Shown here: piece after piece, positions 1 through 64,000 of the stretch
Layout of the letters: each line of letters opens with the position of its first letter
How positions within the stretch are numbered: position 1 is the stretch's first letter
Origin: Candidatus Kerfeldbacteria bacterium
GTDB lineage: Bacteria; Patescibacteriota; Patescibacteriia; UBA10025; JAHIVO01
DNA: 64,000 nucleotides
Assembly: GCA_047946875.1 (NCBI GenBank)
Contig: CP181398.1
Span: 1,169,329 to 1,233,328 of the forward strand
Direction of reading: 5' to 3'
Translations under genes and position numbers: made by a program
The notes under the pieces: model-generated
Databases searched by the model: none
The model's input: only the letters and a program-made list of their open reading frames with translations
Told to the model about the DNA's origin: nothing

Positions 1-1248
1 TGATAAGGATTTTATTTTATTCATTAATAATGAACCGTTTAATAAAAATCCAGCCGCAGTAGAACGTAACATTTGTTCATCATCTTCTTGCATAACTTCT
101 TTTAGTGCGTCAAAGGCCGTTTGTTCACCATCTAGATTTTCAAAATTTTGTTGATAATACCCCACCTTAATTTCTTCGGGGATAATTATATGTTCTGATT
201 TATTTTCGATAATCATATTTAATAATGTGCTTTTCCCAATACCATTAGGTCCGGAAACTAAAGCATGCATATCTTTTCGTAATAAAATATCAATTTTCTT
301 TTCTACAACCTTATTTTTTTTCATGGCTGTAATGGAGGTAATGTGTAATATTTTTCCATGGAAATGATCATCAAATTCTTGCATTGGAATTGTAAATGGG
401 CGAATTGTTTTATCTCCTTGTCGAACATCAACAAGATTTTCTTTTGCTTCAGCTGCTGATTCTCTCATGCGTTTTGCTACACCACGTAGTTTACCGCCTT
501 TGTGTGCGAACACTTCTGCTTGAGCTGTTTTTTCTTTTATTTGTCTTTGCATGCGTGCATTTAAAAGATTTTCTCTTTCTATACGTGCCTCAATTTCTTC
601 TACTACGTCGTTATAGTTTCCAGTGTATTGTTCAACTTTTTTTGTATGTACGTCAAGGTATAGAACACCATCAGAAAAAGTATTTAGAAATTCTGCATCA
701 TGTGATATTACTAAGACAGTTTTTTCATACATTATTAAGAAGGTAGTCAGATGGTCTATGCCATCTTGATCAAGATTGTTTGTTGGTTCATCTAATAGAA
801 GTAGGTCAGGTTCTTGGATCAAAGCATGAGCTAAAAGGAGTCTGGCATGTTGACCACCAGATAGTTCTTTAATATATTTTGTGATTGGTACTGATAAATT
901 CACTACTTCTAAAACGTCGTTAATCATTTTATCCAATGAGTATTGCTTATCTTCGAAGGCAGTAGCAAAATATTCTTGGATGGTTAGATCTAACATTTCT
1001 TTTGGCATTACTTGTCTTGCAATGGCGACTGTAGCATCTTGCGGTGAACGTGATACTTGTCCCTCGATAGGTTTGAGCTCTCCTGTGATTAATTTCAACA
1101 TAGAACTTTTACCAGCGCCATTTTGACCCATCAGAGTTATTCTATTTCCTGAGCGAACTGAAAAATTTACTTCATCAAGTAATTTTTTACCGTGTTCATA
1201 TTCAAATGTTACGTCTGAGAATCTAAGGACGACGTTGTTGTCTGCCAT
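1..1248 (-). CDS. ABC-F family ATPase (tandem ABC cassettes, no TM domain); 3' end lies beyond window start
   Basis: Own reverse-strand translation from ATG (rc) at 1246-1248: MADNNVVLRFSDVTFEYEHGKK... Walker A GQNGAGKSS, signature LSGGQ, Walker B LLLDEPTNNLD, second Walker A GPNGIGKST. Absent from the ORF track because it is open at the window edge. Confidence 0.85.
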   Translation of the reverse strand, partial: MADNNVVLRFSDVTFEYEHGKKLLDEVNFSVRSGNRITLMGQNGAGKSSMLKLITGELKPIEGQVSRSPQDATVAIARQVMPKEMLDLTIQEYFATAFEDKQYSLDKMINDVLEVVNLSVPITKYIKELSGGQHARLLLAHALIQEPDLLLLDEPTNNLDQDGIDHLTTFLIMYEKTVLVISHDAEFLNTFSDGVLYLDVHTKKVEQYTGNYNDVVEEIEARIERENLLNARMQRQIKEKTAQAEVFAHKGGKLRGVAKRMRESAAEAKENLVDVRQGDKTIRPFTIPMQEFDDHFHGKILHITSITAMKKNKVVEKKIDILLRKDMHALVSGPNGIGKSTLLNMIIENKSEHIIIPEEIKVGYYQQNFENLDGEQTAFDALKEVMQEDDEQMLRSTAAGFLLNGSLLMNKIKSLS

Positions 1249-1332
1249 ATTATTAATATTTTATGAAATTTATTCTATCATCTAGCTGATAATAATACAA
1301 GTATTATAATTATATATACTAGTAAAAAGGGT

Positions 1333-1384
1333 AAAAAAAAAGGGGCTTGAAGTATTAAATTATATACTTCTAACATTGTGCCCC
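1333..1384 (-). terminator. Rho-independent terminator (minus strand)
   Basis: On the minus strand, a GGGGC...GCCCC stem (1342-1384, inner stem GAAGTAT/ATACTTC) is followed by nine U (plus-strand A-run 1333-1341). Confidence 0.7.
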
Positions 1385-1605
1385 ATACAACGCCTGAGTG
1401 TTGGTGTGCTCAGGTGAGTAAATTTTATGTTTTGAGTATGACCACCTGGGTGGTCACCATAAAATCTTTAGCTTAATCTACTAGATTGGCTTACTTTGAG
1501 GGGTAAATACACCCAGATCAGAGATACCACCTCTGCTCAAAGCTGTTTCAATCAAGTGACTAAACCTTACGAGGGACTCATCAGCACCCCGGTTTATCTT
1601 ATGTA
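1385..1605 (-). ncRNA. Unclassified structured RNA region (structured 3' UTR of the 78-aa ORF, or an independent sRNA)
   Basis: Stems seen by eye: CCTGAG 1393-1398 / CTCAGG 1409-1414; ACCACC 1441-1446 / GGTGGT 1449-1454; CTTTGAG 1494-1500 / CTCAAAG 1536-1542 enclosing CAGAG 1519-1523 / CTCTG 1531-1535. Ends at the terminator at 1333-1384. No tmRNA, RNase P, SRP or 6S signature recognised. Confidence 0.3.
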
Positions 1606-1842
1606 TTACAAGTTAGAGTAAAAATGGTAGCGGTCACCAAATATATCAGTTAAACCTTGGTGATGTATTATCTTGAATAGACATATCAAGACCGCTTTAT
1701 CTGTCTTGTTAGTAGGGTTATCGCCTGGGATGTTTATCGGTTTGCCTTTTATCACTGTGGCATACGAATAACATCCATAACGGAAATTAACCTCTACCAA
1801 GCGACCACGAAAACGTACCGTTTCTTTATCATACCAAGCCAT
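1606..1842 (-). CDS. hypothetical protein (78 aa)
   Basis: ORF track. GAGGG lies a few nt upstream of the ATG. A minus-strand TTGACA(1912-1917)-17 nt-TAAGTT(1889-1894) promoter-like sequence is present. No domain recognised. Confidence 0.4.
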   Translation of the reverse strand: MAWYDKETVRFRGRLVEVNFRYGCYSYATVIKGKPINIPGDNPTNKTDKAVLICLFKIIHHQGLTDIFGDRYHFYSNL

Positions 1843-2056
1843 ATTAGACCCTCTTGTAATGCGTTAAATTAAAAATGAGCGATTGATCAACTTACATCAA
1901 AACAAAAATATTGTCAAGGGGGGGCTAAAGAAATATCTAAAGTTTCTGCAAGAAACTCCATGTCATAGGCACTATCTAATTTGTGGTAAGTCATTTTTTT
2001 GACAAAAAATATATACCTGATATATTATATAATTAGAATAAGTAAATAAATATCAT

Positions 2057-3847
2057 ATGAGATTAAGAATAATTTTATCAACATTAGTCATTATCTTATT
2101 TATAGGTTGGCCGTTGACCGCTTTTTTGCGTTCAGCGCCTAATCAACCAATAAAACAAAACCTTTTGGACTCAGAGGTTAGTATTGAAAAATATATACAG
2201 ACGATGTTATATCCAAACACGCCATTCAAGGATTTTAATTCTGATGCTCCTTGGGTACATAGAGGAGGTTTGGATGAACAAATACCAATAATTTCATTTA
2301 TCAAGGATGCACATCTTGATAGTATAGGTTTGGATTATGTGGCTTTTTATAGATTGAATCCAGAGCAATTAGTAGCTGTTTATAATCCATCTGGTCTGGT
2401 AACTATAGATTCCCCTTTTTGGTATATAAGTCTCAATAACTTGACTCCGAATGATTTGGGATTAAATTACGGAGATGATCTGCAAATACGAATTAATATT
2501 AGGTTTAGGGATCAACTAATTTATCATACTTATAAATATTATCTTTCAATAGCTATACGTGGATCATTACCACAGCAGGATGGATGGTATCGTGGAGATA
2601 TCCATCATCATACTTTTTTTACTTCCGATATTTTTGAATACGGAGGATTTCCGGAATTTGACGTGAAAGCTGCAAAAGACATCGGTATGGATTGGATTGC
2701 TTTCACTGATCACTCTTATGATGTATCGGCTTCGGAGTGGGAAAATTTGAAAACTACTGCTCAAGAAAATTCAACCGACGATTTTATTGTACTTCCGGGT
2801 ATGGAATTTTCAGTTGATAATAACAATTCAAATGATTTGGTGGATGATAGAGTTCATTTGTTAGGATTGGGATTTGACAGTTGGATATCAGGACCTGATA
2901 TTGTTCCGGGATTTGATGTTTTTGGTTCACAACCAAGGGTTATGACAGATATTTTGGATGATATAGAAACACAAGGAGGAGTTTCATATGCAGCTCATCC
3001 ATTATCAGAAATTACAGCATTGTCAAACTGGGGATTTATTAAGCCTTGGTCATCTACTAATTATACCGAAGCATTCGATTATGAATCTTTTGTAGGAATG
3101 GAAATTTTTAACAGACGTCAGACGTCATTTAATAACACGGGAATTACAACTGACAATGTAAATCCATTCCCATGGAGTTTGAATTCCAATTGGGATACGG
3201 AATGGCAGGATGGAATTACTAAGTTCAATCAATTAGTAGGAGATAATTTGGACAGGAAAATATTTTTTTCCGGTGGTGCTGATGCACATGGAGATGCGAA
3301 TTTTGAAACAAGTAATAATTATGGATTGGTGGATGTTGCTGCAAATAACAATGCATTAGGTAAGGTTCATACAGTAGCTTATTTACCGAACGGTTTGAGC
3401 CAAGAAAACTTGTTATATGCATTAAAAAACGGCCATTCTATAGTAAGTGACGGGCCGTTAGTAAATATGAGTGTCAGAAGATCAGGGGGGTGTAGTAGCT
3501 GGACAGTAGGAAATATTGGAGATCGTATTAATTATAGTGGTAGTGACAAGTTATTAATTAGTGGGAAATCATCAGATGAATTCGGAGGATTGGAAACTGC
3601 TACAGTGCATATAATCAATTCGCTCGGACATAGTACGGAAAATTTTTCTTTCTCTGGAAATTATGATTTCCAAACATTATTATTATTTTCATTAAACCAA
3701 ACTGACACTTTCGCAGTTTGGACAGAAGTGGAAACCTCTTTAGGTTATAGGAGTTTTTCAAATCCTATTTGGTTTAATTTACCGGATTCCGCATTTAATT
3801 ATGATATTGTGGATCCATATCCGGTTGTTAATCAAAATTGTTATTAA
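2057..3847 (+). CDS. membrane-anchored PHP-domain (CehA/McbA-like) metal-dependent phosphoesterase
   Basis: ORF track, 596 aa. N-terminal hydrophobic anchor. PHP-type metal-ligand motifs GDIHHHT, AFTDHSY, HLLGLG, AAHP, GGADAHGD. TTGACA-type promoter upstream (~2000-2035). Confidence 0.75.
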   Translation: MRLRIILSTLVIILFIGWPLTAFLRSAPNQPIKQNLLDSEVSIEKYIQTMLYPNTPFKDFNSDAPWVHRGGLDEQIPIISFIKDAHLDSIGLDYVAFYRLNPEQLVAVYNPSGLVTIDSPFWYISLNNLTPNDLGLNYGDDLQIRINIRFRDQLIYHTYKYYLSIAIRGSLPQQDGWYRGDIHHHTFFTSDIFEYGGFPEFDVKAAKDIGMDWIAFTDHSYDVSASEWENLKTTAQENSTDDFIVLPGMEFSVDNNNSNDLVDDRVHLLGLGFDSWISGPDIVPGFDVFGSQPRVMTDILDDIETQGGVSYAAHPLSEITALSNWGFIKPWSSTNYTEAFDYESFVGMEIFNRRQTSFNNTGITTDNVNPFPWSLNSNWDTEWQDGITKFNQLVGDNLDRKIFFSGGADAHGDANFETSNNYGLVDVAANNNALGKVHTVAYLPNGLSQENLLYALKNGHSIVSDGPLVNMSVRRSGGCSSWTVGNIGDRINYSGSDKLLISGKSSDEFGGLETATVHIINSLGHSTENFSFSGNYDFQTLLLFSLNQTDTFAVWTEVETSLGYRSFSNPIWFNLPDSAFNYDIVDPYPVVNQNCY

Positions 3848-3922
3848 AAATAGTAACTTTACGATATAAATTAAATATGATAAACTATTTTAAAACCAAA
3901 GAGTTTTTATAACGGAGGTATT

Positions 3923-4099
3923 ATGAAGTGTGGCAATTGTAGTGGGACGGGTAGAACATATTGGGGTACATGCAATAAGTGCCATGGAAAAGGAAGATGC
4001 GGAGGGAAAAGAAAAAGTAAATCCCGACGTGTTTTACGGGGAAAGGCCCGTAGACATCCGCTTTCAGTAGCTAAGAGGAAACGCCGTTGGGCGTTATAA
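3923..4099 (+). CDS. small DnaJ-type zinc-finger protein with basic tail (58 aa; below ORF-track cutoff)
   Basis: Own translation: MKCGNCSGTGRTYWGTCNKCHGKGRCGGKRKSKSRRVLRGKARRHPLSVAKRKRRWAL. Two CxxCxGxG motifs. GGAGG at 3914-3918, 4 nt before the ATG. Terminator immediately downstream. The antisense track ORF 3907-4107 is probably spurious. Confidence 0.55.
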   Translation: MKCGNCSGTGRTYWGTCNKCHGKGRCGGKRKSKSRRVLRGKARRHPLSVAKRKRRWAL

Positions 4100-4105
4100 A
4101 TTATC

Positions 4106-4140
4106 AAGCCCTGTCTATTGATAGGGCTTTTATTTATTTA
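4106..4140 (+). terminator. Rho-independent terminator
   Basis: AAGCCCT (4106-4112) / AGGGCTT (4123-4129) stem followed by a T-rich run. Confidence 0.65.
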
Positions 4141-4328
4141 TATTTGTTTTTTAAATTTTACGCTTCTGGAGCAATAAAATTACGAGCAATCCATTTGCAT
4201 GCTAGTCAGGTATATACTAGAGCACGAGTTGGTGAACATGGAGAAAAAGCATCCAGGCAATTTTTTACACAGGAGACTTTTACTCAGATATATCCTAAAA
4301 TAAATAAAATGATTAATTTGTAATAATT

Positions 4329-4454
4329 TTAGATTTTACCTTTTCTCTTTTTTGCCTTCTCTTCAAGCATAATCCTCTTTGCTTCGAGTCTTTTTGCTGT
4401 TTTGTGAGACTTAGTCTTTTTTTTCTTACCTACTCCCGTAGCTCTTTTTGCCAT
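4329..4454 (-). CDS. possible small lysine-rich basic protein (41 aa)
   Basis: Own translation: MAKRATGVGKKKKTKSHKTAKRLEAKRIMLEEKAKKRKGKI. No clear SD and no recognised family. Confidence 0.3.
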   Translation of the reverse strand: MAKRATGVGKKKKTKSHKTAKRLEAKRIMLEEKAKKRKGKI

Positions 4455-4522
4455 ATATATTTTATTTAATAATATTACTTATCGTATATCATTGGGTGAA
4501 ATAATGCAATAAAAAAGTTTTA

Positions 4523-4581
4523 TTAGATTATAGGTATATGATAAACTTAATGTAGGAGGTTAAGTTATTAATAGTATAAAT
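4523..4581 (+). promoter_or_regulatory. conserved promoter/5'UTR module, copy a
   Basis: ttagattataggtatatgataaacttaatgtaggaggttaagttattaatagtataaat then ATG. Contains an extended -10 (TGATAAACT). Nearly identical modules at 5148-5206 and 9041-9099. Confidence 0.6.
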
Positions 4582-4902
4582 ATGGAAGAACAAAACCAAA
4601 AACAACCAACTCAGCAGCAATCAGTACTGCAGTCCGAGGAACACAGAAAAGGAAAAATTAATTTTTCACAAGCATTCTCCAAGTTAAGTAAATATTCTAA
4701 AAGATTTTTTATTGTTTGTGAATTATTACTTGCTATAGTTGTAATATTATACTTAATGTATGAATATACCCCCTCCTGGTCTGGTTGGGTTGAATTTGTT
4801 CTGCTGTCGTATTTTTTATTTATTGTAAATATTATATATTTAATAGCAATTATTATTTTTCTCTTAACACATAAAAATTATAATGGATTGTGTGTGTGGT
4901 AG
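4582..4902 (+). CDS. small integral membrane protein (106 aa); N-terminus MEEQNQK paralogous to 5520-5951
   Basis: ORF track. Hydrophobic C-terminal half. Preceded by the conserved promoter module. Confidence 0.55.
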   Translation: MEEQNQKQPTQQQSVLQSEEHRKGKINFSQAFSKLSKYSKRFFIVCELLLAIVVILYLMYEYTPSWSGWVEFVLLSYFLFIVNIIYLIAIIIFLLTHKNYNGLCVW

Positions 4903-5071
4903 GTTTTATATACTATTTGTTAATACCTATTATTCTAATTACATCAGTGGTATTTTTTAACTGGTACTGGAACTATTTTTAAAGAATTATTTTTTTATAA
5001 AAAAATAAAAACACCTCACGAGAGAATAAGATGTTTTTTCTTGGAGAGACATCTAAATACTCAGTTATTTT

Positions 5072-5106
5072 CCCAGGTGGCTATCGTAAGATTATTCGAA
5101 CCCCAC
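5072..5106 (-). pseudogene. decayed tRNA-His-like 3' fragment
   Basis: cccaggtggctatcgtaagattattcgaacccc resembles the plus-strand text of the tRNA-His 3' part (tggggtggctagagggaatcgaaccctc). Followed about 45 nt later by promoter module b. Confidence 0.3.
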
Positions 5107-5147
5107 ATTCTGCGGGACAAGCCAATCTCAAAATCATTGAGGTTTTA

Positions 5148-5206
5148 TTGGATTTTGGGTATATGGTAGACTTAATATAGGAATTTAAGTTATTAATAGT
5201 ATAAAT
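5148..5206 (+). promoter_or_regulatory. conserved promoter/5'UTR module, copy b
   Basis: ttggattttgggtatatggtagacttaatataggaatttaagttattaatagtataaat then ATG. Extended -10 TGGTAGACT. Confidence 0.6.
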
Positions 5207-5509
5207 ATGAATTTAGGTACAACAAACATAATTTTTATAATTATATTATCATTACTTTCGATAGTTTTGGTTATATATATAGCATATTTATTTTTTAGAG
5301 TTAAAAAAGATGATAATAATAATCAAAAGACACTATATAGGTTTTTGAATTATAAACAAGTTATTACAATTGTTGTAATAGTATTGTTGGCCTTCACAAT
5401 AACAAAGGTGTCTAAAAGTTGGGAAAATTTTATATTACCATTTTATCTTCTTATTATTTTAATAATATTAGGAGTAATAGTAATTCCAAAATTATCAAAT
5501 AAAAAATAA
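5207..5509 (+). CDS. small integral membrane protein (100 aa)
   Basis: ORF track. Two or three hydrophobic helices. Confidence 0.55.
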   Translation: MNLGTTNIIFIIILSLLSIVLVIYIAYLFFRVKKDDNNNQKTLYRFLNYKQVITIVVIVLLAFTITKVSKSWENFILPFYLLIILIILGVIVIPKLSNKK

Positions 5510-5519
5510 AGGTGTAAAT

Positions 5520-5951
5520 ATGGAAGAACAAAATCAAAAACATACAACATTTCAGCCAGAAGAACCTAAGAATAAAACTTTTAAAAAAATAAAAATCTTT
5601 AGTAGATGTGTATGGGGATTATTTTCAGTTCTAATTGTTTTAAGGAATCTATTTGGCATCGAAATTCCTTTTATAATATTTCAATTTATTGCTTCTATTT
5701 TTTTTATAAGCGGGGTTTTTTCTTTTTGGGTGTTTGCTAACCGTGGAATTAAAGATGTTCGTTTACTTGTTAAATTTCAACTTTGGCAATATTTTTATAT
5801 TGCCTCTGTAGTATTACTAGGTATTTTTACTGCAAATCCTGATGTTAATCAGATGGATGTATTAATATTTTCTATGATTTTTGTTACGTATCTATTGGGA
5901 GAAGCGGCTAATTATTACGAAAAAAAGACTGAGGCTTCAGAAAAAAAATAA
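5520..5951 (+). CDS. small integral membrane protein (143 aa), paralogue of 4582-4902
   Basis: ORF track. Shares the MEEQNQK N-terminus. Ends in an A8 tract (5941-5948). Confidence 0.6.
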   Translation: MEEQNQKHTTFQPEEPKNKTFKKIKIFSRCVWGLFSVLIVLRNLFGIEIPFIIFQFIASIFFISGVFSFWVFANRGIKDVRLLVKFQLWQYFYIASVVLLGIFTANPDVNQMDVLIFSMIFVTYLLGEAANYYEKKTEASEKK

Positions 5952-6127
5952 AACAAAACTTTTTAAAGATTGGAAATTTTGGGTGTGGGTAATAATTGTC
6001 CTATTGGTTGCTGCTTTTATTATATATAGTAGTTGATAATTATAATGCCACAAAAGGATTTAATTAAAGTATATTAAAAAATTCTGCTTATCGGCAGGCA
6101 GGCACCTTAAGAGGCGGGATTTTTTGA

Positions 6128-6245
6128 TTGGGGTCGGATAGCCCGTCCGCCACAGCTTCGCCGTAGGCGTGCCGGGCGGGCTGTTTACCCCGTCCTTCAT
6201 GGAAGGCGGGGTAAATTTTAGAACTTATTTATTAAGAGGTGTTTT
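6128..6245. repeat. copy of the 11291-11335 repeat (tRNA-His 3'-end-like) carrying two GC-hairpin insertions
   Basis: ttggggtcggatagc + [39-nt GC palindrome 6143-6181] + tgttta + [~29-nt hairpin 6188-6216, ccccgtccttcatggaaggcgggg] + ttagaacttattta. The uninterrupted version at 11291-11335 reads ctggggtcggatagctgtttatcttagaacttattta. Confidence 0.7.
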
Positions 6246-6250
6246 ATTAT

Positions 6251-7048
6251 TTATTTTTTCAATTCAACTACATCAAGTGTGCGATTATAAATCGATGCTG
6301 TCTGGCCGGCATCAACATTCCAGCCAACCTGAAAAGTATGTGATCCAGCAGTAACATCTACCAAGGCATTGAAGGCCATGTTAAATGGACCGCCGGAAGA
6401 AGCGGCAGTTCCTCTTCTAATGGTGTGATCAACTATTGTCCCATCAACAATTAAAAAAGTCCTGGCTGAAACAAAGTCATTATTAATACTAAATACCCCA
6501 CTGAAATTAATTAATACGGTGCTGGCGCCAGTTGTAACAACAATAGTTTCATCTAAAATATCATAATTTGGGGAATTTTGTGTTGTTGTATCCGTAGTTG
6601 TTCCATAAGCTTCACTCGTTTGAGTTATGGCGCCGGCTGCAATATTGGTAGATGTTACTATCCCTGTCCCCATCAAACTTCCCACCGTCAATGATCCGAT
6701 TACTTCCATATTATCATTTACGATAAATGGCATGGTATCACTTGTCCCAGCTGTAGCACCACGCCAAACACGACCGTCTATTCTTACATTATCTCCAAAG
6801 GTCACAGGGTTATCAACACTATTGGTTGTTGTATCGTTTACAATAGAGCCGTTAAAGTAAGTTACTCCTCCAATATCCTGTTCCCCGATCATAATTGAAC
6901 GCATTTTCATAGTTCCATCAACTTGATAAATATCTCCTTCCGGTCCAAATTGGGAGGTGACATTGTGTGTGGCCGCAGCATTTACAATCCCCACCGTTAA
7001 TGCGATGGAAATGATCACTACCAACGATGTTATTAGTTTTTTGTTCAT
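6251..7048 (-). CDS. secreted fibre-like protein, paralogue A (conserved N-terminal half, C1q/TNF-like-looking C-terminal head)
   Basis: ORF track, 265 aa. Signal peptide ending VNA-A. About the first 130 aa align with 15173-16045 and 16160-17077. The C-terminus is unrelated to theirs. Confidence 0.8.
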   Translation of the reverse strand: MNKKLITSLVVIISIALTVGIVNAAATHNVTSQFGPEGDIYQVDGTMKMRSIMIGEQDIGGVTYFNGSIVNDTTTNSVDNPVTFGDNVRIDGRVWRGATAGTSDTMPFIVNDNMEVIGSLTVGSLMGTGIVTSTNIAAGAITQTSEAYGTTTDTTTQNSPNYDILDETIVVTTGASTVLINFSGVFSINNDFVSARTFLIVDGTIVDHTIRRGTAASSGGPFNMAFNALVDVTAGSHTFQVGWNVDAGQTASIYNRTLDVVELKK

Positions 7049-7066
7049 AAATTTTATGTTTAATGA

Positions 7067-7267
7067 TTATTTATCTTTACACTCTTTGAATATTGTGTCA
7101 CTAGTGCAATCAATATTAGTGCATGGCACCAGTACGCTTAAGCAACTGTCGTCCATTTTGCATTCTTGTTCATTTAATTCAGAGCAAGTTTTACTTCCGG
7201 TAAACAGTATCACGGCGCCAATGATTAATATGATTATGACAATTATTATAATTATATTTTTATTCAT
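7067..7267 (-). CDS. small membrane-anchored cysteine-rich protein
   Basis: ORF track 7067-7294. Probable start at the internal MNKNIIII (7267). Six Cys in the exposed part. Confidence 0.5.
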   Translation of the reverse strand: MNKNIIIIIVIIILIIGAVILFTGSKTCSELNEQECKMDDSCLSVLVPCTNIDCTSDTIFKECKDK

Positions 7268-7275
7268 ATTTTTTC

Positions 7276-7479
7276 TTATAAATCTAAAATCCATTCCAGC
7301 AGTTCAATTTGTTTTTCCAGTAATTTTTTCTTATATTTCATTTTAATTTTCCAATCTTTTTCGAAAGAATGGCTATCTTCATCAACTTCCTCTTCCATTT
7401 CTTCTACTTCCTCGTTAATTTCTTCCAGTTCTAATTCCAATTCATCTAATTTGTCTGTAATTTGTTCTTGATTTTTCAT
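7276..7479 (-). CDS. small acidic coiled-coil protein (67 aa)
   Basis: ORF track. E/D-rich heptad-like sequence. Confidence 0.45.
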   Translation of the reverse strand: MKNQEQITDKLDELELELEEINEEVEEMEEEVDEDSHSFEKDWKIKMKYKKKLLEKQIELLEWILDL

Positions 7480-7491
7480 ATTTTTTAAAAA

Positions 7492-8376
7492 TTAAAGCTC
7501 TGTAATATAGGTAACAAATATTTCATTATTATCAACTGGATTTATAATTCCTTGCACTATTACAGTTGAGTCTTCATCGAAGAGGTTATTAGTCATGGCA
7601 TCTGTACATTTTGGACGGCTGAAACCTTTTATACATGTACTAATAAAGTCCATAGTATCAAATGTCAATTTTTTATTTAAGGCTGGGCTACCTGGTTCAT
7701 CCCATACTAAGTTCCAATAATTTTCACCGGCTGGTTGAGATAGGTTTCCGCTTTGTTCAAAATCAGTTACCAAAGGATTAATAAATTCAAAATTATTAAG
7801 CATATTTTCTTGAATGTTTGAGTTAGTAGTATTAAGTTCTTGGGTAGTTGAACCCCAAGAAATGCGGTACATATAATTATTATTTGTGACATAGACTGTG
7901 GCACCTGTATCATTCTCATGAGTGTTTCTGGTTAATTTTATGCCATTTTCACCATCAACTTTAATATTTGTTTTTTGATAACCGTCTTGTTCTAACAATC
8001 CAATCTCTGACCAGGTTTCCAATGTTTCACCTGATAGGTCGGCTACATAAATAAAAAAACTGGAATATTTGTAGTCAGATATATCAGCTACACTGGCAAA
8101 TGAGTTGGTGGCGGGTGGAGGAGGACCAGTTACTGCGTCCGGTATATAAAACCAACTGGTTGGATAATCAACTGTGAAATGATAGTTATTGTTGATGAAA
8201 GTTTTCCATTCTGTAACTTTATTTGTATTATTATTGGATATAGGGGAAATGTTTAGATTGGTATTGTCTTCCACATTTTGATCTTGGTTTACTAGATACC
8301 AGGTGAGTCCCCCGCCTAGAATTAAGATTACGAGTATTATAATGAAAATACTACTAACCCCATTTTGATGTTTCAT
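7492..8376 (-). CDS. N-terminally anchored surface protein (294 aa)
   Basis: ORF track. N-terminus MKHQNG + TM helix + N-rich linker. Confidence 0.75.
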   Translation of the reverse strand: MKHQNGVSSIFIIILVILILGGGLTWYLVNQDQNVEDNTNLNISPISNNNTNKVTEWKTFINNNYHFTVDYPTSWFYIPDAVTGPPPPATNSFASVADISDYKYSSFFIYVADLSGETLETWSEIGLLEQDGYQKTNIKVDGENGIKLTRNTHENDTGATVYVTNNNYMYRISWGSTTQELNTTNSNIQENMLNNFEFINPLVTDFEQSGNLSQPAGENYWNLVWDEPGSPALNKKLTFDTMDFISTCIKGFSRPKCTDAMTNNLFDEDSTVIVQGIINPVDNNEIFVTYITEL

Positions 8377-8384
8377 ATTTTTAA

Positions 8385-8954
8385 TTAATTTAATAAATTA
8401 TCTAAGTTTGTACAGTCTAGATATTCATCGTCCGTACAGCAACTTACATTATCATAGGTGCCGTCGGCTCTGTTGCACCAAGGTTGGTCAGAAGAACACT
8501 TTATTATTACTTTTTTTGTATCTTTATAAATAATTTTTTGTGGCCAAGACCACTCACAATAAAATTCTGCAGTTTGATCAATTTCACTATTAATGTTTGT
8601 TGTAACGGTATTAGTGTTGATTGTAGTATTTACATTTATTATAGCCTTATTAACATTAGTAGTGGTATTAATATTTATTACTTTTTCATCATCCTCTTTC
8701 TCTATTTCAATATTTGTTATATCTGCGATGATTTCATCTAATTCTTTTTGGGTTGGATCAAATCCTGTATCATTAGTACATTGTTCTGGACAATAGGTTT
8801 TGGATGAATCCATTATTAGTAAGTCATAACAAACCTCCATACATTTGGAGAATTGTCCTTTTTTTGTTACTCCACCTTGGGACCAGATCAATAACAAAAT
8901 CACACCAGCTATAATCACAATACCTAGGCTGATGAATATTTTCTTTTTATTCAT
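8385..8954 (-). CDS. N-terminally anchored Cys-rich surface protein with N/T-rich linker (189 aa)
   Basis: ORF track. Confidence 0.7.
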   Translation of the reverse strand: MNKKKIFISLGIVIIAGVILLLIWSQGGVTKKGQFSKCMEVCYDLLIMDSSKTYCPEQCTNDTGFDPTQKELDEIIADITNIEIEKEDDEKVININTTTNVNKAIINVNTTINTNTVTTNINSEIDQTAEFYCEWSWPQKIIYKDTKKVIIKCSSDQPWCNRADGTYDNVSCCTDDEYLDCTNLDNLLN

Positions 8955-9040
8955 AGTATTATATGAAAATTATTAGATATCCAATGTTCACTTATTATTA
9001 TAGCTAATATTAGTAGATACTTAAAGGGGCTGAAATTTTA

Positions 9041-9099
9041 TTAGATTTTGGGTATATGGTAGACTTACTTTGGTAGGTTATATTATTAAGATATTTATT
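9041..9099 (+). promoter_or_regulatory. conserved promoter/5'UTR module, copy c
   Basis: ttagattttgggtatatggtagacttactttggtaggttatattattaagatatttatt then ATG at 9100. Confidence 0.55.
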
Positions 9100-10212
9100 A
9101 TGAAAAATAAAACAATATTTATTGGATTTATAATAGGTGTAGGTATTTTACTATTGGCTGTGATTGGGAATTATTTTAGTAAGGATAATATGACGAAGGA
9201 TGAAGGTATTTTTTCAAATGTTGTCCAAGATAACATAATACAAAGTAACATTAATATATTAGAGGTATCAGATGTGCCAGAAGACTGTGATGTTGTTTTT
9301 ACCCATCGGTTTACAGATATTACAAAAATCAATGCTATCCAGCCAATTGGCTCTATCACCGGCGCTTCTCCTGGTCGTAGTTATTTGGATATTAAAGAAG
9401 GAGAAACTGTCCCGGTATACGCCCCAATGGATGCCACATTAAAATTTATTGCATATTCATATCGTGGCCCAGAGGCGCCTTACCCAGAATATGGTTTTAG
9501 TTTTGATACTGGTTGTGGGGTAACTTTTATGTTAGATCATTTGGACACAATATCGGATGAATTAAAGCAATATGCGCCTATTGAGCCTTCACTAGCAACT
9601 GACGGTACTAATAATCTTTCGGTTGAGGTTGAGGCGGGAACACTTCTGGGATATACTGATGGAACAGAACAGGCTAAAACTTTTGACTTTTTGGTAATAG
9701 ATAAAAATACTGACGTTTTTCATATTAATCCGGAACGATGGGACTGGGATCAAGCGTTGCATGCTGTCTGTCCGTATGATCTATATACAGATGATTTGAA
9801 AAGTGAGTATTATGAAAAAATTGGGACATATTATTACACAGGATTTGTAAAAGCAGAGAGCTGTGGTAATCCATCATACGATATTGTTGGAACAATTTCC
9901 GGTGGGTGGTTTTTGGGAGAAAACGATACGATGATGACTGGTGAGTTTATGACAATTGGCGAGGAGGGTGGTAATGTGTACACAATTGTCAAAAATAATC
10001 TGGAAGATGTAATAATACGCGTGGATGATTACTGGACAGAAGTCATGCCAAAAGATGTTAAGGTTGGGAGTTCAGCATGCTATTTTGACAACAACACAGA
10101 TACTTGGATGTTTTTGAATTTAGTAAGTGAAGAAACCATCCAGCTTGCAAATGGAAATGGGAATTGTCCTGTAGAGTTTCCAGATTCTAATATAAAGATT
10201 TATTCGAGATAG
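9100..10212 (+). CDS. N-terminally anchored surface protein (about 370 aa)
   Basis: ORF track 9070-10212. ATG at 9100 (MKNKTIFIGF...) preferred by analogy with modules a and b. No confident domain. Confidence 0.75.
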   Translation: MKNKTIFIGFIIGVGILLLAVIGNYFSKDNMTKDEGIFSNVVQDNIIQSNINILEVSDVPEDCDVVFTHRFTDITKINAIQPIGSITGASPGRSYLDIKEGETVPVYAPMDATLKFIAYSYRGPEAPYPEYGFSFDTGCGVTFMLDHLDTISDELKQYAPIEPSLATDGTNNLSVEVEAGTLLGYTDGTEQAKTFDFLVIDKNTDVFHINPERWDWDQALHAVCPYDLYTDDLKSEYYEKIGTYYYTGFVKAESCGNPSYDIVGTISGGWFLGENDTMMTGEFMTIGEEGGNVYTIVKNNLEDVIIRVDDYWTEVMPKDVKVGSSACYFDNNTDTWMFLNLVSEETIQLANGNGNCPVEFPDSNIKIYSR

Positions 10213-10218
10213 TCTTTA

Positions 10219-10295
10219 TTGGGGTCCCTATCGGTCGGTTAATTTAACTAACCTGATGAAGGTTTTGGGTGATTTTAGGTATATGGTAGGAATAT
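10219..10295. repeat. tRNA-His-3'-end-like remnant plus orphan copy of the promoter module
   Basis: ttggggtccctatcggtcgg (10219-10238) then ggttttgggtgattttaggtatatggtagg. No plus-strand ORF follows. Confidence 0.4.
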
Positions 10296-10313
10296 TAAAG
10301 CAAGCCTCAGTAT

Positions 10314-11078
10314 TTATCTAAGGGACTCAATGCATCCTTCATCTGTTTCAATTGAACAAGATTCGCTTAATGTTGTTCCTCCACTAGTGATATCATATAA
10401 ATGTGTCCACACTGTACCGACGCCTGCATCACCAGCTGCGCACATATAGGTAATTACGTTAGTAGTAGACCAGTTTTTTATTGTGCTACATCCCTCATAG
10501 AATGATAAGCTGTGTTCTTCTGCTTTTGTGAAAGTATTTTCACTAATATTGTAAATTCCAAGTTGACTTGTACCGTATGAGTCCTTGTCAGGGTCGTAGC
10601 GATAGGGACTATCTTTTTGTGATTTTAAGTATATAGTTTTATTAAGCTCTTCATTAAAACATACAATATCAAGACCCCACCCTTCAATTATTTGGTCTGA
10701 GAATGTTTGATACCACAAATATTGATTAGTAAGTTCTCCTGGTTGTCTTGAACAACTAAGTTGATATGATGCTTCAGTAGCTTCAATAGAAAAGATGTTT
10801 GTTTCTGAAGTCGCATTTGTGTTTGTCGTTATCGGAGTAGTATTAGTATTTATTTCAGTATTTAAGTTAGTTGTGATATTTGCATTTGCTGTCGTATTAG
10901 TATTCAAATTTAGTGAGGTGTTTGTAACCGTATTTGTATTTGTTGTAGTAGTGGTAGTTGGTGTATTTGCTTCTTCCCTATTCTCCTCATAATACCAAGT
11001 AGCACCAACCAATCCTACGGCCATAACTGAGATTAGTATTACCACCACCCAACGCACATAACCTTTTTGATTTTTCAT
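10314..11078 (-). CDS. N-terminally anchored surface protein with long T/N-rich linker
   Basis: ORF track 10314-11099. Start at MKNQKG (11078) preferred, by analogy with MKHQNG and MNNQRG in the related genes. Confidence 0.75.
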   Translation of the reverse strand: MKNQKGYVRWVVVILISVMAVGLVGATWYYEENREEANTPTTTTTTNTNTVTNTSLNLNTNTTANANITTNLNTEINTNTTPITTNTNATSETNIFSIEATEASYQLSCSRQPGELTNQYLWYQTFSDQIIEGWGLDIVCFNEELNKTIYLKSQKDSPYRYDPDKDSYGTSQLGIYNISENTFTKAEEHSLSFYEGCSTIKNWSTTNVITYMCAAGDAGVGTVWTHLYDITSGGTTLSESCSIETDEGCIESLR

Positions 11079-11160
11079 AGTTATAAATTTAATATTCAAT
11101 AATTTAAGTATACCAAAAACGACCCTAATAACATATCTATAGGGTAACTTTTATAAAATG

Positions 11161-11335
11161 GGTGGTTAGACCTGCCTACCGGCAGGCAGGGGGAATTACG
11201 CGTCGCCTATTGGCTCGCTTCTACCCGTCCGATTCCCATTTTATCCCATATCAAAAAAAGTTCCACCATATAAATATGATAAAACTTTTTCTGGGGTCGG
11301 ATAGCTGTTTATCTTAGAACTTATTTAATGGATGG
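11161..11335. repeat. direct repeat of the tRNA-His downstream flank plus last ~12 nt of tRNA-His
   Basis: Aligns by eye (~80 percent) with 11720-11905, including ...catatcaaaaaaa...tttttctggggtNgg. Contains the GC hairpin cctgcctaccggcaggcagg (11171-11190). Confidence 0.7.
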
Positions 11336-11425
11336 ATTGGAGGTATATGGAGTGGTTAATAACATAGTTTAGTAGTTTGTGATATAATTAATACATAAAA
11401 AAGAATTAATATTAATTTTATTTAT

Positions 11426-11656
11426 ATGGGCGATCACGTAATTTTAAGATTTCCATTCGACGACCCTGACAATCCAGAGGTAGTTGATGTTCTGGCTAAT
11501 GTACCGGTTCATTGGAAAAAATATCTTAAAGAAATCGCACATAAGACAAAAAAACCAGGAAGATATATTGCGTCTAACATTCTTTATGATGACGAGTATT
11601 ACTATCCCGAGTCAATGGAAAAAAATCATAAAAAAATTGAAAAGGAATCAGAGTAA
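11426..11656 (+). CDS. hypothetical protein (76 aa)
   Basis: ORF track. Lies between the two tRNA-His flank repeats. No domain recognised. Confidence 0.4.
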   Translation: MGDHVILRFPFDDPDNPEVVDVLANVPVHWKKYLKEIAHKTKKPGRYIASNILYDDEYYYPESMEKNHKKIEKESE

Positions 11657-11719
11657 TTTTTGAATGATTCAAGACCAAATTATAGATAGTTACCAAAAAT
11701 ACCTCTTAATATTAAAGGC

Positions 11720-11892
11720 GTTTTTAGAAAAGCCGGCAGGGAGAATTTCGCGTCGCCAAAGGCTCCTTGTCCTGGGTAGCGACCCCGCGGTGCGGGGTCG
11801 ACTCTTGCCTTCGTCTCGCTTCTATCCGTTCGATTCCTATTTTGCCCCATATCAAAAAAATTTCATCATCTACAAGGGATAATAAAATTTTT
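11720..11892. repeat. tRNA-His downstream flank (master copy of the 11161-11305 repeat) with GC-hairpin insertion
   Basis: Carries an extra segment containing cgaccccgcggtgcggggtcg (11780-11800) that is absent from the 11161 copy. Track ORF 11664-11882 is probably spurious. Confidence 0.65.
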
Positions 11893-11968
11893 CTGGGGTG
11901 GCTAGAGGGAATCGAACCCTCATAGCTGGTTCCACAAACCAGTGCACTAACCGTTGTGCTATAGCCAC
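11893..11968 (-). tRNA. tRNA-His (GTG), CCA encoded, G-1 present
   Basis: rc: G-GTGGCTA TA GCAC AACGGTTA GTGC A CTGGT TTGTGGA ACCAG CTAT GAGGG TTCGATT CCCTC TAGCCAC C CCA. Confidence 0.9.
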
Positions 11969-12112
11969 CACGTTGATTTTACATTCCAGGTTACGTATCT
12001 CCGCATTCGCGAATTTACTCCACCTTTCATGTAAATCTGCCTTTCCTCACACATCTGTGCTCATTTTATTGCGCTCCTGATGTGTTCGGGATGTTTAATG
12101 TAAAAAATCAGT
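11969..12112 (-). ncRNA. tRNA-proximal structured spacer element, divergent copy L1 (tRNA-Leu to tRNA-His)
   Basis: GAGGAAAGG purine tract. P1 GATTTACAT / ATGTAAAATC. GGTGGAG...ACGTAACC core. Ends AACG before the tRNA. Confidence 0.45.
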
Positions 12113-12198
12113 TGGTGCGGACGGAGGGACTTGAACCCTCACGCACAAAAGTGCCTAGGCCCTCAACCTAGTGCGTATACCAATTCCGCCACGTCCGC
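12113..12198 (-). tRNA. tRNA-Leu (GAG), long variable arm, CCA encoded
   Basis: rc: GCGGACG...CTAGG TTGAGGG CCTAG...GGGTTCAAGTCCC...CGTCCGC A CCA. Confidence 0.9.
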
Positions 12199-12216
12199 CG
12201 GCCATTTATGTTAAAA

Positions 12217-12561
12217 CTATTTTTTAACTTTAGTCTCTTTTAGTCGTTTCTTATAATCTTTTAAGAAGTATAGTTTTGCTCGACGTACTTTAGCTTTTTT
12301 AACAATCTCAATTTTTGAGATTGAAGGAGAATTCAAAGGAAATATTTTCTCTACACCAATACCTTCGGAAATCTTTCTTACAGTAATAGTGGAAGTTAGA
12401 CCTTTACCACCGCGTCGTGATAGGACCATTCCTTCAAATTTTTGGATACGCTCTTTTTCACCTTCTTTAATTTTTTGATGAACAATAACGGTGTTACCAG
12501 CACTGATATCTGGCAAATCTTGTTTTACTTTTGATGTATTCAGTGAATATGCAGTTACCAT
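12217..12561 (-). CDS. rplS: 50S ribosomal protein L19
   Basis: ORF track. VRRAKLYFLKD and overall L19 pattern. Confidence 0.95.
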   Translation of the reverse strand: MVTAYSLNTSKVKQDLPDISAGNTVIVHQKIKEGEKERIQKFEGMVLSRRGGKGLTSTITVRKISEGIGVEKIFPLNSPSISKIEIVKKAKVRRAKLYFLKDYKKRLKETKVKK

Positions 12562-12626
12562 AGTTTCTATTTATCTAATAATTATAATTTAAGTAGTTAT
12601 AATAATAGCGATTACAAGCTTTATTG

Positions 12627-13610
12627 TCAAGACTTTTTGAGGTTATTTAGAATATTTTGAAGTTTTTCTGGTAAAGGGAGGGTAAATTCTACCCATTTAC
12701 CATCCAAATCTGTAAAACCTAAGTATTGGGCATGAAGAAAAATTCTACTCATCTTTATTTTGGTTTTAAGTTTTTTTGGTTTATAAACTAGATCCCCAAC
12801 TATTGGTAGGCCATAAGCATTAAGGTGAACGCGGATTTGATGAGTTCGACCGGTTTTTGGCATAATCCTTAATAATGTATAGTTGCCAATATTTTCCAAT
12901 ACTTCAAATCCAGTAATTGATTTACGTCCCCTCTCTTCATGTTCTGGGACAGCTGCCATTTTGAAATCTTTTGTTTCACTACGACTAATATTAAAATTAA
13001 TTTCATCTTCATTCTTTTGAGGTGTGCCATATACTAATGTGATATATTCTTTTTTTATAGTTCTTTCTTTGAATTGGGATTTCAGATGGTCGAACATGTC
13101 TTGTGTCTTTGCTACTACTATCAAGCCAGATACTTCCCGATCAAGCCTATGTACGATACCGGGGCGGATTGGGTTCTCTCCAACTTTTTTTATTTTGGGA
13201 TATTTTTTTACTAGTTGATCAGCAAGAGTTATTTCATTGGTACCATCTGCTTCATGTATCAATAGTCCAGCTGGTTTGTTTACTATTAAATAGTTTTCCG
13301 TTTCAGTAATGATATTTAATTTATGTTGAGCAGGTTTAAATATATTAGTTATTTTTTTTAAAGAGGAAGTAACAAAATTTTCTTGGGAAGTTGTGTTAAT
13401 ATCATTTGTTGTCGTAACTGGTTTATTATCTGTGATAATAATATCACCTTCTTTTAAGAATTTATGGACTACTGCTGACTTATTATTAACCAGGATTGTT
13501 TCATTTTTGATAAGTTTTTGAATTTGGGATCTTGTGATGTCTAATTTTCCTGTCAAAAATTTATCAAGTCTTTTGCCAGCATCATCTTTTGTGATTGAAT
13601 ATCTATTCAT
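12627..13610 (-). CDS. rluD: RluA/RluD-family 23S rRNA pseudouridine synthase with N-terminal S4 domain
   Basis: HRLDREVSGLIVVAKT catalytic motif. S4-like N-terminus. Confidence 0.85.
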   Translation of the reverse strand: MNRYSITKDDAGKRLDKFLTGKLDITRSQIQKLIKNETILVNNKSAVVHKFLKEGDIIITDNKPVTTTNDINTTSQENFVTSSLKKITNIFKPAQHKLNIITETENYLIVNKPAGLLIHEADGTNEITLADQLVKKYPKIKKVGENPIRPGIVHRLDREVSGLIVVAKTQDMFDHLKSQFKERTIKKEYITLVYGTPQKNEDEINFNISRSETKDFKMAAVPEHEERGRKSITGFEVLENIGNYTLLRIMPKTGRTHQIRVHLNAYGLPIVGDLVYKPKKLKTKIKMSRIFLHAQYLGFTDLDGKWVEFTLPLPEKLQNILNNLKKS

Positions 13611-15057
13611 ATTTTTTTATATAATCAAAGGATTGTTTTTTAGTTTTAATATTACCTTTGAGTTGTTCTTCTCTTAGAGCATTTTTAATCTTACCAATTT
13701 TGGCTCCAGGTTTTATTTTGAGTGCTTTCATTATTTCATTACCGTTAATTAATTCTTTTGGTAGTACTTTTTTGTTTCTAGAAATTTTTTCTAATGCTTC
13801 TACTTGTTTAACAATTTTGTTGAAATCTTTAAAATTTGGTTGGCCATCTTTTGGTATAGTAGCTTGTATATCAGCGAAAGTTAGTTTGAGTAAATTATGT
13901 CCAGGAACATTCTCATTAAAAAAGTATTTTTCGAGTGTAGTTTTTTTCATGGGAGATTTTTTTGTGTGGGTAGAGATCATATGTTTGCTACATAGCCACA
14001 CAATATTTTCTGCTTTGATTCCAGCGCTGGATAATTTTAATCTTTTTATAATTTCGTCGGTTATTTTTGCACCAACTGTATCGTGATTATTAAATCTAAG
14101 TCTATCAGACCTCTCTATAGTATAGGGTTTACCAATATCATGAAAAAGGGTAGCAAATACTAATTCAGCATCAAGTTTTTCATTTTTATATTTTGTAGTA
14201 AATTTTTTTGAACTTAGATTTTGTAAACATAATAAAGTGTGTTTCCATACATCACCTTCAGAATGGAAATTCCTTGGTTGGGGACATTTCTTCATTTTTA
14301 ACAATTCTGGCATTAGCGCTTTGGTTAAACCGCTCTTGTCATAAAGTTCAAAAGCTAAGGCAGGATTAGCGACGAAAGCTTTAGTCATTTCTTTTGCAAT
14401 AGTTTCTCTAGGAACTAAAAATTCTCCTTTTACTTTTTTATTAATTTGAGGAGTTAATTTTTTTATTGCTGACCAAGTAGCATTATCGATTTTGAAATTT
14501 AGTTGGCAAGCAAAACGAATAGCTCTTAATATTCTTGAGTAGTCTTCTTTGAACCGTTCAGTTGCTAATCCAACAGTTTTAATGTTTTTCTTTTTTAAAT
14601 CTTTGAGCCCATTAAATAAATCAATAATTTCTTTTTTATTAATGTCGTAAGCTAAAGCATTGATCGTGAAGTCACGCCTTTTTAAATCTTCTTCGATTGG
14701 CAGATTTGGATCTGATTGGATATCAAAATCTTTATAGCCACCAGTTAGGAAAGCGTGTTCAGTACGAGGTAGGGCAATGTCGAGAGGTTCTTTTAGAGTA
14801 GAGTTTTTGGGCATAAATTTAAGTACGCCGAATTTTTTACCTACTATATCTACCCAGCCAAGAGTTTTAAGAAATTTAAGAAGTTTATTGACTGATACAT
14901 TACGTATAACAAAATCATAGTCTTTTGATTCTCGCCCAATAAGACTATCGCGAACAATCCCCCCAATTAAAAAAATTTCGGCTTGTGGAATTTTTTTTTG
15001 AAGATGTTTAATAGAAGAAAGTTCTTTTTTTTGCAATAAAGATGTAATTTGTTTCAT
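13603..15057 (-). CDS. cca: CCA-adding tRNA nucleotidyltransferase with HD domain
   Basis: GGIVRD, RRDFTINA, ERF..RILRAIRF and HD motif LFHDIGKP. Consistent with four tRNAs here lacking an encoded CCA. Confidence 0.9.
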   Translation of the reverse strand: MKQITSLLQKKELSSIKHLQKKIPQAEIFLIGGIVRDSLIGRESKDYDFVIRNVSVNKLLKFLKTLGWVDIVGKKFGVLKFMPKNSTLKEPLDIALPRTEHAFLTGGYKDFDIQSDPNLPIEEDLKRRDFTINALAYDINKKEIIDLFNGLKDLKKKNIKTVGLATERFKEDYSRILRAIRFACQLNFKIDNATWSAIKKLTPQINKKVKGEFLVPRETIAKEMTKAFVANPALAFELYDKSGLTKALMPELLKMKKCPQPRNFHSEGDVWKHTLLCLQNLSSKKFTTKYKNEKLDAELVFATLFHDIGKPYTIERSDRLRFNNHDTVGAKITDEIIKRLKLSSAGIKAENIVWLCSKHMISTHTKKSPMKKTTLEKYFFNENVPGHNLLKLTFADIQATIPKDGQPNFKDFNKIVKQVEALEKISRNKKVLPKELINGNEIMKALKIKPGAKIGKIKNALREEQLKGNIKTKKQSFDYIKKYE

Positions 15058-15116
15058 ATAGGTTAAACATAGCTAAATTCATCTTTAAATACAAGTTTTT
15101 TATTATTTAATAGGTA

Positions 15117-15152
15117 TAAAAAATCACCCCATATTACAGAGGTGATTTTTTG
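15117..15152. terminator. bidirectional hairpin terminator after fibre paralogue B
   Basis: ATCACC...GGTGAT stem flanked by an A-run and a T-run. Confidence 0.6.
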
Positions 15153-15172
15153 AGTTTCTATATATCTAAATT

Positions 15173-16045
15173 TTAGTATATTGCCAGCATAAATACACCA
15201 TCGGCAGGATTTTCATCTTTATCATGTTCCCAAACTAAAACGGTATTTGGATCAGATGCATGAGGAGCAGCGCCAATTAATCTAATAGCAACAGCACCGC
15301 CTGTACCACTTGGAGTAGCGATGTAAGCTCTAGTTGGTGTACCTGAACCATTATTTACAGCAAAATTGAAAGTTACTTCATATCTACCATTGCCAGTATT
15401 TGTGGCAGCAGTAGCATTATATCCACTAGTTAACGTACCTCCTGAACTAACATAGGCCCATCCTTTTAATGCTCCTTCAGCAGATACGGCCTGGGTGATG
15501 TTACCAGTAGTAGTGACTGTGTCAATACTAAGATCGGCAGTTGAGGATATATCGCTTCCAGTGATGGTTCCATCGACAATTTTAGCTGAGGTAATTGCAT
15601 TATCAGCAATGTCAGCGGTGGCAATTGTAGCATCAGTAATATTGTCAGATGTTACTATCCCAGTACCAAGTAAACTTGCTACTGTTAATGATCCAGTAAC
15701 TTCCATATTGTCATTGACAATAAATGGCATTGAATCTGCAGTACCAGCTGTTGCTCCGCGAAAAACACGTCCATCTATACGGACGTTATCACCAAAAGTA
15801 ACGGGATTGTCTACTCCGGCGTTTGTTGTGGTATTGATTATAGATCCATTGAAGTAGGTTACTCCACCTACACCCTGTTCACCGATCATCGTTGATCTCA
15901 TTTTCATTGTCCCATCTACTTGAAATATGTCTCCTTCTGGTCCAAATTGTGAAGTGACATTGTGACTAGTTGCAGCATTGACTATCCCAGCTGTCAAAGC
16001 AATAGAAGCAACTACCACTACGAGGGTTAAAAGCTTTTTTTTCAT
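15173..16045 (-). CDS. secreted fibre-like protein, paralogue B
   Basis: ORF track, 290 aa. Signal peptide VNA-A. The N-terminal ~145 aa are almost identical to paralogue C. I-x-D-x-x-I-T repeat stalk. Unique C-terminal domain. Confidence 0.8.
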   Translation of the reverse strand: MKKKLLTLVVVVASIALTAGIVNAATSHNVTSQFGPEGDIFQVDGTMKMRSTMIGEQGVGGVTYFNGSIINTTTNAGVDNPVTFGDNVRIDGRVFRGATAGTADSMPFIVNDNMEVTGSLTVASLLGTGIVTSDNITDATIATADIADNAITSAKIVDGTITGSDISSTADLSIDTVTTTGNITQAVSAEGALKGWAYVSSGGTLTSGYNATAATNTGNGRYEVTFNFAVNNGSGTPTRAYIATPSGTGGAVAIRLIGAAPHASDPNTVLVWEHDKDENPADGVFMLAIY

Positions 16046-16114
16046 AGGCCTTTTCCTTGTTTAGTTGTTAAATTGATAAATAATCACGATTTTATTATAC
16101 CCTTTTTTTGATAA

Positions 16115-16151
16115 ACAAAAAACCGCCCTAGTTGATAGAGGCGGTTTTTTC
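16115..16151. terminator. bidirectional hairpin terminator after fibre paralogue C
   Basis: AACCGCC (16121-16127) / GGCGGTT (16140-16146) flanked by an A-run and a T-run. Confidence 0.65.
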
Positions 16152-16159
16152 AAAAGTTT

Positions 16160-17077
16160 TTACATTTCGTAAATTATAAAACTAAATGAAGTTTGGCCAG
16201 CTGACCCGGTAGATTCGTCTACAAAATCAACAGTAAAATGATCATTTACGCTATTTGTAGCCGGAATAAATCCAGAATTTATCGGTGTAACAACCGCTAC
16301 ATGAGTAAGATAAGAATAAGTTACCCCAGTAATAGTAATTTCATATTGATTACTACCACCGTCCCAGGAACAAGCTATGTTACTGGTACCACCTCTATCA
16401 GAGCCATCTGAATTACAATAACCATAGGCAATAGGCAGATTGGCACCGCCCGTACCATTGATCTTGTCAGGTGTTATAGCGTCATCAGCTACATCTGCTG
16501 TAGCAATAGTTCCGTCTGTAATTTTTGAACTAATTATTGAGTTACTGGCTAAATCTCCAGATACAATAGTTCCGTCTGTAATTTTAGCTGAGGTAATAGC
16601 ATCATCATCAATTTTTGCAGTTGTAATTACGCTATCAGCTATGTCTGCTGTAGCTATAGTAGCGTCAGTAATATTGTCAGATGTTACTATCCCGGTACCA
16701 AGTAAACTTGCTACTGTTAATGATCCAGTAACTTCCATATTGTCGTTGACGATAAAAGGTTGAGTGTCTCCTGTTCCGGCAGTTGCTCCGCGAAAAACAC
16801 GTCCGTCAATACGAACATTATCACCAAAAGTTACGGGATTGTCTACACCGGAGTTTGTAGTGGCATTGATTATAGATCCATTGAAGTAAGTTACTCCACC
16901 AACACCTTGTTCACCGATCATAACTGATCTCATGTTCATTGTTCCATCTACTTGAAATATGTCTCCTTCTGGTCCAAATTGTGAAGTGACATTGTGACTA
17001 GTTGCTGCGTTGACTATCCCAGCTGTCAAAGCAATAGAAGCAACTACCACTACGAGGGTTAAAAGCTTTTTTTTCAT
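16160..17077 (-). CDS. secreted fibre-like protein, paralogue C
   Basis: ORF track, 305 aa. Longer I-x-D-x-x-I-T repeat stalk. Unique Cys-containing C-terminal domain. Confidence 0.8.
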   Translation of the reverse strand: MKKKLLTLVVVVASIALTAGIVNAATSHNVTSQFGPEGDIFQVDGTMNMRSVMIGEQGVGGVTYFNGSIINATTNSGVDNPVTFGDNVRIDGRVFRGATAGTGDTQPFIVNDNMEVTGSLTVASLLGTGIVTSDNITDATIATADIADSVITTAKIDDDAITSAKITDGTIVSGDLASNSIISSKITDGTIATADVADDAITPDKINGTGGANLPIAYGYCNSDGSDRGGTSNIACSWDGGSNQYEITITGVTYSYLTHVAVVTPINSGFIPATNSVNDHFTVDFVDESTGSAGQTSFSFIIYEM

Positions 17078-17108
17078 AAATTTTATTCTTTCATTATTAA
17101 TATATTAT

Positions 17109-18332
17109 TTAAATAGTTGAGAATGAATTAACTACGGCTTCAAAATCTATAGAATCAGAACTACCTTCATCATATGGCCAATGAGAAAAATCAAAGTAAG
17201 TATTGCCGTTGAAATAATAATAGTTTAGAGTAGTGCCATCAGCTCCTGCCGCACTCATAGTAAAACGTGTCATATTCAATCCATTTCTAACAACATTTTG
17301 TTGAATAATCGGAACGTCATAGACATCTACGTCTTCTATCATAGCATTGAGAAATTCTTCAGCCGTGGTAGCGCCGGCATCTTCAGTAATATCACCACAG
17401 CGGATAAAAAATTGATGACCTAAGGCATATACTTCAGTTGCACCTATACTAGGAAGTGTGGCTGTTTTTAAGAAAAATATACTGGAAGTCATATCATGAG
17501 CGTACCATCCAGTAGGAAGATTTATATTATAACCACAGTCAGTATTCTCATATATTGAGCTCACTTCAACTTCATCAATTACTATCCATTCAAAAGTCGA
17601 AAGGATTGTTTTAGACGTATCAAATTCGGAAACTCCATCAAGTCCGGCCACATCATCTGGATCATCAAAAGCCGCATATATATCATGTCCATTAATTATG
17701 TTTGGAGATAAGCCAGTACTTAGATAAAAGATGTCTTGAATAATTCCATCATAAGTTATGTAGGTAATAGGTATTGATGTATCTCCTAGCATAGTACTGC
17801 CTTCATCAGTTATGTCCCCGGCTCCAATTCCACTGCGCCAAAAAGCGCCAACTTCTTCTCCTGTTATTCGGACGCCAAAATAAGTTATATATTCCCCGCC
17901 AGGTGAGATAAATTTAATATAACGATTTTGCCATCCACCAACCGAGTCTTCAGCTGAGATGTCGACTTCTTCAATCGTCCAGTCTGGTGGGTACATCATC
18001 TGATAGTTATACCAATCATTAGTATAAGTTAACCATCCAGAAGTATTATCGACGGCTGAATTTACGTTTGTTGTTGCATTTATATTAGTTGCCGGTTCGA
18101 GATTAGTATTAATAATATCAGTAGCCTCATTAGTTCCTACCGTTGTATTAATATTTAAAGCAGTGTTCGTGTTAATATTGCTAAATGTAACATTTGCCAG
18201 TGGAGCGGTATTGGTATTTATTGATTCATCATTATTGGCATAAAAATACCAAGCAACTCCCACTAATAAAATAGCAATAGCCAATATAGTAATGATTATT
18301 GTTGTATTAATAATCCCCCTTTGATTATTCAT
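17109..18332 (-). CDS. N-terminally anchored surface protein with N/T-rich linker (407 aa)
   Basis: ORF track. N-terminus MNNQRG + TM helix. Confidence 0.75.
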   Translation of the reverse strand: MNNQRGIINTTIIITILAIAILLVGVAWYFYANNDESINTNTAPLANVTFSNINTNTALNINTTVGTNEATDIINTNLEPATNINATTNVNSAVDNTSGWLTYTNDWYNYQMMYPPDWTIEEVDISAEDSVGGWQNRYIKFISPGGEYITYFGVRITGEEVGAFWRSGIGAGDITDEGSTMLGDTSIPITYITYDGIIQDIFYLSTGLSPNIINGHDIYAAFDDPDDVAGLDGVSEFDTSKTILSTFEWIVIDEVEVSSIYENTDCGYNINLPTGWYAHDMTSSIFFLKTATLPSIGATEVYALGHQFFIRCGDITEDAGATTAEEFLNAMIEDVDVYDVPIIQQNVVRNGLNMTRFTMSAAGADGTTLNYYYFNGNTYFDFSHWPYDEGSSDSIDFEAVVNSFSTI

Positions 18333-18431
18333 ATTTTTTTATATAAATAGTTATTTATATTATGTTTTTATTATACTATTTTATGGAAATAAAAACACCC
18401 CATTTCATTAGTGTTAAGGAAATTGGTTGTT

Positions 18432-18575
18432 TGGTGGGACGTAGAGGATTTGAACCTCTGACCGTTTGCTTCCCGCCTTTCGGACGGGACAAGTAAGAGG
18501 CAACTTTATCCCGCTAAGAATTGGCGGGATGCTCTACTTTACCCCGCCTATTAAAGGCGGGGCGAGCTGAGCTAA
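18432..18575 (-). pseudogene. decayed partial tRNA-Lys copy (nt ~8 to CCA) split by three GC hairpins
   Basis: ggtgggacgtagaggatttgaacctctgaccgtttgctt[cccgcctttcggacgggac]aagtaagaggcaact[ttatcccgctaagaattggcgggat]gctctac[tttaccccgcctattaaaggcggggc]gagctgagctaa, compared with the intact gene at 18843-18919. The 5' acceptor strand is missing. Confidence 0.8.
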
Positions 18576-18803
18576 TTTATTTTTATATTGATGATTTTTC
18601 TTTTTTAGCCACAATTCGTGCCTCCTTGCCTCTTTATAAGAATGGTGTTTTTTAAAATATACAAGTTTAAATAGTTTATATTTTGAACTGCTGTTGAGTT
18701 TTCCTTGGTTGTGTTCGTGAATACGTTTCCAAGGTTGTATAGAAATACCACAATAATATTTATTAAACTTATTACTATATATTAAGTACGTATAAACATT
18801 CAT
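18534..18803 (-). CDS. GIY-YIG nuclease superfamily protein (89 aa)
   Basis: YTYLIYSNKFNKYYCGIS...RIHEHNQG fits the GIY...YIG...R..H/E pattern of small URI-domain proteins. The C-terminal LAQLAPPLIGGVK is encoded by the dead tRNA-Lys copy plus a GC hairpin. Confidence 0.7.
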   Translation of the reverse strand: MNVYTYLIYSNKFNKYYCGISIQPWKRIHEHNQGKLNSSSKYKLFKLVYFKKHHSYKEARRHELWLKKKNHQYKNKLAQLAPPLIGGVK

Positions 18804-18842
18804 AAAATTTCCCTTTTATTATTTATTAGAAGGGAAGGTTTT

Positions 18843-18919
18843 TGGTGGGACGTAGAGGATTTGAACCTCTGACCGTTTGCTTAAGAGGCAACTGCTCTAC
18901 CAAGCTGAGCTAACGTCCC
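18843..18919 (-). tRNA. tRNA-Lys (CTT), CCA encoded
   Basis: rc: GGGACGT TA GCTC AGCTTGGTA GAGC A GTTGC CTCTTAA GCAAA CGGTC AGAGG TTCAAAT CCTCT ACGTCCC A CCA. Confidence 0.9.
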
Positions 18920-19041
18920 GCGTCGATATAATATTTTTGGTTACGTTTTCAGCTTTCGCTGCTAATTCCACCGCTCATATCATTTCTCCTTTCCTCGCAG
19001 AACGGTATCGTTCAGCTCGGTATTATTTATTATAGGAATGG
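18920..19041 (-). ncRNA. tRNA-proximal structured spacer element, copy L2 (before tRNA-Lys)
   Basis: rc: ...GAACGATACCGTTC..GAGGAAAGGAGAAATGATATGAGCGGTGGAATTAGCAGCGAAAGCTGAAAACGTAACCAAAAATATTATATCGACG then the tRNA. Confidence 0.55.
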
Positions 19042-19202
19042 TACCCTCGAGAGCCCCGCTTTGAGCGGGATCTTCGAGAATCTCCGCCCAAGGCGGATGC
19101 GCCTATGGCGCAGAACCTTAAGTTTAAAAGATTGTTTATCCACGGCTCCCGCCCGCAACGCTAAAGCGTAGCTTTGGCGGGCGTGGTAGAAGGCCGTTGT
19201 TC
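19042..19202 (-). pseudogene. old tRNA-Arg 3' portion (nt 22 to 3' end) broken by about four insertions
   Basis: Matching blocks taccctcgaga / ttcgaga / aacct / atccacgg / tagaaggccgttgttc are separated by GC hairpins (19053-19072, 19080-19113, 19146-19186) and an AT-rich 19-mer (19119-19137). Track ORF 19030-19251 is spurious. Confidence 0.75.
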
Positions 19203-19311
19203 CCCGTCTGCCATCGCCAATACCCTCGAGAGGAATCGAACCTCTATCCACGGCTTAGAAGGCCGTTGTTCTATCCGTTGAACTACAAGGGCAATGGCAA
19301 TGGCGGGCAGG
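19203..19311 (-). mobile_element. 109-bp imperfect-IR-flanked unit carrying a complete tRNA-Arg, nested in the older tRNA-Arg
   Basis: cccgtctgccatcgccaa / tRNA / aatggcaatggcgggcagg. The flanks are imperfect inverted repeats (13 of 18 by my alignment). Confidence 0.45.
19221..19292 (-). tRNA. tRNA-Arg (TCT), no encoded CCA
   Basis: rc: GCCCTTG TA GTTC AACGGATA GAAC A ACGGC CTTCTAA GCCGT GGAT AGAGG TTCGATT CCTCT CGAGGGT A. Two G-U pairs in the acceptor stem. Confidence 0.85.
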
Positions 19312-19362
19312 TATCCGTTGTCAGGCAGAGCCTGATCCGGCTTTGCCGGAAACTACAAGGGC
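19312..19362 (-). pseudogene. old tRNA-Arg 5' portion (nt 1-21) with a 30-nt GC hairpin insertion
   Basis: tatccgttg[tcaggcagagcctgatccggctttgccgga]aactacaagggc. Directly abuts spacer element L3, as intact tRNAs do elsewhere. Confidence 0.75.
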
Positions 19363-19478
19363 GCGTCTAAATAATATTTTTGGTTACGTTTTCAGCTTTC
19401 GCTGCTAACTCCACCATTCATATCATTTCTCCTTTCCCCGCAGAACGGTATCGTTCAGCTCAATGTTATTAAATAATA
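19363..19478 (-). ncRNA. tRNA-proximal structured spacer element, copy L3
   Basis: Near-identical to L2: ...GGGGAAAGGAGAAATGATATGAATGGTGGAGTTAGCAGCGAAAGCTGAAAACGTAACCAAAAATATTATTTAGACGC. Confidence 0.55.
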
Positions 19479-19515
19479 TTTCGAATATTAGCAATAAAAA
19501 CTATTTAAGTCAATG

Positions 19516-20397
19516 CTAATTGCTGGTATATAGTTTGGTTGTGGTAATAAAGTTATGACCAAGTATTGATTGGATAGATTTGATGTCATAGCCCTGTTTT
19601 TTTAAATGAACTGCATATGCTTGGCGGAGTTTTTCGGGAGTAATATTATTACCTAGATTTGTTTTTTTTGAATATTTTTTTATGATTCTTTGGATGGTAC
19701 GTGGAGTTAGTTGATAAGTTTCTTTTTTAACAGTACTTAGTTGTCTTTTCTTAGCTTTATCATGCCTAATAAATAATGCATTAAATTTATCATTTCTTAT
19801 TTTTAGATATTCATGGACTGCATAACTAGCTTGATTTGATAAATTTAGAGAACGAGATTTTTTCTTACGTAAAATATTGATTGAGTTTGTACTGAAGTTT
19901 ATGTTTTCTTTTTTTAATGAAGCAAGCTCTGATACTTTGAGACCAGAGCATAACAGGAGTTCTAAGATTGCTTTGTCTCTTTTTTGGATAATCCCAGGAT
20001 TTTTTTCATGCAAGGGAGAAGATAATAGTAGATCGATATCTGATTCTTCGAGTGGTTTATAATGTTTTTTTATTTGCTTTTTAAGAACAATTTCCTTGAA
20101 TGGCAATGAATGAATATTTTTCTTCTTTAAATATTCCAAAAAGGATCTTAGGGCTATTAAATGATAGTTTTGTGTATTTATTTTTAATAACTCTTTTTTT
20201 TGATTACGTATAGTGCTTAAGTAGTTTTTGAATAAATCAATTTTTTCTTTGGTAATATCTGAAGCTTGCCTAATGTTGGATTGATTAAAAAAACGGTGAA
20301 GGTAGAAACTATAGTTATTTACAGTTTGTTTCGTAGTTTTTTTCTTTTGCTGAAGATATTCTAAGAAATTATTTAAATTTTTATTAATGTCATTCAT
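19516..20397 (-). CDS. tyrosine recombinase (XerC/D / phage-integrase family), divergent active-site residues
   Basis: SAM-like N-domain. Box I CSGLKVSEL (Lys where Arg is usual). Box II EKLRQAYAVHL...LGH...TKLYTS (Arg, His and Tyr recognisable; other His positions substituted). Confidence 0.8.
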   Translation of the reverse strand: MNDINKNLNNFLEYLQQKKKTTKQTVNNYSFYLHRFFNQSNIRQASDITKEKIDLFKNYLSTIRNQKKELLKINTQNYHLIALRSFLEYLKKKNIHSLPFKEIVLKKQIKKHYKPLEESDIDLLLSSPLHEKNPGIIQKRDKAILELLLCSGLKVSELASLKKENINFSTNSINILRKKKSRSLNLSNQASYAVHEYLKIRNDKFNALFIRHDKAKKRQLSTVKKETYQLTPRTIQRIIKKYSKKTNLGNNITPEKLRQAYAVHLKKQGYDIKSIQSILGHNFITTTKLYTSN

Positions 20398-20516
20398 AGA
20401 TTTATTTTACGACACTTATAAAATTTGGTCAAAGGTTGGTTGACTGATAATATTTTTATTGATAAGGTATTTTAATAAGAAAAATAGAACCTTTATATAT
20501 AATAAGGAGCGTAGAA

Positions 20517-20879
20517 ATGGTAGATCAAAAGTGTTCAAAGATTAAAAAAGGATTTTTGATTTTCCTTTTTGGCGTAGTAATGGTTATTGTAACAAATATT
20601 TTCCGGGCTGTGTCTGGTGATGTCCCGAGCTTCATAGTCGGTAACGAAGGGCTCACTTGGGCAATTCTATTATTTGCCTTTGGGGCTGGTTTCATTGGCT
20701 GGTTTACTTCTAACCCAGATCGTAAAATTTTTGGCTGGTTTGTATTTACCATGGGCTTCTTTGGTGATTTATTCGTTTTTTTTGGATATGATAAAAGTGG
20801 TTCTGTATTAATTACTTTTTTCATACTGATTTTAGTGAGTAGCTTAAGTATCAGGCTTGTTGAAACAAAAGCACCTTAG
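20517..20879 (+). CDS. small integral membrane protein (120 aa)
   Basis: ORF track. Four hydrophobic segments. Terminator AGCCAT...ATGGCT+T5 at ~20930-20965. Confidence 0.6.
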   Translation: MVDQKCSKIKKGFLIFLFGVVMVIVTNIFRAVSGDVPSFIVGNEGLTWAILLFAFGAGFIGWFTSNPDRKIFGWFVFTMGFFGDLFVFFGYDKSGSVLITFFILILVSSLSIRLVETKAP

Positions 20880-21003
20880 ATAACAGTAATGAAGAACTTA
20901 TTGAGAGAATTAATCATTTTCTTAATGATTGATCAAATTTCAGCCATTGTGTTTTTACGCGATGGCTTTTTTATTATATTGAAATGCATTTTTTGGCTAA
21001 TCC

Positions 21004-21118
21004 TTGACAAATTATTAATAATACCTATAATAAGTATACTAATTAAATAGCTTACGAATTCTTGGTATTTGGAGTAGTTGACCATTAACTCAGAATTCGC
21101 GAATAAAGGAATAAAACT
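21004..21118 (+). promoter_or_regulatory. rpsO promoter and structured leader (candidate S15 autoregulatory site)
   Basis: TTGACA 21004-21009, 16-nt spacer, TATAAT 21026-21031. Leader stem CGAATTCT 21055-21062 / AGAATTCG 21092-21099 just before the RBS. Confidence 0.55.
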
Positions 21119-21385
21119 ATGTTAACAAAAGGACAAAAAGACAAACTAATCGAGAAATATAAGACACATGATACTGATACTGGCTCTTCAGAAGTCCAGA
21201 TCGCTATTTTGACAAGCGAAATAAAGATGCTTACAAAACATCTTCAGGATCATAAGAAAGATTTTTCATCACGACGTGGTCTTCTTAAGAAGGTTGGTTT
21301 AAGACGTCGTTTATTAAAATATTTAAATAAAGATAATGAAAAGAGTTATCTAGATTTAATTCAGAAACTAAAATTGAAGAAATAA
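21119..21385 (+). CDS. rpsO: 30S ribosomal protein S15
   Basis: ORF track. Canonical S15 sequence pattern. Confidence 0.95.
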
Positions 21386-21931
21386 ATGATAAATCGTAAC
21401 GATCAGAGAATTGGAGTATTTGTAGATGTTCAGAATCTATATTATTCTGCAAAGAATCTATATGGTCAAAAAGTAAATTTTGGAGAAGTTTTAAAAACCG
21501 TAGTTGGTAATAGAAAGCTAATACGAGCTTTTGCATATGTAGTAAAGGCTCAGAATGTTGATGAGCAGAAATTTTTTGAGGCTTTGGGTAGTCAGGGATT
21601 TGAAGTTAAGATGAAAGAGTTACAAATATTTTTTGGTGGTCATAAAAAAGGTGACTGGGATATTGGGATGGCGATGGACGCTATTCGCCTATCCCCTAAA
21701 CTTGATGCTGTGATTCTGGTAACGGGTGATGGAGATTTTATTCCCTTGGTAGAGTATCTTAGAAATCACGGTCAATATGTAGAAGCTGTGTCATTTGGCG
21801 AATCAACTTCAACACTATTAAAAGCAGAAGTGGATGAGTTTACTGATCTGAGTGCCAAGCGCAATAAATATTTAATGAAAAGTTCAATAAGAAGAAAGAA
21901 AATAATTAATAAGTCGAATCGGCCTGCTTAG
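21386..21931 (+). CDS. NYN-domain (LabA-like, PIN-related) putative ribonuclease
   Basis: RIGVFVDVQNLYYS...DWDIGMAMDA...VTGDGDFIPLV. Start codon abuts the rpsO stop. Confidence 0.85.
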   Translation: MINRNDQRIGVFVDVQNLYYSAKNLYGQKVNFGEVLKTVVGNRKLIRAFAYVVKAQNVDEQKFFEALGSQGFEVKMKELQIFFGGHKKGDWDIGMAMDAIRLSPKLDAVILVTGDGDFIPLVEYLRNHGQYVEAVSFGESTSTLLKAEVDEFTDLSAKRNKYLMKSSIRRKKIINKSNRPA

Positions 21932-22055
21932 ATATTTTTATAATGCTGGGGATTCGTAGACTTCTTGTTTAATAATAAATATTATTAAGAAACAAAAAGT
22001 TTATGAACTGGCAATGAGATATCCAACAAAGGAAGATTCGTTGAAAGGAAAAAAT

Positions 22056-24263
22056 ATGGAAAAAATCCAAAAGTTTACCACTGAAATAGATGGTAAAGAA
22101 TTAATTATCGAGACAGGAAGATATGCCGCTCAAGCTAGTGGTGCCTGCACAGTCCAATATGGCGGGACTGTTGTTTTAGCTACAACTGTAAAAAGTAATA
22201 CTATCAGAGATGGAATAGACTATTTCCCATTAATGGTTGACTACGAAGAGAAATTATATGCAGCTGGAAAAATAAAAGGATCTAGATTTATTAAACGTGA
22301 AGGCCGAGCTTCTGACGAAGCTGTTTTGGCTGGTCGTATGATTGATAGATCATTAAGACCATTGTTTGACCAAACAATTCGTAATGACGTTCAAGTTATT
22401 GCAACCGTTTTGTCTGTAGATATGGAGAATGGCGCAGACGTCGTTGCTTTATTAGCATCGTCAGTTGCATTGTTAATCTCTGATATTCCTTGGGCAGGAC
22501 CTATTGCTGGCGCTCGTGTTGGTAAGGTTGACGGTAAATTAATCTATAACCCTACCTACGAACAGAGAGAAGAAAGTAATCTAGATTTAGTAGTTGTAAA
22601 TTGTGGAGATAAAGTTACTATGCTTGAAGCTGGAGGTAAGCAAGTACCAGAAGAAGAAGTTTTGGAAGCTATTGAATTTTCACAAGATAAAATTTTAAAA
22701 ACTTTAGAATTTATCAATAAGATAAAAAGTAAAGTAGGAAAAGAAAAAGTACAAATCCAACCAGAGGAATTAACTGAAGAGGAAAAAGAAGGAATGGATA
22801 AAGTTGAAAGTAAAGTTAAGGATTTTGTTGGAGATAAAATAAACAAACTTTTTGAAATAAAAGGAAAAGCAGAACAGAAAGAAGCTATCTCACAACTACG
22901 TACTGATTTAGATAAAATGTTGAAAGATGATAATGAAGTAAGCAAAGAAGCTAGAGCAAAAGGAACATCTTTAGTTGAAGGAATGTTTCAAGATGCCGCT
23001 AGAAAATTAGTATTAGAGGATGATAAACGTGTTGATGGTCGTTCTCCAGATGAGATTAGAGAGATATCATGTGAGGTAGGTTTATTACCACGAACACACG
23101 GAAGTGGCTTATTTAATAGGGGTGAAACACAAGTATTGTCAGTAGTAACACTTGGTTCTCCTGGCGATGAACAGATAATGGATACTATGGAAGAGAGTGG
23201 AAAAAAACATTATTTACACCATTATAATTTTCCTGGTTTTTCAGTTGGTGAAGCAAAACCTTTGCGAGGTCCTGGCCGTCGTGATATTGGTCATGGTGCT
23301 TTAGCTGAAAAAGCATTGGAGCCAGTTTTACCTTCTAGAGAAGATTTTCCATATACTATTAGAGTAGTATCAGAAGTTATGTCTTCCAATGGTTCTAGTT
23401 CACAAGCTTCAATCTGTGGATCTTCCCTATCATTGATGAACGCTGGTGTACCTATAACTGCTCCAGTCGCTGGTATTGCTATCGGTTTAATTACTGATTA
23501 TGATAATCCAAAAAATTATAAAATATTATCTGATATTCAAGGGGTAGAAGATCATGATGGTGATATGGATTTCAAAGTAGCCGGCACTACTACAGGTATT
23601 ACAGCTATTCAAATGGATGTAAAGTTGGACGGTGTAAGTATAGATATTTTGAAAGATGCTTTTGTATCTGCTAAGAATGCTAGATTAAAAATTCTAGATG
23701 TTATGAAGGCTAAGATTGCAGAACCTAGTAAAGAGATGTCCCCTTACGCTCCTCGCATTACTTCTATCAAGATTGATCCAGAAAAAATCAGAGATGTTAT
23801 TGGTAAAGGTGGTGAAATGATCAATAAAATTATTGATGAGTGCGGTGGTCAAGATGTAACCAAGATTGATATCGATGACGATGGTCTGGTTATGATTACT
23901 TCTACCGACAATGTGCTAGGTAAAAAAGCTATTGAGTGGGTTGAAAATTTAACTCATCAAATTACTGTGGGAGAAGTTTATGAAGGTACGGTTTTAAAAA
24001 TTGTTGCAGATAGAAATAGCGGAACAGAGATTGGTGCTATTGTAGAATTATTACCCGGCCAAGATGGTATGGTTCATATTTCTCAATTTACTGCTGAGCG
24101 TATTGCTAAAGTATCTGATATAGTTAAAGAAGGTCAGAAACTGAAAGTAAAAGTAATGGGCGTAGATAAAGAAAGAGGAAGAATAGAATTATCTCATAAA
24201 ATTTTTAACGAGCCGACTGGTGCAACTAAGGGTAAAGATGATCGTCCACGACGTACCCGCTAA
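22056..24263 (+). CDS. pnp: polyribonucleotide nucleotidyltransferase (PNPase)
   Basis: ORF track 22014-24263. MEKIQKF start at 22056 preferred. Two RNase PH domains, KH and S1 domains. Confidence 0.95.
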   Translation: MEKIQKFTTEIDGKELIIETGRYAAQASGACTVQYGGTVVLATTVKSNTIRDGIDYFPLMVDYEEKLYAAGKIKGSRFIKREGRASDEAVLAGRMIDRSLRPLFDQTIRNDVQVIATVLSVDMENGADVVALLASSVALLISDIPWAGPIAGARVGKVDGKLIYNPTYEQREESNLDLVVVNCGDKVTMLEAGGKQVPEEEVLEAIEFSQDKILKTLEFINKIKSKVGKEKVQIQPEELTEEEKEGMDKVESKVKDFVGDKINKLFEIKGKAEQKEAISQLRTDLDKMLKDDNEVSKEARAKGTSLVEGMFQDAARKLVLEDDKRVDGRSPDEIREISCEVGLLPRTHGSGLFNRGETQVLSVVTLGSPGDEQIMDTMEESGKKHYLHHYNFPGFSVGEAKPLRGPGRRDIGHGALAEKALEPVLPSREDFPYTIRVVSEVMSSNGSSSQASICGSSLSLMNAGVPITAPVAGIAIGLITDYDNPKNYKILSDIQGVEDHDGDMDFKVAGTTTGITAIQMDVKLDGVSIDILKDAFVSAKNARLKILDVMKAKIAEPSKEMSPYAPRITSIKIDPEKIRDVIGKGGEMINKIIDECGGQDVTKIDIDDDGLVMITSTDNVLGKKAIEWVENLTHQITVGEVYEGTVLKIVADRNSGTEIGAIVELLPGQDGMVHISQFTAERIAKVSDIVKEGQKLKVKVMGVDKERGRIELSHKIFNEPTGATKGKDDRPRRTR

Positions 24264-24289
24264 TAAATAATTAATTTTATTTTGTCAGT

Positions 24290-24856
24290 ATGATAATAAG
24301 TCTTAGTGGCAAGCCAGGATCAGGAAAAAGTACCGTAGCTAGAAAATTAGCTGCGGATCTTGGTTATGAGAGAATATATATTGGTGGTATGCGTCGAGAA
24401 GTTGCCAGAAAGAAAGGGATGACTTTAGCAGAGTTTAATAAGTGGGGAGAAGAAGGTAATGATGCTGACGCAGAGTTTGAGAGGTATGTTGAAGAACTTG
24501 GTAAGACAAAAGATAATTTCATTATTGAAAGTCGAACAGCTTTTCATTTCATTCCTCGCTCTTTAAAAATATTTATAGATGTTAGTCCAGAAGAAGGAGC
24601 AAAAAGAATTTGGGGGGCTATCGAAAAAAATAGTCAGCCTAACCGCAATGAAGATAGTAATCTACAAAGTCACGAAGATGTTTTACAAAGTATTAAGGAA
24701 AGAATGAAGAGTGATGATTTTCGATATAAGAAGTATTATGATATCGATATTTTTGAAGAGAAAAATTACGATTTATTTTTAGATACAACAAATTTGAATC
24801 CAGAAGAAGAATATCAAGCAGTTTATGATTTTGTAAAAGAGAAATTAGTGAAATAA
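24290..24856 (+). CDS. cytidylate kinase-like (archaeal-type CMP kinase) P-loop NMP kinase
   Basis: P-loop GKPGSGKST. Overall similarity to short (d)CMP kinases. Confidence 0.75.
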   Translation: MIISLSGKPGSGKSTVARKLAADLGYERIYIGGMRREVARKKGMTLAEFNKWGEEGNDADAEFERYVEELGKTKDNFIIESRTAFHFIPRSLKIFIDVSPEEGAKRIWGAIEKNSQPNRNEDSNLQSHEDVLQSIKERMKSDDFRYKKYYDIDIFEEKNYDLFLDTTNLNPEEEYQAVYDFVKEKLVK

Positions 24857-25001
24857 AAACAAATGAGATGTCGAAACAAGTTCGGCATGAGGGGTAGTAT
24901 TTATACAATCTTCCTCATTCTGAATTTATTTCAGAATCTATAAGTAAAAAAACCGTTTATATTTATATAAACGGCAATTTTTTTAAATGGGCATGATTCT
25001 T

Positions 25002-25256
25002 TTACTCGCTTGTAGCTTTCGTATTGGAATTTTTTTCAAGCCACTCGACGATTGCACTCTCTGGTATTCGCCAGTCCTTACCTAGTTTGTAAGCTCGGAT
25101 TTCACCTCGTTGAACCTTGCGGGTGATGACCTGGACATTCATTTGAAGTCTACCGGCCAATTCTTTTGTCGTGAAAAACGTCTCTGCTGAGAAAGTTAAA
25201 GTGCTCACAATTTTTCCCTTCCATATTCTTCCAGTTAGCAAGTGAATTTGCTTCAT
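25002..25256 (-). CDS. excisionase-family / MerR-like helix-turn-helix DNA-binding protein
   Basis: TTKELAGRLQMNVQVITRKVQRGEIRAYKLGKDWRIPESAIVEWL. The true start may be an internal GTG. Higher GC than its surroundings. Confidence 0.7.
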   Translation of the reverse strand: MKQIHLLTGRIWKGKIVSTLTFSAETFFTTKELAGRLQMNVQVITRKVQRGEIRAYKLGKDWRIPESAIVEWLEKNSNTKATSE

Positions 25257-25685
25257 CCGTGATCAGTTAAACGGGTGTTAAAAAAGTGATTATCTCCTTT
25301 AAAGTACAATTCTCCTCCTCAAATAAGTATCATGATTAGATATTATAATACCTTAATACAATAGATATTTTCTGTCAATAAATTCATCACTAATTTTGAA
25401 TAAAGATATAATTATGTAGTTAACTAATCGTAACAAAATGATTTTTATTATCTAGTTAATTGTTAACACCTCCATAGGAGGTGTTATTGATAGGAATTAA
25501 CAGGAATTAACCCTTTATGGTTTTATTTAATAGCCTAAAGGTTGAATTCCTAAAAAAGTAAGTATATTTGCCTGTGGATAACTAAAATGGCATAATAATG
25601 GGCATTGTTGGAATTTTATAATTATTGCTAACTTTAGCATATATTTACTATTGACAAGAGGCTAAATACGTGCTATACTGTTTTT

Positions 25686-26079
25686 ATAAGGTATATTAAC
25701 ATTTTATCAACAGCAGGGAGTGATTTACTCTTAAATAAGGTTATTTAAGGCTAAATCGTTCTTTACTGCTAAATGGAGTGACTGGTACTCCGACTTCATT
25801 CTCTTGACGCGAGAGATATACGAAGTAATTTTGAAAAAATAATCAAAATAAAAAGGAAATATCCTAAATAATAAAATATTTGAGATGTTACCACGAAGTG
25901 GTGAAGAATTTAAAAGATTGCTTTTTGATCGCCAGTAACAAAAAGCTTAAAGATTATTCTTATAAATAATCTTGGCGCCTACCTATTTTATTAGGTGGAC
26001 ACCAGGTAATAGAATAATCCTAGGGTGGTTGACGCTCAATAAGTAATCTTTTAGGAGCGGTCAGACCGCCCTTTTTTTT
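25686..26079 (+). ncRNA. ~390-nt untranslated transcript unit / cis-regulatory leader upstream of rnhB
   Basis: Near-consensus promoter: TTGACA 25651-25656, 17-nt spacer, TGcTATACT 25671-25679. Several nested hairpins. Terminator 26054-26071 plus T8 at 26072-26079. An alternative pairing of 26030-26037 with 26055-26063 competes with the terminator. No convincing ORF. Confidence 0.5.
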
Positions 26080-26105
26080 ACAGAAATTTCTTCTATACTA
26101 TAGTT

Positions 26106-26714
26106 ATGGAATATCCAACAAAAAGAGAAGAGAATAAATTATTTAAACAGGGATATAAATATGTTGCTGGTATTGATGAAGCAGGGCGTGGTGCCTGGGC
26201 TGGTCCTTTGGTTGCTGCAGCAGTAATATTACCCAAAGATTTTAAACTGAAAGGTTTAAATGATTCTAAGAAATTATCCGCAAAACAACGAGATGATTTT
26301 TTTACAATTATTACTAAAAATGCACTTGCCTATTATGCCTGCATAATACCATCGAAAGAAATTGATAAAGGTGGAGTTGGTAAAGCGAACTTGTTAGCTA
26401 TAAAAAAAAGCGCTGAAGGATTGAAGATTAAACCTGATTATATATTAATCGATAGTTTTAAGGTTACTTGGAATGATATCCCTGCAAAATCTATTACTAA
26501 AGGTGATACCAAAGTGATAGCTATTGCAGCAGCTTCAGTAATTGCCAAAGTTACGAGGGATCGTATTATGGTACAATATCATAATAAATTTCCTAAGTAC
26601 GGATTTGATAAGCACAAGGGATATGGTACCAAAGAACATCATAATAATTTGAAGAGTTACGGCATAACCCCAATACATAGACAATCTTACCAACCAATTA
26701 AAGAATTAATGTAA
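26106..26714 (+). CDS. rnhB: ribonuclease HII
   Basis: GIDEAGRGAWAGPLVAAAV and the rest of the RNase HII pattern. Confidence 0.95.
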   Translation: MEYPTKREENKLFKQGYKYVAGIDEAGRGAWAGPLVAAAVILPKDFKLKGLNDSKKLSAKQRDDFFTIITKNALAYYACIIPSKEIDKGGVGKANLLAIKKSAEGLKIKPDYILIDSFKVTWNDIPAKSITKGDTKVIAIAAASVIAKVTRDRIMVQYHNKFPKYGFDKHKGYGTKEHHNNLKSYGITPIHRQSYQPIKELM

Positions 26715-26761
26715 AAACCTAGTAAATTAGCAGTTATTTTAATATATGATATAATATAACC

Positions 26762-27322
26762 ATGAATCATAAGCAGCCAGCTGGCCATACATTTTTACAC
26801 CCAGAGAATATTCTAAAAGAAATAGGATTGTCTATTGGTGAAACAATAGCTGATTTTGGTTGTGGTGGTGGTTATTTTGTAATTCCAGCCGCAAAAATAA
26901 TTGGTGACGATGGTGTAGCTTATGGTGTTGATGTATTAAAAAATGCATTATCTTCATTGGATGTTAAATCGCGAATGTTTGGGCTAACCAATGTTAAACC
27001 TGTTTGGGCAAACGTAGAGATTTTTGGAGCTTCTCGTGGTATACATGACAATATATTGGATATGGTTTTTTTGGTTCAGATAATGTCTCAATCAAAAAAA
27101 AGAAGAGAAATTTTCAAAGAGGTTGATAGAGTCTTAAAGCATAATGGTGGTAAGATTATGGTTATCGATTGGAAAAGTGATAAATTAAGCTTTAGTCCTA
27201 ATCCAGCTTCGATGACAAAACCTGAAGAAATTAAAGAAATAGCTAAGTCGTTCGGATTAATTTTAGAAAAAGAATTTGAACCAAGTGATTATCATTTTGG
27301 TTTATTGTTAAAGCGAGCGTAA
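26762..27322 (+). CDS. class I SAM-dependent methyltransferase
   Basis: Motif I DFGCGGGYF. Confidence 0.8.
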   Translation: MNHKQPAGHTFLHPENILKEIGLSIGETIADFGCGGGYFVIPAAKIIGDDGVAYGVDVLKNALSSLDVKSRMFGLTNVKPVWANVEIFGASRGIHDNILDMVFLVQIMSQSKKRREIFKEVDRVLKHNGGKIMVIDWKSDKLSFSPNPASMTKPEEIKEIAKSFGLILEKEFEPSDYHFGLLLKRA

Positions 27323-27354
27323 TAATTATTATAATTTAATAAAACCTTCCCTTA

Positions 27355-27735
27355 ATGAATAAGGGATTTTTTATTATGAATAATAACAAAAGCTTAGGTA
27401 ATTGGGGGGAGGATTTAGCCGTAAAATATTTATTACAAAAAAGTTATATAATAATGTATAGACATTGGCAAAAAAGAGAAGGTGAAATTGATATTGTTGC
27501 TTATGATAAAAATGATAGATATTTAGTTTTTGTAGAGGTTAAAACTAGAATAAGTTCTCAATTTGGTTCACCAGAAGAATCGCTAAGTTATAAAAAGAAA
27601 CAAAGCCTAGGTAATATCATTATGTTTTATTTACAGGAAGCTGGATATAAAAATAGATATAGATTTGATCTGATTACAATCAAAAAAACTGATCATGTTA
27701 AGATAACTCATTATAAAAATTTATCCTTAGAATAA
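27355..27735 (+). CDS. YraN-family (UPF0102) endonuclease-like protein
   Basis: GEDLAVKYL...GEIDIVA...VFVEVKTR. Confidence 0.85.
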   Translation: MNKGFFIMNNNKSLGNWGEDLAVKYLLQKSYIIMYRHWQKREGEIDIVAYDKNDRYLVFVEVKTRISSQFGSPEESLSYKKKQSLGNIIMFYLQEAGYKNRYRFDLITIKKTDHVKITHYKNLSLE

Positions 27736-27826
27736 ACTTGCCAAATTAAGTTATATAATATATACTCTAAATACTAAGACTAGTTTATCAAAACTGGTCT
27801 ATTTTATTAAATATTTAGACAATTAT

Positions 27827-29224
27827 ATGGCAAAAGAAAATGAGATAGTATTAGCAGTTAAGCAAATTTGTGAAGAAAAAAATATATCATTTGAATCAGT
27901 CATCGAAACAATTGAAGCTGCGTTGGCAGTGGCTTATCGTAAGGATTTTGGTGAAAAAAATCAAAATATTAAAGTTGAATTTGATATTGAAACTGCCGAT
28001 GCTAGTGTTTTTGATGTAAAAAAGGTAGTGACAGATGAAATATTTGAAGTATATGAAAAATTAAGAGAAGAAAAATTAGCAGAAGAAGCTAAAGAGGCTG
28101 CTGATGCTGAAAAAGGAATTGTTAAAAAGGAAAAAAAACCTACTAAAGTAGAAAAAAAAGAGGAAATAGATGATGAGGAAGAAGTAGAGAGATTTAATCC
28201 AAAAACTGATATTTCTTTATCAGAGGCCAAAAAAATTAAGAAAAGTATAAAGTTAGAGGGGGAAATCAAAACCGCTCTTACACCACCAGCTGCATATGGA
28301 AGAATGGCCGCTCAAACTGCTAAGCAAGTAATTGTTCAACGTTTACGTGAAGCAGAACGTGAGAATATTTATAAAGAGTTTAAAGATAAAGAAGGTGACG
28401 TAATAAACGGGACTATCCAGAGGGTAGAAGGAAGAATGGTGTTGGTTGATCTCGGTCCGACTACGGCATTATTACCTCCTCCAGAGCAAGTACCAATGGA
28501 AAGATATAATTCTGGTCAAAGATTTAAATTTTATGTAGTTGCAGTTAATGAGACTCCAAAAGGTCCAGAGATAATTTTGTCTAGATCTCATGTTGAAATG
28601 GTAAAAAAATTATTTATGTTGGAAGTACCAGAAATTGGTAACGGTTCAGTAGAAATAAAATCTATTGCAAGAGAAGCAGGCTCTCGTACTAAGTTGGCTG
28701 TTTTTACAACTCAGAAAAATATCGATCCAGTTGGTTCATGTGTTGGTCAACGTGGTGCAAGAGTACAAACTATAATTTCTGAGATTGGTGGGGAGAAAAT
28801 TGATATTGTTGAGTGGGATGAAGATCCTGTTAAATTTATTACAAATTCTCTATCCCCAGCTAAAGTATTAGGTGTTAATACAAATGAAGAAGAAAAAACT
28901 GCCAAAGTAGAAGTAAAAGAAGATCAATTATCTTTGGCTATTGGTAAAGCGGGTCAGAATGTAAGATTGTCTGCCAAATTGACTGGTTGGAAGATTGACA
29001 TAATTTCAGAAGCTGGTATACCGGCCATACCAAAGGAAGAATTAGATGATAAAGATGAAGATATTGAAAGTGAAGAAGAGATTGAAAAAAAAGAGGAGCC
29101 AAAAGATCTTGCAGCAAGCCTGCCTACCGGACAGGCAAGTTCAGAAGAAGTAAAAGAGGAAGAGAAGAAGGATGTTAAGGAAGAAGAGGTTGTAGAAGAA
29201 AAAAAGGAGGATAAAGAAAAATAA
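27827..29224 (+). CDS. nusA: transcription termination/antitermination factor NusA with acidic C-terminal tail
   Basis: S1 and tandem KH domains. E/K-rich insert and tail. Confidence 0.95.
   Translation: MAKENEIVLAVKQICEEKNISFESVIETIEAALAVAYRKDFGEKNQNIKVEFDIETADASVFDVKKVVTDEIFEVYEKLREEKLAEEAKEAADAEKGIVKKEKKPTKVEKKEEIDDEEEVERFNPKTDISLSEAKKIKKSIKLEGEIKTALTPPAAYGRMAAQTAKQVIVQRLREAERENIYKEFKDKEGDVINGTIQRVEGRMVLVDLGPTTALLPPPEQVPMERYNSGQRFKFYVVAVNETPKGPEIILSRSHVEMVKKLFMLEVPEIGNGSVEIKSIAREAGSRTKLAVFTTQKNIDPVGSCVGQRGARVQTIISEIGGEKIDIVEWDEDPVKFITNSLSPAKVLGVNTNEEEKTAKVEVKEDQLSLAIGKAGQNVRLSAKLTGWKIDIISEAGIPAIPKEELDDKDEDIESEEEIEKKEEPKDLAASLPTGQASSEEVKEEEKKDVKEEEVVEEKKEDKEK
29118..29136. repeat. GC-hairpin element (family cctgcctaccggcaggcagg) in frame inside the nusA tail
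   Basis: gcctgcctaccggacaggc encodes SLPTGQA within an otherwise E/K-rich tail. Related copies at 11171-11190, 48521-40 and 6084-6104. Confidence 0.6.
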
Positions 29225-29247
29225 TTTTAATAAGTAATAAAAATAAT

Positions 29248-29280
29248 TTCCGGCAGAGCCGGATCAGGCTCTGCCTGAAA
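29248..29280. repeat. 34-nt GC palindromic element (family tttccggcagagccggatcaggctctgcctgaaa)
   Basis: 9-bp stem GGCAGAGCC/GGCTCTGCC. Inverted copy at 34085-34120. Third copy inside the old tRNA-Arg fragment (19321-19350). Confidence 0.7.
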
Positions 29281-29305
29281 TTAATAACTAACTTTTTAAA
29301 AAACT

Positions 29306-31300
29306 ATGTCTACACCAATTATCATTGCGTTGGGATCAGCAGTAGTAGCTATTATTTATGGTGTGCTATTGAGCCGTTGGATTTTTAAATTACCTGCAGG
29401 TGATGAAAAGATGCAATCAATTGCAAAAGCAATTCAGGAGGGGGCAAAAGCTTATTTAAACAGACAAACAAAGACGGTTTCATTTATCGCTGTATTTGTT
29501 TTTTTGTTGTTAGGAATGTTAATAGATTGGACAACTGCAGCAGGATTTTTAGTAGGTGCATCTCTTTCAGCAATAGCAGGTTATATTGGTATGAATGTTT
29601 CGGTTAGAGCTAATGTTCGTACAGCAGAAGCTGCAAAAGAAAGTATGGCCAAAGCATTAAGTGTTTCATCAAAGGGTGGAGCAGTAACTGGTTTGTTAGT
29701 AGTTGGCCTTGGTTTATTAGGAGTCGCTGGGTTTTATGCTATCACTGGTGAGGTAAAACCGTTGATTGGTCTTGGTTTCGGTGGTAGTTTAATATCTATT
29801 TTTGCTAGATTAGGTGGTGGTATCTATACAAAAGCTGCTGATGTAGGAGCAGATTTAGTAGGTAAAGTTGAATCAAACATTCCTGAGGACGATCCTCGTA
29901 ATCCAGCTGTTATAGCGGATAATGTTGGTGATAATGTTGGTGATTGTGCTGGTATGGCAGCTGATTTGTATGAGACTTATGCTGTTACAGCTGTAGCGGT
30001 TATGTTATTAGCGCATTTAATATTTCCTGGTTTTGAGAATGCTTTAATGCTTCCTTTAATGATTGGCGCTCTAGCTATTATTAGTTCTGTTATTGGAGTC
30101 CTATTTATCAAATTGGGTAAAAATAAGAGTATTATGGGAGCTCTTTATAAAGGAATGATAGTAGCGGCGGTTTTATCTGCAGCTTCATTTTATCCAATCA
30201 CTAATTGGTTAATGGAGGGTAATGGAGTATATAGTATTAATAATTTATATTTAGCTTCTTTGGTTGGACTAGTAGTCACCGCTTTGATAGTAGTTATTAC
30301 AGAATATTATACCTCTACAAAATATGCTCCAGTCAGATCTATTGCAAAAAGTTCTGAGACTGGACATGGCACTAATGTAATTACTGGGTTAGCAGTTAGT
30401 ATGAAATCAACTGCCTTACCTGTATTAGTAATAGCTGGTGGTATTTTAGCTTCATATGCATTAGCTGATGTTTTTGGTGTAGCAATTGCAGCTATGAGTA
30501 TGCTTTCTTTGGCCGGTATTATTGTGACTATTGATTCTTATGGACCAATTACAGATAATGCAGGTGGTATTGCTGAGATGGCCAAATTACCAGAAGAAGT
30601 AAGAAAAACCACTGATGCTTTAGACGCTGTTGGGAATACAACTAAAGCTGTAACTAAAGGTTACGCTATTGGTTCAGCTGGACTTGCTGCTATAGTATTA
30701 TTTGCTTTTTATGTTCAAGAATTAGCTGATGCCGGTCAGGCTATCGTATTTATGTTAGATGATCCAAAAGTATTAGTCGGATTATTTATAGGTGGTTTAC
30801 TGCCGTATTTCTTTGGCGCACAAGCAATGCAAGCGGTTGGTAAAGTAGCTGGTTATGTTGTCGAAGAAGTAAGAAGACAGTTTAAAGAAAAACCAGGTAT
30901 TATGCAGGGTACTGAAAAACCAGACTACGCTAAAACAGTTGATATTGTAACTAAGGGAGCTATTAAGGAAATGGTTGTACCTGCCTTATTGCCAGTAGCT
31001 GCACCTATATTAGTTGGAGTTATCTTAGGTCCAGTTGCTTTAGGTGGTTTGTTAGTTGGCAGTATTATTACTGGAATATTTGTTGCTTTATCTATGACTA
31101 CTGGTGGTGCTGCATGGGATAATGCAAAGAAATATATTGAAGAAGGAAATCATGGCGGTAAAGGATCAATAGCGCATCAAGCAGCTGTCACTGGAGATAC
31201 AGTTGGTGATCCTTACAAAGATACTGCTGGTCCTGCTATCAATCCAATGATTAAGATTATCAATATTGTCGCATTGTTGATAATTGGATTAATTATTTAA
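29306..31300 (+). CDS. hppA: membrane-bound proton-translocating pyrophosphatase
   Basis: [28 protein letters not shown], multi-TM, 664 aa. Confidence 0.95.
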
Positions 31301-31310
31301 AAGATTAAAT

Positions 31311-31958
31311 ATGGCCTACGAAGGGTTTCGTCAAATATTAGGCCCTCTGATGAGAAAAAAGCGGGGCAATGTAACTGGGATAGAGAATCTTCCTGAACAG
31401 CCCCCTTTTATTGTTGCTGTAAATCATGAAGGGTTTTTTGATCCATTGGTATTGTTAACAGTATTATATAATAAATATAAGAGACAAATATTTTTTTTAA
31501 CGGCACAAAATATTTGGGGTATCTGGGGAGAATATTTAGCAATACATTGGTTAGGTATGATACCTCTTCATGAGGATAATCAGGAAAAAAAAGGCGCAGC
31601 CGTAAATGAGGCAATTAGCTATCTAAATAAAGGAGAAATATTTGGAATTTTTCCAGAAGGTTCTAGGAATTCAGATAAGAAAAATTTGTTAAAAGGAAAA
31701 ACCGGAACAGTGCGTATAGCAATTGGTAGTAAGATGAAAGTGGTGCCGATTGGATTGATTAATAATACTGGCTATAGAATTGGTGAGGCTATCAAAAGTT
31801 TATTTAACAAAGATAAAAAAGTTGAAATAAACATTGGTCAACCAATAGATTTTTCAGAATATTACGGAAAAGAGATCGATAAAAGCCTTTTAGAAGATGC
31901 AACTAGAAAGTTGATGAAAGAAATTGGAAAATTGTCTAATAAAGAATATAATTATTGA
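31311..31958 (+). CDS. lysophospholipid (1-acyl-glycerol-3-phosphate-type) acyltransferase
   Basis: H(x)4D motif NHEGFFD and FPEGSRN. Confidence 0.8.
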   Translation: MAYEGFRQILGPLMRKKRGNVTGIENLPEQPPFIVAVNHEGFFDPLVLLTVLYNKYKRQIFFLTAQNIWGIWGEYLAIHWLGMIPLHEDNQEKKGAAVNEAISYLNKGEIFGIFPEGSRNSDKKNLLKGKTGTVRIAIGSKMKVVPIGLINNTGYRIGEAIKSLFNKDKKVEINIGQPIDFSEYYGKEIDKSLLEDATRKLMKEIGKLSNKEYNY

Positions 31959-31959
31959 T

Positions 31960-32598
31960 ATGGTATATCCAATAGCAAATAGAACATTTTTACCTTTTAT
32001 TAGGTTTTTTATAAGGAAATCAGAAGGTTTTGAAAATATTCCCAAAGAAGGTCCTTATATTGTAGCTTGTAAACATCTTGCTTCATTGGATGGTGTTTTT
32101 TTAGCGGCGATTATGATTCCGATAATAAAGCAAAAAATACATTTTGTATCTAACGTAGCTAGATGGGGATGGTTGTGGGAAAAAATAGTAGCTGAGCAAT
32201 GGGCTGGAGTTATTCCTTTTTATAGGAAGCATCCACATATATGTTTGGATATCGCAAAAGAATATTTGAAGCAAGGTAAAATTGTTGGAATATTTCCTGA
32301 AGGATTATTAGAAAGAGATAAAAGCCAAAAGAGGGCAAAAACCGGAGTGGCAAGATTGGCAATATCTTCTAAAGTACCAATATTACCTATAAGTTTGAAA
32401 TATAATAATATGACTAGAGACATGTACGGGAATAGACATGATAGATGGAGAGTCATATGGAATACGATTATAAATCCACATTCTTTAGAAATCAAAGTAA
32501 GAAAAACTTTTGAAATAGATGAATATTATGATGAAGAGGTTGATAAGGAAATGTTAGTAGAGGCTACTAACAAAATCATGGATAAGATCGAGTTTTAA
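31960..32598 (+). CDS. lysophospholipid acyltransferase paralogue
   Basis: ORF track 31924-32598. ATG at 31960 avoids the overlap. KHLASLD and FPEG motifs. Confidence 0.75.
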   Translation: MVYPIANRTFLPFIRFFIRKSEGFENIPKEGPYIVACKHLASLDGVFLAAIMIPIIKQKIHFVSNVARWGWLWEKIVAEQWAGVIPFYRKHPHICLDIAKEYLKQGKIVGIFPEGLLERDKSQKRAKTGVARLAISSKVPILPISLKYNNMTRDMYGNRHDRWRVIWNTIINPHSLEIKVRKTFEIDEYYDEEVDKEMLVEATNKIMDKIEF

Positions 32599-32632
32599 AA
32601 TAAGTTTTTAATTTATTAATAATGATTAATAT

Positions 32633-34084
32633 ATGAAATGGTCTGAAATATCAAAAATGTCAAAAGAAGAAATAAAAAATCTTCAAAATAAACAATTAGA
32701 AAAAATGATCAGACATCAAATTCCTTATTCTCCATATTATAGTAAGATGTTCAAAGATAATAATATTAGTTTTAAAGATATTAAAAATGTTGACGATTTA
32801 CAGAAATTACCATTTACTTCAAAAGAAGATTTGTTAGCTACTAAAGAAGATCCTGCTAAGGCAAAGAAATTTATTTTACAACCGGATGAAAAACTAATTA
32901 AAAAACATGCTCCAAAAAGTAAGTTAGCAAAAATAATATGGGGCAAGCTAACAAAACAAGATGTAAAACGTGACCTTGAGTTAGAATATAAACCAATCCA
33001 TATTCACTTTACTACTGGACGTAGCACAGATCCTATTGCTTTTACTTATTCAGCAAGAGATATATATTATTTACGCGAAGCTGGAGAAAGAATGCTTGAT
33101 GTAGCTGGTGTTCCAAGAGATATCACAGCTATGAATGCATTCCCCTATGCTCCACATTTAGGATTTTGGCAGGTATATAATGCTTGTACCAAAATAGGAT
33201 TAACATCTATTCAAAGTGGAGGTGGTAAGATTATGGGAACTCAGAAGATAATTGATGCAATGGAAAGAATGAAGATTGGATTCATTGCTTTCATACCTGG
33301 ATATGGATATCACTTAATTCGTCAGGCAGTAAAGCAGAAAAGAGATTTTTCAGGTTTAAAAATATTAGCAAGTGGTGGTGAGAGAGCAAGTATGGGTATG
33401 AAAACAAAGACTAAAGAGTTGTTGAAGGAAATTGGAGCTGATGATGTTAGATTTGTATCAACTTACGCGTTTACAGAAGGAAAAGTAGCTTGGATCCAAT
33501 GTCATGAAAGTTCTGGTTATCACTTATATCCAGATTTAGAATATTTTGAGGTAATTGATAAGGAGGGCAATAGAGTCCCAGAAGGTGAACCAGGTGAATT
33601 AGTATATACTTCTTTAAATTGGCGCGGTACAGTCGTTCTACGTTATAGAACGGGTGATATGACTGAAGGTATAGAATATGAACCATGTACACATTGTGGC
33701 AAAACTGTACCAAGAATTAAAATGGATATTCAAAGAACTTCAGAAATTAAAGAATTTCATTTAACTAAAGTAAAAGGTGAATTTGTAAATTTGAATGATT
33801 TTTATCCCCTACTTACATCTATTGATGATGTAGAAGAATGGCAGGTAGAAATTAGAAAGAAGAATAATGATCCATTTGATGTTGATGAAATAGTATTGTA
33901 TATTGCCTCAAAAGAGGGTGTTAATTTTGAACAATTAGAGGCAAAATTAAATCACGAGCTTCATAGTCAAATGTTTATCAGAGCAAACATTATTCAAAAA
34001 CCATTACAGCAGATGTTGCAAATGCTAGGCATGGAAACTGAATTAAAGGAAAAAAGATTAGTTGATAGTAGACCAAAAAAATAA
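32633..34084 (+). CDS. phenylacetate-CoA ligase / F390 synthetase-like adenylate-forming enzyme
   Basis: Overall PaaK-family pattern (TSGRST-like TTGRSTDP, YRTGD). Confidence 0.75.
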   Translation: MKWSEISKMSKEEIKNLQNKQLEKMIRHQIPYSPYYSKMFKDNNISFKDIKNVDDLQKLPFTSKEDLLATKEDPAKAKKFILQPDEKLIKKHAPKSKLAKIIWGKLTKQDVKRDLELEYKPIHIHFTTGRSTDPIAFTYSARDIYYLREAGERMLDVAGVPRDITAMNAFPYAPHLGFWQVYNACTKIGLTSIQSGGGKIMGTQKIIDAMERMKIGFIAFIPGYGYHLIRQAVKQKRDFSGLKILASGGERASMGMKTKTKELLKEIGADDVRFVSTYAFTEGKVAWIQCHESSGYHLYPDLEYFEVIDKEGNRVPEGEPGELVYTSLNWRGTVVLRYRTGDMTEGIEYEPCTHCGKTVPRIKMDIQRTSEIKEFHLTKVKGEFVNLNDFYPLLTSIDDVEEWQVEIRKKNNDPFDVDEIVLYIASKEGVNFEQLEAKLNHELHSQMFIRANIIQKPLQQMLQMLGMETELKEKRLVDSRPKK

Positions 34085-34120
34085 TTTCAGGTAGAGCCTG
34101 ATCCGGCTATGCCGGAAATT
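34085..34120. repeat. 34-nt GC palindromic element, inverted copy
   Basis: tttcaggtagagcctgatccggctatgccggaaa equals the reverse complement of 29248-29280 with two substitutions. Confidence 0.7.
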
Positions 34121-34140
34121 AACAAATAAAATATAATAAA

Positions 34141-35427
34141 ATGAATGTAAAAGTAAATAAATTACCGAAAAGCGAAGTAGAATTGGTAATTGAACTAAGT
34201 CAGGACGAATTAAAGCCGTTTATCGAAAAAGCTGTTAAAGATATATCTAAAAAAACAGAGATTAAAGGATTTCGTCCAGGTATGGCGCCATACGAAGTGC
34301 TAGAAAAGCAGGTTGGTGCGATGCAAATTTATCAAGAAGCTGGAGAGAATGCTATTAGAGATACATATCCAAAAGCGGTTATAGATAATAAATTATTAAC
34401 TATTGGTCAACCAAAAATTGATTTAGAAAAAATTGCTCCAGAGAATCCATTTATCTATAAGGCAAGAGTATCTTTGGTGCCAGAAGTGACTTTAGGTGAG
34501 TATAAAACTATTAAGGTTGAAAAAAAAGAAGTAAAAGTTGAAGATAAAGATATTGAAGGAACAATAAAAAATATTCAGAAAATGTTTGCAAAAGAGACTA
34601 AGTCGGATAAACCTGTAACCATGGGCAATAAGATTGAAGTCGACATGGATACTTATGTAGATAAGGTTGCTATTGATGGTGGGCAAAGTAAAGGACAGCA
34701 AGTAATGGTCGGTGAGGGTCAATATATTCCCGGCTTTGAGGATAATTTAGTTGGCATGACTATAGGGCAGGAAAAAGAATTTCAACTTAAATTTCCAAAA
34801 GAGTATCATAAAAAAGATTTGGCAGGTAAGCCAGTAGATTTTAAAGTGAAAGTTAATTCAATATTTATAATGGAAGAACCGCCTGTTGATGACGCATTGG
34901 CGAAACAAGCAGGACAGTTTGAAACACTTGCTGATATGAAAAAACAATTAGAGAAAAACATTCTTCAAGAAAAAAATAACAAAGAGAAACAACGTTGGGA
35001 ATTGGGAGTGATTGAAAAGCTAATTTCTATTTCAAAATTTGGAGAGATTCCAGAAGTATTATTAGGTTATGAACTTAATAAAATGATACATGAGCTAGAA
35101 CATGAGGTTACTACTCAAGGGATGAAGTTTGAAGATTATTTAGCAAGTATCAAAAAATCAGCAGAGGACCTTAAAAAAGAATTCGTACCTCAAGCAGAGA
35201 AAAGAATAAAAACATCTCTCTCATTACGAAATATCGCGAGTAAAGAAAAGGTGGTTGTAGATGATAGTGAGGTAGCAAAAGAGATTGAAGCTGCAAAGGT
35301 ACAATATCAAAGTCAACCTGATATGTTGAAGCAATTTGAGACAGATGAATATAAAGAATACATCCGGAACATATTAAGAAGTCAGAAAGTGTTTAAGTTT
35401 TTAGAAAAACAGAGTTCAGTAAAATAA
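34141..35427 (+). CDS. tig: trigger factor
   Basis: N-terminal ribosome-binding GFRPG motif, FKBP-like middle, C-terminal arm domain. Confidence 0.9.
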   Translation: MNVKVNKLPKSEVELVIELSQDELKPFIEKAVKDISKKTEIKGFRPGMAPYEVLEKQVGAMQIYQEAGENAIRDTYPKAVIDNKLLTIGQPKIDLEKIAPENPFIYKARVSLVPEVTLGEYKTIKVEKKEVKVEDKDIEGTIKNIQKMFAKETKSDKPVTMGNKIEVDMDTYVDKVAIDGGQSKGQQVMVGEGQYIPGFEDNLVGMTIGQEKEFQLKFPKEYHKKDLAGKPVDFKVKVNSIFIMEEPPVDDALAKQAGQFETLADMKKQLEKNILQEKNNKEKQRWELGVIEKLISISKFGEIPEVLLGYELNKMIHELEHEVTTQGMKFEDYLASIKKSAEDLKKEFVPQAEKRIKTSLSLRNIASKEKVVVDDSEVAKEIEAAKVQYQSQPDMLKQFETDEYKEYIRNILRSQKVFKFLEKQSSVK

Positions 35428-35479
35428 ATTAGAGATTAGAAAAAGCGTCGATAATAATTCGGCGCTTTTTGTATATGTA

Positions 35480-35827
35480 TTATTCCCAAAAAAAATTCTT
35501 TAGCCAATTGACTATAGTTATAAGGAACGCACCCCCAACTAAAGCCCAAAAACCATTTATATCACAACCATCTACCCAGGCTGCTACCAAATATAGAACA
35601 ACGACATTGGCAAATAAAATTGCCAAACTCCAGCAGAAAATCCATAACGGTAGAGTTGCAATAAACAATAATGGTCTCACTACCCAATTGAGAATGGTCA
35701 GTATTATAACGCAGCAAATTGCTGTCCATAAGCCATCAACTTCAAACCCAGGGATCAGGTGTGCAATAAACATGAATATTAATGCATTGATGAACAATCT
35801 TATAATTAGTCCCACTTTTTCCTCCAA
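35480..35827 (-). CDS. phage-holin-4 / YvlD-family small membrane protein
   Basis: LPGFEVDG...VRPLL...LP...VDG..INGFW pattern. The overlapping plus-strand ORF 35469-35837 is rejected. Confidence 0.7.
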   Translation of the reverse strand: MEEKVGLIIRLFINALIFMFIAHLIPGFEVDGLWTAICCVIILTILNWVVRPLLFIATLPLWIFCWSLAILFANVVVLYLVAAWVDGCDINGFWALVGGAFLITIVNWLKNFFWE

Positions 35828-35942
35828 AAGATTTTAAACGAGCATCTTGATTCAATTAAATTATCTCAAATACCTTTCTTTGTCAATGAATAAAAAAACC
35901 GTATGTTTAAGTACGGTTTTATAATAATTTGGTTTGAATTAG

Positions 35943-36182
35943 CTACACTTCTGAATAACTAGAAATCATTGACTTTGAAGCAGCTCCAGCTGGTCCAACA
36001 AATTTGTCATTATCATATATGATTGTTTCTGTCCGGATATTTCCAGCAACAGATGATTCGCCTTTGATATTAGGATCACAGACTGCCATAAGCATTATTG
36101 TGCTACGAAATGCTGCCTCAAGTTTTGCGTCGTGGAGACGAGTAGTCACTTTTATAGTACGAGCAACTGTTTTCTTGTCCAT
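35943..36182 (-). CDS. hypothetical protein (79 aa), monocistronic
   Basis: ORF track. Own TTGACA-type promoter (~36240-36270, minus strand) and hairpin terminator (35895-35925). Higher GC. Confidence 0.5.
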   Translation of the reverse strand: MDKKTVARTIKVTTRLHDAKLEAAFRSTIMLMAVCDPNIKGESSVAGNIRTETIIYDNDKFVGPAGAASKSMISSYSEV

Positions 36183-36357
36183 GATTTTTCCTCCTAGAAA
36201 AATTATTGAATGTGCTTCTTAATTAAGTCAAATTACATTAAATACCTTTTTATGTCAATAAATAACTTAACATCAATTTTATTGACTAATCTACAATAAA
36301 AGTCTAAGATAATCAAACAAACATAGTTCTTTTCATAATATAGGGAGGTATAAATTA

Positions 36358-36987
36358 ATGTTTTTTTACAGTATTGCTTGGATATTATTCAGGATTATAG
36401 GTTTAATTTGCGGAATGAAAAGTAATGGTGCTAATAACATCCCAAAAACAGGGACTTATATTCTGGCATCCAACCATCAATTTAGTCTTGATCCATTTTT
36501 CCTTGGAGCATGGATTTGGCGGCCGGTACATTTCTTTGCCAAAAAAGAATTATGGAACAATAAGATTCAGGGATGGCTGATTTCAAGAATGCACGCTTTT
36601 CCTGTGAATCGTAACGCCGTGGACCGGAAGGTTTTCAGATTGATTTTCAAAGTATTTGATTCCGGACAAGGTTTGGTATTTTTCCCCGAGGGAACTCGAG
36701 GATCAGGAGACACTCTTCTACCTGGCAAACCGGGATTGGGATTGATTATTAAGTTGTACTGCACTAAGCCGAACGGCACACCGATGCCTATAGTTCCGGT
36801 TTATCTCCAAAATTCACATCAGCTTTCTGCTTGTTTTTGGAGAAAGGAAAAATTGGCATTAAGAATTGGTAACCCGATTCCCGCAGATGTGGTAGCTAGA
36901 TATCTTACCACCGGAAAAGATGGCTATCAAAAACTTGCAGATCTTATAATGCAAGAAATATTGAAACTTAAACAATTAGACGGATGA
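36358..36987 (+). CDS. 1-acyl-sn-glycerol-3-phosphate acyltransferase-like (third PlsC-type enzyme in the window)
   Basis: NHQFSLDP and FPEGTRG motifs. Noticeably higher GC. Terminator GACGGATG...CATCCGTC+T7 at ~36978-37005. Confidence 0.8.
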   Translation: MFFYSIAWILFRIIGLICGMKSNGANNIPKTGTYILASNHQFSLDPFFLGAWIWRPVHFFAKKELWNNKIQGWLISRMHAFPVNRNAVDRKVFRLIFKVFDSGQGLVFFPEGTRGSGDTLLPGKPGLGLIIKLYCTKPNGTPMPIVPVYLQNSHQLSACFWRKEKLALRIGNPIPADVVARYLTTGKDGYQKLADLIMQEILKLKQLDG

Positions 36988-37067
36988 CCCATCCGTCTTT
37001 TTTTACACAAATAAAAAAACCTTGCCTGATGTGGCAAGATTTATCAAAAAATTAAAAAGACGTCTGA

Positions 37068-37220
37068 TTAAAGAACGTCTTTAAATATAACTGGAGCATT
37101 TTCATCATCTTCTGTCTCTGCGTCGATCACTAGCCTTGGTGTTGTGTCAATGTGACTGTATGCTTCTAGAATCTCTTCCTCTTTTGTTTGGGTTGGATTC
37201 TTGATTGTTAAGAAAGGCAT
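37068..37220 (-). CDS. small acidic protein (50 aa; below ORF-track cutoff)
   Basis: Own translation: MPFLTIKNPTQTKEEEILEAYSHIDTTPRLVIDAETEDDENAPVIFKDVL. Strong SD AAGGAGG upstream. Terminator CTTGCC...GGCAAG+T7 downstream (37013-37045). Confidence 0.45.
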   Translation of the reverse strand: MPFLTIKNPTQTKEEEILEAYSHIDTTPRLVIDAETEDDENAPVIFKDVL

Positions 37221-37557
37221 AAAAGCCTCCTTTTTTATTATGAATTGTACATTAATATTATTTTTGTTTTGTTGATGATCCAGACAAATTAATATACTAA
37301 ATTTTAGCTTATTTTAGCAATTTGGTCAATATAATTTTAACATAGTTAGAAGATATTGATGTTGTTTATGAATATTATATACTCTATTGTAAATATAAAG
37401 TTCTTTAATAATTTAAAACAATTAGACTTTAAACACAAGAGAGCAATAATAGTGAGCACAGTAAATTATTAATATGATTACTCAATTCTCGTTATGAGTA
37501 TAAATATACGGAATTTTTTATTAAACAAATTACAATCTATGCTATAATTAGCTTATT

Positions 37558-38400
37558 ATGAGTAAAATAGGAGCACATGTATCAATTGCCGGAGGTATTA
37601 TTAATGCCCCGCTAAACGCCGCAGAACGACAATGTGAGTCTTTCCAGATGTTTACTAGATCGCCTCGAGGAGGTAAAGCTCAGTTACTTACAAAAAATAT
37701 TATTAAAGATTTTTTGGATAATTGTGATAAGAATGAAATAAGTAATTATTATATACATACACCTTATTACATTAATTATGCCTCTGCTAAACAAAGAATA
37801 TATAAAGGCTCTATAGAGGTGGTCAGGCAAGAATTAGAGCGAGGCACCAAAATAAAAGCAAAAGCTTTAATGACACACCTAGGATCTTCAAAAGATTTTG
37901 GCAAATCAAAAGGTTTAAAAAAAGTAATCCAAGGAATCAGAGAAACAATGAAGGGATATACAGGCACTACGCAATTTTTATTAGAAAACTCTGCTGGAGC
38001 CGGAGGCACAATCATTGGTAGTACTTTCGAAGAGTTGGGTAAAATAATCAAAGCTCTGCCGAAATATAATCTGGGAGTTTGCCTAGATACATGTCATGCT
38101 TTTTCCTCTGGTTATGATATTAGGGATAAAGTGAGTGTTAATAAAACTTTGAAAGAATTTAATAAACATATTGGATTATCAAAATTAGTTTTGATACATG
38201 CAAATGATTCTAAAACAGAATTTGGATCAAATAAAGATAGACATGAGCACATAGGAAAAGGTAAAATAGGAATTAAGGGTTTTACTGCCCTGATGAGCCA
38301 TCCTGCTCTAAAAAAAGTAGACTTTATTCTGGAAACTCCGGATGATAACTTAGGAAAAATTGATTTAAATAAACTTAAAAAAATAAGAAACAACAGATGA
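37558..38400 (+). CDS. nfo: endonuclease IV (AP endonuclease)
   Basis: IHTPYYINYAS, CLDTCH, HANDS and HEHIG motifs. Confidence 0.9.
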   Translation: MSKIGAHVSIAGGIINAPLNAAERQCESFQMFTRSPRGGKAQLLTKNIIKDFLDNCDKNEISNYYIHTPYYINYASAKQRIYKGSIEVVRQELERGTKIKAKALMTHLGSSKDFGKSKGLKKVIQGIRETMKGYTGTTQFLLENSAGAGGTIIGSTFEELGKIIKALPKYNLGVCLDTCHAFSSGYDIRDKVSVNKTLKEFNKHIGLSKLVLIHANDSKTEFGSNKDRHEHIGKGKIGIKGFTALMSHPALKKVDFILETPDDNLGKIDLNKLKKIRNNR

Positions 38401-39041
38401 TTATAAATGATAGCTCAACTAAATATGCAACAATAGGCTTATGGACAATGTTTGGCTTATCTGTTGTTTTAGCAATTTTTGTATTTACTGGTATTAATAA
38501 TTTATTTGTTATGCCTTTAGAAAGATCTGAGGATCCACAGTCCGCAGATGTAATTATTGTGTTAGGTGGAGGAGTGGTAAAAGAAACTAGGTCTTTACCT
38601 TGGAGTGTTCAAGAAAGAATGAGGCAAGGTATAGTACTTTATCGACAGGGCTATGCTACTAATATGATTTTAGCGGGCGGAACTGTATCAGGGGAATCAT
38701 ATACTGAAAGTGAAATTATGAAAGCATATGCTCAACTTTTAGGTATAGCACCAGGAGACTTATTTGAAGAAAAATCTTCCACAAGTACTTATGAGAATGC
38801 CACAAATAGTTTAGAAATTATGAATGATAAAAATTGGAAGTCAGCGCTGGTAGTAACTTCTGATTATCATACTAAGCGAGCTTGCAAGGTATTTGAAAAA
38901 TTAGATATAGAAATTATTTGTATATCAGCTTCACTGGATTCTATTTTTGAAAAAGATGGATTTAGACGCTTGATAGATGCTCGATCAATTTTTAGAGAAT
39001 ATATAGCTACAGTTTATTATTATTTAAGAGGATATTTGTAA
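38397..39041 (+). CDS. YdcF/ElyC (DUF218) family protein
   Basis: IIVLGGG...TSDYH pattern. N-terminal TM helix. Confidence 0.8.
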   Translation: MIINDSSTKYATIGLWTMFGLSVVLAIFVFTGINNLFVMPLERSEDPQSADVIIVLGGGVVKETRSLPWSVQERMRQGIVLYRQGYATNMILAGGTVSGESYTESEIMKAYAQLLGIAPGDLFEEKSSTSTYENATNSLEIMNDKNWKSALVVTSDYHTKRACKVFEKLDIEIICISASLDSIFEKDGFRRLIDARSIFREYIATVYYYLRGYL

Positions 39042-39042
39042 T

Positions 39043-39780
39043 ATGAAATTAACAATTTTAGGTTCTGGGACATGTGTTCCTTCAGTGAAAAGAGCGAGTC
39101 CCTCAATTTATTTGGAGATTAAAGATAAAAAAATATTATTAGATATTGGTCCAGGATCACTCCGACAACTTGCAAAAGTTAGTCCTCAGGCATATCAGAA
39201 ATTAGATATTGTATTTATTAGTCATCGCCATACGGATCATATTTCTGATTTACGACCACTTGTTCAGGCACTTAATTGGACTCCAGGTTTCACTCGAAGA
39301 AAAAAATTAAATATTGTTGCGCATCAAAAAACTAAACCATTTATTAATAGTACATTAAAGGAGTCAATTTATTTTAAATCAGTTTTTTATTCAATGAAAA
39401 AAACAAAACAAATAATTAATGGTATTAAGTTTGAAACAATACAAGGTAATCATAATGAAACAAGTTTAATTGTAAAAATTACATATAATAAAAAAACAAT
39501 TGTATATACTGCTGATACGGATTATAATCCGGATTTAAGTTTAATTGCTAATAAGTGTGATTTACTTATTACAGAGAACTCATTTCCGGCTCCAATGCAA
39601 GCGGAAGGACATTTAAATTCATTTCAGGCTGCGGAAATGGCAACATTAGTTGAGGCAAAAAAATTATTACTAACTCATTTTTATCCCCCTGCTGATACTG
39701 TTGACATTAGGAAACAAGTACAGTCAATTTATAAAGGACCTATTATCCTGGCAAAAGATTTATTGATAATTAAATTATGA
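39043..39780 (+). CDS. MBL-fold metallo-hydrolase (RNase Z-like)
   Basis: HRHTDH motif. Confidence 0.8.
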   Translation: MKLTILGSGTCVPSVKRASPSIYLEIKDKKILLDIGPGSLRQLAKVSPQAYQKLDIVFISHRHTDHISDLRPLVQALNWTPGFTRRKKLNIVAHQKTKPFINSTLKESIYFKSVFYSMKKTKQIINGIKFETIQGNHNETSLIVKITYNKKTIVYTADTDYNPDLSLIANKCDLLITENSFPAPMQAEGHLNSFQAAEMATLVEAKKLLLTHFYPPADTVDIRKQVQSIYKGPIILAKDLLIIKL

Positions 39781-40277
39781 AGATTGGAATAATATCAGAC
39801 TCACATGACAATGTGCCAAATATGGAGAAAGCAATATCTTGGATGAACGAAAATAATATAGAAGAAATTATTCATTGCGGTGACTTATGTGCGCCATCAA
39901 TATTGACTGCAATTTTAGCACCTCAATTTACTGGCCCCATACATATGGTATTTGGTAATGTAGAAGATAGGGATTTATTATCACAAAAAGTTTTAAATAT
40001 CAAACACGTTAATCATTACGGAGATTTGGGAAAAATTGAGTTAGATAAAAAAAAGATTGCATTTATCCATTATCCAGATAAAGCAAAAAAATTAGCTAGT
40101 TCTGGTATGTATGATCTAGTTTTTTATGGACATAGTCATAAGCCATGGGAGGAAAAAATTGGTAAGACTCGTGTAGTTAATCCTGGAACATTGGCAGGAT
40201 TGTTTTACAAAGCGACGTTTGCAGTTTATAATACAACAACAGAAAAATTAGAATTAAAAATATTAGAACAAATATGA
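39777..40277 (+). CDS. YfcE/MJ0936-family metallophosphoesterase
   Basis: DSHDN, GDL, GNVED and GHSH motifs. Confidence 0.85.
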   Translation: MKIGIISDSHDNVPNMEKAISWMNENNIEEIIHCGDLCAPSILTAILAPQFTGPIHMVFGNVEDRDLLSQKVLNIKHVNHYGDLGKIELDKKKIAFIHYPDKAKKLASSGMYDLVFYGHSHKPWEEKIGKTRVVNPGTLAGLFYKATFAVYNTTTEKLELKILEQI

Positions 40278-41062
40278 AAAAATTTAAAAAAGTAGCCATT
40301 CAGGCAGCCAAAGAAGCTGGAAAAATTATAACAAAGCATTATAGTAATCTTAAACCGAGTGATATCAAGAAAAAATCAGCTCATGACATAGTCACCAAGG
40401 TAGACATGCAAGCGAATAAGGTTATTAAATCACTTATACATAAAAACTTTCCTACTCATGATATTTTGAGTGAAGAAACTGGTTTGGAGGATAATGATTC
40501 TAGAGATTATTTTTGGACTATAGATCCGCTAGATGGGACTACTAATTTTTCAATTAATAATCCCCTTCATTGTACAGCAATTTCTCTATCAAAAGGAAAG
40601 AAAATATTATTAAGTATAATTTATTCACCCATATTAAGAGAAATGTATTATGCAGAAAGTGGTAAAGGGGCATATCTTAATGGAAAGAAAATTAGTGTTA
40701 ATAAAATTAATAAATTATCGGATGCAATAGTATTATTAGGAAGAACACATAATATTAAATCAAGACAAATATTTTTTTCAATGCAGAGTAAATTACAAAA
40801 GGAAGTTATGAATATGCGCTGGATAGGAAGTGGTTCTCTTGATCTAGCATATGTAGCTGCTGGTCGAGTAAGTGGATGTATTTTTATGCCACCAGAGTTG
40901 TCGAAGTGGGATTTATTGCCTGGAATATTATTAGTAAGAGAAGCTGGTGGTAAAGTATTGAATTTTAAAGGTGAAGAAGATAATTATTTTAATGGTGGTT
41001 TGATTGCAGGCAACACGGTTATTACAAAGAAACTTCAGAATAAAATAAAAAAATGGAAATAA
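40274..41062 (+). CDS. inositol monophosphatase family protein
   Basis: WTIDPLDGTTNF motif. Confidence 0.85.
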   Translation: MKKFKKVAIQAAKEAGKIITKHYSNLKPSDIKKKSAHDIVTKVDMQANKVIKSLIHKNFPTHDILSEETGLEDNDSRDYFWTIDPLDGTTNFSINNPLHCTAISLSKGKKILLSIIYSPILREMYYAESGKGAYLNGKKISVNKINKLSDAIVLLGRTHNIKSRQIFFSMQSKLQKEVMNMRWIGSGSLDLAYVAAGRVSGCIFMPPELSKWDLLPGILLVREAGGKVLNFKGEEDNYFNGGLIAGNTVITKKLQNKIKKWK

Positions 41063-41430
41063 TAAAAGGTAAAGTTATTCATGGAGAGCATCTAGGTAGG
41101 AAGCAGGGTTACCCAACTGCAAATTTATCAGACAGCGTCCTGGAAGGTACTAATATAGCTAAAGGTGTTTATGTAGCAGAGGTTTTATTGAAAGGTAAAA
41201 AATACCAGTCCGTTTTGATTATTGGTGTACCTGGAGTTAATATACAGAAAGAAGGAAAGGTAGAAGTATATTTATTATATTATCGAGGAAATATATATGG
41301 TAAAGAAATATCTATTACACCAATAAAAAAAATAAGACCTTTAATTATTATTAAGGACAATAAGGAGCTTATTAGTAGAATTAAGCAAGATTTAGAGGTA
41401 GTAAAAAATTATTTTGTTTCAGCTAAATAA
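41053..41430 (+). CDS. stand-alone riboflavin kinase domain protein
   Basis: GKVIHGEHLGRKQGYPTANL. Confidence 0.75.
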   Translation: MEIIKGKVIHGEHLGRKQGYPTANLSDSVLEGTNIAKGVYVAEVLLKGKKYQSVLIIGVPGVNIQKEGKVEVYLLYYRGNIYGKEISITPIKKIRPLIIIKDNKELISRIKQDLEVVKNYFVSAK

Positions 41431-43754
41431 GGAGGAAGGAATTTAATGGGCCATTGTTTTTCGTTACCGAGGTATTTTAGATCCATTATACCTATCTTAC
41501 CAACGTATAGCTTTTTTATTTCATTTTCGCCCTTGTCTTTAATAAGCTGAAGGATCATTCGTTGACCGTTGAAATATGCTAGGTCTTTTGTTAGTGCTCC
41601 GTGTTGGTTAGTATTTTGTAATCCCCTTTTTACTCGTAAACATACCCACCAAGCCTTTTCTTCTGGTATGTTCATATTCTTGATTAGGTAATGAAATAAT
41701 TCAACAAATGACATGCTGTTGGCGTGATGAATGGCAATAACATTTAGAGCTGGTCTAAGATATTTATTGCCAAGTGGAAGGCCAAGTTTGTTTTGATTAT
41801 AGATTGCCAAACCTTCTTCAGTGGTAAGGTAATTAGCAGTTCCTTGTTCAAATAATTTATATTTTTGTAATCTTCCATTCTCTAGACGGTATATATGAGT
41901 TTCAATTTCATGTGCTAATAATGCTTGAAATCTAAAGGCGGTTATTTTAGATTTTTTACTGATGAAAATTGTATTTTTTTTATTTATTTGCATACCAGAT
42001 GTAGAAGTTTCCAGTACTTTTATTTTCCATCTTGAAAGCTTCTTATCTATCAAAAATTTCTCAGTTTTTTTAACAATGTCATCAATTTTTAGTCTTTTGC
42101 TTGTATCTGGTGAGAATTCTGATTCTTTAATAAATTTAATGGCTTGCTCATATTGATGCTCATTAACTTCACCAAAAACTTTATGGCTATATTCTATAAG
42201 TTCAGGTTCGCCAACATGTTTTACAAGTAGTAATTTATTTTTTATTTCTTCAATCTTTTTTAGATAAAGAGGCATTAACGGGTGGTTTATAAGGCGAGGT
42301 ATTTTCTTTAACTCATTTAAATAATAGTTAATATCTAGGTCGTGTTTTTTATAAATAAATTTTGGTGAATGAGCAGGATTTTTTAGAAAGGTTTTTTGTT
42401 CATCTTCAATATTTATGGGTTTAATACGTGATAAAATTCCAATTTGTTCATTGATAGAACATATTTTTTTATCGATATTTAAAATAATTTTCTCTTCTCT
42501 AGTTTCCGAAGATGCAGCCGCTCTGTACTCAGGAACAGTTTTTGAAACATCTACCAAAAAATCAGATAAATATTTTCCTGATATTATAATTTTATAACTA
42601 TGATCACTAAGGTCTTCCCTAATAAAGGGTATTTTAATTTTTTTATTTCTTACAAGCAGAGTTAATAATTTTTTTTCTTCAGGGATAGATATTTTACTAT
42701 TTATGATATTTTTGGAACTATGCGGATCTATTTTTGCTTTAATTGGTCCACTATTAGTAGTAATAATGTTTACATATTCATAAAGGCCAATAACTGGCTT
42801 ACTAGTAGAAACAACTTTGGTATTTTCTTTTTTTATAATTTTTGTAAATAATGTTTTTCCTAATTTTACACCTTCTATAGGAGATAATACTTTTAAGTCA
42901 GAAATTTTATTTAATCTATTTCTTAACATGACATGATTTGAAATTTGAATTGCCAAGCCAGCACGAGCATTAATTTCTAATATTTTGATACCACTTTTTG
43001 CTAAGGCAATATCAACTGCAAGATAGCCTACTTGTGTCATATATTGTGTACGAGAAGCAGCTAGCAGTATTTCGTCCCAATGTGGTATTACTATACTGTT
43101 TACCATTAAGCCATTTGGAAGTTTTTTTATTATTTTATTATATTGAACACCATATGTAGTTTTACCTGTGCCAATATCTATACCTATACCAACAGCTCCT
43201 AGGTGAAGATTTGCTTTACCATGTGATTCCATTGTTGGTAATCGAAGCATAGCAATAACAGGTACGTATTTAAAAACGATAATTCTTATGTCAGGCAAAC
43301 CAGCTTCAATGTATTTATTAAAATATTCATTTGATATTAGTAGTTCTTCAAATAATACTTTGTCACGTAATCCTGATATAGCAAATTTACCATCTAAGAT
43401 GGAGATACAGTGTTGTACTAAATCATCCCATTTATATTTTTTGTCATTAACATCAGTATATGTACTACCTTGTGTTTTTTGGATGGCAATAATTCCCTCT
43501 CCACCATAACCACGATTTGGTTTGATAACAAAACTTTTTGGTAATGCTTTAGGATTGAAGTTTCTTAGCTCTGGTAATGATTTTAAACTAGCATAAAGCT
43601 TAGCCACGCCTAAACCACGGGCTTGTAAAAAATGCTTAGTCCCTATTTTATCATCAGCTAATTTCTTTTTTGTTTTAGAATTATATCGAGATAGGTATTG
43701 TAAATTTCTAGAGTTGATCCCGAGTATTCCAGCAGATTTTGCGAAAAATGACAT
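41409..43754 (-). CDS. fusion of alpha-L-glutamate-ligase-like ATP-grasp domain and DUF1704 / QEGLA-motif HExxH domain (781 aa)
   Basis: N-terminus GILGINSRNLQYL...DDKIGTK...FVIKPNRGYGGEGI (RimK-related ATP-grasp). C-terminus LLAHEIETH and TTEEGLA (QEGLA-like). Confidence 0.8.
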   Translation of the reverse strand: MSFFAKSAGILGINSRNLQYLSRYNSKTKKKLADDKIGTKHFLQARGLGVAKLYASLKSLPELRNFNPKALPKSFVIKPNRGYGGEGIIAIQKTQGSTYTDVNDKKYKWDDLVQHCISILDGKFAISGLRDKVLFEELLISNEYFNKYIEAGLPDIRIIVFKYVPVIAMLRLPTMESHGKANLHLGAVGIGIDIGTGKTTYGVQYNKIIKKLPNGLMVNSIVIPHWDEILLAASRTQYMTQVGYLAVDIALAKSGIKILEINARAGLAIQISNHVMLRNRLNKISDLKVLSPIEGVKLGKTLFTKIIKKENTKVVSTSKPVIGLYEYVNIITTNSGPIKAKIDPHSSKNIINSKISIPEEKKLLTLLVRNKKIKIPFIREDLSDHSYKIIISGKYLSDFLVDVSKTVPEYRAAASSETREEKIILNIDKKICSINEQIGILSRIKPINIEDEQKTFLKNPAHSPKFIYKKHDLDINYYLNELKKIPRLINHPLMPLYLKKIEEIKNKLLLVKHVGEPELIEYSHKVFGEVNEHQYEQAIKFIKESEFSPDTSKRLKIDDIVKKTEKFLIDKKLSRWKIKVLETSTSGMQINKKNTIFISKKSKITAFRFQALLAHEIETHIYRLENGRLQKYKLFEQGTANYLTTEEGLAIYNQNKLGLPLGNKYLRPALNVIAIHHANSMSFVELFHYLIKNMNIPEEKAWWVCLRVKRGLQNTNQHGALTKDLAYFNGQRMILQLIKDKGENEIKKLYVGKIGIMDLKYLGNEKQWPIKFLPPYLAETK

Positions 43755-43760
43755 ATTAAA

Positions 43761-45287
43761 TTATTCTTCAATATTTTTATCTTGAAAAAGACTGCGGAAT
43801 CTAAAAAATTCTGTTAATCGTAGTCCAGTGAATTTACCTAAAATAACTAGTCCAATAATTGGTAGAATAATCAACTCAGGCCATGACATAATAAGACTAT
43901 TGAAGGTATTCCATACAATTAGGTAATAAGCTACTATAGAGACAATAACGGTGGATAGTGCGCTCCAGAGAGCTTCTTTTAGCCCTGCTTCGCTTTGTGC
44001 TGATAGAAACTTCTCAGATAGTGTAGACATAACCAGCATGGGGAAAATCGCAATAGATATTGCAAGAGAAATTTGGTAATAAGATAAAAACCAGACAAAC
44101 CCTAAAAATGATAGTCCAATCAGCGATAAGACGATGCCGGTTTTTGGGATATATAATAATTTGAATTTGTTTAATAATTTACGTAATAAATAACTAACAA
44201 CTACAATGATTAATAGTATACCAATCCCAAATACAATTCCTAATATATAAAGTGAAAGTGAGATTACGAGTGGAGTAAAAATACCAAATGTAGACATGCC
44301 TACGAATTGTCTGGCTAGAGTAATAACAAAGGCAATAAAAGGAAATACTAATAACATATAGATAGTATTGGATGGGATTCCTTTTGTAATAAAATTTGTA
44401 ATTGCGTGTGATAGAAAAAAGATGGGAGATTTCTCACTTCTAGAATCAATAATTCTATATTCTATTGCTCTGTTTGTTAAATTAGTTGATAGAAGGTTAT
44501 AATCTTTTGTTTCAAATATTGGATTTAGTGATTCAGGTCTGGTAAGTAGAATAAAATTAGGTTGTATTACTTGAAATGATTGCTGAGTAAGTTTTGAGGT
44601 TATTCCAATATTTTGATCTGTAATTTTTATAAATAATTTATTGTCTGAGGTAATTTTTTTATCTTCTTCTTGATTTTGCCAATATCGACTAAATGCTTGA
44701 AGCCCAATTGATGCGTTAGTATAAAAAATTAATGAATCAGCATTTTTTATGAATTCACTTTCCTCAGTGATTAGAGGTAATAATTTTTCTTCTGTTAAAA
44801 AGCCCGTATCTTCTTCAACAGCAGATATTACTTTTAATTGAACTCCATTATTAGCAGCTTGATCTTCAATTAGACTAAATTCTTCGAAAATATTTTTATC
44901 TGTAATTAATAATACTTGTTTGTCATAAACAAATATATCTTTTTTTATTAATTCTTTTTGTTCTCGTTGTTGGATAGTAAGAGTAACATTATGTAATCCA
45001 TAACTATCAAATTCGTGAATTACTTCTTGTCCAAACTGAGCTGTGTTGGTATCAGAAAAATCCCAACGGTAGATTGGTGTGCCGGCATCTTTAATAGTTA
45101 TAGAGTCTGATGCATCGAACAATGATTTTTTGCCAAATTCAATATAATCTTCGGAAATAATTATTGGTTGGATTGTATTTATATCAATGTTTTCTTCAAT
45201 CAAAAACTCCTGAGCATTTGATTGTCCAGGTATAAAAATAAATATTATCAGTAGAGGGATTATAGCAAGAATTAACTTTTTCTTCAT
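43761..45287 (-). CDS. secreted PKD-domain protein fused to a C-terminal 7-TM module (7TM_transglut-like)
   Basis: Signal peptide. PKD-like IYRWDFSD...HNVTLTI. C-terminal GMSTFGIFTPLVISL plus about seven TM helices. 6-nt gap to the ATP-grasp gene. Confidence 0.7.
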   Translation of the reverse strand: MKKKLILAIIPLLIIFIFIPGQSNAQEFLIEENIDINTIQPIIISEDYIEFGKKSLFDASDSITIKDAGTPIYRWDFSDTNTAQFGQEVIHEFDSYGLHNVTLTIQQREQKELIKKDIFVYDKQVLLITDKNIFEEFSLIEDQAANNGVQLKVISAVEEDTGFLTEEKLLPLITEESEFIKNADSLIFYTNASIGLQAFSRYWQNQEEDKKITSDNKLFIKITDQNIGITSKLTQQSFQVIQPNFILLTRPESLNPIFETKDYNLLSTNLTNRAIEYRIIDSRSEKSPIFFLSHAITNFITKGIPSNTIYMLLVFPFIAFVITLARQFVGMSTFGIFTPLVISLSLYILGIVFGIGILLIIVVVSYLLRKLLNKFKLLYIPKTGIVLSLIGLSFLGFVWFLSYYQISLAISIAIFPMLVMSTLSEKFLSAQSEAGLKEALWSALSTVIVSIVAYYLIVWNTFNSLIMSWPELIILPIIGLVILGKFTGLRLTEFFRFRSLFQDKNIEE

Positions 45288-45318
45288 ATGCAGTTACAGT
45301 AATTAATTTTTTTTAAAT

Positions 45319-45377
45319 TGCCGCGAGCGGCCCCGCCTTGGCGGGATTTCGTCACTCCGTGTCTCAAGACTCTTAAT
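45319..45377 (-). pseudogene. decayed tRNA-Leu(TAA) 3' fragment with GC hairpin
   Basis: tgccgcgagcgg[ccccgccttggcgggat]ttcgtcactccgtgtctcaagactc versus the intact tgccgcgggtgggacttgaacccacaaggtcttgcaacc. Confidence 0.45.
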
Positions 45378-45432
45378 ATTTTAATATAATTAATCTTGAG
45401 TATTGTAATAGTTATTGTTTAAAAATATAAGT

Positions 45433-45516
45433 TGCCGCGGGTGGGACTTGAACCCACAAGGTCTTGCAACCACTGGATTTTAAGTCCAGCGCGTATACCA
45501 GTTCCGCCACCGCGGC
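45433..45516 (-). tRNA. tRNA-Leu (TAA), long variable arm, no encoded CCA
   Basis: rc: GCCGCGG...CTGGA CTTAAAA TCCAG...GGGTTCAAGTCCC...CCGCGGC A. Starts directly after the trmH-like stop codon. Confidence 0.9.
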
Positions 45517-45975
45517 CTATTTGTTTATAATGTTAAAGACAGTAATACCTAGAGCGACTGATACATTGAGAGATTCTTTTTTTCCATGCATTGGTATGTC
45601 AATTATAGTATGACAATTTTTTAGTATAGAGCTATCTAATCCCTTTACTTCATTGCCAACTACTAAGGCAATTGGATACTTTGGTTTTAATTTTGTATAA
45701 TCAATACTTTTTTTTGATTGTTCTAAGGCAATTATTTGAAATCCTTGCTTTGCCAGTTTTTTTAATAAATGATTCGTTTGAGTAATTTTTTCAAAAGGAA
45801 TATTTTTTTCTGCTCCTAAAGCTACTTTGTCTATTTTTGGATGTGGAGGAGCAGGAGTTATTCCAGTAAGGAATATTTTATCAATACCAGCAGCGTCAGC
45901 TGTACGAAATATCGATCCAACGTTGAATCGACTCCTGATATTTGGAAGGATTAAATAAAATATTTTATTATTCAT
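45517..45975 (-). CDS. TrmH/SpoU-family RNA 2'-O-methyltransferase
   Basis: SpoU motifs (NVGSIFRTA, LVVGNE..GL, IPMHG...SLNVSVA). Confidence 0.85.
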   Translation of the reverse strand: MNNKIFYLILPNIRSRFNVGSIFRTADAAGIDKIFLTGITPAPPHPKIDKVALGAEKNIPFEKITQTNHLLKKLAKQGFQIIALEQSKKSIDYTKLKPKYPIALVVGNEVKGLDSSILKNCHTIIDIPMHGKKESLNVSVALGITVFNIINK

Positions 45976-45989
45976 CTGTTGAATGTAAA

Positions 45990-46001
45990 TGGAGCGGCAA
46001 A
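45990..46001 (-). repeat. 12-nt duplicate of the tRNA-Gly(GCC) 3' end next to a GC hairpin
   Basis: tggagcggcaaa is identical to 46083-46094. Followed by ttccgctgagcgggat. Confidence 0.4.
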
Positions 46002-46082
46002 TTCCGCTGAGCGGGATGAGCTTTTAGTATTAAGTGAGATTAATTAATAATCTTAGAATAAAATTTATAAGTTAATTTGTAA

Positions 46083-46159
46083 TGGAGCGGCAAACCGGAC
46101 TCGAACCGGCGACCTTTTCCTTGGCAAGGAAACGCTCTAGCCAACTGAGCTACTGCCGC
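46083..46159 (-). tRNA. tRNA-Gly (GCC), CCA encoded
   Basis: rc: GCGGCAG TA GCTC AGTTGGCTA GAGC G TTTCC TTGCCAA GGAAA AGGTC GCCGG TTCGAGT CCGGT TTGCCGC T CCA. Confidence 0.9.
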
Positions 46160-46273
46160 GCGTCGAAATAGTTTTTCTGGCTCCGTTTCCAATCAAGATT
46201 GAAAACTGCACCATTTACACTATTTCTCCTTCTCCTCGTCCCGAACTGCGGGACTCGGTAAAGATTAATTTAG
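46160..46273 (-). ncRNA. tRNA-proximal structured spacer element, copy L4 (fills the tRNA-Cys to tRNA-Gly gap)
   Basis: rc: ..GTCCCGCAGTTCGGGAC GAGGAGAAGGA GAAATAGT GTAAAT GGTGCAGTTTTCAATCTTGATTGGAAACGGAGCC AGAAAA ACTATTTC GACGC. Confidence 0.6.
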
Positions 46274-46348
<75 letters not shown>

Positions 46349-46474
46349 ACAGCCAGATTAATAATATCTTATGTGCTGCTACGTAAAAATATAATACCAG
46401 AAAAATCATAATTTATCAAGAAGAATAGGTAATAAATATATGATTAAAAGTAAGTATTTAAGTAGTTAATTAAA

Positions 46475-46987
46475 TTATAATATTTCAATAGTGACATGTC
46501 TTATGCCCCATTGCTTTGCCTCTTCACGTGTTTCCATCCAGATGTCGGCTTTGTGCCAATATCTAGCAGCCATACGATCTTCTACAACAAATATTTTATT
46601 GCCAAAGTATTCAGGAAATCTAACACGAGTTCCAATTTTTAGGAAGTTAGCAGCGATAATACCATCTCTTACATGTGCTCCTGAGGCAGTTATAAATGGA
46701 TTACCCGATGTTTGGTCAGGTGTTGAAGAATATGCGGTCACAGGTATCACCATTGTTCTTATTGTTACTGGTTGAGGTCTATCTTCATTAATAGGTAGAC
46801 GGTTTAATGTATCAAATACATTAATTTCCCATTGTTTCGTAAATCTTGATTGGATTTCAGGATATTCAATCTCTATTAGGCTTGTTTGAGCTACTACCTG
46901 TTGAGGGAAGGAATATTGCCAAAATATGATAGTTAATACAGCAAAGATAAGTGCTTTAGTTTTTACTGAATTGAATTTTAATTTCAT
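46475..46987 (-). CDS. 3D-domain (MltA/RlpA-like) cell-wall-binding protein
   Basis: VTAYSS.PDQTSGNPFITASG...GTRVRF...VVEDRMA...ADIWM. Confidence 0.8.
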   Translation of the reverse strand: MKLKFNSVKTKALIFAVLTIIFWQYSFPQQVVAQTSLIEIEYPEIQSRFTKQWEINVFDTLNRLPINEDRPQPVTIRTMVIPVTAYSSTPDQTSGNPFITASGAHVRDGIIAANFLKIGTRVRFPEYFGNKIFVVEDRMAARYWHKADIWMETREEAKQWGIRHVTIEIL

Positions 46988-47193
46988 AGTTAATTTAGTG
47001 GTAATTTAAGCTAATTTTAGCCTAAATGTATATAATTAGACCTATTTAATATTTATTGTTTATTAATAAATAGGTATCAAAAAACACCCTAACATAGGGT
47101 GCGTTTGATGGATCATCTTAGCATATAGGTTTATTGTGTCAAGGGGTATAGAAACATTAATAAAAAAACCTAACATATAGTTAGATTCTTTTG

Positions 47194-47268
47194 TGGAGCG
47201 GGTAAGGGGAATCGAACCCCTGTTTTCAGGTTGGAAACCTGACATAATAGCCATTATACGATACCCGC
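47194..47268 (-). tRNA. tRNA-Gly (TCC), CCA encoded
   Basis: rc: GCGGGTA TC GTAT AATGGCTAT TATG TCAGG TTTCCAA CCTGA AAAC AGGGG TTCGATT CCCCT TACCCGC T CCA. Terminator CTAAC..GTTAG+T7 downstream. Confidence 0.9.
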
Positions 47269-47374
47269 GCGCGTCGAAATAGTATTTCTGGTTCCGTTTC
47301 CAATTAAGATTGAAAACTGCACCCTATGCACTATTTCTCCTTTTCTCGTCCCGCACTGCGGGACTCGGTTGAGA
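47269..47374 (-). ncRNA. tRNA-proximal structured spacer element, copy L5
   Basis: rc: GTCCCGCAGTGCGGGAC GAGAAAAGGA GAAATAGT GCATAG GGTGCAGTTTTCAATCTTAATTGGAAACGGAACC AGAAAT ACTATTTC GACGCGC. Confidence 0.6.
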
Positions 47375-47950
47375 CTAAGTTATTAAAGTTATTCCTTTTG
47401 AAGCAAGAATGGTTACCAATAAAGTGAATGACATATCTCCTAGAGTGATTATGATCAGCATCTTTTTAGGAGGATATTTTATAGCTGCAAGGAATAGTAT
47501 TAGAATGTCATTTGGTAGAGGTGTAAATCCAATATAAATATATGATATTAAAGGAATTGCTTTTTCTAACCATTTTCTTTTTTTAAAGAAGTGCGCAACT
47601 TTATCAATTCTTTCTGTCCACTTTTCATTTATTAGTTCTCGTCCTTTAGAACCTGCATAAAACATTATCATATCGCCAATTGCAAGTCCAATGCCAGATA
47701 CTAATCCCAAGTAAATTGGATCCATGCCTCCGACTACAAGTGTAATAATAAGACTAATGAAGGAGATTGATCCACCAGCAGAAAAACCACCAAACAATGA
47801 AACAAAGAATGCAAGGATGTATCCATTTTGTACACCTATTTTATCTACTATCTCTTCTGGACTGATAAAATATAAAAGGGCGGTCAGTAATATCAAAAAT
47901 ATGACTAGGATTGAAAAAATTATTATTTTTTTTCTATAATTTTCTATCAT
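47375..47950 (-). CDS. DedA/YqaA-like (VTT-domain) integral membrane protein
   Basis: ORF track. Multi-TM with G-rich reentrant-looking segments. Family assignment tentative. Confidence 0.55.
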   Translation of the reverse strand: MIENYRKKIIIFSILVIFLILLTALLYFISPEEIVDKIGVQNGYILAFFVSLFGGFSAGGSISFISLIITLVVGGMDPIYLGLVSGIGLAIGDMIMFYAGSKGRELINEKWTERIDKVAHFFKKRKWLEKAIPLISYIYIGFTPLPNDILILFLAAIKYPPKKMLIIITLGDMSFTLLVTILASKGITLIT

Positions 47951-47966
47951 ATTTTAATTAACATTG

Positions 47967-48293
47967 CTATGGTTGCCAGAGATACTTATTAAGATCTATA
48001 AAATAACTCTCCTCTTTCTTAATAACTTTTACATTTTCTTTTCTTAGAAGTGTTGCTTGTACATTAGCTGAATGTTCTCTACAAGTTGTACTGATTCTTC
48101 CTTCACGATTAATAATTCTTTGCCAAGGTGTTTCTTTTAGTAAATTGTCCGGTAATATATGTAGGGCCCAGCCAACTTGCCTGGCAGCGCGTGGAGAACC
48201 AATCAACGCAGCAATTTGTCCATAAGTAGCAACTTTGCCTCGTGGTACTTTTTTGGTTAGTCTGTAAACTTTTTGAAAGAAATTTAAGGACAT
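47967..48293 (-). CDS. alkyltransferase-like (ATL) protein, an MGMT DNA-binding-domain family member lacking the acceptor Cys
   Basis: Real start MSLNFFQKVY (48293); the track ORF is extended over tRNA DNA. VPRGKVATYGQIA...PWQRIIN (Trp in place of the PCHRV Cys). Confidence 0.8.
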   Translation of the reverse strand: MSLNFFQKVYRLTKKVPRGKVATYGQIAALIGSPRAARQVGWALHILPDNLLKETPWQRIINREGRISTTCREHSANVQATLLRKENVKVIKKEESYFIDLNKYLWQP

Positions 48294-48314
48294 AGATATT
48301 GTTTCTAAACAGTG

Positions 48315-48363
48315 TTGGGATGGCGAGACTCGAACTCGCGACCCCTCGCTCCCAAAGCGAGTG
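48315..48363 (-). pseudogene. old tRNA-Pro 3' portion (nt ~25 to 3' end)
   Basis: ttgggatggcgagactcgaactcgcgacccctcgctcccaaagcgagtg versus the intact tcggggtggcgagactcgaactcgcgacccctcgctcccaaagcgagtg. Confidence 0.8.
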
Positions 48364-48511
48364 ATAGTTAGTATTAATACATCTAAGTCGGGGTGGCGAG
48401 ACTCGAACTCGCGACCCCTCGCTCCCAAAGCGAGTGCGCTAGCCAACTGCGCTACACCCCGACACAGATGTATTACTAACTATTTTATTTTCAAGGTAAT
48501 GATTTTATTGG
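48364..48511 (-). mobile_element. 148-bp inverted-repeat-flanked unit carrying a complete tRNA-Pro, nested in the older tRNA-Pro
   Basis: IR-L atagttagtattaatacatct (48364-48384). IR-R agatgtattactaactat (48466-48483) is its reverse complement apart from a 3-nt indel. Confidence 0.5.
48388..48461 (-). tRNA. tRNA-Pro (TGG), no encoded CCA
   Basis: rc: CGGGGTG TA GCGC AGTTGGCTA GCGC A CTCGC TTTGGGA GCGAG GGGTC GCGAG TTCGAGT CTCGC CACCCCG A. Confidence 0.9.
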
Positions 48512-48549
48512 AAACTGCGCCTGCCTGCCGGTAGGCAGGCTACACCCCG
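48512..48549 (-). pseudogene. old tRNA-Pro 5' portion (nt 1-17) split by a 20-nt GC hairpin
   Basis: aaactgcgc[ctgcctgccggtaggcaggc]tacaccccg versus the intact ccaactgcgctacaccccg. Lies 25 nt after tRNA-Phe. Confidence 0.75.
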
Positions 48550-48574
48550 TAACTATATAGAAAGTTTGGTAAAA

Positions 48575-48646
48575 TGCCGCGGGGCGGAATCGAACCACCG
48601 ACGCAAGGATTTTCAGTCCTTCGCTCTACCCCTGAGCTACCGCGGC
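48575..48646 (-). tRNA. tRNA-Phe (GAA), no encoded CCA
   Basis: rc: GCCGCGG TA GCTC AGGGGTA GAGC G AAGGA CTGAAAA TCCTT GCGTC GGTGG TTCGATT CCGCC CCGCGGC A. Confidence 0.9.
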
Positions 48647-48758
48647 GCGTCGAAATGATACTTCAGGTTCCGTTTCCAACTGAAGTTGAAAACTGCACTC
48701 TTTATATCATTTCTCCTCTCCTCAATGAAGCTACGCTTCCTTTCGGTATAATTCTTAA
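48647..48758 (-). ncRNA. tRNA-proximal structured spacer element, copy L6 (fills the tRNA-Ile to tRNA-Phe gap)
   Basis: rc: ..GGAAGCGTAGCTTC..GAGGAGAGGA GAAATGATA TAAAGA GTGCAGTTTTCAACTTCAGTTGGAAACGGAACC TGAAG TATCATTTC GACGC. Confidence 0.6.
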
Positions 48759-48835
48759 TGGTGGGCGATCCAGGAGTTGAACCTGGGACCTCGTCATTAT
48801 CAGTGACGCGCTCTAACCAACTGAGCTAATCGCCC
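48759..48835 (-). tRNA. tRNA-Ile (GAT), CCA encoded
   Basis: rc: GGGCGAT TA GCTC AGTTGGTTA GAGC G CGTCA CTGATAA TGACG AGGTC CCAGG TTCAACT CCTGG ATCGCCC A CCA. Confidence 0.9.
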
Positions 48836-48882
48836 ATAAATTGTTAATTGTTATTTGTAAATGTTTTAAATATATCTGTATT

Positions 48883-48989
48883 CTAGGAGTTGATCAAATG
48901 TCGCGCTCCCCGCCCGTACCGAACGGGTACGTTCGGGCGGGTAACTTCATCCCGCCTGTTCTAGGCGGGGCAAGCTGAGCTAATCGCCC
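48883..48989 (-). pseudogene. decayed tRNA-Ile copy (5' third plus T-loop remnant) with two GC hairpins and an internal deletion
   Basis: ctaggagttga..gtcgcgctc[48908-48942 hairpin]aac[48946-48971 hairpin]aagctgagctaatcgccc versus the intact gene. The anticodon arm is missing. Confidence 0.7.
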
Positions 48990-49100
48990 TTATTTAGAAT
49001 AAATAATAAATAAAAAAACTACAGTATATATTCAGTAATTCTAGCTATAATAATATCAATTATGCTAAAAAAATCAAGTTGACTGTAGTAATTACATTGA

Positions 49101-49138
49101 TTGACAACCAAAAAGTAATAAGAAAGAAATACCGATTC
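49101..49138 (-). other. 3' half of the pre-16S processing stem
   Basis: ttgacaaccaaaaagtaataagaaagaaataccgattc is the near-perfect reverse complement of 50758-50794. Confidence 0.65.
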
Positions 49139-49203
49139 TTAGCTTGTATAAAAATACAAACTACCGACCATTTTTAAGAGTAGAACTCTTAAAATGTATC
49201 TCC

Positions 49204-50696
<1,493 letters not shown>

Positions 50697-50757
50697 AAAA
50701 TGTGTAAGTACTGTTTTCATAAATGAACCACAGTACTAAAAATTGTAAAAAATTTTG

Positions 50758-50794
50758 GAATTGATATTTCTTCTTATCACTTTTTGGTTGTCAA
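50758..50794 (-). other. 5' half of the pre-16S processing stem
   Basis: gaattgatatttcttcttatcactttttggttgtcaa pairs with 49101-49138 (a ~35-bp duplex, the usual type of RNase III substrate). Confidence 0.65.
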
Positions 50795-50975
50795 AGTTCG
50801 TTAATTGGTCTAAAAAATCCCGCAGCCAGCAGGATGTAAAAAACAAGTAAAGTATTAAATATTTTAGTTGTATTACATCGTTAGGCAAATTTCCTTTCGA
50901 ATTTTTTATGTTAACTTAGCTGAATATCTACCAATTATTTGGTATAGTGTATTTTATAGGTATTTTAAATATATG

Positions 50976-51659
50976 TCAAGCTTTTTTACGTATTCTAGAA
51001 TTATTAGTTTTCCAGGCCAAAATATCATTATGATTGCCACTTAATAGTACTTTTGGCACTTTTTGGCCATTAAAATTTTCAGGTCTGGTGTATTGTGGAT
51101 ATTCAATATATTTTTCGTCTTTTGTAAATGTTTCATCTTTTGAAGATTGGTCATCTCCAAGTACTCCAGGTAATAATCTAGTCGTTGCATCAATAATTGT
51201 CATGGCTGGTAATTCTCCTCCGGTCAAAACATAATCTCCTATGGAAATTTCTTCATCAATGTATTTTTTTATTCTTGCATCGTAACCTTCATAACGTCCA
51301 GCAATCAAAATTAGCTGATCATACTTTGTTAATGACTTTGCTTTTTTTTGATCAAACTTTTTTCCTTTAGGAGTTAGTAAGATGATTCTAGATTTCCCGC
51401 CAGAGGCGGGTCCGCCTTTGGAGGATTTTAATCGTTTAATTGACTTTAAACATTTGTATAGAGGTTCTATTTTTAATAACATTCCTGGACCACCACCATA
51501 AGGTTTGTCATCAACAGACTTATGCTTGTCAGTAGCGAAGTTTCTGAAATTATGGATGATAATGTTTATCTTTTTATTTTTTATTGCACGCTTAATAATA
51601 CTTTCTTTAAAGTATGATTCAAAAATATCTGGAAAAATTGTGAGAATGTCGAATTGCAT
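50976..51659 (-). CDS. trmD: tRNA (guanine37-N1)-methyltransferase
   Basis: GGGPGM, AGRYEGYDARI and GGELPA motifs. Confidence 0.95.
   Translation of the reverse strand: MQFDILTIFPDIFESYFKESIIKRAIKNKKINIIIHNFRNFATDKHKSVDDKPYGGGPGMLLKIEPLYKCLKSIKRLKSSKGGPASGGKSRIILLTPKGKKFDQKKAKSLTKYDQLILIAGRYEGYDARIKKYIDEEISIGDYVLTGGELPAMTIIDATTRLLPGVLGDDQSSKDETFTKDEKYIEYPQYTRPENFNGQKVPKVLLSGNHNDILAWKTNNSRIRKKA
51396..51425. repeat. GC-hairpin element in frame inside trmD (interdomain linker)
   Basis: cccgccagaggcgggtccgcctttggagg encodes SKGGPASGG on the minus strand. CCCGCC/GGCGGG stem. Confidence 0.55.
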
Positions 51660-51980
51660 GTCTTTATAATAGCAAAAAGAGTTGGATAAGGGTAATTTCT
51701 GTCACTTTTTTGACATCAAAAAAGTAACTGAAAAAAGTGTTGGGGGTTTCAATGCGCTTTATCATAATTCGAATATTTTTAGACTATAAGGGCTTAAAGA
51801 AACCCCCAAACCCTAAAGTTACAGCAAACTATAAATTTGTTTAATTTTTTATATGTATGAGTATTTTTTATCTTCGAGTGTATCCTTCTCTGGGTATGCG
51901 ACATTATAATATATATTTATTTAAACTAAAAACCGCATAATATATTATAGCGGCTTTTAGGTATTTTATTTTAAAAATTT

Positions 51981-52334
51981 TTAGATTTTGAGGTCGTCTA
52001 CAGCTGAGGTATCAGCTTCTTCCTCTCTAGGAGCGCCAGGAGCTTTTGGACCGCCTTTGCGGAAACCTTCTGGCTCATAAATCTTCAAGTTTACTCGAGC
52101 GTGATTTTTTGCACCAACCACTCTTAGTAAAGTTCTGATAGCCTTAGCGGTTTGACCTTGTCGGCCGATAACCTGACCTAAGTCAGCAGGATTTACTTTT
52201 AAAGTGATTAAAACGCCCATTTCGTCAACCGTTCTCTCTGAGGAAACGTCCTCTGGTCGGTCAACTAGACCTTTTACTACGTACTCGACAAACTCTTTAT
52301 CTCTTGTATCGTTTGTATTTGCTTCTTCTGTCAT
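51981..52334 (-). CDS. KH-domain RNA-binding protein (YlqC/UPF0109 family) with C-terminal extension
   Basis: GQVIGRQGQTAKAIRTLL. The extension contains the ccgcctttgcgg motif (52051-52062). Confidence 0.9.
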   Translation of the reverse strand: MTEEANTNDTRDKEFVEYVVKGLVDRPEDVSSERTVDEMGVLITLKVNPADLGQVIGRQGQTAKAIRTLLRVVGAKNHARVNLKIYEPEGFRKGGPKAPGAPREEEADTSAVDDLKI

Positions 52335-52461
52335 ATAGAAATCTTTCTGTTAGTTCATCTGTTTTACTTATTAATGTACCAGCACTGTCGACCTAAAATT
52401 ACAGACTGGATATTACTATTTTCAAAGATATCATATTGGTAGTTGAGTGTCAATCAATTTT

Positions 52462-54477
52462 TTAGTAACAATTAACTGGAATATAATAGCTGCTACAAAT
52501 CATTTCGCCCCATTTATTAATTTGACATGTATTTGCTACATTTATACTAACTGATTGACTAATCTCGTGGATACCATCAGTGACTGTAGCATTAACAATA
52601 TATGATCCCGCGCTATATTTATTTGTTACCCAGCGAAAGGCATGTGAATCTGGCCAACAACCTTCCATAGATAAGAAGTTAGTATTATCAACACTATATG
52701 TAAGTTCGTCTCCTTGAGGATCAGCTGCTATTATGTTAATAATAGCATTATTTAATTCGTTGATAGAAATATTTTCAATAGGCTCTAAGGTTGGTGCACC
52801 AGTAAGTGGGTAGTTATCAATATTACCACCAGTCCCATCGATTGCAGTATAAGGTAAATCACACTTTCCATCTTGATTTATATCATTACATCCTTCATTT
52901 AGTTCATCAAAATCACTCCAGAAGTTCCCATTAATTCCATCATTATACGTACTAGAGCTTTCGTCTGTTACTTGAGTAACATTATTTACAAAATTATTCA
53001 AAGTAAAAGTTGTTGAGTCGTTATCAGATCCGATGATGACACCAGCGTTAGTTCTATTTTTGATATGGTTACCTTCAATATTAGAATTAATTGATGAATA
53101 GGTCGCTAATTCAATTCCTATAGGCCCTGTCCCAATAATTTTGTTATTGAGTATTTGATTATTTTCTGCGGGAACATTAGTTGGTGTACCATCACTCCAT
53201 AACCATATTGCTCTATCAGTAGTATCTGTAAAAGTATTATTTGAGATTTCATGATTGTTTATGCCGGGTCCAATAACAATATCATGATCACTATTTGAAA
53301 AAATATTATTAGTAATTGTATTGTTATCTGGGTAGTTTGTGCCATTTGACCAAATTAGTAATCCGTTATAAATCGCACCATTAATACTATTTTCATAAAT
53401 TTCGTTATTGGATGTAATATCTGTTAAATTTATACTTATATAATTATTTGAGATGGTATTATTGTAAATTTTATTATTAATCGTATTTCCATATGTTGTA
53501 TTAGTATCACCATAGATTATAGTTCCATATAAACCAGTGCTTGAATTTTCAATTATTTCATTATCATAAAATTCATTATTATTAGCTCCTGCTCCTAGAT
53601 AAAAAGAAGCTGGGTAATCCTCATCACCATACTCTTCAGCATATGGTAAATAGCCTAACGAATTATCATGAACCATATTGAACGAAGAGCTGTACGAAAG
53701 ATTAATTCCAAAACTATGGTAAATATTATTATCATAAATATTGTTATAGTGAGAATTTGTTAGATGCAGACTTGCTATGTCGTTACTTCCGTCACTATCA
53801 ATCGGTTTGTTTAGATAGCTAAAATCACCATTATCAGAATTAAATATTACAATAGAGCCATAGTTATAAGTAATGTTTGATAGAGTGGCATAATCAGTAT
53901 TATTTATTTGGATTGGAAAGACAAATTCATTTATAACACAATTTTTTATTGTTACATTGTTCAAATCAGCCCCGCTATCACCTTCTACTACAATTGCCGG
54001 CCATCCGCCGACCTCATTGCCAGTAGTAGAAAGAATAGCGTCATCACAATCCAAAGTTACATTATTGGCTGTGATTTTAATAAATTGATAGGTTTCACCT
54101 GGGGTATAAATATGCTCACCTACACAAAAAGTTGTATTTTCAGTAATTTCCATTCCTGCAGTCGGTGTTACACAATCCTTAAGACTGTTTGTAGTATTGT
54201 TAATAGAAAATTTTTCATTAAATAATTTATCGATGGACAAATCAATAGGGATAATTATTATTGGTTTTATAGTAGGGAATTCAACGTGAGGCGCTTTACC
54301 AATAGGTATAAATCCAGGAGTTTTTATTGGTTTAATCTCCTTTATAATTATAGGCTCTTCTAATGTATGAGGTGTAAAGCTCAATGCTTGAACTGTATTA
54401 GCACTAATCGCGAAACATACTACTAATATAGTAATAATGATTACTTGATATTTTTTTTGATTAAGGATTGTTTTCAT
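52462..54477 (-). CDS. secreted right-handed parallel beta-helix (NosD/pectate-lyase-fold) repeat protein with Ca-binding-like DxDxDG loop and C-terminal Ig-like domain
   Basis: ORF track 52462-54531. Start at MKTILNQKK (54477) gives a signal peptide ending VQA. Many N-x-I/N-N-x-I repeat rungs. DINQDGKCD. Confidence 0.75.
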   Translation of the reverse strand: MKTILNQKKYQVIIITILVVCFAISANTVQALSFTPHTLEEPIIIKEIKPIKTPGFIPIGKAPHVEFPTIKPIIIIPIDLSIDKLFNEKFSINNTTNSLKDCVTPTAGMEITENTTFCVGEHIYTPGETYQFIKITANNVTLDCDDAILSTTGNEVGGWPAIVVEGDSGADLNNVTIKNCVINEFVFPIQINNTDYATLSNITYNYGSIVIFNSDNGDFSYLNKPIDSDGSNDIASLHLTNSHYNNIYDNNIYHSFGINLSYSSSFNMVHDNSLGYLPYAEEYGDEDYPASFYLGAGANNNEFYDNEIIENSSTGLYGTIIYGDTNTTYGNTINNKIYNNTISNNYISINLTDITSNNEIYENSINGAIYNGLLIWSNGTNYPDNNTITNNIFSNSDHDIVIGPGINNHEISNNTFTDTTDRAIWLWSDGTPTNVPAENNQILNNKIIGTGPIGIELATYSSINSNIEGNHIKNRTNAGVIIGSDNDSTTFTLNNFVNNVTQVTDESSSTYNDGINGNFWSDFDELNEGCNDINQDGKCDLPYTAIDGTGGNIDNYPLTGAPTLEPIENISINELNNAIINIIAADPQGDELTYSVDNTNFLSMEGCWPDSHAFRWVTNKYSAGSYIVNATVTDGIHEISQSVSINVANTCQINKWGEMICSSYYIPVNCY

Positions 54478-54617
54478 AGATTTGTTTATTATCGTTAAAA
54501 TATAAAAAATCTTCAATGTAAATTTATACACTCAAGTTTAAAATAAAGTTAGACCCTCCAATCAAACGTTTATACATATAATATATTTAGTGAAGGAATC
54601 TTTTTTATTATTTGGTT

Positions 54618-55049
54618 TTATTTTTTGTCGTCTTCTTCTGAACTTGTTTTAGGATCTATTATCTTTTCAGCTGGCTGTTCTTTTTTTTCTTCTGCTTTTG
54701 GAGTTTCTTTTACTTCAGGTTTTTTTTCGGAAGTTTCTGCAGCTGGTTTTGCTTCACCTTCTGCTTTATCGTCTTCTTTCTTCTTTTTAATGTTAGCGAC
54801 TTTAATTTTTTCTGCAGAAATAATTTTTTTATCTACCAAAAGATTATGAACAGTTCCAGATGTTTGTGCACCTTTACTAATCCAATATTTAATACGTTCT
54901 TCGTTCAATTCGGACGTATCTGTATGTGGGTTATATTGACCGAGTAATTCTAAATAGTTTCCGACTGTATCTTTTTGATGTTCGGAAATTACTACTCTAT
55001 AAACCGGATGTTTTTTCTTGCCGAAGCGAGATAATCTTATTGTTAACAT
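54618..55049 (-). CDS. rpsP: 30S ribosomal protein S16 with K/E-rich C-terminal extension
   Basis: MLTIRLSRFGKKKHPVYRVV... Confidence 0.95.
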   Translation of the reverse strand: MLTIRLSRFGKKKHPVYRVVISEHQKDTVGNYLELLGQYNPHTDTSELNEERIKYWISKGAQTSGTVHNLLVDKKIISAEKIKVANIKKKKEDDKAEGEAKPAAETSEKKPEVKETPKAEEKKEQPAEKIIDPKTSSEEDDKK

Positions 55050-55156
55050 AGTATTTTTGTATCTTGTATCTTAATTGATTCTTATTAGCTTGTCAACTTG
55101 TCTATAGCAGACAACCCTCTTTATTGATATATAATAGAGGTTTTTTAATAAATAGT

Positions 55157-57826
55157 CTAATTATTAGCTATTACTTGTTCTGCTTCTTGCATATTGATAG
55201 AAAGAAGCTTAGAAACGCCATCATCACCCATCGTAACTCCATAAAGAGTATGGGCTTCTTCCATCGTAGCTCGGTTATGAGTAATAACTATGAATTGTGA
55301 TTTTGTTGATAATTTTTTAACGATTGAAGCAAATCTGATTGAATTTGATTCATCCAAAGCAGCATCAACTTCATCTAAGACAACAAATGGTGAAGGATTG
55401 TTATGGATAATTGCACAAATTAGAGCAATGGACGTTAAAGCTCTTTCACCTCCTGACAACATGCTGATTCCTTGCATTTTTTTGCCCGGTGGAGTGGCTT
55501 TCATATCTATACCTGTAATTACTTTTTCTCCTCTTGATTGTTGTGGTACTTCTTTTTTGATTTCTTCTTCAGAATTTTCGGAATCATCATCTTCGTCTTC
55601 ATTATCATCTTCAGAAGATTCTTCCATTACTATTTGTTTATATTCTTTAATCAAATTGAGACTAGCGGCCCCACCATTAAATAATATCTTGAAGTATTCT
55701 GAAAATTGTTTGTTAATGTTTTCAAAAGCTATGCTAAATTGTTTTTTAATGGTTTCATCTAGACTATCTATTACTTGTTCCAAATCTTCTATCGCTTTAT
55801 TCAAATCTTCTGTTTGGTCTGATAGAAAATCAAATCGTTCTTTGGTTTCTTTGTATTCTTGGCTTACTTGAGGATCAATCCCACCAATTAGTTCTAATGT
55901 TTTTTTTAATTTTTGTATTTCAGAAAAAAGTTCCGTATTAACCGGAGGAGGGGTTTTTACTTTATAAATAACATTTCTTTCTTCATCATTTAGCTCATCA
56001 ATCATTTCTTTTTCTAGGTCTTCCAATCTTGTTTCCAGCTTAGCTAGTTCAATTTTAATATTATTAATGTCAGCAATAATCTTATTTAGCTCTTCTTGTT
56101 TTGATGAATATGTGTTTTGCAGTGAAAAAACCTTTTCTTTTTTATCTTGTTCAGCTTGATTAAAATTACCGAGCTGATTATTGATTTTTTGTAAACTAGC
56201 TTCAGTATTTTTTATCTTTTCATTTAGTTCTTGATCTTCTTTGGCTAGGTCAGTAGCAATTTCCTGAGGTGTTTTGTTTGATTTAGCCAAATCTAATTCT
56301 TTTGTAATTTTGTTTAATTCATCTTCTTGTTCAGAAATTGTATTTGTACTTAACAATTTCTTTTCCTTAGAAATTTGTAGAGCTACTTGTTTTTCATTAA
56401 TAATTGATACATAATCATTTTTTGAATTAAGTAGTTTGGTGATTTGATCTTGTAGGGAAATAATTTCATGAGGATCGCCAATGCCTGAGTCACTCAATTT
56501 ATGATTAAGTTGTGCTAACTTGCTGGTAATAATTTTCGCTTCTGCAATTATGGTTTGTAAATCATCAATATTTTGAGCAGCTTCAATTTTTTCTAAAATT
56601 ATTTTTTGTTCAAAGTAAATGCTTGCAATATTTTCAGCAACTTCGGGTATGGCAATAGTTTTATTGTTGGCTAATTTATTTTTTGCAACTGCCAACTTAT
56701 CTTCAATATCTTTGTATTGATTATCTAATTTATCTTGCTCACCTTCTGACTCGCTTAGTTCTTTATTTAATTTATTTATTTTATGATCTAAATTTTGATT
56801 GTCTTGTTTTGATTTATCAATTTCAGATTTTATTTGTTCTTGTTTTTTTTCTAGCCAAACTAGATCAAAATCACCTGCTTTTTTTCTGTCAATTTCTGTT
56901 CTACCTTTTACCACAGTCTGTTCGCGCAATAATTTATTTTTTTCTTCAATAATTTGATCATATTTCTTTTGTAGATTTTCAAAATCTTCTTGACGAGAAG
57001 TCCCCATAGCTAACTGTTGCATTTTTTTTTGAATTTCATTTAGTTCATTGTCTGTTTGTTTTCTTGTTTCTTCAATTTTTGAAAATTTTTCTTCTTCAAG
57101 TTTATGATTTTTTTTATGGTCATGCCATAGTCCCGCATAATATTTATGTTGAATTTCTTTGAGTTGCTTAGTAACTTCCTCTCTTTTTTCCAAACGGTTG
57201 ACTTGCCTAGTCAAAGATCGTAACCGTGGTTCAATCTCTTGCATTAACATATCTCCTTGTTTGAGATTTTCTTTGGTTTGTCGTAGTTTATTAATTGCTT
57301 GGTCTTTTTTTATTTGGAATTGTCGGACACCAGCCGCTTCATCAAAGTATTCTTTTCTTTGGGCAGGTGTGGCCGAGAGAAATAGATCTACTGTCCCTTG
57401 GCTAATAATACTGTAACTACGCTGTCCAAAGTTAGATTTAGCCAAAAGCATAAGGATGTCTTGTAATCGAACTTTATTTTTGTTAATAAAATATTCGCCA
57501 TTACCATCACGATAAATTCGTCGAGAAATTATAATTTCTGGGTAGTCAATTGGAGCTTGATGGTCTTGGTTGTCCAAATGCAAATCAACTTGGCAATAGC
57601 CAAGTCTAGTTTTTTTGTCTGAGCCAGCAAAAATGACATCACCTGATTTTTTACCACGTAATGTTTTTAGACTTTGTTCGCCAAGCACCCATCTGATTGC
57701 GTCAGCCGCATTTGATTTACCTGATCCATTAGGACCGACAATAGCAGTGATACCTGGGGTAAATTCAAGTGATGTTTTATTGGCAAATGATTTGAAACCT
57801 TGAATTACAAGTTTTTGGAGATGCAT
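55157..57826 (-). CDS. smc: SMC chromosome-condensation ATPase (short form, 889 aa)
   Basis: N-terminal GPNGSGKSN, long coiled coil, C-terminal LSGGE and VLDEVDAALD. TTACAC-17-TAGAAT promoter upstream. Confidence 0.9.
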   Translation of the reverse strand: MHLQKLVIQGFKSFANKTSLEFTPGITAIVGPNGSGKSNAADAIRWVLGEQSLKTLRGKKSGDVIFAGSDKKTRLGYCQVDLHLDNQDHQAPIDYPEIIISRRIYRDGNGEYFINKNKVRLQDILMLLAKSNFGQRSYSIISQGTVDLFLSATPAQRKEYFDEAAGVRQFQIKKDQAINKLRQTKENLKQGDMLMQEIEPRLRSLTRQVNRLEKREEVTKQLKEIQHKYYAGLWHDHKKNHKLEEEKFSKIEETRKQTDNELNEIQKKMQQLAMGTSRQEDFENLQKKYDQIIEEKNKLLREQTVVKGRTEIDRKKAGDFDLVWLEKKQEQIKSEIDKSKQDNQNLDHKINKLNKELSESEGEQDKLDNQYKDIEDKLAVAKNKLANNKTIAIPEVAENIASIYFEQKIILEKIEAAQNIDDLQTIIAEAKIITSKLAQLNHKLSDSGIGDPHEIISLQDQITKLLNSKNDYVSIINEKQVALQISKEKKLLSTNTISEQEDELNKITKELDLAKSNKTPQEIATDLAKEDQELNEKIKNTEASLQKINNQLGNFNQAEQDKKEKVFSLQNTYSSKQEELNKIIADINNIKIELAKLETRLEDLEKEMIDELNDEERNVIYKVKTPPPVNTELFSEIQKLKKTLELIGGIDPQVSQEYKETKERFDFLSDQTEDLNKAIEDLEQVIDSLDETIKKQFSIAFENINKQFSEYFKILFNGGAASLNLIKEYKQIVMEESSEDDNEDEDDDSENSEEEIKKEVPQQSRGEKVITGIDMKATPPGKKMQGISMLSGGERALTSIALICAIIHNNPSPFVVLDEVDAALDESNSIRFASIVKKLSTKSQFIVITHNRATMEEAHTLYGVTMGDDGVSKLLSINMQEAEQVIANN

Positions 57827-58003
57827 TTTATTTTTTAGATTTATTCTATCTTCGAGTATAAGAGAGTGTAATAAATATCTATGAGACCCTTCGCTTAATA
57901 CTCAGGGTTTTTCAGTAAATTTATTAATTTACTGAAAAAGATTTAAAGAGGTTTAACCCCTCATATTGCAAGATAATAACATAATTTAGACCTTTTTGCA
58001 AAT

Positions 58004-58034
58004 AAAAAAACCGCCGAAATATTGCTTTCGACGG
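58004..58034 (-). terminator. Rho-independent terminator after pyrB-pyrI
   Basis: CCGTCGAAA / TTTCGGCGG stem followed by U7 on the minus strand. Confidence 0.7.
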
Positions 58035-58058
58035 TAATAGTTGAGAAGTTTATTCGAA

Positions 58059-59540
58059 TTATGTAGCTGAGTGTGGAACTAAGCTTTCATGATTGAATAC
58101 CCTTTCACAGTAGTGACAACGACATGGACTAGTAGGATTATCCCGGTCATTGACAATAAAAATAGTATTGGCTTCTGGGTCATTATTGGTGATACAGTCT
58201 TCATTAGGACATCCGAAGACATTTTTGATATGAGATGGAGTTTTAAAGCTCTTCTTAATCTTCATATCATTACCCGGTAAAATATTGATTGATATTTCAG
58301 GATAAATGAATTGAGCAGTAGCCGCGACAATGTCGTCCATTGTTACTTCAGGTAATAGTAAGACATCTTTTTGGCCTTCATATTTACGTGAATTAACATA
58401 TTGAACTAATTGACGAGGATGTTCTCCTGTTATGCATGAGGTTGATTCAAGTAAATGAATTAGTTTGACCACTTCACCAGGAGGAATATGATCTATAACT
58501 GTACCCCGTTTAATGGGTTGAAAATACCTAACTGGTTTTTGAGAATCACCGACAGGTATTTCTTTTTCATTTTTTAGTAAGTCTACATCGATCACTAAGT
58601 CACCTAAGCCAAAGAATGGTTCCATTAATGATCGTACGCTTAGACTCATTCTGGCAGGGACGCCATTTTCTGCTTGCTCCCAAGCAACTAGACGAGGATC
58701 TGATTTTATATCAGGAGCAATTTCCTCGACCGAAGGAAGTGGGTGCATGACAATAACATCTTTTTTCCAGGAATCCAAGACCGCTTTGTTGATAATGAAT
58801 TGACCCTGGCAAGCTTTACGCAAGATTGGATCGATAATGCGTTCGAGTTGTGAGCGCTGGACATAAACAACATCACAAGATGCTAAGTCGTCCATTGAAT
58901 CACTTTCTGAAATAATATGGAGACCCACTTTCGCGTGATTTGGCATTTCCGCGCCTTTTGGTGATACCAAAACCGTTTCAATTCCTGAAAAATTACTTAG
59001 AGCTCTACTGAGAGAGGTACCAGTGCGCCCATTACCCAAATCTCCTAAGTAACCAATGCGGAAATTATTTAAACGACCCAATTTTCGTTTAATAGTAAGT
59101 AGATCAAGAAGAGTTTGTGTTGGGTGTTGATTACGTCCATCACCTCCGTTGATAACACACATATTTCTGCCATACTTTTCAACAATTTCGGCTATCCAAC
59201 GAGGACCGCCTTCAAGTGTAGTTCTGAGGACACAGATGTCAGCACCTTGTCCGGCAATCATTCTGGCGGTGTCGGCCAAACTCTCTTTTTTCATTAATGA
59301 CGTGCCTTCTGCACCTGAGAATTCATCAATTCGTAAACCCAAATTGAGAAAAGCTTGTTTAAACGATTTGTGAGTTCTGGTGCTTGGTTCAAAGAAAGCG
59401 AGAACGCCTTTTTTTTCAGGAAATTTTGCAGTATAGGTTCTATCCCTAGCGAATTGAACCATTTCATTAGCCTGTCTTACTAGAGCTAATATTTCGTCTG
59501 CATTTTTGAAATCATTAGTACTCAAAATATGCGAATTCAT
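58059..59540 (-). CDS. pyrB: aspartate carbamoyltransferase catalytic chain fused to regulatory chain (PyrB-PyrI fusion)
   Basis: STRT, HPTQ and HPLP catalytic motifs. The C-terminal ~160 aa match PyrI (KRGTVIDHIPPG...CPNEDCITN...CRCHYCE zinc domain). Confidence 0.9.
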   Translation of the reverse strand: MNSHILSTNDFKNADEILALVRQANEMVQFARDRTYTAKFPEKKGVLAFFEPSTRTHKSFKQAFLNLGLRIDEFSGAEGTSLMKKESLADTARMIAGQGADICVLRTTLEGGPRWIAEIVEKYGRNMCVINGGDGRNQHPTQTLLDLLTIKRKLGRLNNFRIGYLGDLGNGRTGTSLSRALSNFSGIETVLVSPKGAEMPNHAKVGLHIISESDSMDDLASCDVVYVQRSQLERIIDPILRKACQGQFIINKAVLDSWKKDVIVMHPLPSVEEIAPDIKSDPRLVAWEQAENGVPARMSLSVRSLMEPFFGLGDLVIDVDLLKNEKEIPVGDSQKPVRYFQPIKRGTVIDHIPPGEVVKLIHLLESTSCITGEHPRQLVQYVNSRKYEGQKDVLLLPEVTMDDIVAATAQFIYPEISINILPGNDMKIKKSFKTPSHIKNVFGCPNEDCITNNDPEANTIFIVNDRDNPTSPCRCHYCERVFNHESLVPHSAT

Positions 59541-59789
59541 AAAATACTCCTCCCTCCATATGGGGGTGGTTAAGTTGTTAATATTCTTTCTTTATTTTTG
59601 TATTATTTTTTGAATTCAAGCTTTATATCAGCTCAAATTATTAAAACATTACCATAAGCAATAACTATGGTCAAGGTTTTAGGTGTATTGAGGTTTATTT
59701 CATGATTTTTTTGCTAATATTAGCAATAATACTAAATAATAAAAAACCCGTTGTATTAAATACAAACGGGTATAATTTTTTGGTAAGTA

Positions 59790-60002
59790 TTAATCAAAAA
59801 ATACTTCAGTTCCTCCACCAAAGGAGTGCAATTTTCCACTAACAGTTGTGTGGATATAATTTTGTTGTTTGTGCTTTGTGATGAGTTGAGGACTGTCTAC
59901 CGCACTATTGTTTAAGAAGCCACTGTCTCTGACCACAACTCGTAACGTTTTGTTGGTATTAGTTGAAAGTTTGTCAGGTGTAAGCTAATTTACTTTTTCC
60001 AT
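59790..60002 (-). pseudogene. 71-codon reading frame interrupted by an in-frame TAG at codon 6
   Basis: Own translation: MEKVN*LTPDKLSTNTNKTLRVVVRDSGFLNNSAVDSPQLITKHKQQNYIHTTVSGKLHSFGGGTEVFFD. AAGGA upstream of the ATG. Flanked by a promoter-like TTGAC and hairpin terminators. Confidence 0.35.
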
Positions 60003-60134
60003 TTTACTATCCTTGTTTTTTTAAGGTTCAATTTGATTTTATATAAATTAGCATTAACTAAGTATATAGTCAAATATTTAGGTATAAAAAAACGAGGTTT
60101 AGAATATAAACCTCGTTATAGAACTGTAATGTAT

Positions 60135-60803
60135 TTAGTGCTGATTATCCGCGATGAATTTTTTTACATCTTCTAATTCATCTGCTGATATCATACCCTC
60201 GTTAAAGAACATATCCGCTACTTTCAAAATTGGAAAAAGCGATTCAGTTTGATAACCATCATTACTTAAAGATTTAAGGCCTCCTTGTTGCCTGTCAAAA
60301 GCAACTAGGGTAATGATTGATTCGGGTGGGAAACCACTGACTTCCAAACGACGAATAGCATCTCGTTTACTATCCGATGTAGTAATTACATCGTCTAGGA
60401 GATAGACCAGATCGCCAGGCTGATAACCTCCGATCACGAAGGTTTTACTGTCACCAGATCCATAAGCTTTTGGTTGATGACGTAACGCGATAAGTTGCCA
60501 GTCCCAACCGGATTCATGTGCCAACATAACTGTGGCAGTTCCTAATGGGTTTGCCGCTTCTGGAATTCCACAGATGAGCACGCGCCCGCTGTGGTCTTTT
60601 GGAATTAAGGATAGTATTTTATCCATAAATAATTTTCCAAAGCCATTCAGTAGTCCGGGAATAGCCCACATCTTGTCACGTAGATCTACGTAGATTGGTG
60701 ACATGCTACCATCTTTTAACTTAGTTAAGGTGCCAACCTTAATAAGGTTATCTTCTCGGAGTATTTTTAAAAACTCCAAATGTTGGGTAATGTCAAATGA
60801 CAT
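60135..60803 (-). CDS. pyrE: orotate phosphoribosyltransferase-like type I PRTase
   Basis: PRPP-binding motif VYLLDDVITTSDSK. Sits between pyrB and pyrF. Confidence 0.8.
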   Translation of the reverse strand: MSFDITQHLEFLKILREDNLIKVGTLTKLKDGSMSPIYVDLRDKMWAIPGLLNGFGKLFMDKILSLIPKDHSGRVLICGIPEAANPLGTATVMLAHESGWDWQLIALRHQPKAYGSGDSKTFVIGGYQPGDLVYLLDDVITTSDSKRDAIRRLEVSGFPPESIITLVAFDRQQGGLKSLSNDGYQTESLFPILKVADMFFNEGMISADELEDVKKFIADNQH

Positions 60804-60821
60804 AATTAAAGAACTCTCTTT

Positions 60822-61745
60822 CTATACCGATGGAGTGCGGTATTTGTTAATTTCGTTTTTGGTTTTTTCAGCTTCTGCGGCAGCGGCGGTGGCATAATCT
60901 TCACCGTTAGATGCGTAGAGGACTGAACGTGAGACGTTGATCATAGCGAGACCATCACCATTGTTTTCGACAGTTGCCTTTAGATTACCTTCTTGTTTAC
61001 CGATACCTGGTATTAGCAAGACAACTTCATTACCGACCAACTGTCTTACTTCGCCGAGTTCTTTGGGGTGAGTAGCACCAGTTACCAAACCTAGTTGGCC
61101 TTCCCATATTTCAGTACGTTTGAATTCGTAACCGAAGAAATTAATCCCTTTGGTCAGAACTTCGGCAACCCATAGGTAATAGGGAATTTTACGGTCGGCA
61201 CAATCACCCACTGAATCAGGAAGTAGAACTGATACGTTTTGAAAAATCGTCGCATCTTTATTTGAAGTGACACAAAGCGCAATTATACCTAGCCCAGCCT
61301 TCAGAAATGGTTCTAGGGTATGTGGACCGAGATACGGATTGACCGTAACCACATCGGCGCCTAACTCTTTTAGAGATAGGGCATAGTGATCGGCAGTGTT
61401 ACCGATATCACCACGTTTCCCATCAAGTACTAGGACGTGATCAGGATAGTTTTCTTTGATGTAAGCACAAAGTTTTGTGAGTACATCTGCCCCGGCCATA
61501 CCGAAGCTTTCGAAGAATCCCATATTAGGTTTGAAAGCACAACAGTGTTGAGCAGTGGCATCTACGATGTCGACACAGAATCTGTAGACTACCGAGAAGT
61601 CACGCCATTCTTCATTCTTGGCATATTTTTCAGGATACATATCCCAAAGGCAAGTCGGGATTTGTTTTCTGTTAGGATCTATTCCTACACAGACAAGGCT
61701 ATTATATTTTTCAATAGCCAGTTTCAGTTTTTCCGAAAAAGTCAT
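60822..61745 (-). CDS. pyrF: orotidine 5'-phosphate decarboxylase (long, type 2)
   Basis: VGIDP..., DGKRGDIGNT, overall type-2 OMPDC pattern. Confidence 0.85.
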   Translation of the reverse strand: MTFSEKLKLAIEKYNSLVCVGIDPNRKQIPTCLWDMYPEKYAKNEEWRDFSVVYRFCVDIVDATAQHCCAFKPNMGFFESFGMAGADVLTKLCAYIKENYPDHVLVLDGKRGDIGNTADHYALSLKELGADVVTVNPYLGPHTLEPFLKAGLGIIALCVTSNKDATIFQNVSVLLPDSVGDCADRKIPYYLWVAEVLTKGINFFGYEFKRTEIWEGQLGLVTGATHPKELGEVRQLVGNEVVLLIPGIGKQEGNLKATVENNGDGLAMINVSRSVLYASNGEDYATAAAAEAEKTKNEINKYRTPSV

Positions 61746-61882
61746 TAGAACCTCCGTATAAATTGTTAATGTTGCAGTTTTTTTATTTATTTAATTTAAA
61801 ATAACTTAACATTTTTTAAATTAATAGTCAATAAAGAATCCTACTAAATTAATTTAGTAGGATTAAATTTTCTCTCCCAATA

Positions 61883-62356
61883 TTACTCAGGAAGAACAAT
61901 CTTATTATCTTGTAAGATCTGTTCAATTTTTTGAAAATCATTTTCGGACAAGGTATTATCTTTCGTATGAATTTCTCTTCTATCCAAGAGAATGCGGGGA
62001 GTTTCTTCTCCTTCAAAGAGGACAACGTGCAGAATTTCCCTGCGAAGGGATTCCGCATCGATATGAATAATAAAGGCACTTGCCTTTATCTGATAATGAT
62101 GCCAATGTCCTTGTTTTCGGAAATCACTACCTTCTTCCATATCAGGAATATAAGGAAGATTTTTTGAAGGAATATCAACACCAAACATCAAAAAGATTTG
62201 TTCGGCTTTCTTTTCCCCGTCTGGCAATGGAATCATGCGTGCATTATCATTATTGCTGACACCGCGGAAACCAAGGCTTTCTGTTGGTGCACAGTAGTTA
62301 ATACCGGCTACTATGTTCATTGCAATATCTGCTGACATTATTAACTCCTTTTTCAA
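61883..62356 (-). CDS. hypothetical protein (157 aa), monocistronic
   Basis: ORF track. Own TTGACA promoter (~62430-62455, minus strand) and a 28-bp palindromic terminator (61838-61865). Confidence 0.55.
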   Translation of the reverse strand: MKKELIMSADIAMNIVAGINYCAPTESLGFRGVSNNDNARMIPLPDGEKKAEQIFLMFGVDIPSKNLPYIPDMEEGSDFRKQGHWHHYQIKASAFIIHIDAESLRREILHVVLFEGEETPRILLDRREIHTKDNTLSENDFQKIEQILQDNKIVLPE

Positions 62357-62507
62357 AAGAACATATTACTCAATATTCTTCTTACGTAAAAATGGTTTAT
62401 AAGGTTTAATCTCAAGTTTATTATCTTATCATAGGATTTTGGTTTGTCAATAAAAAGTCCTACTAATTAACTTAGTATCTCTTTCATATATTGTTAATTA
62501 TTTTATT

Positions 62508-63197
62508 TTACCAGTCTTTTGCTTTTAGTCCTGCCTCTGCTGCATCCATTTGTGCTTCTTGTTTTGAAGTGCCTTCTCCTTTTGCAATCAAATTGTTATT
62601 TAAGTAGACACCAATAACAAAAAGTTTGTTATGATCCGGACCATCTTCTGATATTACTTTATAGGCAGGAGTTGCTCCTTGTTTTTCTTGACTTAGTTCT
62701 TGGAAGCGACTTTTTGGATCAAGATATAATTGGTTATCTAGAATATTTTTTAATTTACTTATAATATGTTTATGGATAAATTTCTCTACTACATCATATC
62801 CTTGATCTAAATAAATAGCACCGATTAATGCTTCTGTCGCGTTAGCTAAAATATATTGTCTTGCCTTACTGTTTGTATCTTTAGACTCTCCTTTTGATAG
62901 AAATAAAAATTCATCTAGTCCTGTCTCATCAGCGATAGTGGCTAACATTTTTGAGTTAACTAGACTAGCGCGCCAGTTAGTGAGGTCGCCTTCTGGATTC
63001 TCAAATTTTTTGTAAAGATGATCAGTAACAATTAATTCTAAAACGGCGTCACCAAGAAATTCTAGGCGTTCATTATGATCCAATTTAAAATCAGAGTGTT
63101 CGTTTAAATATGAACGATGCACCATGGCTTGTTTAAGAAGATCTAGATTATCAAATTTTATATCTAGTTTGTCTCCCAGTTTTTTTATGTTATCCAT
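62508..63197 (-). CDS. rnc: ribonuclease III
   Basis: NERLEFLGDAVL signature plus a C-terminal dsRBD. Confidence 0.95.
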   Translation of the reverse strand: MDNIKKLGDKLDIKFDNLDLLKQAMVHRSYLNEHSDFKLDHNERLEFLGDAVLELIVTDHLYKKFENPEGDLTNWRASLVNSKMLATIADETGLDEFLFLSKGESKDTNSKARQYILANATEALIGAIYLDQGYDVVEKFIHKHIISKLKNILDNQLYLDPKSRFQELSQEKQGATPAYKVISEDGPDHNKLFVIGVYLNNNLIAKGEGTSKQEAQMDAAEAGLKAKDW

Positions 63198-63271
63198 AGG
63201 ATGATGTATTGATTACATCAGCTTGACTGAACACTTTCCTAAAATAGGCTTGCCTTCATTTAAGCTGATAA

Positions 63272-63757
63272 TTATTTAGTTGTTGAAGCTGCTTTTATTT
63301 CTTTTTTTGTATCAGACTCAGTAATTGGAGCATCGCCTATTTTTACCATGTCTTTGTAGATAGTCCCAAGGACTCCATTGATAAATTTACCTGATGATTC
63401 ACCACCAAATGTTTTGGCAAGTTCGATTGCTTCATTGATGGCTACTTTTGGAGGAATCTCACCTTTTGAAAATTTTAATTCATAAATACCGATACGCAGA
63501 ACGTTTCGATCTACCACCGTTATTTGATCAAGAGGCCATTCAGGAGCGTACTTAGTAATTAAGTCGTTAATCTCAACGATATTATTCGTAACACCTTTAA
63601 TTACATGAGTAACAAAACCGTTGTCCAGAAATTCTGGAGCAAATTCTTTAAGATTTTTTTCAGCAATTTTTTCTAATTTACTTTTATCAAGCTGATTAAA
63701 ATCCCATTCGTATAAAGATTGCATGGCAATAGTACGCGAAAGATGTCGATTAGACAT
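63272..63757 (-). CDS. nusB: transcription antitermination factor NusB
   Basis: [13 protein letters not shown]... NusB fold pattern. Confidence 0.9.
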
Positions 63758-63770
63758 AAGATTTTAAGGT

Positions 63771-64000
63771 TTATTTATTTTTTGCTTTATCTTCTTTCTT
63801 TTTTGTTTTCTTCTTTTTACGAGTTTCTTTGACATCCAACATCAAAATATCTCGTCCTTTGTAGTAGCCACATGATTTGCAGATACGATGAGTAAGAATT
63901 GGTTTTTTACATTTTGGACAGACAGAAAGCTGTTTTTTATCTAAAGCAAAATGTGATGCTCTTTCTCTTTTCTGTTGTTTAGTTCTTCTTTTTACTTGTA
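63771..64000 (-). CDS. rpmF: 50S ribosomal protein L32 with K-rich tail; N-terminus beyond the window end
   Basis: Own translation: ..VKRRTKQQKRERASHFALDKKQLSVCPKCKKPILTHRICKSCGYYKGRDILMLDVKETRKKKKTKKKEDKAKNK. Confidence 0.85.
   Translation of the reverse strand, partial: QVKRRTKQQKRERASHFALDKKQLSVCPKCKKPILTHRICKSCGYYKGRDILMLDVKETRKKKKTKKKEDKAKNK

What the first reader, a model, noticed from the sequence alone, without database searches (positions are those of the whole stretch)
4523..4581. Portable promoter/5'UTR module reused in front of unrelated surface and membrane genes
Three about 60-nt modules (4523-4581, 5148-5206, 9041-9099) are nearly identical up to the ATG. They contain an extended -10 (TGGTAGACT or TGATAAACT) and a shared AT-rich 5'UTR. 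The ORFs they drive are different. Two further partial copies (10262-10295, 11330-11360) have no ORF behind them. A promoter plus UTR moving as a unit is unusual. It suggests either co-regulation of a surface-protein regulon or that the module is the outward-reading end of the inserted segments described for tRNA-His.
Basis: partly seen in the sequence, partly recalled or inferred. Interest (0 to 1): 0.5.

Follow-up and report, generated by a model that had tools for sequence, protein, structure and literature searches.

The report
Reused promoter/leader module beside tRNA-His
A ~68-base stretch that ends exactly at the start codon is reused in front of unrelated, mostly membrane-protein genes in a variable island next to tRNA-His. 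The same stretch is conserved across related Patescibacteria genomes, so it is most likely a portable promoter plus leader, a known kind of element not yet described in this little-studied group.

Summary
Three full copies (4517-4584, 5140-5209, 9033-9102) are 75-88% identical and each ends at an ATG. A fourth copy is truncated (10220-10289). The claimed fifth copy (11333-11361) is not a copy. No other copy exists in the 64 kb.

The module is not a one-locus duplication. A profile finds 15 further copies on 10 contigs of related Patescibacteria. The ATG usually lies 56 nt after the core GATTTTRGGTATATGGTAGACTTA. The downstream genes are unrelated: small membrane proteins, a K+ channel, HIT, MFS. 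The point where similarity ends differs between copies, and the part they all share is the promoter-like core.

There is no Rfam match, no RNA covariation, no inverted repeats and no phage or plasmid match.

In every locus that holds tRNA-His, the copies lie 3' of that gene and antisense to it. The island there is segmented by decayed tRNA-His fragments and a ~170-nt repeat (X), and no integrase lies inside it.

Best reading: a propagated promoter/5'UTR module ("putative mobile promoter") that travels with segments accumulated at tRNA-His. Transcription was not tested. It is a new member of a known kind, of moderate interest.

The parts
4517..4584 (+). Module copy c1. It has a promoter-like core with TGATAAACT at 4539-4547, an A/T-rich leader with AGGAGG at 4554-4559, and ends at ATG 4582.
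   Evidence: (HMM E 8e-16)
4582..4902 (+). ORF behind c1: 106 aa, N-terminus MEEQNQKQP, two hydrophobic segments.
   Evidence: no Pfam hit above the cut-off
5140..5209 (+). Module copy c2 (TGGTAGACT at 5164-5172). Its 5' edge abuts a decayed tRNA-His.
   Evidence: (E 1.5e-18)
5207..5951 (+). Two ORFs behind c2: 5207-5509 (100 aa, three hydrophobic segments) and 5520-5951 (143 aa, MEEQNQK). The second keeps the last ~14 nt of the module leader at 5507-5519.
   Evidence: (D11)
9033..9102 (+). Module copy c3 (TGGTAGACT at 9057-9065). It lies in a 145-nt divergent intergenic region.
   Evidence: (E 3.5e-13)
9100..10212 (+). ORF behind c3: 370 aa with an N-terminal hydrophobic anchor, no family match, unrelated to the c1 and c2 ORFs.
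10220..10289 (+). Truncated long-form copy c4. It runs TGGGGTCCCTATCGG...TTTAACTAAC...GGTTTTGGGTGATTTTAGGTATATGGTAG and has lost its -10 and leader. No ORF lies behind it. It is 95% identical over 57 nt to L005 4872-4817.
   Evidence: E 1.6e-5
11333..11361 (+). The claimed fifth copy. It is not a module copy. By eye it resembles the linker/U-box region. ORF 11426-11656 follows, with its own TGTGATATAAT box.
5003..5135 (-). A conserved 3' block (5003-5083, 91% identical to L005 1915-1835) followed by a decayed tRNA-His from the anticodon arm to the 3' end (about 5083-5135). It marks the far boundary of the inserted DNA.
6090..6245 (+). A degenerate X unit, then TGGGGT (6129), then a U-box (GGGGTCGGATAGC...TTAGAACTTATTTA) carrying two inserted GC-rich hairpins. 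No module follows.
11132..11338 (+). An X unit (a tRNA-His 3'-end fragment GGGTGGTTAGAC with a hairpin insertion, a GC-rich core, a terminator hairpin, then TTTTTC-TGGGGT at 11292), followed by a U-box.
   Evidence: 81% to 11815-11899; E 2e-40
11724..11893 (+). X' unit directly 3' of the intact tRNA-His.
   Evidence: (E 2e-48)
11894..11968 (-). Intact tRNA-His (GTG). It anchors the island. The order tRNA-Leu(GAG), rplS, rluD beyond it is shared with L005 and L010-L013.

Best explanation
The ~68-nt module is a reusable expression signal.

Its anatomy, read from the sequence:
- A promoter core, GGTTTTAT-N2-GATTTTRGGTATATGGTAGACTTA. The best -10 candidate is the extended -10 TGGTAGACT (TGATAAACT in c1).
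- A ~28-nt unstructured A/T-rich leader that begins near AGGAGG and ends at the ATG.

It is shared by a clade of Patescibacteria. There it heads accessory genes, mostly membrane-anchored. Many belong to a family whose conserved N-terminus (MEEQNQQQPTPQPEKPKKK-YKKWWFW) travels with the module.

Copies have arisen by duplication and recombination with varying end points, which has placed the same core in front of unrelated genes. They accumulate, always antisense to the tRNA, in the variable island built by successive insertions 3' of tRNA-His.

Shown: the repeat itself, its conservation across genomes, the fixed spacing to the ATG, the unrelated downstream genes, the varying end points, the clustering and orientation at tRNA-His, and the absence of RNA structure.

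Inferred: that the core starts transcription, where it starts, whether a shared regulator binds it, and how copies spread.
For: 1. The repeat is significant and local. The core gives 6 matches against 1.25 expected. There are four HMM hits in 64 kb, all between 4.5 and 10.3 kb.

2. It is conserved across genomes. Scans with the exact pattern found it on 8 other contigs. The HMM raises the total to 19 copies on the window plus 10 contigs. Sequence that the search pattern did not require (GGTTTTAT upstream, AGGAGGTTAAGTTATTAA downstream) is also conserved. Sequence further upstream of the copies is not alignable.

3. An unbiased sample agrees. Relatives were fetched through their L19 protein (72-77% identical). 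Two of the three with sequence 3' of tRNA-His carry one copy there (L012, L013); L011 does not.

4. Every copy is co-directional with an ORF. The ATG lies at +56 from the GATT of the core in 8 of 11 copies, and at +53 to +55 in two of the other three.

5. The downstream proteins are unrelated: a K+ channel and HIT, MFS, a 370-aa anchored protein, and small multi-pass proteins.

6. Similarity ends at different points. It stops after GGTAG in c4, just after ACTTAA in L004, after the AGGG in L003, and at the end of the leader in L005_3277, which has a further 58 nt before its ATG. L005_5642 keeps only the -10 and leader. The common denominator is the core.

7. c1 and c3 sit in short divergent intergenic regions of 127 and 145 nt, so a promoter must lie there.

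8. TGnTAnnnT boxes also precede other genes of this genome, for example TGATAAACT before ORF 3923 and TGGTATACT before ORF 11078(-).

9. The leader has no consensus structure and no covariation.

10. Pairs c1-c2 and c2-c3 meet the published operational criteria for putative mobile promoters: at least 50 nt at 80% identity or more, upstream of CDSs that do not align (PMC3488235). For c1-c2 the CDS condition is only marginal.
Against: There are no transcript data.

The -35 is poor (TTTATT/TTTATG, 3 of 6), and the sigma-70 consensus scan did not report the module.

The most conserved bases lie in what would be the spacer and at non-consensus -10 positions (TAGACT). Sigma-70 recognition alone does not explain that; it points to an extra binding factor or to recent spread.

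The strong AGGAGG lies 22-23 nt before the ATG, too far for a normal Shine-Dalgarno site, and the proximal site is weak. Many genes of this genome look leaderless, so a second start site close to the ATG cannot be excluded.

The eight pattern-derived copies were selected for the core, which inflates its apparent conservation.

Presence in the clade is patchy: it is absent from L011.
Confidence: 0.6

Rival explanations
1. The module, especially its long form that begins TGGGGTCCCTACCG, is mainly a recombination or attachment site. On this reading it marks the boundary of small gene cassettes captured at the 3' end of tRNA-His, and its resemblance to a promoter is secondary.
For: TGGGGT, the reverse complement of the last six bases of tRNA-His (ACCCCA), lies 45-110 nt upstream of the core on the same strand in 6 of 19 copies and in the truncated L005 4872 copy. 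It is often preceded by the genuine tRNA-His terminator flank. X units separate the segments. c2 abuts a decayed tRNA-His. All copies near tRNA-His have one orientation. Non-coding blocks are shared as a mosaic between the window and L005/L006 at 85-95% identity, while the tRNA region itself is 79.5% identical.
Against: No integrase lies in the island or in the L005 island. The nearest tyrosine recombinase is 7.5 kb away on the other side of the tRNA. Most copies (c1, c3, L001, L004, L008 and others) have no tRNA fragment nearby. The fixed distance to the ATG and conservation right up to the ATG are what an expression signal predicts, not an att site. The core has no dyad symmetry or inverted core-type repeats, judged by reading the sequence.
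Confidence: 0.13
2. The module is simply the conserved 5' end (promoter, leader, N-terminal tail and membrane anchor) of one family of paralogous variable membrane proteins, comparable to the upstream homology box of the Borrelia erp genes. On this reading it is not really portable, and the non-family genes behind it are rare accidents.
For: Nine of the tabulated ORFs begin ME(E)Q(N)QQ(Q)P or MDQPPQQQP, followed by KK-YKKWWFW-like anchors. Similarity is confined to the first 30-50 residues. The N-terminal coding DNA is about as conserved as the module, for example 5516-5587 against L005 5324-5253 at 83%.
Against: At least eight copies precede ORFs that differ from the first codon: c2, c3, L001, L003 K+ channel, L004, L005 MFS, L005_5981 and L007 HIT. 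Family members also occur without the module inside operons, for example 5520 and L005 5320. The two units therefore separate.
Confidence: 0.15
3. The module is a cis-regulatory RNA in the leader, such as a thermosensor or riboswitch-like hairpin that hides the AGGAGG.
For: ACTTAA-N9-TTAAGT can form a 6-bp hairpin with AGGAGG in its loop in c1, c2, L002 and L006 (read from the sequence; 83% of cells pair).
Against: There are no compensatory changes, and substitutions break pairs. Shuffled controls give the same pairing (355 of 500). RNAalifold predicts no consensus structure. There is no Rfam match. If TAGACT is the -10, the 5' arm would be largely untranscribed.
Confidence: 0.03
4. The repeat is a chance similarity of A/T-rich intergenic DNA, or one recent local duplication with no function.
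For: The genome is 33% G+C, and the copies are clustered within 7 kb.
Against: 0 of 100 shuffles reach the observed count. HMM E-values go down to 1e-21. Fifteen copies lie in other genomes whose L19 is only 72-80% identical.
Confidence: 0.02

Closest known systems
Putative mobile promoters (PMPs; Matus-Garcia, Nijveen and van Passel 2012, PMC3488235)
   Same: Both are highly similar 50-100-nt upstream regions (at least 80% identical) in front of non-homologous CDSs. Conservation runs up to a few nt before the start codon, and some families are shared between species. Pairs c1-c2 and c2-c3 meet the operational criteria.
   Different: This module is in Patescibacteria, which were absent from the 2012 genome set. 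It is strongly clustered in one tRNA-proximal island rather than dispersed. It is often fused to a conserved N-terminal coding segment. It is conserved across genomes as far apart as 72-80% L19 identity.
Upstream homology box of the Borrelia erp/ospE-F and related cp32 lipoprotein genes, and the conserved 5' regions of Mycoplasma variable surface protein genes (from my own knowledge; term located, papers not read)
   Same: A conserved promoter, leader and N-terminal export or anchor segment sits in front of divergent surface-protein bodies, within multi-copy arrays.
   Different: There is no evidence here for prophage plasmids, invertible promoters or homopolymer phase switches. All copies have one orientation. 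The module also precedes cytoplasmic and transporter genes.
Additive genomic islands next to tRNA genes, built by serial integration (for example Prochlorococcus tycheposons; bioRxiv 10.1101/2020.12.28.424599)
   Same: The island lies next to a tRNA gene, partial tRNA copies are scattered through it, newer insertions push older ones away from the tRNA, and the content is a mosaic that differs between relatives.
   Different: No integrase or replication hallmark genes lie in the island. The segments are very small (0.4-5 kb). The repeats include ~170 nt of the flank downstream of the tRNA (X), not only tRNA sequence. A shared promoter module at segment ends was not among the tycheposon features in the passages read.
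Integron gene cassettes
   Same: An array of small, mostly single-gene units in one orientation at a fixed chromosomal site.
   Different: No intI, attI or attC was seen. Integron cassettes are typically promoterless and are read from Pc, whereas here each unit brings its own promoter-like module.
Promoter-bearing MITEs (Neisseria Correia/CREE, Yersinia ERIC)
   Same: A short intergenic repeat that can supply promoter elements to neighbouring genes.
   Different: The module has no terminal inverted repeats, no recognisable target-site duplication, a single orientation relative to the gene, and a fixed distance to the ATG.

Membership tests
Putative mobile promoter (PMP, PMC3488235) | Upstream regions align over at least 50 nt at 80% identity or more | tested here: met
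   c1-c2 is 88% over 68 nt and c2-c3 is 83% over 54 nt. c1-c3 is only 75-76%.
Putative mobile promoter (PMP, PMC3488235) | Downstream CDSs do not align | tested here: met
   c1/c3 gives E 29 and c2/c3 gives E 3.4. c1/c2 has only a marginal 35-aa hydrophobic match, E 0.003.
Putative mobile promoter (PMP, PMC3488235) | Upstream neighbouring CDSs do not align | tested here: met
   Self-blastn shows no similarity 5' of the module between the three loci.
Putative mobile promoter (PMP, PMC3488235) | The sequence actually starts transcription | not testable with these tools
   No transcript data are available. This is only inferred from position, the extended -10 and the divergent intergenic context.
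Sigma-70 promoter with extended -10 | A TG one base upstream of a -10 hexamer that has A at position 2 and T at position 6 | tested here: met
   TGGTAGACT or TGATAAACT lies 43 nt before the ATG and is conserved in 16 of 17 aligned copies.
Sigma-70 promoter with extended -10 | A -35 hexamer close to TTGACA at 16-18 nt | tested here: not met
   The best candidate, TTTATT/TTTATG, matches 3 of 6. The consensus scan did not list the module. The 16S promoter region of this genome does show TTGACA-17-TAAAAT.
tRNA-targeting integrative element / genomic island | Location at the 3' side of a tRNA gene, with direct repeats of the tRNA 3' part | tested here: met
   The intact tRNA-His is at 11894-11968. 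A decayed copy is at about 5083-5135. TGGGGT junctions are at 6129, 10220 and 11292. The fragment GGGTGGTTAGAC is at 11162. The same pattern occurs in L002, L005, L006, L010 and L011.
tRNA-targeting integrative element / genomic island | An integrase (tyrosine or serine recombinase) encoded in the element | tested here: not met
   No recombinase is among the island ORFs or in the L005 island. A Phage_integrase ORF lies outside the island at 19516-20397.
Integron | An intI integrase with attI, and attC sites at cassette 3' ends | tested here: not met
   There is no intI in the window region or the loci. No systematic search for attC folds was done. Cassette 3' ends carry different blocks (5003-5083 and the X units).
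MITE / Correia-like repeat | Terminal inverted repeats and copies in both orientations | tested here: not met
   No inverted partner of the module was found. All 19 copies are co-directional with the downstream ORF.
Cis-regulatory leader RNA (Rfam family or a new structured leader) | A match to a curated family, or a conserved structure with covariation | tested here: not met
   Rfam gives no match at gathering scores or at E up to 10. There are 0 compensatory pairs, and RNAalifold predicts no structure.
Conserved 5' region of a paralogous surface-protein family (UHB-like) | The conserved upstream region continues into a conserved N-terminal coding segment, followed by a divergent body | tested here: inconclusive
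   This holds for about half of the copies, the MEEQNQQQP...KKWWFW family, where similarity is limited to the first 30-50 aa. It does not hold for c2, c3, L001, L003, L004, L005 MFS and L007.

The most novel reading that the evidence does not exclude
The tRNA-His locus of this Patescibacteria clade may be a gene-capture platform that works without a resident integrase. On this reading, small circular segments each carry three things: a copy of the ~170-nt X repeat (the tRNA-His 3' end plus its terminator flank), the TGGGGT junction, and the promoter module reading into one to a few cargo genes. They enter and leave by recombination at X/TGGGGT. This would build an oriented array of self-expressing cassettes, functionally like an integron but with the promoter on every cassette.
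Probability: 0.15. Interest if true: 0.7.

Novelty: new member of a known kind. Interest (0 to 1): 0.45.

Why it matters
Almost nothing is known experimentally about promoters, leaders and gene regulation in Patescibacteria (CPR). Here is a ~70-nt element that selection or repeated transfer has kept nearly unchanged in front of many different genes. That makes it a concrete candidate for a strong native promoter/leader, useful for reporter constructs in the few cultivable members. It would also mark a co-expressed set of envelope genes, and it tags the flexible island at tRNA-His, where these reduced genomes seem to exchange surface-related genes. If the cassette-platform reading were right, it would describe how episymbiotic bacteria with tiny genomes diversify their cell surface.

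Tried and rejected
- Exact-sequence look-ups of the c3 protein, with either start codon, found nothing.
- The L19 look-up returned only a 2.9-kb contig of the same organism.
- Viral contigs gave 0 matches. The phage and plasmid collections gave no blastn match. PHROGs gave no hit for ten island ORFs. A prophage or plasmid origin is therefore not supported.
- Pfam gave nothing informative for the ORFs behind the modules.
- Rfam gave nothing at either threshold.
- The hairpin ACTTAA/TTAAGT was tested and rejected as a conserved RNA structure.
- ATT as an alternative start codon 7 nt after AGGAGG was considered. I rejected it because copies with 1-nt indels put it out of frame with the ORF (L005_5642, L005_5981, L013) or run into a stop (L006_1948).
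- Sigma-B-like (GTTT-N-GGGTAT), sigma-54 and Bacteroidetes-type motifs were compared from memory and rejected on spacing.
- A tRNA-like fold of the antisense module was considered and rejected. ARAGORN and the Rfam tRNA model report nothing at any module copy.
- The word-index search with an MEEQNQ-family protein returned only itself and one fragment, so the size of that family remains unknown.
- The U-box (GGGGTCGGATAGCTGTTTATCTTAGAAC) might be a decayed tRNA 5' half. The resemblance is too weak to decide.

Full report
**Context.** The window is a low-G+C (about 33%) bacterial genome with a 16S rRNA gene and 11 tRNA genes. Its ribosomal protein L19 has its closest relatives (72-80% identity) in MAGs named Patescibacteria, with Kerfeldbacteria further out. 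The finding lies in the stretch from about 4.1 to 11.9 kb, on the 3' side of tRNA-His (11894-11968, minus strand).

**The observation.**
- The repeat finder and blastn confirm three 68-nt copies: 4517-4584, 5142-5209 and 9035-9102. By the repeat finder, c2 is 88% and c3 75% identical to c1. By blastn, c2-c3 is 83% over 54 nt.
- Each copy ends at an ATG.
- The core GATTNTRGGTATATGRTA is over-represented: 6 matches against 1.25 expected, and 0 of 100 shuffles reach 6.
- A profile built from 17 copies gives four significant hits in the 64 kb. These are the three full copies and 10248-10289. Nothing else scores below E 0.1.
- The copy near 10.26 kb is the 5' half of a longer form that starts at TGGGGTCC (10220). 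It is cut after GGTAG and no ORF follows it.
- The claimed copy at 11330-11360 is not significant. By eye, it aligns instead with the linker that precedes the module in another genome. An ORF does follow it, with its own TGTGATATAAT box.
- A further fragment, the end of the leader plus the first codons, precedes ORF 5520 (D11).
- The ORF behind c3 is unrelated to those behind c1 and c2. The c1 and c2 ORFs share only a marginal hydrophobic match.

**Is it confined to this locus?** No.
- Exact-pattern scans found full-length copies on two contigs from genome collections and six from metagenomes.
- The HMM then found extra copies on the same contigs: four in L005, two in L006, two in L008.
- For an unbiased sample, I fetched the L19 neighbourhood of four relatives. 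Of the three with sequence 3' of tRNA-His, L012 and L013 each carry one copy there and L011 carries none.
- The total is 19 copies on the window plus 10 contigs.
- Positions that the search pattern did not force are conserved as well. The consensus reads gaGGTTTTAtt-GATTTTaGGTATATGGTAGACTTAaT--AGGAggTTAAgTTATTAA---tATAaaTATG. DNA further upstream is unrelated between copies.
- L005 shares the gene order of the window (rluD, rplS, tRNA-Leu(GAG), tRNA-His). Its tRNA region is 79.5% identical to the window, whereas several non-coding island blocks are 85-95% identical.

**Anatomy and behaviour.**
- Every copy points at an ORF. The ATG lies 56 nt after the GATT of the core in 8 of 11 copies, and at 53-55 nt in two of the other three.
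- The proteins behind the copies include:
  - small multi-pass membrane proteins;
  - single-anchor proteins with varied ectodomains;
  - a K+ channel and a HIT protein;
  - an MFS transporter.
- Of the 18 module-linked or same-family proteins tabulated, 15 have hydrophobic segments that look transmembrane.
- About half belong to a family whose first 30-50 residues (MEEQNQQQPTPQPEKPKKK-YKKWWFW) are conserved while the rest differs.
- Similarity to the consensus ends at different points in different copies:
  - after GGTAG in c4;
  - just after ACTTAA in L004;
  - after the purine-rich box in L003;
  - at the end of the leader in the L005 MFS copy.
  L005_5642 keeps only the -10 and leader. The shared minimum is therefore the core.
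- c1 and c3 lie in divergent intergenic regions of 127 and 145 nt, which must hold a promoter.
- The best -10 candidate is the extended -10 TGGTAGACT/TGATAAACT, 43 nt before the ATG. Similar TGnTAnnnT boxes precede other genes here.
- The -35 is weak, and the consensus scan did not list the module.
- The 16S rRNA has a CCUCC anti-Shine-Dalgarno tail. The conserved AGGAGG, however, is 22-23 nt from the ATG. If TAGACT is the -10, AGGAGG would sit at about the transcript's 5' end.
- The leader has no conserved structure. The possible ACTTAA/TTAAGT hairpin shows no compensatory change and does not differ from shuffled controls, and RNAalifold predicts nothing.
- Rfam has no match.
- No viral, phage or plasmid sequence matches, and the island ORFs hit no phage family.

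**Relation to tRNA-His.**
- In all five loci that hold tRNA-His (window, L003, L005, L012, L013), every module copy lies 3' of the tRNA and on the opposite strand.
- The window island is bracketed by the intact tRNA-His and a decayed tRNA-His at about 5083-5135. The flank of the decayed copy (5003-5083) is 91% identical to the flank next to a displaced tRNA-His 3' end in L005.
- Inside the island there are repeats of a ~170-nt unit, X. X consists of a tRNA-His 3' fragment cut in the T-loop, a GC-rich core, the tRNA terminator hairpin, and TTTTTC-TGGGGT.
- TGGGGT, the reverse complement of the tRNA's ACCCCA end, lies 45-110 nt upstream of the module in 6 of 19 copies.
- L010 and L011 show the same fragment duplication next to their tRNA-His.
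- This is the signature of serial insertion at a tRNA gene, as described for additive islands such as those built by tycheposons (10.1101/2020.12.28.424599).
- No integrase lies inside the island. A tyrosine recombinase lies 7.5 kb away on the other side of the tRNA.
- Where the module sits next to a junction, it is at the end of the segment far from the tRNA and reads inward.

**Interpretation.** The best-supported reading is a propagated promoter-plus-leader module. It meets the published operational definition of a putative mobile promoter (PMC3488235). Here it is often coupled to a conserved N-terminal anchor, and it is carried by the small segments that accumulate at tRNA-His. Whether its striking conservation reflects a bound regulator, selection for strong expression, or recent exchange between genomes is open. 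Transcription itself is inferred, not shown. Rival readings are scored in their own section:
- an att-like cassette boundary;
- merely the 5' end of one gene family;
- a leader RNA;
- chance.

**Verdict.** It is a new member of a known kind of element, in a phylum where none has been described in the material I could search. Interest is moderate (0.45). The more novel reading, a cassette platform at tRNA-His without a resident integrase, is not excluded; I put it at about 0.15.

Noticed in passing
window 18915-19040, 19289-19480, 48642-48760, 11964-12112 (minus strand): Four tRNA genes (Lys, Arg, Phe, His) share a conserved leader of about 100 nt that ends ...TCGACGCG right at the tRNA 5' end. 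This is a second reused upstream module in this genome. tRNA-Arg has a ~65-nt GC-rich insertion between the leader and the tRNA.
   Followed up: partly
window 19321-19355, 29244-29278, 34087-34121; also 6144-6181, 6190-6212, 11174-11192, 48920-48975: Small GC-rich palindromic repeats (for example CCGGCAGAGCCGGATCAGGCTCTGCC) are dispersed in an A/T-rich genome. Some are inserted into other repeats (the U-box and the X unit) or lie next to tRNA fragments. They look REP- or MITE-like.
   Followed up: no
window 11132-11297, 11724-11893; L005 1679-1849, 4867-5034, 8098-8223; L006 1692-1889; L002 1325-1510; L010 10717-10915: The ~170-nt X unit 3' of tRNA-His is made of a tRNA-His 3' end cut in the T-loop, a conserved GC-rich core (GGGAATCGAACGGGYAGAAGCGAG ... 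CTGCCCAGGAC), a terminator hairpin and TGGGGT. In L011 a ~190-nt GC-rich insert is flanked by a 23-nt direct repeat of the tRNA 3' end. X could be a miniature integrative element or a small RNA gene. There is no Rfam match.
   Followed up: partly
window 18425-18471 and 18837-18882; ORF 18534-18803 (-): A 47-nt, 98% identical copy of the tRNA-Lys 3' end flanks a short insert that encodes a GIY-YIG nuclease. L005 has a GIY-YIG ORF between rplS and tRNA-Leu.
   Followed up: partly
window 48920-48985 (minus strand): A 5' fragment of tRNA-Ile (GGGCGATTAGCTCAG), followed by GC-rich hairpins, lies between the 16S rRNA and the intact tRNA-Ile.
   Followed up: no
window 6251-7048, 15173-16045, 16160-17077 (all minus strand): Three paralogous secreted proteins have 75-90% identical N-terminal halves and internal 30-nt periodic repeats. 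One of them lies inside the tRNA-His island.
   Followed up: no
window, e.g. ATGs at 26762, 26106, 51659, 37558: Many genes have a TATAAT-like box (often with TG) ending 6-9 nt before the ATG and no Shine-Dalgarno site. This suggests frequent leaderless or near-leaderless mRNAs, although the 16S has a CCUCC tail.
   Followed up: partly
window 19516-20397 (-): A tyrosine recombinase (Phage_integrase plus SAM-like N-terminal domain) lies next to the tRNA-Arg/tRNA-Lys cluster, 7.5 kb from tRNA-His. It could be XerC/D or an island integrase.
   Followed up: partly
L008 3540-8028 (-), L004 946-1963 (+), L005 5045-5592 (-): Arrays of paralogous small genes begin M(E/D)(E)Q..QQQP..PEKPKKK.YKKWWFW and have unrelated C-terminal parts. 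This looks like a clade-specific family of N-terminally anchored variable proteins. The members scanned (window c1 and 5520) have no Pfam match above the cut-off.
   Followed up: partly
L002 (CAZBNI010000019.1): This contig is labelled uncultured Gammaproteobacteria, yet it carries the module, the U-box and an X unit typical of the Patescibacteria loci. It is probably mis-binned.
   Followed up: no

What the first reader, a model, noticed from the sequence alone, without database searches (positions are those of the whole stretch)
5072..11968. Series of segments bounded by tRNA-His-3'-end-like repeats to the left of tRNA-His: a tandem islet or cassette-like array of surface-protein genes
Left of the tRNA-His 3' end (ctggggtggcta, 11891-11902) I see degenerate copies of that end at 11291-11305 (ctggggtcggatagc), 10219-10238 (ttggggtccctatcggtcgg), 6128-6142 (ttggggtcggatagc) and 5072-5106 (cccaggtggcta...ttcgaacccc). 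The first two also share about 130 bp of the tRNA-His downstream flank. Each repeat is followed within ~60 nt by a copy of the promoter module (gattttgggtatatggtagact; variants at 11330-11360, 10262-10295 and 5148-5206). The bounded segments carry only small membrane proteins or anchored/secreted surface proteins: 5207-5951; 6251-10212; 10314-11078; 11426-11656. This looks like serial site-specific integration at tRNA-His, or repeated recombination at an att-like site, building an accessory surface-protein array. No integrase lies inside it; the nearest is 19516-20397.
Basis: inference. Interest (0 to 1): 0.65.

Follow-up and report, generated by a model that had tools for sequence, protein, structure and literature searches.

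The report
tRNA-His-anchored accessory gene cassette array
Beside a histidine tRNA gene in this uncultured ultra-small bacterium, small membrane- and surface-protein genes are separated by worn copies of the tRNA's tail and of a conserved folded element; relatives suggest genes are swapped in and out here by a mechanism not yet described.

Summary
The repeats are real, but only partly as described. The "130-bp shared flank" is two copies (11722-11893 and 11157-11297) of a conserved, GC-rich, structured ~150-190-nt element that I call U. In related Patescibacteria, U follows tRNA-His and ends in a copy of the tRNA's last ~20 nt. The 11291 and 6128 repeats are two copies of one junction, also found in another genome (L166). 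The 10219 and 5072 repeats are weak alone, but they are homologous to each other and to an L166 module. Each boundary except 6128 is followed by an extended -10-like promoter module.

Relatives support recombination at these sites:
- Two 99.96%-identical strains diverge exactly at the end of the tRNA-His tail copy after U.
- One relative has two tandem cassettes bounded by 98%-identical U copies, while the cassette genes are only 22-38% identical.
- The 76-aa cassette (11307-11688) recurs at 86% nucleotide identity in a different context.

No recombinase lies inside the array. The mechanism, site-specific or homology-driven, is inferred.

About 7% of tRNAs in the fetched Patescibacteria loci carry a similar tail copy plus a structured element. 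None matches Rfam.

Verdict: a new variant of tRNA-anchored islands, with a possibly new element class.

The parts
11894..11968 (-). tRNA-His(GTG) with encoded CCA. It anchors the array. Its last ~20 nt (11894-11913) are the sequence copied downstream.
   Evidence: ARAGORN; Rfam tRNA 68.9 bits
11722..11893 (-). U1, a full copy of the conserved element. Order: A-run, weak terminator hairpin, T-run, an inverted copy of the T-loop (AGGAATCGAA), helix GGAUAG/CUACCC (the GGGCAG/CUGCCC helix of relatives), hairpin GUCGACCCCGCACCGCGGGGUCG, then AGGACAAGGAGCCTTTGGCGACGCG. Its terminal tRNA tail copy is degenerate or deleted (AAATTCTCCCTGCCGGC).
   Evidence: nhmmer with a profile built from relatives only: 11738-11900, E=3.7e-22. 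Alignment; blastn to L003, L004 and L085.
11307..11688 (+). The 76-aa cassette: a weak promoter-module copy (11333-11361), a sigma-70-like site with TG (11359-11388) and the ORF 11426-11656. It is shared as a unit with another genome.
   Evidence: 85.7% nt identity over 384 nt to L166 7469-7852, in a different context. Homologues 70-93% identical. Promoter scan.
11291..11331 (-). Junction repeat. On the + strand it reads CTGGGGTCGGATAGC TGTTTATC TTAGAACTTATTTA. It is a degenerate tRNA-His 3' remnant that abuts the start of U2.
   Evidence: The same junction occurs in L166 at about 7425-7480.
11157..11297 (-). U2, a decayed second copy of U that has lost the 3' strand of the conserved helix. 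It ends in a tRNA-His tail copy, TGGGTGGTTAGA (11159-11170) plus GGGAATT (11191-11197), split by the palindrome CCTGCCTACCGGCAGGCAGG (11171-11190).
   Evidence: nhmmer with the relatives-only profile: 11200-11297, E=1.8e-13.. Palindrome. Tail copy read directly.
10314..11078 (-). 254-aa protein with an N-terminal membrane anchor and a Thr/Asn-rich linker.
   Evidence: ORF list; no Pfam family
10215..10303 (+). A degenerate tail-like remnant (TTGGGGTCCCTATCGG..TTTAAC, 10219-10251) followed by an orphan promoter module (10260-10303) that points into the 3' end of a minus-strand gene.
   Evidence: 84% to L166 12257-12293.
9035..10212 (+). A promoter module (9035-9102) and a 370-aa anchored protein (9100-10212).
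   Evidence: The ORF is 82.7% nt identical to L171 4891-6006, in another gene order. Homologues 55-57% identical in DPANN archaeal MAGs.
6251..8954 (-). A block of five minus-strand genes (189, 294, 67, 75 and 265 aa). Four have an N-terminal anchor or signal. No internal repeat boundary.
   Evidence: ORF list. PsbP_2-like match in the 294-aa protein. The 265-aa protein has paralogues at 15173-17077 and homologues in L002, L011 and L166.
6086..6240 (-). A third junction copy: TTGGGGTCGGATAGC (6128-6142) and GT..TTAGAACTTATTTA (6211-6235), split by GC-rich hairpins (6143-6210). It is preceded by a hairpin and T-run (6086-6127). There is no U scaffold.
   Evidence: Fold z-scores -2.6 and -3.4.
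5142..5951 (+). A promoter module (5142-5209) driving two small multi-pass membrane proteins (100 aa and 143 aa).
5068..5106 (-). A relic of the tRNA-His 3' half. On the + strand it reads GGTGGCTA (acceptor 3' strand) and, 12 nt further on, TCGAACCCC (T-arm).
   Evidence: The joint pattern occurs only here and in the tRNA, and in 0 of 300 shuffles. It shares CTATCGTAAG.TTA with the L166 remnant. Not significant in the Smith-Waterman scan.
4517..4902 (+). The leftmost promoter module (4517-4584) and a 106-aa membrane protein. Its N-terminus MEEQNQK matches that of the 143-aa protein.

Best explanation
Window 4.5-11.9 kb is an accessory-gene array anchored at tRNA-His in a Candidatus Kerfeldbacteria genome. 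I propose it was built by repeated recombination at the 3' end of tRNA-His and at the conserved structured element (U) that follows it.

Proposed steps:
1. Each incoming segment carries a copy of the tRNA tail and its downstream flank (A-run, terminator, U).
2. It also carries one or a few genes transcribed away from that end, from their own extended -10-type promoter (TGnTAnAcT).
3. Integration pushes older segments outward. Their tail copies then decay and pick up GC-rich hairpin insertions.
4. No recombinase is encoded in the array, so the enzyme must act in trans. It could be a host Xer-like tyrosine recombinase acting on the palindromic T-arm or on folded U. Alternatively, RecA could use the ~150-190-nt tail-plus-U homology as a landing pad.

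Shown: the repeats, their homology to the tRNA tail and to U, strain- and genus-level polymorphism at these sites, and the cassette shared in another context.
Inferred: the direction of events, the enzyme, and whether U acts as DNA or RNA.
For: - Two U copies in the window, detected with a profile built from relatives only (E=3.7e-22 and 1.8e-13).
- U2 ends in a 19/20 tRNA-His tail copy.
- The junction repeat occurs at 11291 and 6128 and again in L166.
- The 10219 and 5072 remnants are homologous to an L166 module.
- L004 and L085 are 99.96% identical over 2662 bp and diverge exactly after the tail copy that follows U.
- L003 has two tandem cassettes. Its U copies are 98% identical, but the cassette genes are only 22-38% identical at the amino-acid level.
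- In L003 the cassette abuts the tRNA itself. In L004 the same cassette (91% nt) abuts the copy after U.
- The 76-aa cassette 11307-11688 is 86% identical to L166 in another context. Its protein and the 370-aa protein have homologues on archaeal-type contigs or in archaeal MAGs.
- L171 and L166 carry the shared genes in different orders.
- Many contigs of relatives end within 0-200 nt of tRNA-His, as repeated U copies would cause.
- Tail copies are strongly directional: 24 of 337 tRNAs have one downstream on the same strand, against 0, 1 and 0 in three controls.
Against: - No integrase or other recombinase lies in 4.5-11.9 kb. The nearest (19516-20397) is a generic Xer-like enzyme in conserved synteny next to tRNA-Arg.
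- The window's tail copies are short and degenerate.
- U1 and U2 share the same palindrome insertion, so at least that duplication happened within this lineage.
- No same-species genome was available to show gain or loss at these exact coordinates.
- L166 and L171 have no tRNA on their contigs, so they may not be the orthologous locus.
- Base composition shows no clear island signature.
- The 265-aa family also occurs outside the array.
Confidence: 0.55

Rival explanations
1. Purely local evolution. Tandem segmental duplications by unequal crossing-over between promoter modules and U copies, followed by divergence and deletions, produced the repeats. No cassette was acquired from outside and there is no dedicated recombination site.
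For: - Promoter modules are 75-88% identical, and two ORFs share the N-terminus MEEQNQK.
- U1 and U2 share the same inserted palindrome fragment.
- There is no recombinase in the array.
- The 265-aa family has paralogues at 15173-17077.
Against: - Apart from that shared N-terminus, no similarity among the array genes came to light.
- The 76-aa cassette is 86% nt identical to L166, while the neighbouring 265-aa homologue there is only 71%.
- Homologues of two cassette proteins occur in archaeal MAGs or on archaeal-type contigs.
- L004 and L085 diverge precisely at the tail copy.
- In L003 the non-coding boundaries are 98% identical while the genes are 22-38% identical.
Confidence: 0.2
2. U is primarily a host non-coding RNA linked to its cognate tRNA, for example in tRNA processing, quality control or decoy functions. 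It is conserved for that role. Its duplication in the window and the neighbouring variable genes are incidental to an ordinary variable region next to a tRNA.
For: - U is retained at the same position after tRNA-His across genera whose L19 (rplS) is only 67-78% identical. It stays GC-rich in a 33% GC genome.
- The helix GGGCAG/CUGCCC is invariant and two inner helices show compensatory changes.
- The outer helix covaries with the tRNA type.
- In L008 the Leu-type U lies between tRNA-Leu and tRNA-His with no visible terminator, so it would be co-transcribed.
- The sense strand folds somewhat better than the antisense strand in several copies.
Against: - In most copies U sits behind a terminator-like hairpin with too little room for its own promoter.
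- Strain and genus polymorphisms break exactly at the U-linked tail copies.
- Clean insertions flanked by 18-56-nt direct repeats occur in L002 and L009.
- At least three unrelated sequence types share the same architecture, which looks more like a family of insertions than a single RNA gene.
- No Rfam family matches.
Confidence: 0.15
3. The short tggggt-type matches are chance, or a convergent by-product of terminator T-runs followed by G-rich sequence. There is then no repeat-bounded architecture.
For: - TTGGGGTC alone is expected about 1.1 times per window.
- The 5072 copy is below the null in the Smith-Waterman scan.
- The simple sigma-70 scan finds no excess of promoter-like sites.
Against: - The 15-mer and the 14-mer co-occur in order at two sites.
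- The remnants are conserved across genomes.
- The U copies have E-values of 1e-13 to 1e-22.
- The joint-pattern test for 5072 gave 0 of 300 shuffles.
Confidence: 0.03

Closest known systems
tRNA-anchored genomic islands grown by serial integration, for example Prochlorococcus tycheposons and their islands (bioRxiv 10.1101/2020.12.28.424599)
   Same: A full tRNA gene sits at one end. Partial tRNA 3' copies are scattered through a variable island in a streamlined genome. Newer segments push older ones outward, remnants degenerate, and the cargo is adaptive or accessory (paper passages read).
   Different: No tyrosine recombinase or replication module lies in or next to the array. Segments are very small (0.4-4 kb, 1-6 genes). 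Tail copies are ~20 nt rather than ~40 nt. They come with a conserved structured element (U) whose 5' arm is complementary to the T-loop part of the copy.
Integron cassette arrays and CALINs (clusters of attC sites without an integrase); comparison from my own knowledge
   Same: Small gene cassettes are bounded by imperfect-palindrome sites 60-140 nt long that can fold as hairpins. As in chromosomal integrons, the boundary sites are homogeneous and the cargo is diverse (L003). Some arrays lack a nearby integrase.
   Different: No IntI: the nearest recombinase matches Xer models best, with only a weak partial integron-integrase match. U carries none of the R''/L''/L'/R' attC motifs. Cassettes have their own promoters. 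The platform is a tRNA tail, not attI. No paper linking integrons to these sites in CPR was found.
Mobile elements that exploit host Xer recombinases (IMEX), such as CTX-phi, whose folded single-stranded attP mimics dif; comparison from my own knowledge
   Same: The element encodes no recombinase. A folded hairpin could mimic a chromosomal palindromic target. Here the outer helix of U reproduces the duplex of the tRNA gene's T-loop and T-stem.
   Different: The target would be a tRNA T-arm, not dif. No phage or filamentous element is involved. Xer involvement is untested.
IS200/IS605-type non-autonomous elements (PATEs) and TnpB right-end (omega) RNAs; comparison from my own knowledge
   Same: In U a guide-like sequence sits just 5' of a hairpin foot and pairs with sequence 3' of the hairpin. 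A structured scaffold is followed by ~17-20 nt identical to the flanking target. Orientation is strict.
   Different: No TnpA or TnpB is nearby. Direct repeats of 18-56 nt are not a feature of IS200/IS605 transposition. The arm pairing is 7 bp, not 4.
Free-standing GIY-YIG homing endonuclease genes in tRNA regions, such as T4 SegB; comparison from my own knowledge
   Same: In this window and in the fetched loci, small GIY-YIG ORFs sit next to tRNA genes, in several cases with a duplicated tRNA 3' part and the same arm-hairpin-copy layout.
   Different: The tRNA-His array and the U elements contain no GIY-YIG gene. Classical homing does not duplicate the target.

Membership tests
tRNA-anchored genomic island built by integrase-mediated serial integration | An intact tRNA gene at one border | tested here: met
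   tRNA-His at 11894-11968
tRNA-anchored genomic island built by integrase-mediated serial integration | Direct repeats of the tRNA 3' part at the segment borders, in the same orientation | tested here: met
   Copies at 11159-11197 (19/20, split by an insertion) and 5076-5106. Degenerate copies at 11291, 10219 and 6128, linked by homology. Relatives have clean 17-35-nt copies.
tRNA-anchored genomic island built by integrase-mediated serial integration | An integrase encoded in the element, next to an att site | tested here: not met
   No recombinase domain among the ten largest array ORFs. The nearest is a Xer-like enzyme at 19516-20397, 7.6 kb away.
tRNA-anchored genomic island built by integrase-mediated serial integration | Presence/absence polymorphism with breakpoints at the repeats | tested here: inconclusive
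   Met in relatives (L004 vs L085; L003 vs L004). No same-species genome was available for the window itself.
tRNA-anchored genomic island built by integrase-mediated serial integration | Excised circular form or an empty site detectable | not testable with these tools
   Needs raw reads or PCR.
Integron or CALIN | An IntI-type integrase with its specific extra domain next to attI | tested here: not met
   The 293-aa recombinase scores 154 bits on the XerD and XerA models, but only 76 bits on the integron-integrase model (cut-off 265), over the C-terminal 76 residues.
Integron or CALIN | attC sites with R''(RYYYAAC)...R'(GTTRRRY) and a conserved hairpin geometry | tested here: not met
   U folds as a hairpin, but its conserved sequences are GAA(G/C)GGGCAG...CUGCCCAGGAC with tRNA-specific arms. 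There is no attC consensus. No dedicated attC model was run.
Integron or CALIN | Promoterless cassettes expressed from a common Pc promoter | tested here: not met
   Each segment has its own promoter-like module, and the segments lie on both strands.
Any described RNA family (Rfam 15) | A covariance-model match at or near the gathering score | tested here: not met
   Only tRNAs and noise at E up to 10 in window 4000-12300, and at E up to 1 in L003, L004, L008, L010, L025, L054 and L137.
Conserved tRNA-linked U element, type 1 (defined here from relatives) | Position after the cognate tRNA in the same orientation; a 5' arm complementary to the T-loop part of a terminal tRNA tail copy; the GGGCAG/CUGCCC helix; an AGGAC linker | tested here: met
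   U1 has all blocks, with one compensatory pair and one mismatch in the conserved helix. Its terminal copy is degenerate. U2 has the 5' half and the terminal copy only.
IS200/IS605 PATE or TnpB right-end RNA | TnpA or TnpB in the genome neighbourhood, subterminal hairpins, no target duplication | tested here: inconclusive
   No such ORF turned up in the parts of the window examined, which were not scanned exhaustively. Direct repeats of 18-56 nt argue against it.

The most novel reading that the evidence does not exclude
The U elements may be an undescribed class of tRNA-specific structured elements that is widespread in Patescibacteria. There are at least three sequence types. Each has a 5' arm complementary to the T-loop and T-stem part of a terminal copy of the cognate tRNA's last 17-23 nt.

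They could act as folded recombination sites (like attC, or like the folded CTX-phi attP) or as guide-like RNAs. Either way, they would let recombinase-less micro-cassettes dock at tRNA 3' ends, including genes exchanged with DPANN archaea. That would amount to an integron-like gene-capture platform for ultra-small, host-dependent bacteria.
Probability: 0.3. Interest if true: 0.8.

Novelty: new variant of a known kind. Interest (0 to 1): 0.62.

Why it matters
Patescibacteria have tiny genomes and live attached to host cells. Their surface and membrane proteins are probably what determines who they can attach to, and how such genes turn over is poorly understood.

This locus and its relatives suggest that small promoter-bearing cassettes are exchanged at tRNA 3' ends without an element-encoded integrase. 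The cassette boundaries carry a conserved folded element that is absent from Rfam.

If the element is the recombination site or a guide, it would define a new gene-capture mechanism. It would also be a practical marker for finding accessory cassettes in metagenome-assembled genomes, and for explaining the contig breaks next to tRNAs. The sharing of cassette genes with DPANN archaea also makes CPR-DPANN gene flow directly testable.

Tried and rejected
- **Known RNA families:** Rfam at gathering and at permissive thresholds found nothing but tRNAs in the flanks or in the U elements of relatives.
- **Small ORF in U:** it reads PGQGAFGDA in the window and in L003, but the conserved blocks fall in different reading frames, so I dropped it (by eye).
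- **tRNA pseudogene or tmRNA in U:** ARAGORN and Rfam were negative.
- **Phage attP origin of U:** two pattern scans of IMG/VR gave 0 hits and 3 chance hits in GC-rich coding DNA with no tRNA.
- **Same-species comparison:**
  - The rplS-based scans of genome and metagenome collections found nothing closer than 80% L19 (rplS) identity.
  - Exact-protein look-ups returned only two short 100%-identical contigs, which end at 4309 and 12198. That assembly is fragmented everywhere, so the breaks mean little.
  - Several array proteins were "not on record". I first read this as strain variation and then withdrew that, because the 370-aa protein is in the protein database at 100% identity.
- **Whole-flank folding** gave weak z-scores (-0.7 to -1.4). 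Only the 6.1-kb hairpins stood out.
- **Sigma-70 consensus scan** showed no excess. Reading the module as an extended -10 promoter (TGnTAnAcT) is mine, by eye.
- **Composition profile** showed no island-like GC shift.
- **Literature searches** for integrons or att sites in CPR, and for tRNA-linked GIY-YIG elements, found no description of this architecture.

Full report
**Setting.** The window is about 33% GC. Its 370-aa protein is 100% identical to a protein that NCBI names from a Candidatus Kerfeldbacteria MAG. On the minus strand lie rplS (12217-12561), tRNA-Leu (12113-12198) and tRNA-His (11894-11968, with CCA encoded). The order rplS, tRNA-Leu, tRNA-His is kept in eleven related genomes whose L19 (rplS) is 67-78% identical. 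The DNA after tRNA-His is not conserved among them.

**Checking the observation.**
- The 15-mer at 11291 and its one-mismatch copy at 6128 are the only matches in 64 kb. They are co-linear with an exact 14-mer, TTAGAACTTATTTA. In the 6.1-kb copy the two halves are separated by 61-67 nt of GC-rich hairpins.
- The shared "130-bp flank" is real: 79-83% identity in two blocks across a ~50-nt indel.
- The promoter module occurs five times, all on the + strand and only between 4.5 and 11.4 kb. By eye it carries an extended -10 motif (TGGTAGACT, TGATAAACT; TGGTAGAAT and TGATATACT in L171). The simple sigma-70 scan does not single it out.
- The 10219 copy shares only an 8-mer with 6128, which is at chance level. 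The 5072 copy failed a Smith-Waterman test. However, GGTGGCTA followed by TCGAACC occurs only there and in the tRNA itself, and in 0 of 300 shuffled windows.

**What the flank is.** In relatives, tRNA-His is followed by an A-run, a terminator hairpin and then a GC-rich element that I call U. U has four parts in order:
- an inverted copy of that tRNA's own T-loop;
- the helix GGGCAG...CUGCCC, enclosing variable hairpins;
- the linker AGGAC;
- a direct copy of the tRNA's 3' end, from the T-loop to CCA (17-35 nt).

The window's two flank copies are homologues of U. With a profile built from relatives only, U1 (11738-11900) scores E=3.7e-22 and U2 (11200-11297) scores E=1.8e-13. No other copy exists in the window. 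U2 ends in TGGGTGGTTAGA plus GGGAATT, a 19/20 match to the tRNA tail, split by a 20-nt palindrome that also occurs between tRNA-Pro and tRNA-Phe. U1 keeps part of the same palindrome but has lost the tail copy. U1 and U2 therefore duplicated within this lineage.

**U is a family, not a His-specific flank.**
- The same core follows tRNA-Lys, tRNA-Leu and tRNA-Arg in relatives. In each case the arms match that tRNA: GGATTCG/CGAATCC, GGACTCG/CGAGTCC, GGAATCG/CGATTCC, GACTTG/CAAGTC.
- On seven non-His copies the outer helix is 88% paired, with two pairs changed on both sides. The inner helix is invariant. Controls with the partner slid by 1-3 columns pair only 25-46%.
- RNAalifold on twelve copies adds two inner helices with compensatory changes.
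- At least two other sequence types share the architecture.
- Among 337 distinct tRNAs in the fetched loci, 24 have a copy of their last 17 nt within 600 nt downstream on the same strand. The three controls gave 0, 1 and 0.
- Nothing matches Rfam 15, and nothing turned up in IMG/VR.

**Evidence that these sites are recombination points.**
- L004 and L085 are 99.96% identical over 2662 bp and become unrelated exactly after the tail copy that ends U.
- L003 has two tandem ~1.7-kb cassettes, each with two secreted-protein genes on the opposite strand. Each ends with about 250 nt of conserved upstream DNA plus U and a tail copy. The U copies are 98% identical, but the proteins are only 22-38% identical.
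- The first L003 cassette abuts the tRNA itself. Its 91%-identical counterpart in L004 abuts the copy after U.
- L002 and L009 show clean ~140-175-nt insertions flanked by direct repeats: 23 nt in L002, and at least 20 nt (about 56 nt by eye, with one mismatch) in L009.
- Many contigs of relatives stop within 0-200 nt of tRNA-His, as repeated U copies would cause.

**The window's cassettes.**
- Window 11307-11688 (promoter, 76-aa ORF and 32 nt beyond) is 85.7% identical to L166 7469-7852. There it sits beside a homologue of the window's 265-aa gene, with no tRNA on the 12-kb contig.
- L166 also carries the junction GGGTCGGATAGCTGTTTA[hairpin]TTTATCTTAGAAC and a promoter module. It further has a segment that joins homologues of window 10215-10251 and 5124-5156. 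This shows that the 10219 and 5072 repeats belong to one conserved module family.
- Other homologues of the 76-aa protein (71-75% identical) lie on contigs with archaeal-type genes. In L173-L177 the gene sits directly upstream of tRNA-Ala, with different DNA after the tRNA in different contigs.
- The 370-aa gene is 82.7% identical to L171, where the neighbours differ and another promoter module follows it. Its next-closest homologues (55-57%) include proteins that NCBI names from Nanoarchaeota and Woesearchaeota MAGs.
- The cargo is mostly small multi-pass membrane proteins or proteins with an N-terminal anchor. Pfam adds little.

**Reading the array.** Following the tRNA's direction, the pattern repeats several times: a tail copy or remnant, then an A-run with a terminator (with or without U), then genes, then a promoter module pointing back towards them. 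Serial integration at a tRNA would leave this layout if each incoming DNA carried a tail-plus-flank copy. The closest described analogue is the Prochlorococcus tycheposon islands.

**Limits.** No recombinase lies inside the array. The nearest is a Xer-like enzyme next to tRNA-Arg, in conserved synteny with L003. Site-specific recombination, homology-driven Campbell-type integration through the ~150-190-nt U, and some local duplication cannot be separated with these data. I put 0.55 on repeated recombination at tRNA-His-derived sites by any of these routes. Within that, site-specific recombination is somewhat more likely, because of the precise T-loop-anchored repeats seen across the phylum.

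**Novelty.** tRNA-linked islands are ordinary. Three things are unusual here: very small promoter-bearing cassettes without an integrase; boundaries formed by a conserved structured element with tRNA-specific arms; and cassette genes shared with DPANN archaea. I file the array as a new variant of a known kind. The U family may prove to be a new class of element.

Noticed in passing
window 18432-18919 (- strand): tRNA-Lys(CTT) at 18843-18919 is followed by an 89-aa GIY-YIG ORF (18534-18803) and then a partial copy of the tRNA-Lys 3' half. The copy is 18494-18505 plus 18432-18470 (exact through CCA), split by a 23-nt GC hairpin at 18471-18493. It looks like a one-gene insertion that duplicated the tRNA's 3' half.
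   Followed up: partly
fetched loci, e.g. L023 7798-8109, L094 10590-10841, L110, L091, L005: Small GIY-YIG ORFs (78-115 aa) lie within 84 nt of a tRNA gene on the same strand in 17 of 19 cases. At least L023 and L094 also have a downstream tRNA tail copy, and L094 also shows the inverted T-loop arm and GC hairpins in front of it.
   Followed up: partly
window 48314-48363: A 50-nt degenerate copy of the 3' half of tRNA-Pro lies 22 nt downstream of tRNA-Pro (48387-48461, - strand).
   Followed up: no
window 11171-11190, 48520-48539, 6092-6102, 29119-29129: A 20-nt GC-rich palindrome, CCTGCCTACCGGCAGGCAGG, and half copies of it recur in an AT-rich genome. One copy splits the tRNA-His tail copy and another lies between tRNA-Pro and tRNA-Phe. 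Window 11146-11197 is also 78% identical to 48513-48566 on the opposite strand. It looks like a small REP-like insertion element.
   Followed up: partly
window 18920-19219: A 300-nt, hairpin-rich spacer with about 50% GC lies between tRNA-Arg and tRNA-Lys in a 33% GC genome. It has no Rfam match at gathering thresholds. Its nature is unknown.
   Followed up: no
window 9100-10212 and 11426-11656: The 370-aa protein has homologues 55-57% identical that NCBI names from Nanoarchaeota and Woesearchaeota MAGs. The 76-aa protein has homologues 71-75% identical on contigs with CDC48 and diphthine-ammonia-ligase genes. This suggests gene exchange between CPR bacteria and DPANN archaea.
   Followed up: partly
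L173-L177: The same 76-aa protein (identical in all five contigs) sits 17 nt upstream of tRNA-Ala(GGC). The DNA after the tRNA differs between contigs from related samples: a GIY-YIG gene and a restriction-modification system in L173 and L176, and something else in L175 and L177. This looks like another tRNA-linked variable site.
   Followed up: partly
L008 4229-4480: The tRNA-Leu gene lacks an encoded CCA (…GTCCGCATTTAG), but the tail copy at the end of its U element has it (…GTCCGCACCACACG). This fits the downstream copy being the displaced original 3' end.
   Followed up: no
window 2057-3847: The 596-aa protein left of the array matches the CehA/McbA metallohydrolase domain (NCBIfam 84 bits, cut-off 80). 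It is identical on a short contig (L082) that ends at window 4309.
   Followed up: no

What the first reader, a model, noticed from the sequence alone, without database searches (positions are those of the whole stretch)
6128..6245. Filled-site versus empty-site pair shows that short GC-rich hairpins are insertion elements
11291-11335 reads ctggggtcggatagc-tgtttat-cttagaacttattta. The copy at 6128-6245 is the same sequence with a 39-nt GC palindrome (6143-6181, GCCCGtCCG...CGGgCGGGC) and a ~29-nt hairpin (6188-6216, CCCCGtCCTT...AAGGcGGGG) inserted. The tRNA-His flank repeat 11720-11892 likewise carries gaccccgcggtgcggggtc, which is absent from its sister 11161-11305. I can group at least three families by eye. 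Family one is tttccggcagagccggatcaggctctgcctgaaa (29248, 34085 inverted, 19321). Family two is cctgcctaccggcaggcagg (11171, 48521, 29118, 6084). Family three is (A/G)TCCCGC-loop-GCGGGA(T/C) / CCCCGCC-loop-GGCGGGG (18495, 18540, 19053, 45333, 46005, 48946, 50814, 51396, 6188). In an AT-rich genome these 20-40-nt GC palindromes behave like miniature mobile or templated insertions. They resemble Rickettsia palindromic elements or REP/MITE-like repeats, but they are much shorter and are concentrated in dead tDNA.
Basis: partly seen in the sequence, partly recalled or inferred. Interest (0 to 1): 0.75.

Follow-up and report, generated by a model that had tools for sequence, protein, structure and literature searches.

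The report
Tiny GC hairpins are mobile insertions
In this AT-rich Candidate Phyla Radiation (CPR) bacterium, short 20-40-base GC-rich hairpins are real insertions, found in dead tRNA gene copies, spacers and one protein gene, and at least two of the hairpin types recur at hundreds of unrelated sites in uncultivated bacteria, which makes them among the smallest mobile DNA elements seen in bacteria.

Summary
Window 6074-6231 equals 11151-11327 plus a 39-nt hairpin (6141-6179) and a 28-nt hairpin (6187-6214). Both copies are dead 3' fragments of tRNA-His. The live tRNA-His is empty at both sites, so the hairpins are insertions.

The window comes from a Ca. Kerfeldbacteria genome. Its live tRNA genes are flanked by partial dead copies carrying 15 or more such hairpins at recurrent cloverleaf positions.

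One type is a 30-nt double hairpin, TCCGCCnnnGGCGGA twice. It sits in the T-loop of dead tRNA-Arg and in frame in trmD. The trmD site is cleanly empty in a syntenic relative, with no target duplication.

A metagenome scan found this 30-mer in at least 120 contigs (GC 28-69%) with unrelated flanks. About 60% of copies lie in frame in ORFs, including AlaRS, RecG, UvrC and acyl-CoA dehydrogenase, usually read as SAKGGSASGG. Dehalococcoidia orthologues at least 90% identical show two independent insertion sites, 9-nt remnants, and empty sites.

The 20-nt palindrome CCTGCCTRCCGGCAGGCAGG is similarly dispersed, including viral contigs.

No mobilising enzyme was identified and no published description was found. 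The closest analogues are Rickettsia palindromic elements, REPs and mitochondrial GC clusters. One sub-claim, the hairpin at 11780-11800, is better read as a deletion in the sister copy.

The parts
6141..6179 (+). 39-nt GC-rich hairpin: an outer CCCGYCC/GGRCGGG stem with a nested inner hairpin. It is inserted in a dead tRNA-His 3' fragment and is absent from the copy at 11292-11310 and from live tRNA-His.
6187..6214 (+). 28-nt hairpin CCCCGTCC-loop-GGCGGGG followed by a TAA tail (family three type), inserted 7 nt further along the same dead fragment.
6129..6140 (+). Dead tRNA-His 3'-end core TGGGGTCGGATA (reverse complement of ..TATCCGACCCCA). This is the filled copy.
6084..6102 (+). Degenerate family-two palindrome ctgcttatcggcaggcagg, part of the same repeated unit.
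11292..11310 (+). Dead tRNA-His 3' fragment TGGGGTCGGATAGCTGTTT. This is the empty copy, with a 20-nt T-arm deletion relative to the live gene.
11171..11190 (+). Family-two 20-nt palindrome CCTGCCTACCGGCAGGCAGG.
11720..11892 (-). Repeated unit downstream of tRNA-His. It is a tRNA 3'-end fragment whose T-loop holds a conserved insert of about 100 nt and a variable hairpin (11780-11800). Its sister copy 11161-11305 has lost 51 nt.
11894..11968 (-). Live tRNA-His(GTG), the outgroup that fixes the direction of the changes.
18432..18575 (-). Dead tRNA-Lys copy (tRNA positions 7-77). It carries three inserted hairpins: 18538-18562 in the D-loop, 18506-18530 at position 25/26, and 18472-18494 in the anticodon loop.
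18534..18803 (-). GIY-YIG nuclease ORF lying between live tRNA-Lys and its dead copy. Its C-terminus is encoded by the dead D-arm and the first hairpin.
19042..19202 (-). Dead tRNA-Arg 3' copy. It carries a 39-nt hairpin (19148-19186, anticodon loop), the 30-nt double hairpin TGCGCCATAGGCGCA.TCCGCCTTGGGCGGA (19083-19112, in the T-loop after GGTTC) and a 24-nt hairpin (19054-19077, after GATTC).
19321..19350 (-). Family-one 30-nt double hairpin (TCCGGCAAAGCCGGA.TCAGGCTCTGCCTGA), inserted after GTAGTT in a dead tRNA-Arg 5' fragment (19312-19362).
29249..29278 (+). Family-one double hairpin in the nusA-downstream spacer, with flanks ..aatt|..|aatt.
34087..34116 (+). Family-one double hairpin, inverted copy, directly after a stop codon.
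29118..29136 (+). Family-two-like palindrome inside the acidic C-terminal tail of NusA, encoding ..SLPTGQA... No orthologue comparison was made.
45331..45347 (-). Hairpin ATCCCGCCAAGGCGGGG abutting a dead 3'-end fragment of tRNA-Leu(TAA).
46002..46016 (-). Hairpin TCCCGCTCAGCGGAA abutting a dead 3'-end fragment of tRNA-Gly(GCC) (45990-46001).
48521..48540 (-). Family-two palindrome inserted between positions 9 and 10 of a dead tRNA-Pro 5' fragment (48513-48549).
48882..48989 (-). Dead tRNA-Ile 5' copy with two D-loop hairpins. The 25-nt hairpin (48946-48970) is absent from the corresponding copy in L087. The 33-nt hairpin (48909-48941) is shared with L087.
51396..51425 (-). 30-nt double hairpin TCCTCCAAAGGCGGA.CCCGCCTCTGGCGGG in frame in the trmD inter-domain linker (SSKGGPASGG). 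The site is cleanly empty in L087 and in most close orthologues.

Best explanation
The GC-rich hairpins are copies of very small (20-42 nt), non-autonomous, self-complementary insertion elements.

Shown:
- They are added precisely to pre-existing sequence, with no target-site duplication.
- They are added in either orientation.
- They land preferentially at a T-rich|A-rich junction. For the 30-mer, position -2 is T in 83% of copies and position +2 is A in 86%.
- In tDNA they land at a few recurrent cloverleaf positions, mostly loops or loop/stem borders.
- They also land inside the loops of other hairpins, which gives nested hairpins.
- The same element sequences recur at hundreds of unrelated loci in many uncultivated genomes, both CPR and Dehalococcoidia.
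- Copies persist where an insertion is harmless: dead tRNA gene copies, spacers and flexible protein linkers. The 30-mer has no stop codon in any frame and is a multiple of three.
- Copies decay to 9-nt remnants.

Inferred:
- Copies are made by a trans-acting enzyme that recognises folded single-stranded DNA hairpins and joins them without staggered cuts. This would be in the manner of HUH/Y1 enzymes (IS200/IS605 TnpA, RAYT) or another structure-specific nuclease or recombinase, encoded elsewhere in the genome or on a mobile element.
- Their concentration in dead tDNA reflects both target preference (tDNA folds into stem-loops) and the lack of purifying selection there.
- The dead tDNA itself comes from a separate process: elements that invade tRNA genes while bringing a replacement copy. 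These include the GIY-YIG cassettes here and in L086/L087, and a serine-recombinase element at tRNA-His in L081.
For: Direction of change:
- Each dead tRNA copy aligns collinearly with its live neighbour, with hairpins as clean extra blocks.
- Live tRNA-His is empty at both flagged sites.

Orthologous filled and empty sites:
- trmD has exactly 30 nt extra in the window, L086 and L089. It has none in syntenic L087, and the flanking run of 7 A is unchanged.
- The insert is present in 3-4 of 14 close TrmD orthologues, in a patchy pattern.
- The 25-nt D-loop hairpin in the window's dead tRNA-Ile is absent from the corresponding L087 copy, although both share the next hairpin.

Same element in unrelated contexts:
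- The 30-mer is in the trmD linker and in the T-loops of dead tRNA-Arg (window) and dead tRNA-Ile (L086, L087).
- It is in at least 120 metagenome contigs, all with different flanks.
- 77 of 123 copies lie inside long ORFs, in all six frames.
- The host proteins have unrelated Pfam domains.
- TrmD linkers were hit at three different positions in different genomes.
- Dehalococcoidia acyl-CoA dehydrogenases at least 90% identical carry the 10-aa insert at two different sites, SGG remnants at both, or nothing.
- Family two occurs in 63 copies, including 47 stretches of viral contigs against about 0.2 expected by chance, my own estimate from an assumed IMG/VR size of about 6e10 nt. Several of these copies are again in tRNA D-loops or variable loops.

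Recurrent target positions in different tRNAs and genomes:
- GTAGTT|CA in Arg (window, L083) and Gly (L086).
- CAGCTYG| in Lys and Ile (window) and Pro (L087).
- GGTTC|RA in Arg and Ile.
- GATTC| in Arg (window) and Cys (L086).

Enrichment:
- GC-rich 15+15 double hairpins number 5 in the 64-kb window and 6 in 58 kb of close relatives, against 1 in 1.2 Mb of distant genomes. The scan's sixth window hit, at 1995, is an AT-rich chance match.
- Hairpin density is 5.3 per kb near tRNAs and 0.24 per kb in coding DNA.
Against: - No mobilising enzyme was found. The window holds only a GIY-YIG nuclease and one Xer-like tyrosine recombinase.
- The one inverted pair of hairpin arrays I examined (L140) encloses housekeeping genes, not a transposase.
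- The symmetric T..A flanks fit microhomology-guided copying as well as they fit an enzyme's target preference.
- Known HUH elements need longer ends than 30 nt, and REPs carry GTAG or CGTC tags that are absent here.
- The two hairpins at the flagged locus are single-copy in all data held, so their family membership rests on form, not on sequence identity.
- Some hairpins are old and shared between genomes: the anticodon-loop hairpin of dead tRNA-Lys (window versus L083) and the 33-nt D-loop hairpin (window versus L087). Activity is therefore not shown to be recent in this genome. Two assemblies of the same genome show no polymorphism over 10.7 kb.
- The metagenome pattern fixed the stem bases, so stem conservation among those 123 copies comes from how they were found.
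Confidence: 0.6

Rival explanations
1. There is no dedicated enzyme. The hairpins spread by template switching or microhomology-mediated copying during replication or repair, and by gene conversion between paralogous tDNA fragments. Palindromes promote fork stalling and strand switching, and the T..A flanks are the microhomologies used.
For: The flank signal is symmetric, short and partly shared by donor and target. The same hairpin type sits at the same D-loop position in dead copies of different tRNAs that share the TAGCTCAG motif, in each case with an extra or changed base (CAGcTTG, CAGcTcG) that looks co-converted. Dead and live copies are kept identical over 40 nt, as in tRNA-Lys, which shows ongoing conversion. 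Yeast mitochondrial GC clusters are reported to spread partly by recombination at their flanks (PMC4478555).
Against: Insertions into trmD, AlaRS, RecG, UvrC and acyl-CoA dehydrogenase have no homology with any donor beyond 1-3 bases. A nearly identical 30-mer in genomes of 28-69% GC needs transfer between lineages plus an efficient copying step. The insert boundaries are exact to the base in every case.
Confidence: 0.2
2. The hairpins are by-products of double-strand-break repair at sites cut by homing endonucleases that attack tRNA genes. These would be the small GIY-YIG nucleases found in the tDNA graveyards. The break is patched with a hairpin oligonucleotide or copied from another hairpin.
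For: A GIY-YIG ORF lies between live and dead tRNA-Lys in the window. GIY-YIG ORFs lie between tRNA-Pro fragments in L086 and L087. Insertion positions recur at conserved tRNA motifs. Intron-encoded endonucleases have been proposed as mobilisers of mitochondrial GC clusters.
Against: Most copies of the 30-mer are in protein genes or spacers with no tDNA or GIY-YIG gene nearby. Targets outside tDNA share only a loose tT|aA preference.
Confidence: 0.1
3. The hairpins are functional structures selected in place, such as terminators, RNA-processing or stabilising signals, or barriers that stop recombination between live and dead tRNA copies. They would not be mobile DNA.
For: Family one sits directly after stop codons (29249, 34087). 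Orthologous positions keep a double hairpin while both stems change: TCCGGC/TCAGGC in the window against TCCCCC/TCACCC in L083. Shared hairpins keep their stems and change their loops. Dead tDNA carrying hairpins persists between genomes whose TrmD proteins are only 78% identical.
Against: Terminator-like sites are not enriched: 15 found against 11.3 +/- 3.4 expected, and only one of the hairpins scores. Most lack a T-run. A local function cannot explain identical 30-mers in frame in unrelated proteins of different phyla. Function acquired after insertion is not excluded.
Confidence: 0.05
4. The hairpin-bearing copies are ancestral and the hairpin-free copies are deletions. This is the alternative the reader proposed as a refutation.
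For: It is true for one sub-case. The 11161-11305 copy has lost 51 nt, including the hairpin at 11780-11800. Remnants (SGG, 9 nt) show that elements do get partly deleted.
Against: Functional tRNAs, whose structure is universal, are the empty state at every tDNA site. Most TrmD and acyl-CoA dehydrogenase orthologues are empty, and the filled ones are scattered on the tree.
Confidence: 0.03

Closest known systems
Rickettsia palindromic elements (RPE)
   Same: Both are palindromic repeats that insert in frame into unrelated protein genes as well as non-coding DNA, add a conserved peptide, and have no known transposase (review PMC10969869).
   Different: RPEs are about 100-150 bp and confined to Rickettsia. 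The elements here are 20-42 nt, are built of one or two minimal hairpins, and at least two types occur across CPR, Dehalococcoidia and viral contigs.
GC clusters of yeast mitochondria (e.g. GC42), double-hairpin elements of chytrid mitochondria, repetitive hairpin elements of sponge mitochondria, and byp elements
   Same: All are short GC-rich palindromes scattered in an AT-rich genome. They show presence/absence polymorphism, merging and nesting of units, loops that vary more than stems, occasional location in genes, and an unknown mobilisation mechanism (PMC4478555; PMC2800124, listed; the byp elements and their properties are from my own knowledge, Lang et al. 2014, not read).
   Different: Those are organellar. 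GC42-type clusters are flanked by AG or ACT direct repeats, whereas no duplication is seen here. The elements here are in free-standing bacterial chromosomes of several phyla.
REP / REPIN elements mobilised by RAYT
   Same: Both are 20-40-nt imperfect palindromes, often paired or clustered, as in the four-hairpin array in L140. REPs are thought to be handled as folded single-stranded DNA.
   Different: REPs are extragenic and carry a GTAG or CGTC tag (PMC3733652, abstract listed). Here about 60% of 30-mer copies are inside ORFs and the flanks are tT|aA with no tag. No RAYT was seen, and the genome could not be searched.
IS200/IS605-derived palindrome-associated elements (PATEs)
   Same: Both show insertion without target duplication, hairpins at both ends and, by inference, a single-strand mechanism.
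   Different: Known elements need sub-terminal hairpins plus guide sequences totalling well over 60 nt, and they insert 3' of a fixed tetra- or pentanucleotide (my knowledge of IS608 and ISDra2). Here the whole element is 30 nt or less and the target is only a loose palindromic T..A.

Membership tests
REP/REPIN (RAYT-mobilised) | Short imperfect palindrome, 20-40 nt | tested here: met
   Inserts are 20-42 nt and all fold as hairpins.
REP/REPIN (RAYT-mobilised) | Conserved GTAG or CGTC tetranucleotide at one end | tested here: not met
   The flank profile of 123 copies is tTt|..|aAa. No such tag occurs inside or beside the element.
REP/REPIN (RAYT-mobilised) | Extragenic location | tested here: not met
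   77 of 123 copies of the 30-mer lie inside long ORFs. Pfam domains flank the inserts.
REP/REPIN (RAYT-mobilised) | A RAYT gene in the same genome, typically flanked by REPs | not testable with these tools
   Only 64 kb of the 1.31-Mb genome is held. None of the 10 window ORFs run through Pfam is a Y1/HUH protein. Most of the window's ORFs were not scanned.
Rickettsia palindromic elements | In-frame insertion into unrelated protein genes, adding a conserved peptide | tested here: met
   The peptide SAKGGSASGG and related forms occur in TrmD, AlaRS, RecG, UvrC, acyl-CoA dehydrogenase, a radical SAM protein, a solute-binding protein (SBP) and HsdS.
Rickettsia palindromic elements | Length of about 100-150 bp and sequence families specific to Rickettsia | tested here: not met
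   The elements are 20-42 nt. The hosts are Patescibacteria and Dehalococcoidia.
Classical MITE (cut-down DNA transposon) | Terminal inverted repeats plus a target-site duplication | tested here: not met
   Exact junctions against live tRNAs (GGTTC|AACTCC, GTAGTT|CAACGG) and against empty trmD (a run of 7 A in both states) show no duplication.
Mitochondrial GC clusters | GC-rich palindromes dispersed in an AT-rich genome with presence/absence polymorphism | tested here: met
   The window is 33% GC. Hairpins number 33 against 3-8 in shuffled sequence. Filled and empty sites are seen.
Mitochondrial GC clusters | Flanking AG or ACT direct repeats | tested here: not met
   No flanking direct repeats are present.
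IS200/IS605-type single-strand transposition | No target duplication, and insertion 3' of a fixed short target | tested here: inconclusive
   The absence of duplication is met. The target is only a loose symmetric T(-2)/A(+2) preference.
Archaeal-type tRNA introns (bulge-helix-bulge) | The insert lies in an otherwise complete, functional tRNA gene | tested here: not met
   The host copies lack acceptor-stem halves or T-arms, and an intact copy of the same tRNA lies next to them. The one exception seen is L241, a tRNA-Met with the palindrome in its variable loop.
Intrinsic terminators | GC hairpin followed by a T-run at a gene end | tested here: not met
   The scan found 15 sites against 11.3 +/- 3.4 expected, and only 18507-18531 among the hairpins scores. 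Ordinary terminators do exist elsewhere in the window, for example at 16117, 35440 and 51926.

The most novel reading that the evidence does not exclude
A previously undescribed class of ultra-small (20-30 nt) mobile DNA. It consists of self-complementary double hairpins that insert to the base without target duplication at T|A junctions and in stem-loop loops. They are tolerated in frame in essential proteins and are shared almost unchanged between CPR bacteria, Dehalococcoidia and viral contigs. This would imply an unknown, broadly distributed mobilisation mechanism and gene flow between these uncultivated lineages. A stronger version: the hairpins, together with tRNA-invading cassettes, drive a continuing cycle of tRNA gene replacement and decay in CPR genomes.
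Probability: 0.45. Interest if true: 0.88.

Novelty: new variant of a known kind. Interest (0 to 1): 0.78.

Why it matters
If confirmed, these would be among the smallest mobile elements known in cellular genomes. They would also be the first of this kind described for the Candidate Phyla Radiation.

- **Annotation.** The elements change protein sequences, adding 10-residue linker inserts in TrmD, AlaRS, RecG and UvrC. They break up tRNA gene copies in ways that tRNA finders miss, and they can mislead alignment and phylogeny.
- **Markers of relatedness.** Filled and empty sites are clean markers of relatedness and of horizontal exchange among uncultivated groundwater lineages.
- **Mechanism.** Insertion is precise to the base, leaves no duplication and depends on structure, with only 30 nt of sequence. 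That points to an enzyme or repair route not yet characterised, which makes the old question of how mitochondrial GC clusters and Rickettsia palindromic elements move testable in a much larger data set.
- **Genome streamlining.** The tRNA graveyards show that very small, streamlined genomes can retain decaying gene copies for long periods.

Tried and rejected
- **Known RNA families.** Rfam gathering and E-value scans of the flagged locus, the tRNA-His flank and the L083 repeats gave nothing credible.
- **Terminators.** Terminator-like sites are not enriched.
- **Distant relatives.** TrmD loci from genome contigs, at 63% identity or less, lacked synteny and dead tDNA, so they gave no orthologous comparison. 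They served only as a negative control.
- **Exact-protein look-up** of the gene next to the locus found nothing.
- **A second assembly of the same genome (L085)** differs only by an N gap, so there is no polymorphism.
- **L140 as a possible composite transposon** bounded by inverted hairpin arrays. The interior encodes DnaB, CysRS and RecR, so this was rejected.
- **Phage vector for the 30-mer.** There was 1 hit in IMG/VR, none in INPHARED phages, and only weak partial matches (E of 0.9 or more) in 7.3 Gb of plasmids from cultivated bacteria. The 30-mer therefore looks confined to uncultivated lineages. Family two, by contrast, is present in 47 stretches of viral contigs.
- **CRISPR-repeat resemblance** of hairpin+ATAAA. 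There are no arrays and no Rfam support, so it was dropped.
- **tRNA introns.** Rejected because the host copies are truncated.
- **Codon selection as the cause of the TCN loop preference.** Rejected because non-ORF copies show it too.
- **Literature.** Seven full-text searches, including one for the element and peptide sequences themselves, found no description.
- **A malformed Pfam call** returned an error.
Full report
**Setting**

The window is 33% GC. It carries a bacterial 16S rRNA gene and 11 tRNA genes, all on the minus strand. Its TrmD protein is identical to one on a 1.31-Mb NCBI contig named Candidatus Kerfeldbacteria. The nearest species-level genomes in the GTDB set, from Portnoybacteria and other Patescibacteria, reach only 63% TrmD identity or less. 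The flagged locus, 6037-6250, lies between two convergent ORFs.

**The observation**

A local alignment with cheap gap extension shows that 6074-6231 is the same sequence as 11151-11327, with 71 matches and 7 mismatches. The score is 82, against a shuffle maximum of 47. Two blocks are found only in the first copy: 39 nt at 6141-6179 and 28 nt at 6187-6214. As single-stranded DNA the region folds into exactly these two hairpins, with z = -5.2.

The shared core, TGGGGTCGGATA|GCTGTTT, is the plus-strand image of the 3' part of tRNA-His. The live gene (11894-11968) reads TGGGGTGG-ctagagggaatcgaaccctc-ATAGCTGGTT. Both copies are therefore dead tRNA-His fragments that have lost the T-arm. The live gene is uninterrupted at both positions, so the 39-nt and 28-nt blocks are insertions, not deletions in the other copy.

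The copy at 11161-11305 lacks 51 nt, not just the hairpin. The missing block includes a motif (CCAGGACAA) that is conserved in four of five copies of this unit in two genomes. That difference is a deletion.

**Dead tRNA genes carry most of the hairpins**

Read on the minus strand, almost every live tRNA is flanked by partial copies of itself. Alignment of each live tRNA to its surroundings gives clean pictures.

- The dead tRNA-Lys copy (18575-18432) covers tRNA positions 7-77. Its last 40 nt are identical to the live gene. It carries three extra blocks of 25, 25 and 23 nt: in the D-loop, between positions 25 and 26, and in the anticodon loop.
- Dead tRNA-Arg carries a 30-nt block after GTAGTT in a 5' fragment.
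- In the 3' fragment, dead tRNA-Arg carries blocks of 39, 30 and 24 nt: in the anticodon loop, in the T-loop after GGTTC, and after GATTC.
- Dead tRNA-Ile carries 25-nt and 33-nt blocks in the D-loop.
- Dead tRNA-Pro carries the 20-nt family-two palindrome between positions 9 and 10.

Every block is a GC-rich hairpin. There are 33 GC-rich hairpins in the window against 3-8 in locally shuffled sequence. Their density is 5.3 per kb within 350 nt of tRNA genes, 1.5 per kb in other spacers (several of those are ordinary terminators) and 0.24 per kb in coding DNA.

**Relatives show the same thing, with filled and empty sites**

Through TrmD and L19 homologues I fetched syntenic contigs.

- L086 has 78% TrmD identity to the window.
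- L087 and L083 come from one MAG, also at 78% TrmD identity.
- L081 is 82% identical to the window at the nucleotide level.

The 16S-tRNA cluster is collinear in L086 and L087, and both are full of dead tRNA-Ile, tRNA-Phe, tRNA-Pro, tRNA-Cys and tRNA-Gly copies with hairpins.

Some hairpins are shared, and so are old:
- the 33-nt D-loop hairpin of dead tRNA-Ile, in the window and L087;
- the anticodon-loop hairpin of dead tRNA-Lys, in the window and L083, where the stems are kept and the loop differs.

Others differ between genomes:
- The window's 25-nt D-loop hairpin in dead tRNA-Ile is absent from the L087 copy, which reads AGTTGGTTA there, like a live tRNA.
- At the site GTAGTT|CAACG of dead tRNA-Arg, the window has TCCGGC../TCAGGC.. 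while L083 has TCCCCC../TCACCC...
- After the T-loop of the same dead copy, the window has a 24-nt hairpin where L083 has the family-two palindrome.

Insertion positions recur in different tRNAs and genomes. These are position 12|13, the D-loop, 25|26, the anticodon loop at 36-38, the T-loop at 56|57, and 61|62.

**The 30-nt double hairpin**

The hairpin inside trmD (51396-51425) is an exact 30-nt addition. The window reads ..ttaaaa|TCCTCCAAAGGCGGACCCGCCTCTGGCGGG|aaatct. L086 has the same insert with two substitutions. L089 has TCCGCCCGAGGCGGATCCGCCATGGGCGGA. L087 reads ..ataaaa|aaatca, with the A-run the same length, so there is no target duplication.

Among 14 close TrmD orthologues the 10-residue insert is present in three, partial in one and absent from the rest. 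The absent group includes the closest orthologue (81% identity) and the sisters of the L089 protein.

The element is two tandem 15-nt hairpins. The same 30-mer (TGCGCCAWAGGCGCA.TCCGCCTYTGGCGGA) sits in the T-loops of dead tRNA-Arg in the window and of dead tRNA-Ile in L086 and L087. Family one is another 30-nt double hairpin. GC-rich 15+15 double hairpins number 5 in the 64-kb window (the scan's sixth hit, at 1995, is an AT-rich chance match), 6 in 58 kb of close relatives, and 1 in 1.2 Mb of distant genomes. That single distant copy is in another TrmD linker.

**Distribution beyond this genome**

The 123 distinct copies have the consensus TCCGCCAAAGGCGGATCCGCCTCNGGCGGA and completely unrelated flanks. 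The host contigs span 28-69% GC, with a median of 43%.

Seventy-seven copies lie inside long ORFs, in all six frames:

| Reading | Copies |
|---|---|
| SAKGGSASGG | 44 |
| Reverse reading SARGGSAFGG | 19 |
| PPKADPPLAE-type | 12 |
| Arginine-rich | 2 |

The element has no stop codon in any frame. The host proteins include TrmD, AlaRS, RecG, UvrC, acyl-CoA dehydrogenase, a radical SAM enzyme, a solute-binding protein and HsdS.

The flanks show a symmetric preference: T at -2 in 102 of 123 copies and A at +2 in 106 of 123. The tRNA and trmD junctions show that these bases belong to the target. The second loop is TCN in ORF and non-ORF copies alike, so this is a property of the element rather than of codon selection.

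In Dehalococcoidia acyl-CoA dehydrogenases that are at least 90% identical, the insert occurs after ..ART in three proteins and after ..LEA in another. A three-residue remnant (SGG) occurs at each site in other proteins, and most orthologues have neither. This shows independent insertion and later decay, outside the CPR.

The 30-mer is absent from phage and plasmid records of cultivated organisms, and it occurs once in IMG/VR.

Family two (CCTGCCTRCCGGCAGGCAGG) turned up unasked in ten of the metagenome contigs. It is the next shared GC-rich k-mer in an unbiased census. It also occurs in 47 stretches of viral contigs against about 0.2 expected by chance, my own estimate from an assumed IMG/VR size of about 6e10 nt. 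Several copies again sit in tRNA D-loops of truncated tRNA copies. One sits in the variable loop of an otherwise intact tRNA-Met. In L124, a dead tRNA-Val 5' fragment carrying the 30-mer lies just upstream of the live tRNA-Val, the same architecture as in the window.

**What it is and how it probably works**

The following is shown:
- These are insertions.
- They are precise and leave no duplication.
- They occur in both orientations.
- They favour T|A junctions and the loops of stem-loops, including nesting inside other hairpins, as in the 39-nt and 33-nt forms.
- The same sequences recur at unrelated sites in many genomes.
- Copies survive where they do little harm.

The following is inferred. 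Copying is done by a trans-acting enzyme that handles folded single-stranded hairpins, of the HUH/Y1 kind or another structure-specific nuclease or recombinase. I found no such gene. The window has only a small GIY-YIG nuclease (18534-18803, lying between live and dead tRNA-Lys) and one Xer-like recombinase.

Template switching guided by the short T..A microhomologies is the main rival, together with gene conversion among tDNA paralogues. It could account for part of the pattern, especially the same-site hairpins in D-loops.

The dead tDNA itself seems to come from elements that invade tRNA genes while supplying a replacement copy:
- GIY-YIG ORFs are bracketed by tRNA-Pro 5' fragments in L086 and L087.
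- In L081, a large serine recombinase gene abuts the 3' end of tRNA-His exactly where similarity to the window ends.

**Comparison with what is known**

| Known element | Same | Different |
|---|---|---|
| Rickettsia palindromic elements | In-frame insertion | About 150 bp |
| REP/REPIN | Size and pairing | Extragenic; tagged with GTAG or CGTC (listing) |
| Mitochondrial GC clusters and hairpin elements | Size, GC-in-AT setting, nesting | Carry short direct repeats; organellar |

The defining features of classical MITEs (target duplication) and of REPs (tag, extragenic location) were tested and not met. I therefore file these as a new variant of the general kind "small palindromic insertion repeats", not as members of any named family. 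Seven full-text searches, including one for the sequences themselves, found no description. That is absence from one library, not proof of novelty.

**Limits**

- Only 64 kb of the genome was available.
- The metagenome pattern fixed the stem bases.
- The taxonomy of most host contigs was not determined.
- No read-level data were examined.
- The two hairpins at the flagged coordinates are single-copy in everything I held.

Noticed in passing
window 18920-19022, 19366-19468, 46160-46262, 47271-47373, 48647-48749 (all minus strand); diverged copy 11969-12090; L086 8548-8650; L081 2553-2674: A conserved, apparently structured leader of about 100 nt lies immediately upstream of tRNA genes. Its blocks are AAAGGAGAAAT .. 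GGTGNAGTT .. GAAACGNAACC .. TCGACGC|tRNA. RNAalifold gives 18 pairs, 8 of them with compensatory changes. There is no Rfam match. At tRNA-Arg, and at tRNA-Gly in L086, the leader is followed by the dead 5' fragment and then by the live gene.
   Followed up: partly
window 18534-18803 (-); L087 15843-16100; L086 about 4450-4700: Small (85-89 aa) GIY-YIG nuclease ORFs sit inside tRNA graveyards, bracketed by fragments of the same tRNA (Lys in the window, Pro in L086 and L087). They look like homing cassettes that bring a replacement tRNA copy. The window ORF ends inside the dead D-arm and the first hairpin.
   Followed up: partly
L081 2737-3609 (relative, 82% nt identity to window 11894-14630): In this close relative a large serine recombinase gene abuts the 3' end of tRNA-His, and similarity to the window stops exactly there. 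The tRNA-His 3' end is therefore an integration hot spot, which fits the repeated tRNA-His 3' fragments in the window (6129, 11292).
   Followed up: partly
window 11720-11892 and 11161-11305 (-); L083 3440-3585, 3630-3785, 3830-3975: A repeated unit of about 130 nt looks like a tRNA T-arm plus acceptor 3' end (..AATCCCTCACGGTGCACCA). Its T-loop holds a conserved insert of about 100 nt (AGCGAG .. GACGAGAG .. CCAGGACAA) with variable hairpins. There are three tandem copies in L083 and two in the window. There is no Rfam match, and its nature is unresolved.
   Followed up: partly
L241 2239-2330 (IMG/VR contig): A tRNA-Met(CAT) that is otherwise intact carries the 20-nt family-two palindrome in its variable loop, and ARAGORN still calls it a tRNA with a long extra arm. 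The related contig L213 has the same insertion but a broken T-arm.
   Followed up: no
L140 4863-4953 and 12059-12149: A 91-nt inverted repeat pair (97% complementary), made of four tandem 15-nt hairpins, flanks 7.1 kb of housekeeping genes (DnaB with a LAGLIDADG intein, CysRS, RecR). This is a BIME-like hairpin array, not a transposon.
   Followed up: yes
window 29118-29136 (+), inside nusA 27827-29224: A family-two-like palindrome lies in the acidic C-terminal tail of NusA (..AASLPTGQASS..). It is probably another in-frame insertion, but no orthologue was compared.
   Followed up: no
window 6251-7048, 15173-16045, 16160-17077 (all minus strand): Three paralogous predicted secreted proteins share a nearly identical N-terminus (..IALT[AV]GIVNAA[AT][ST]HNVTSQFGPEGDI..). 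None of them has a Pfam match. One of them borders the flagged locus.
   Followed up: no
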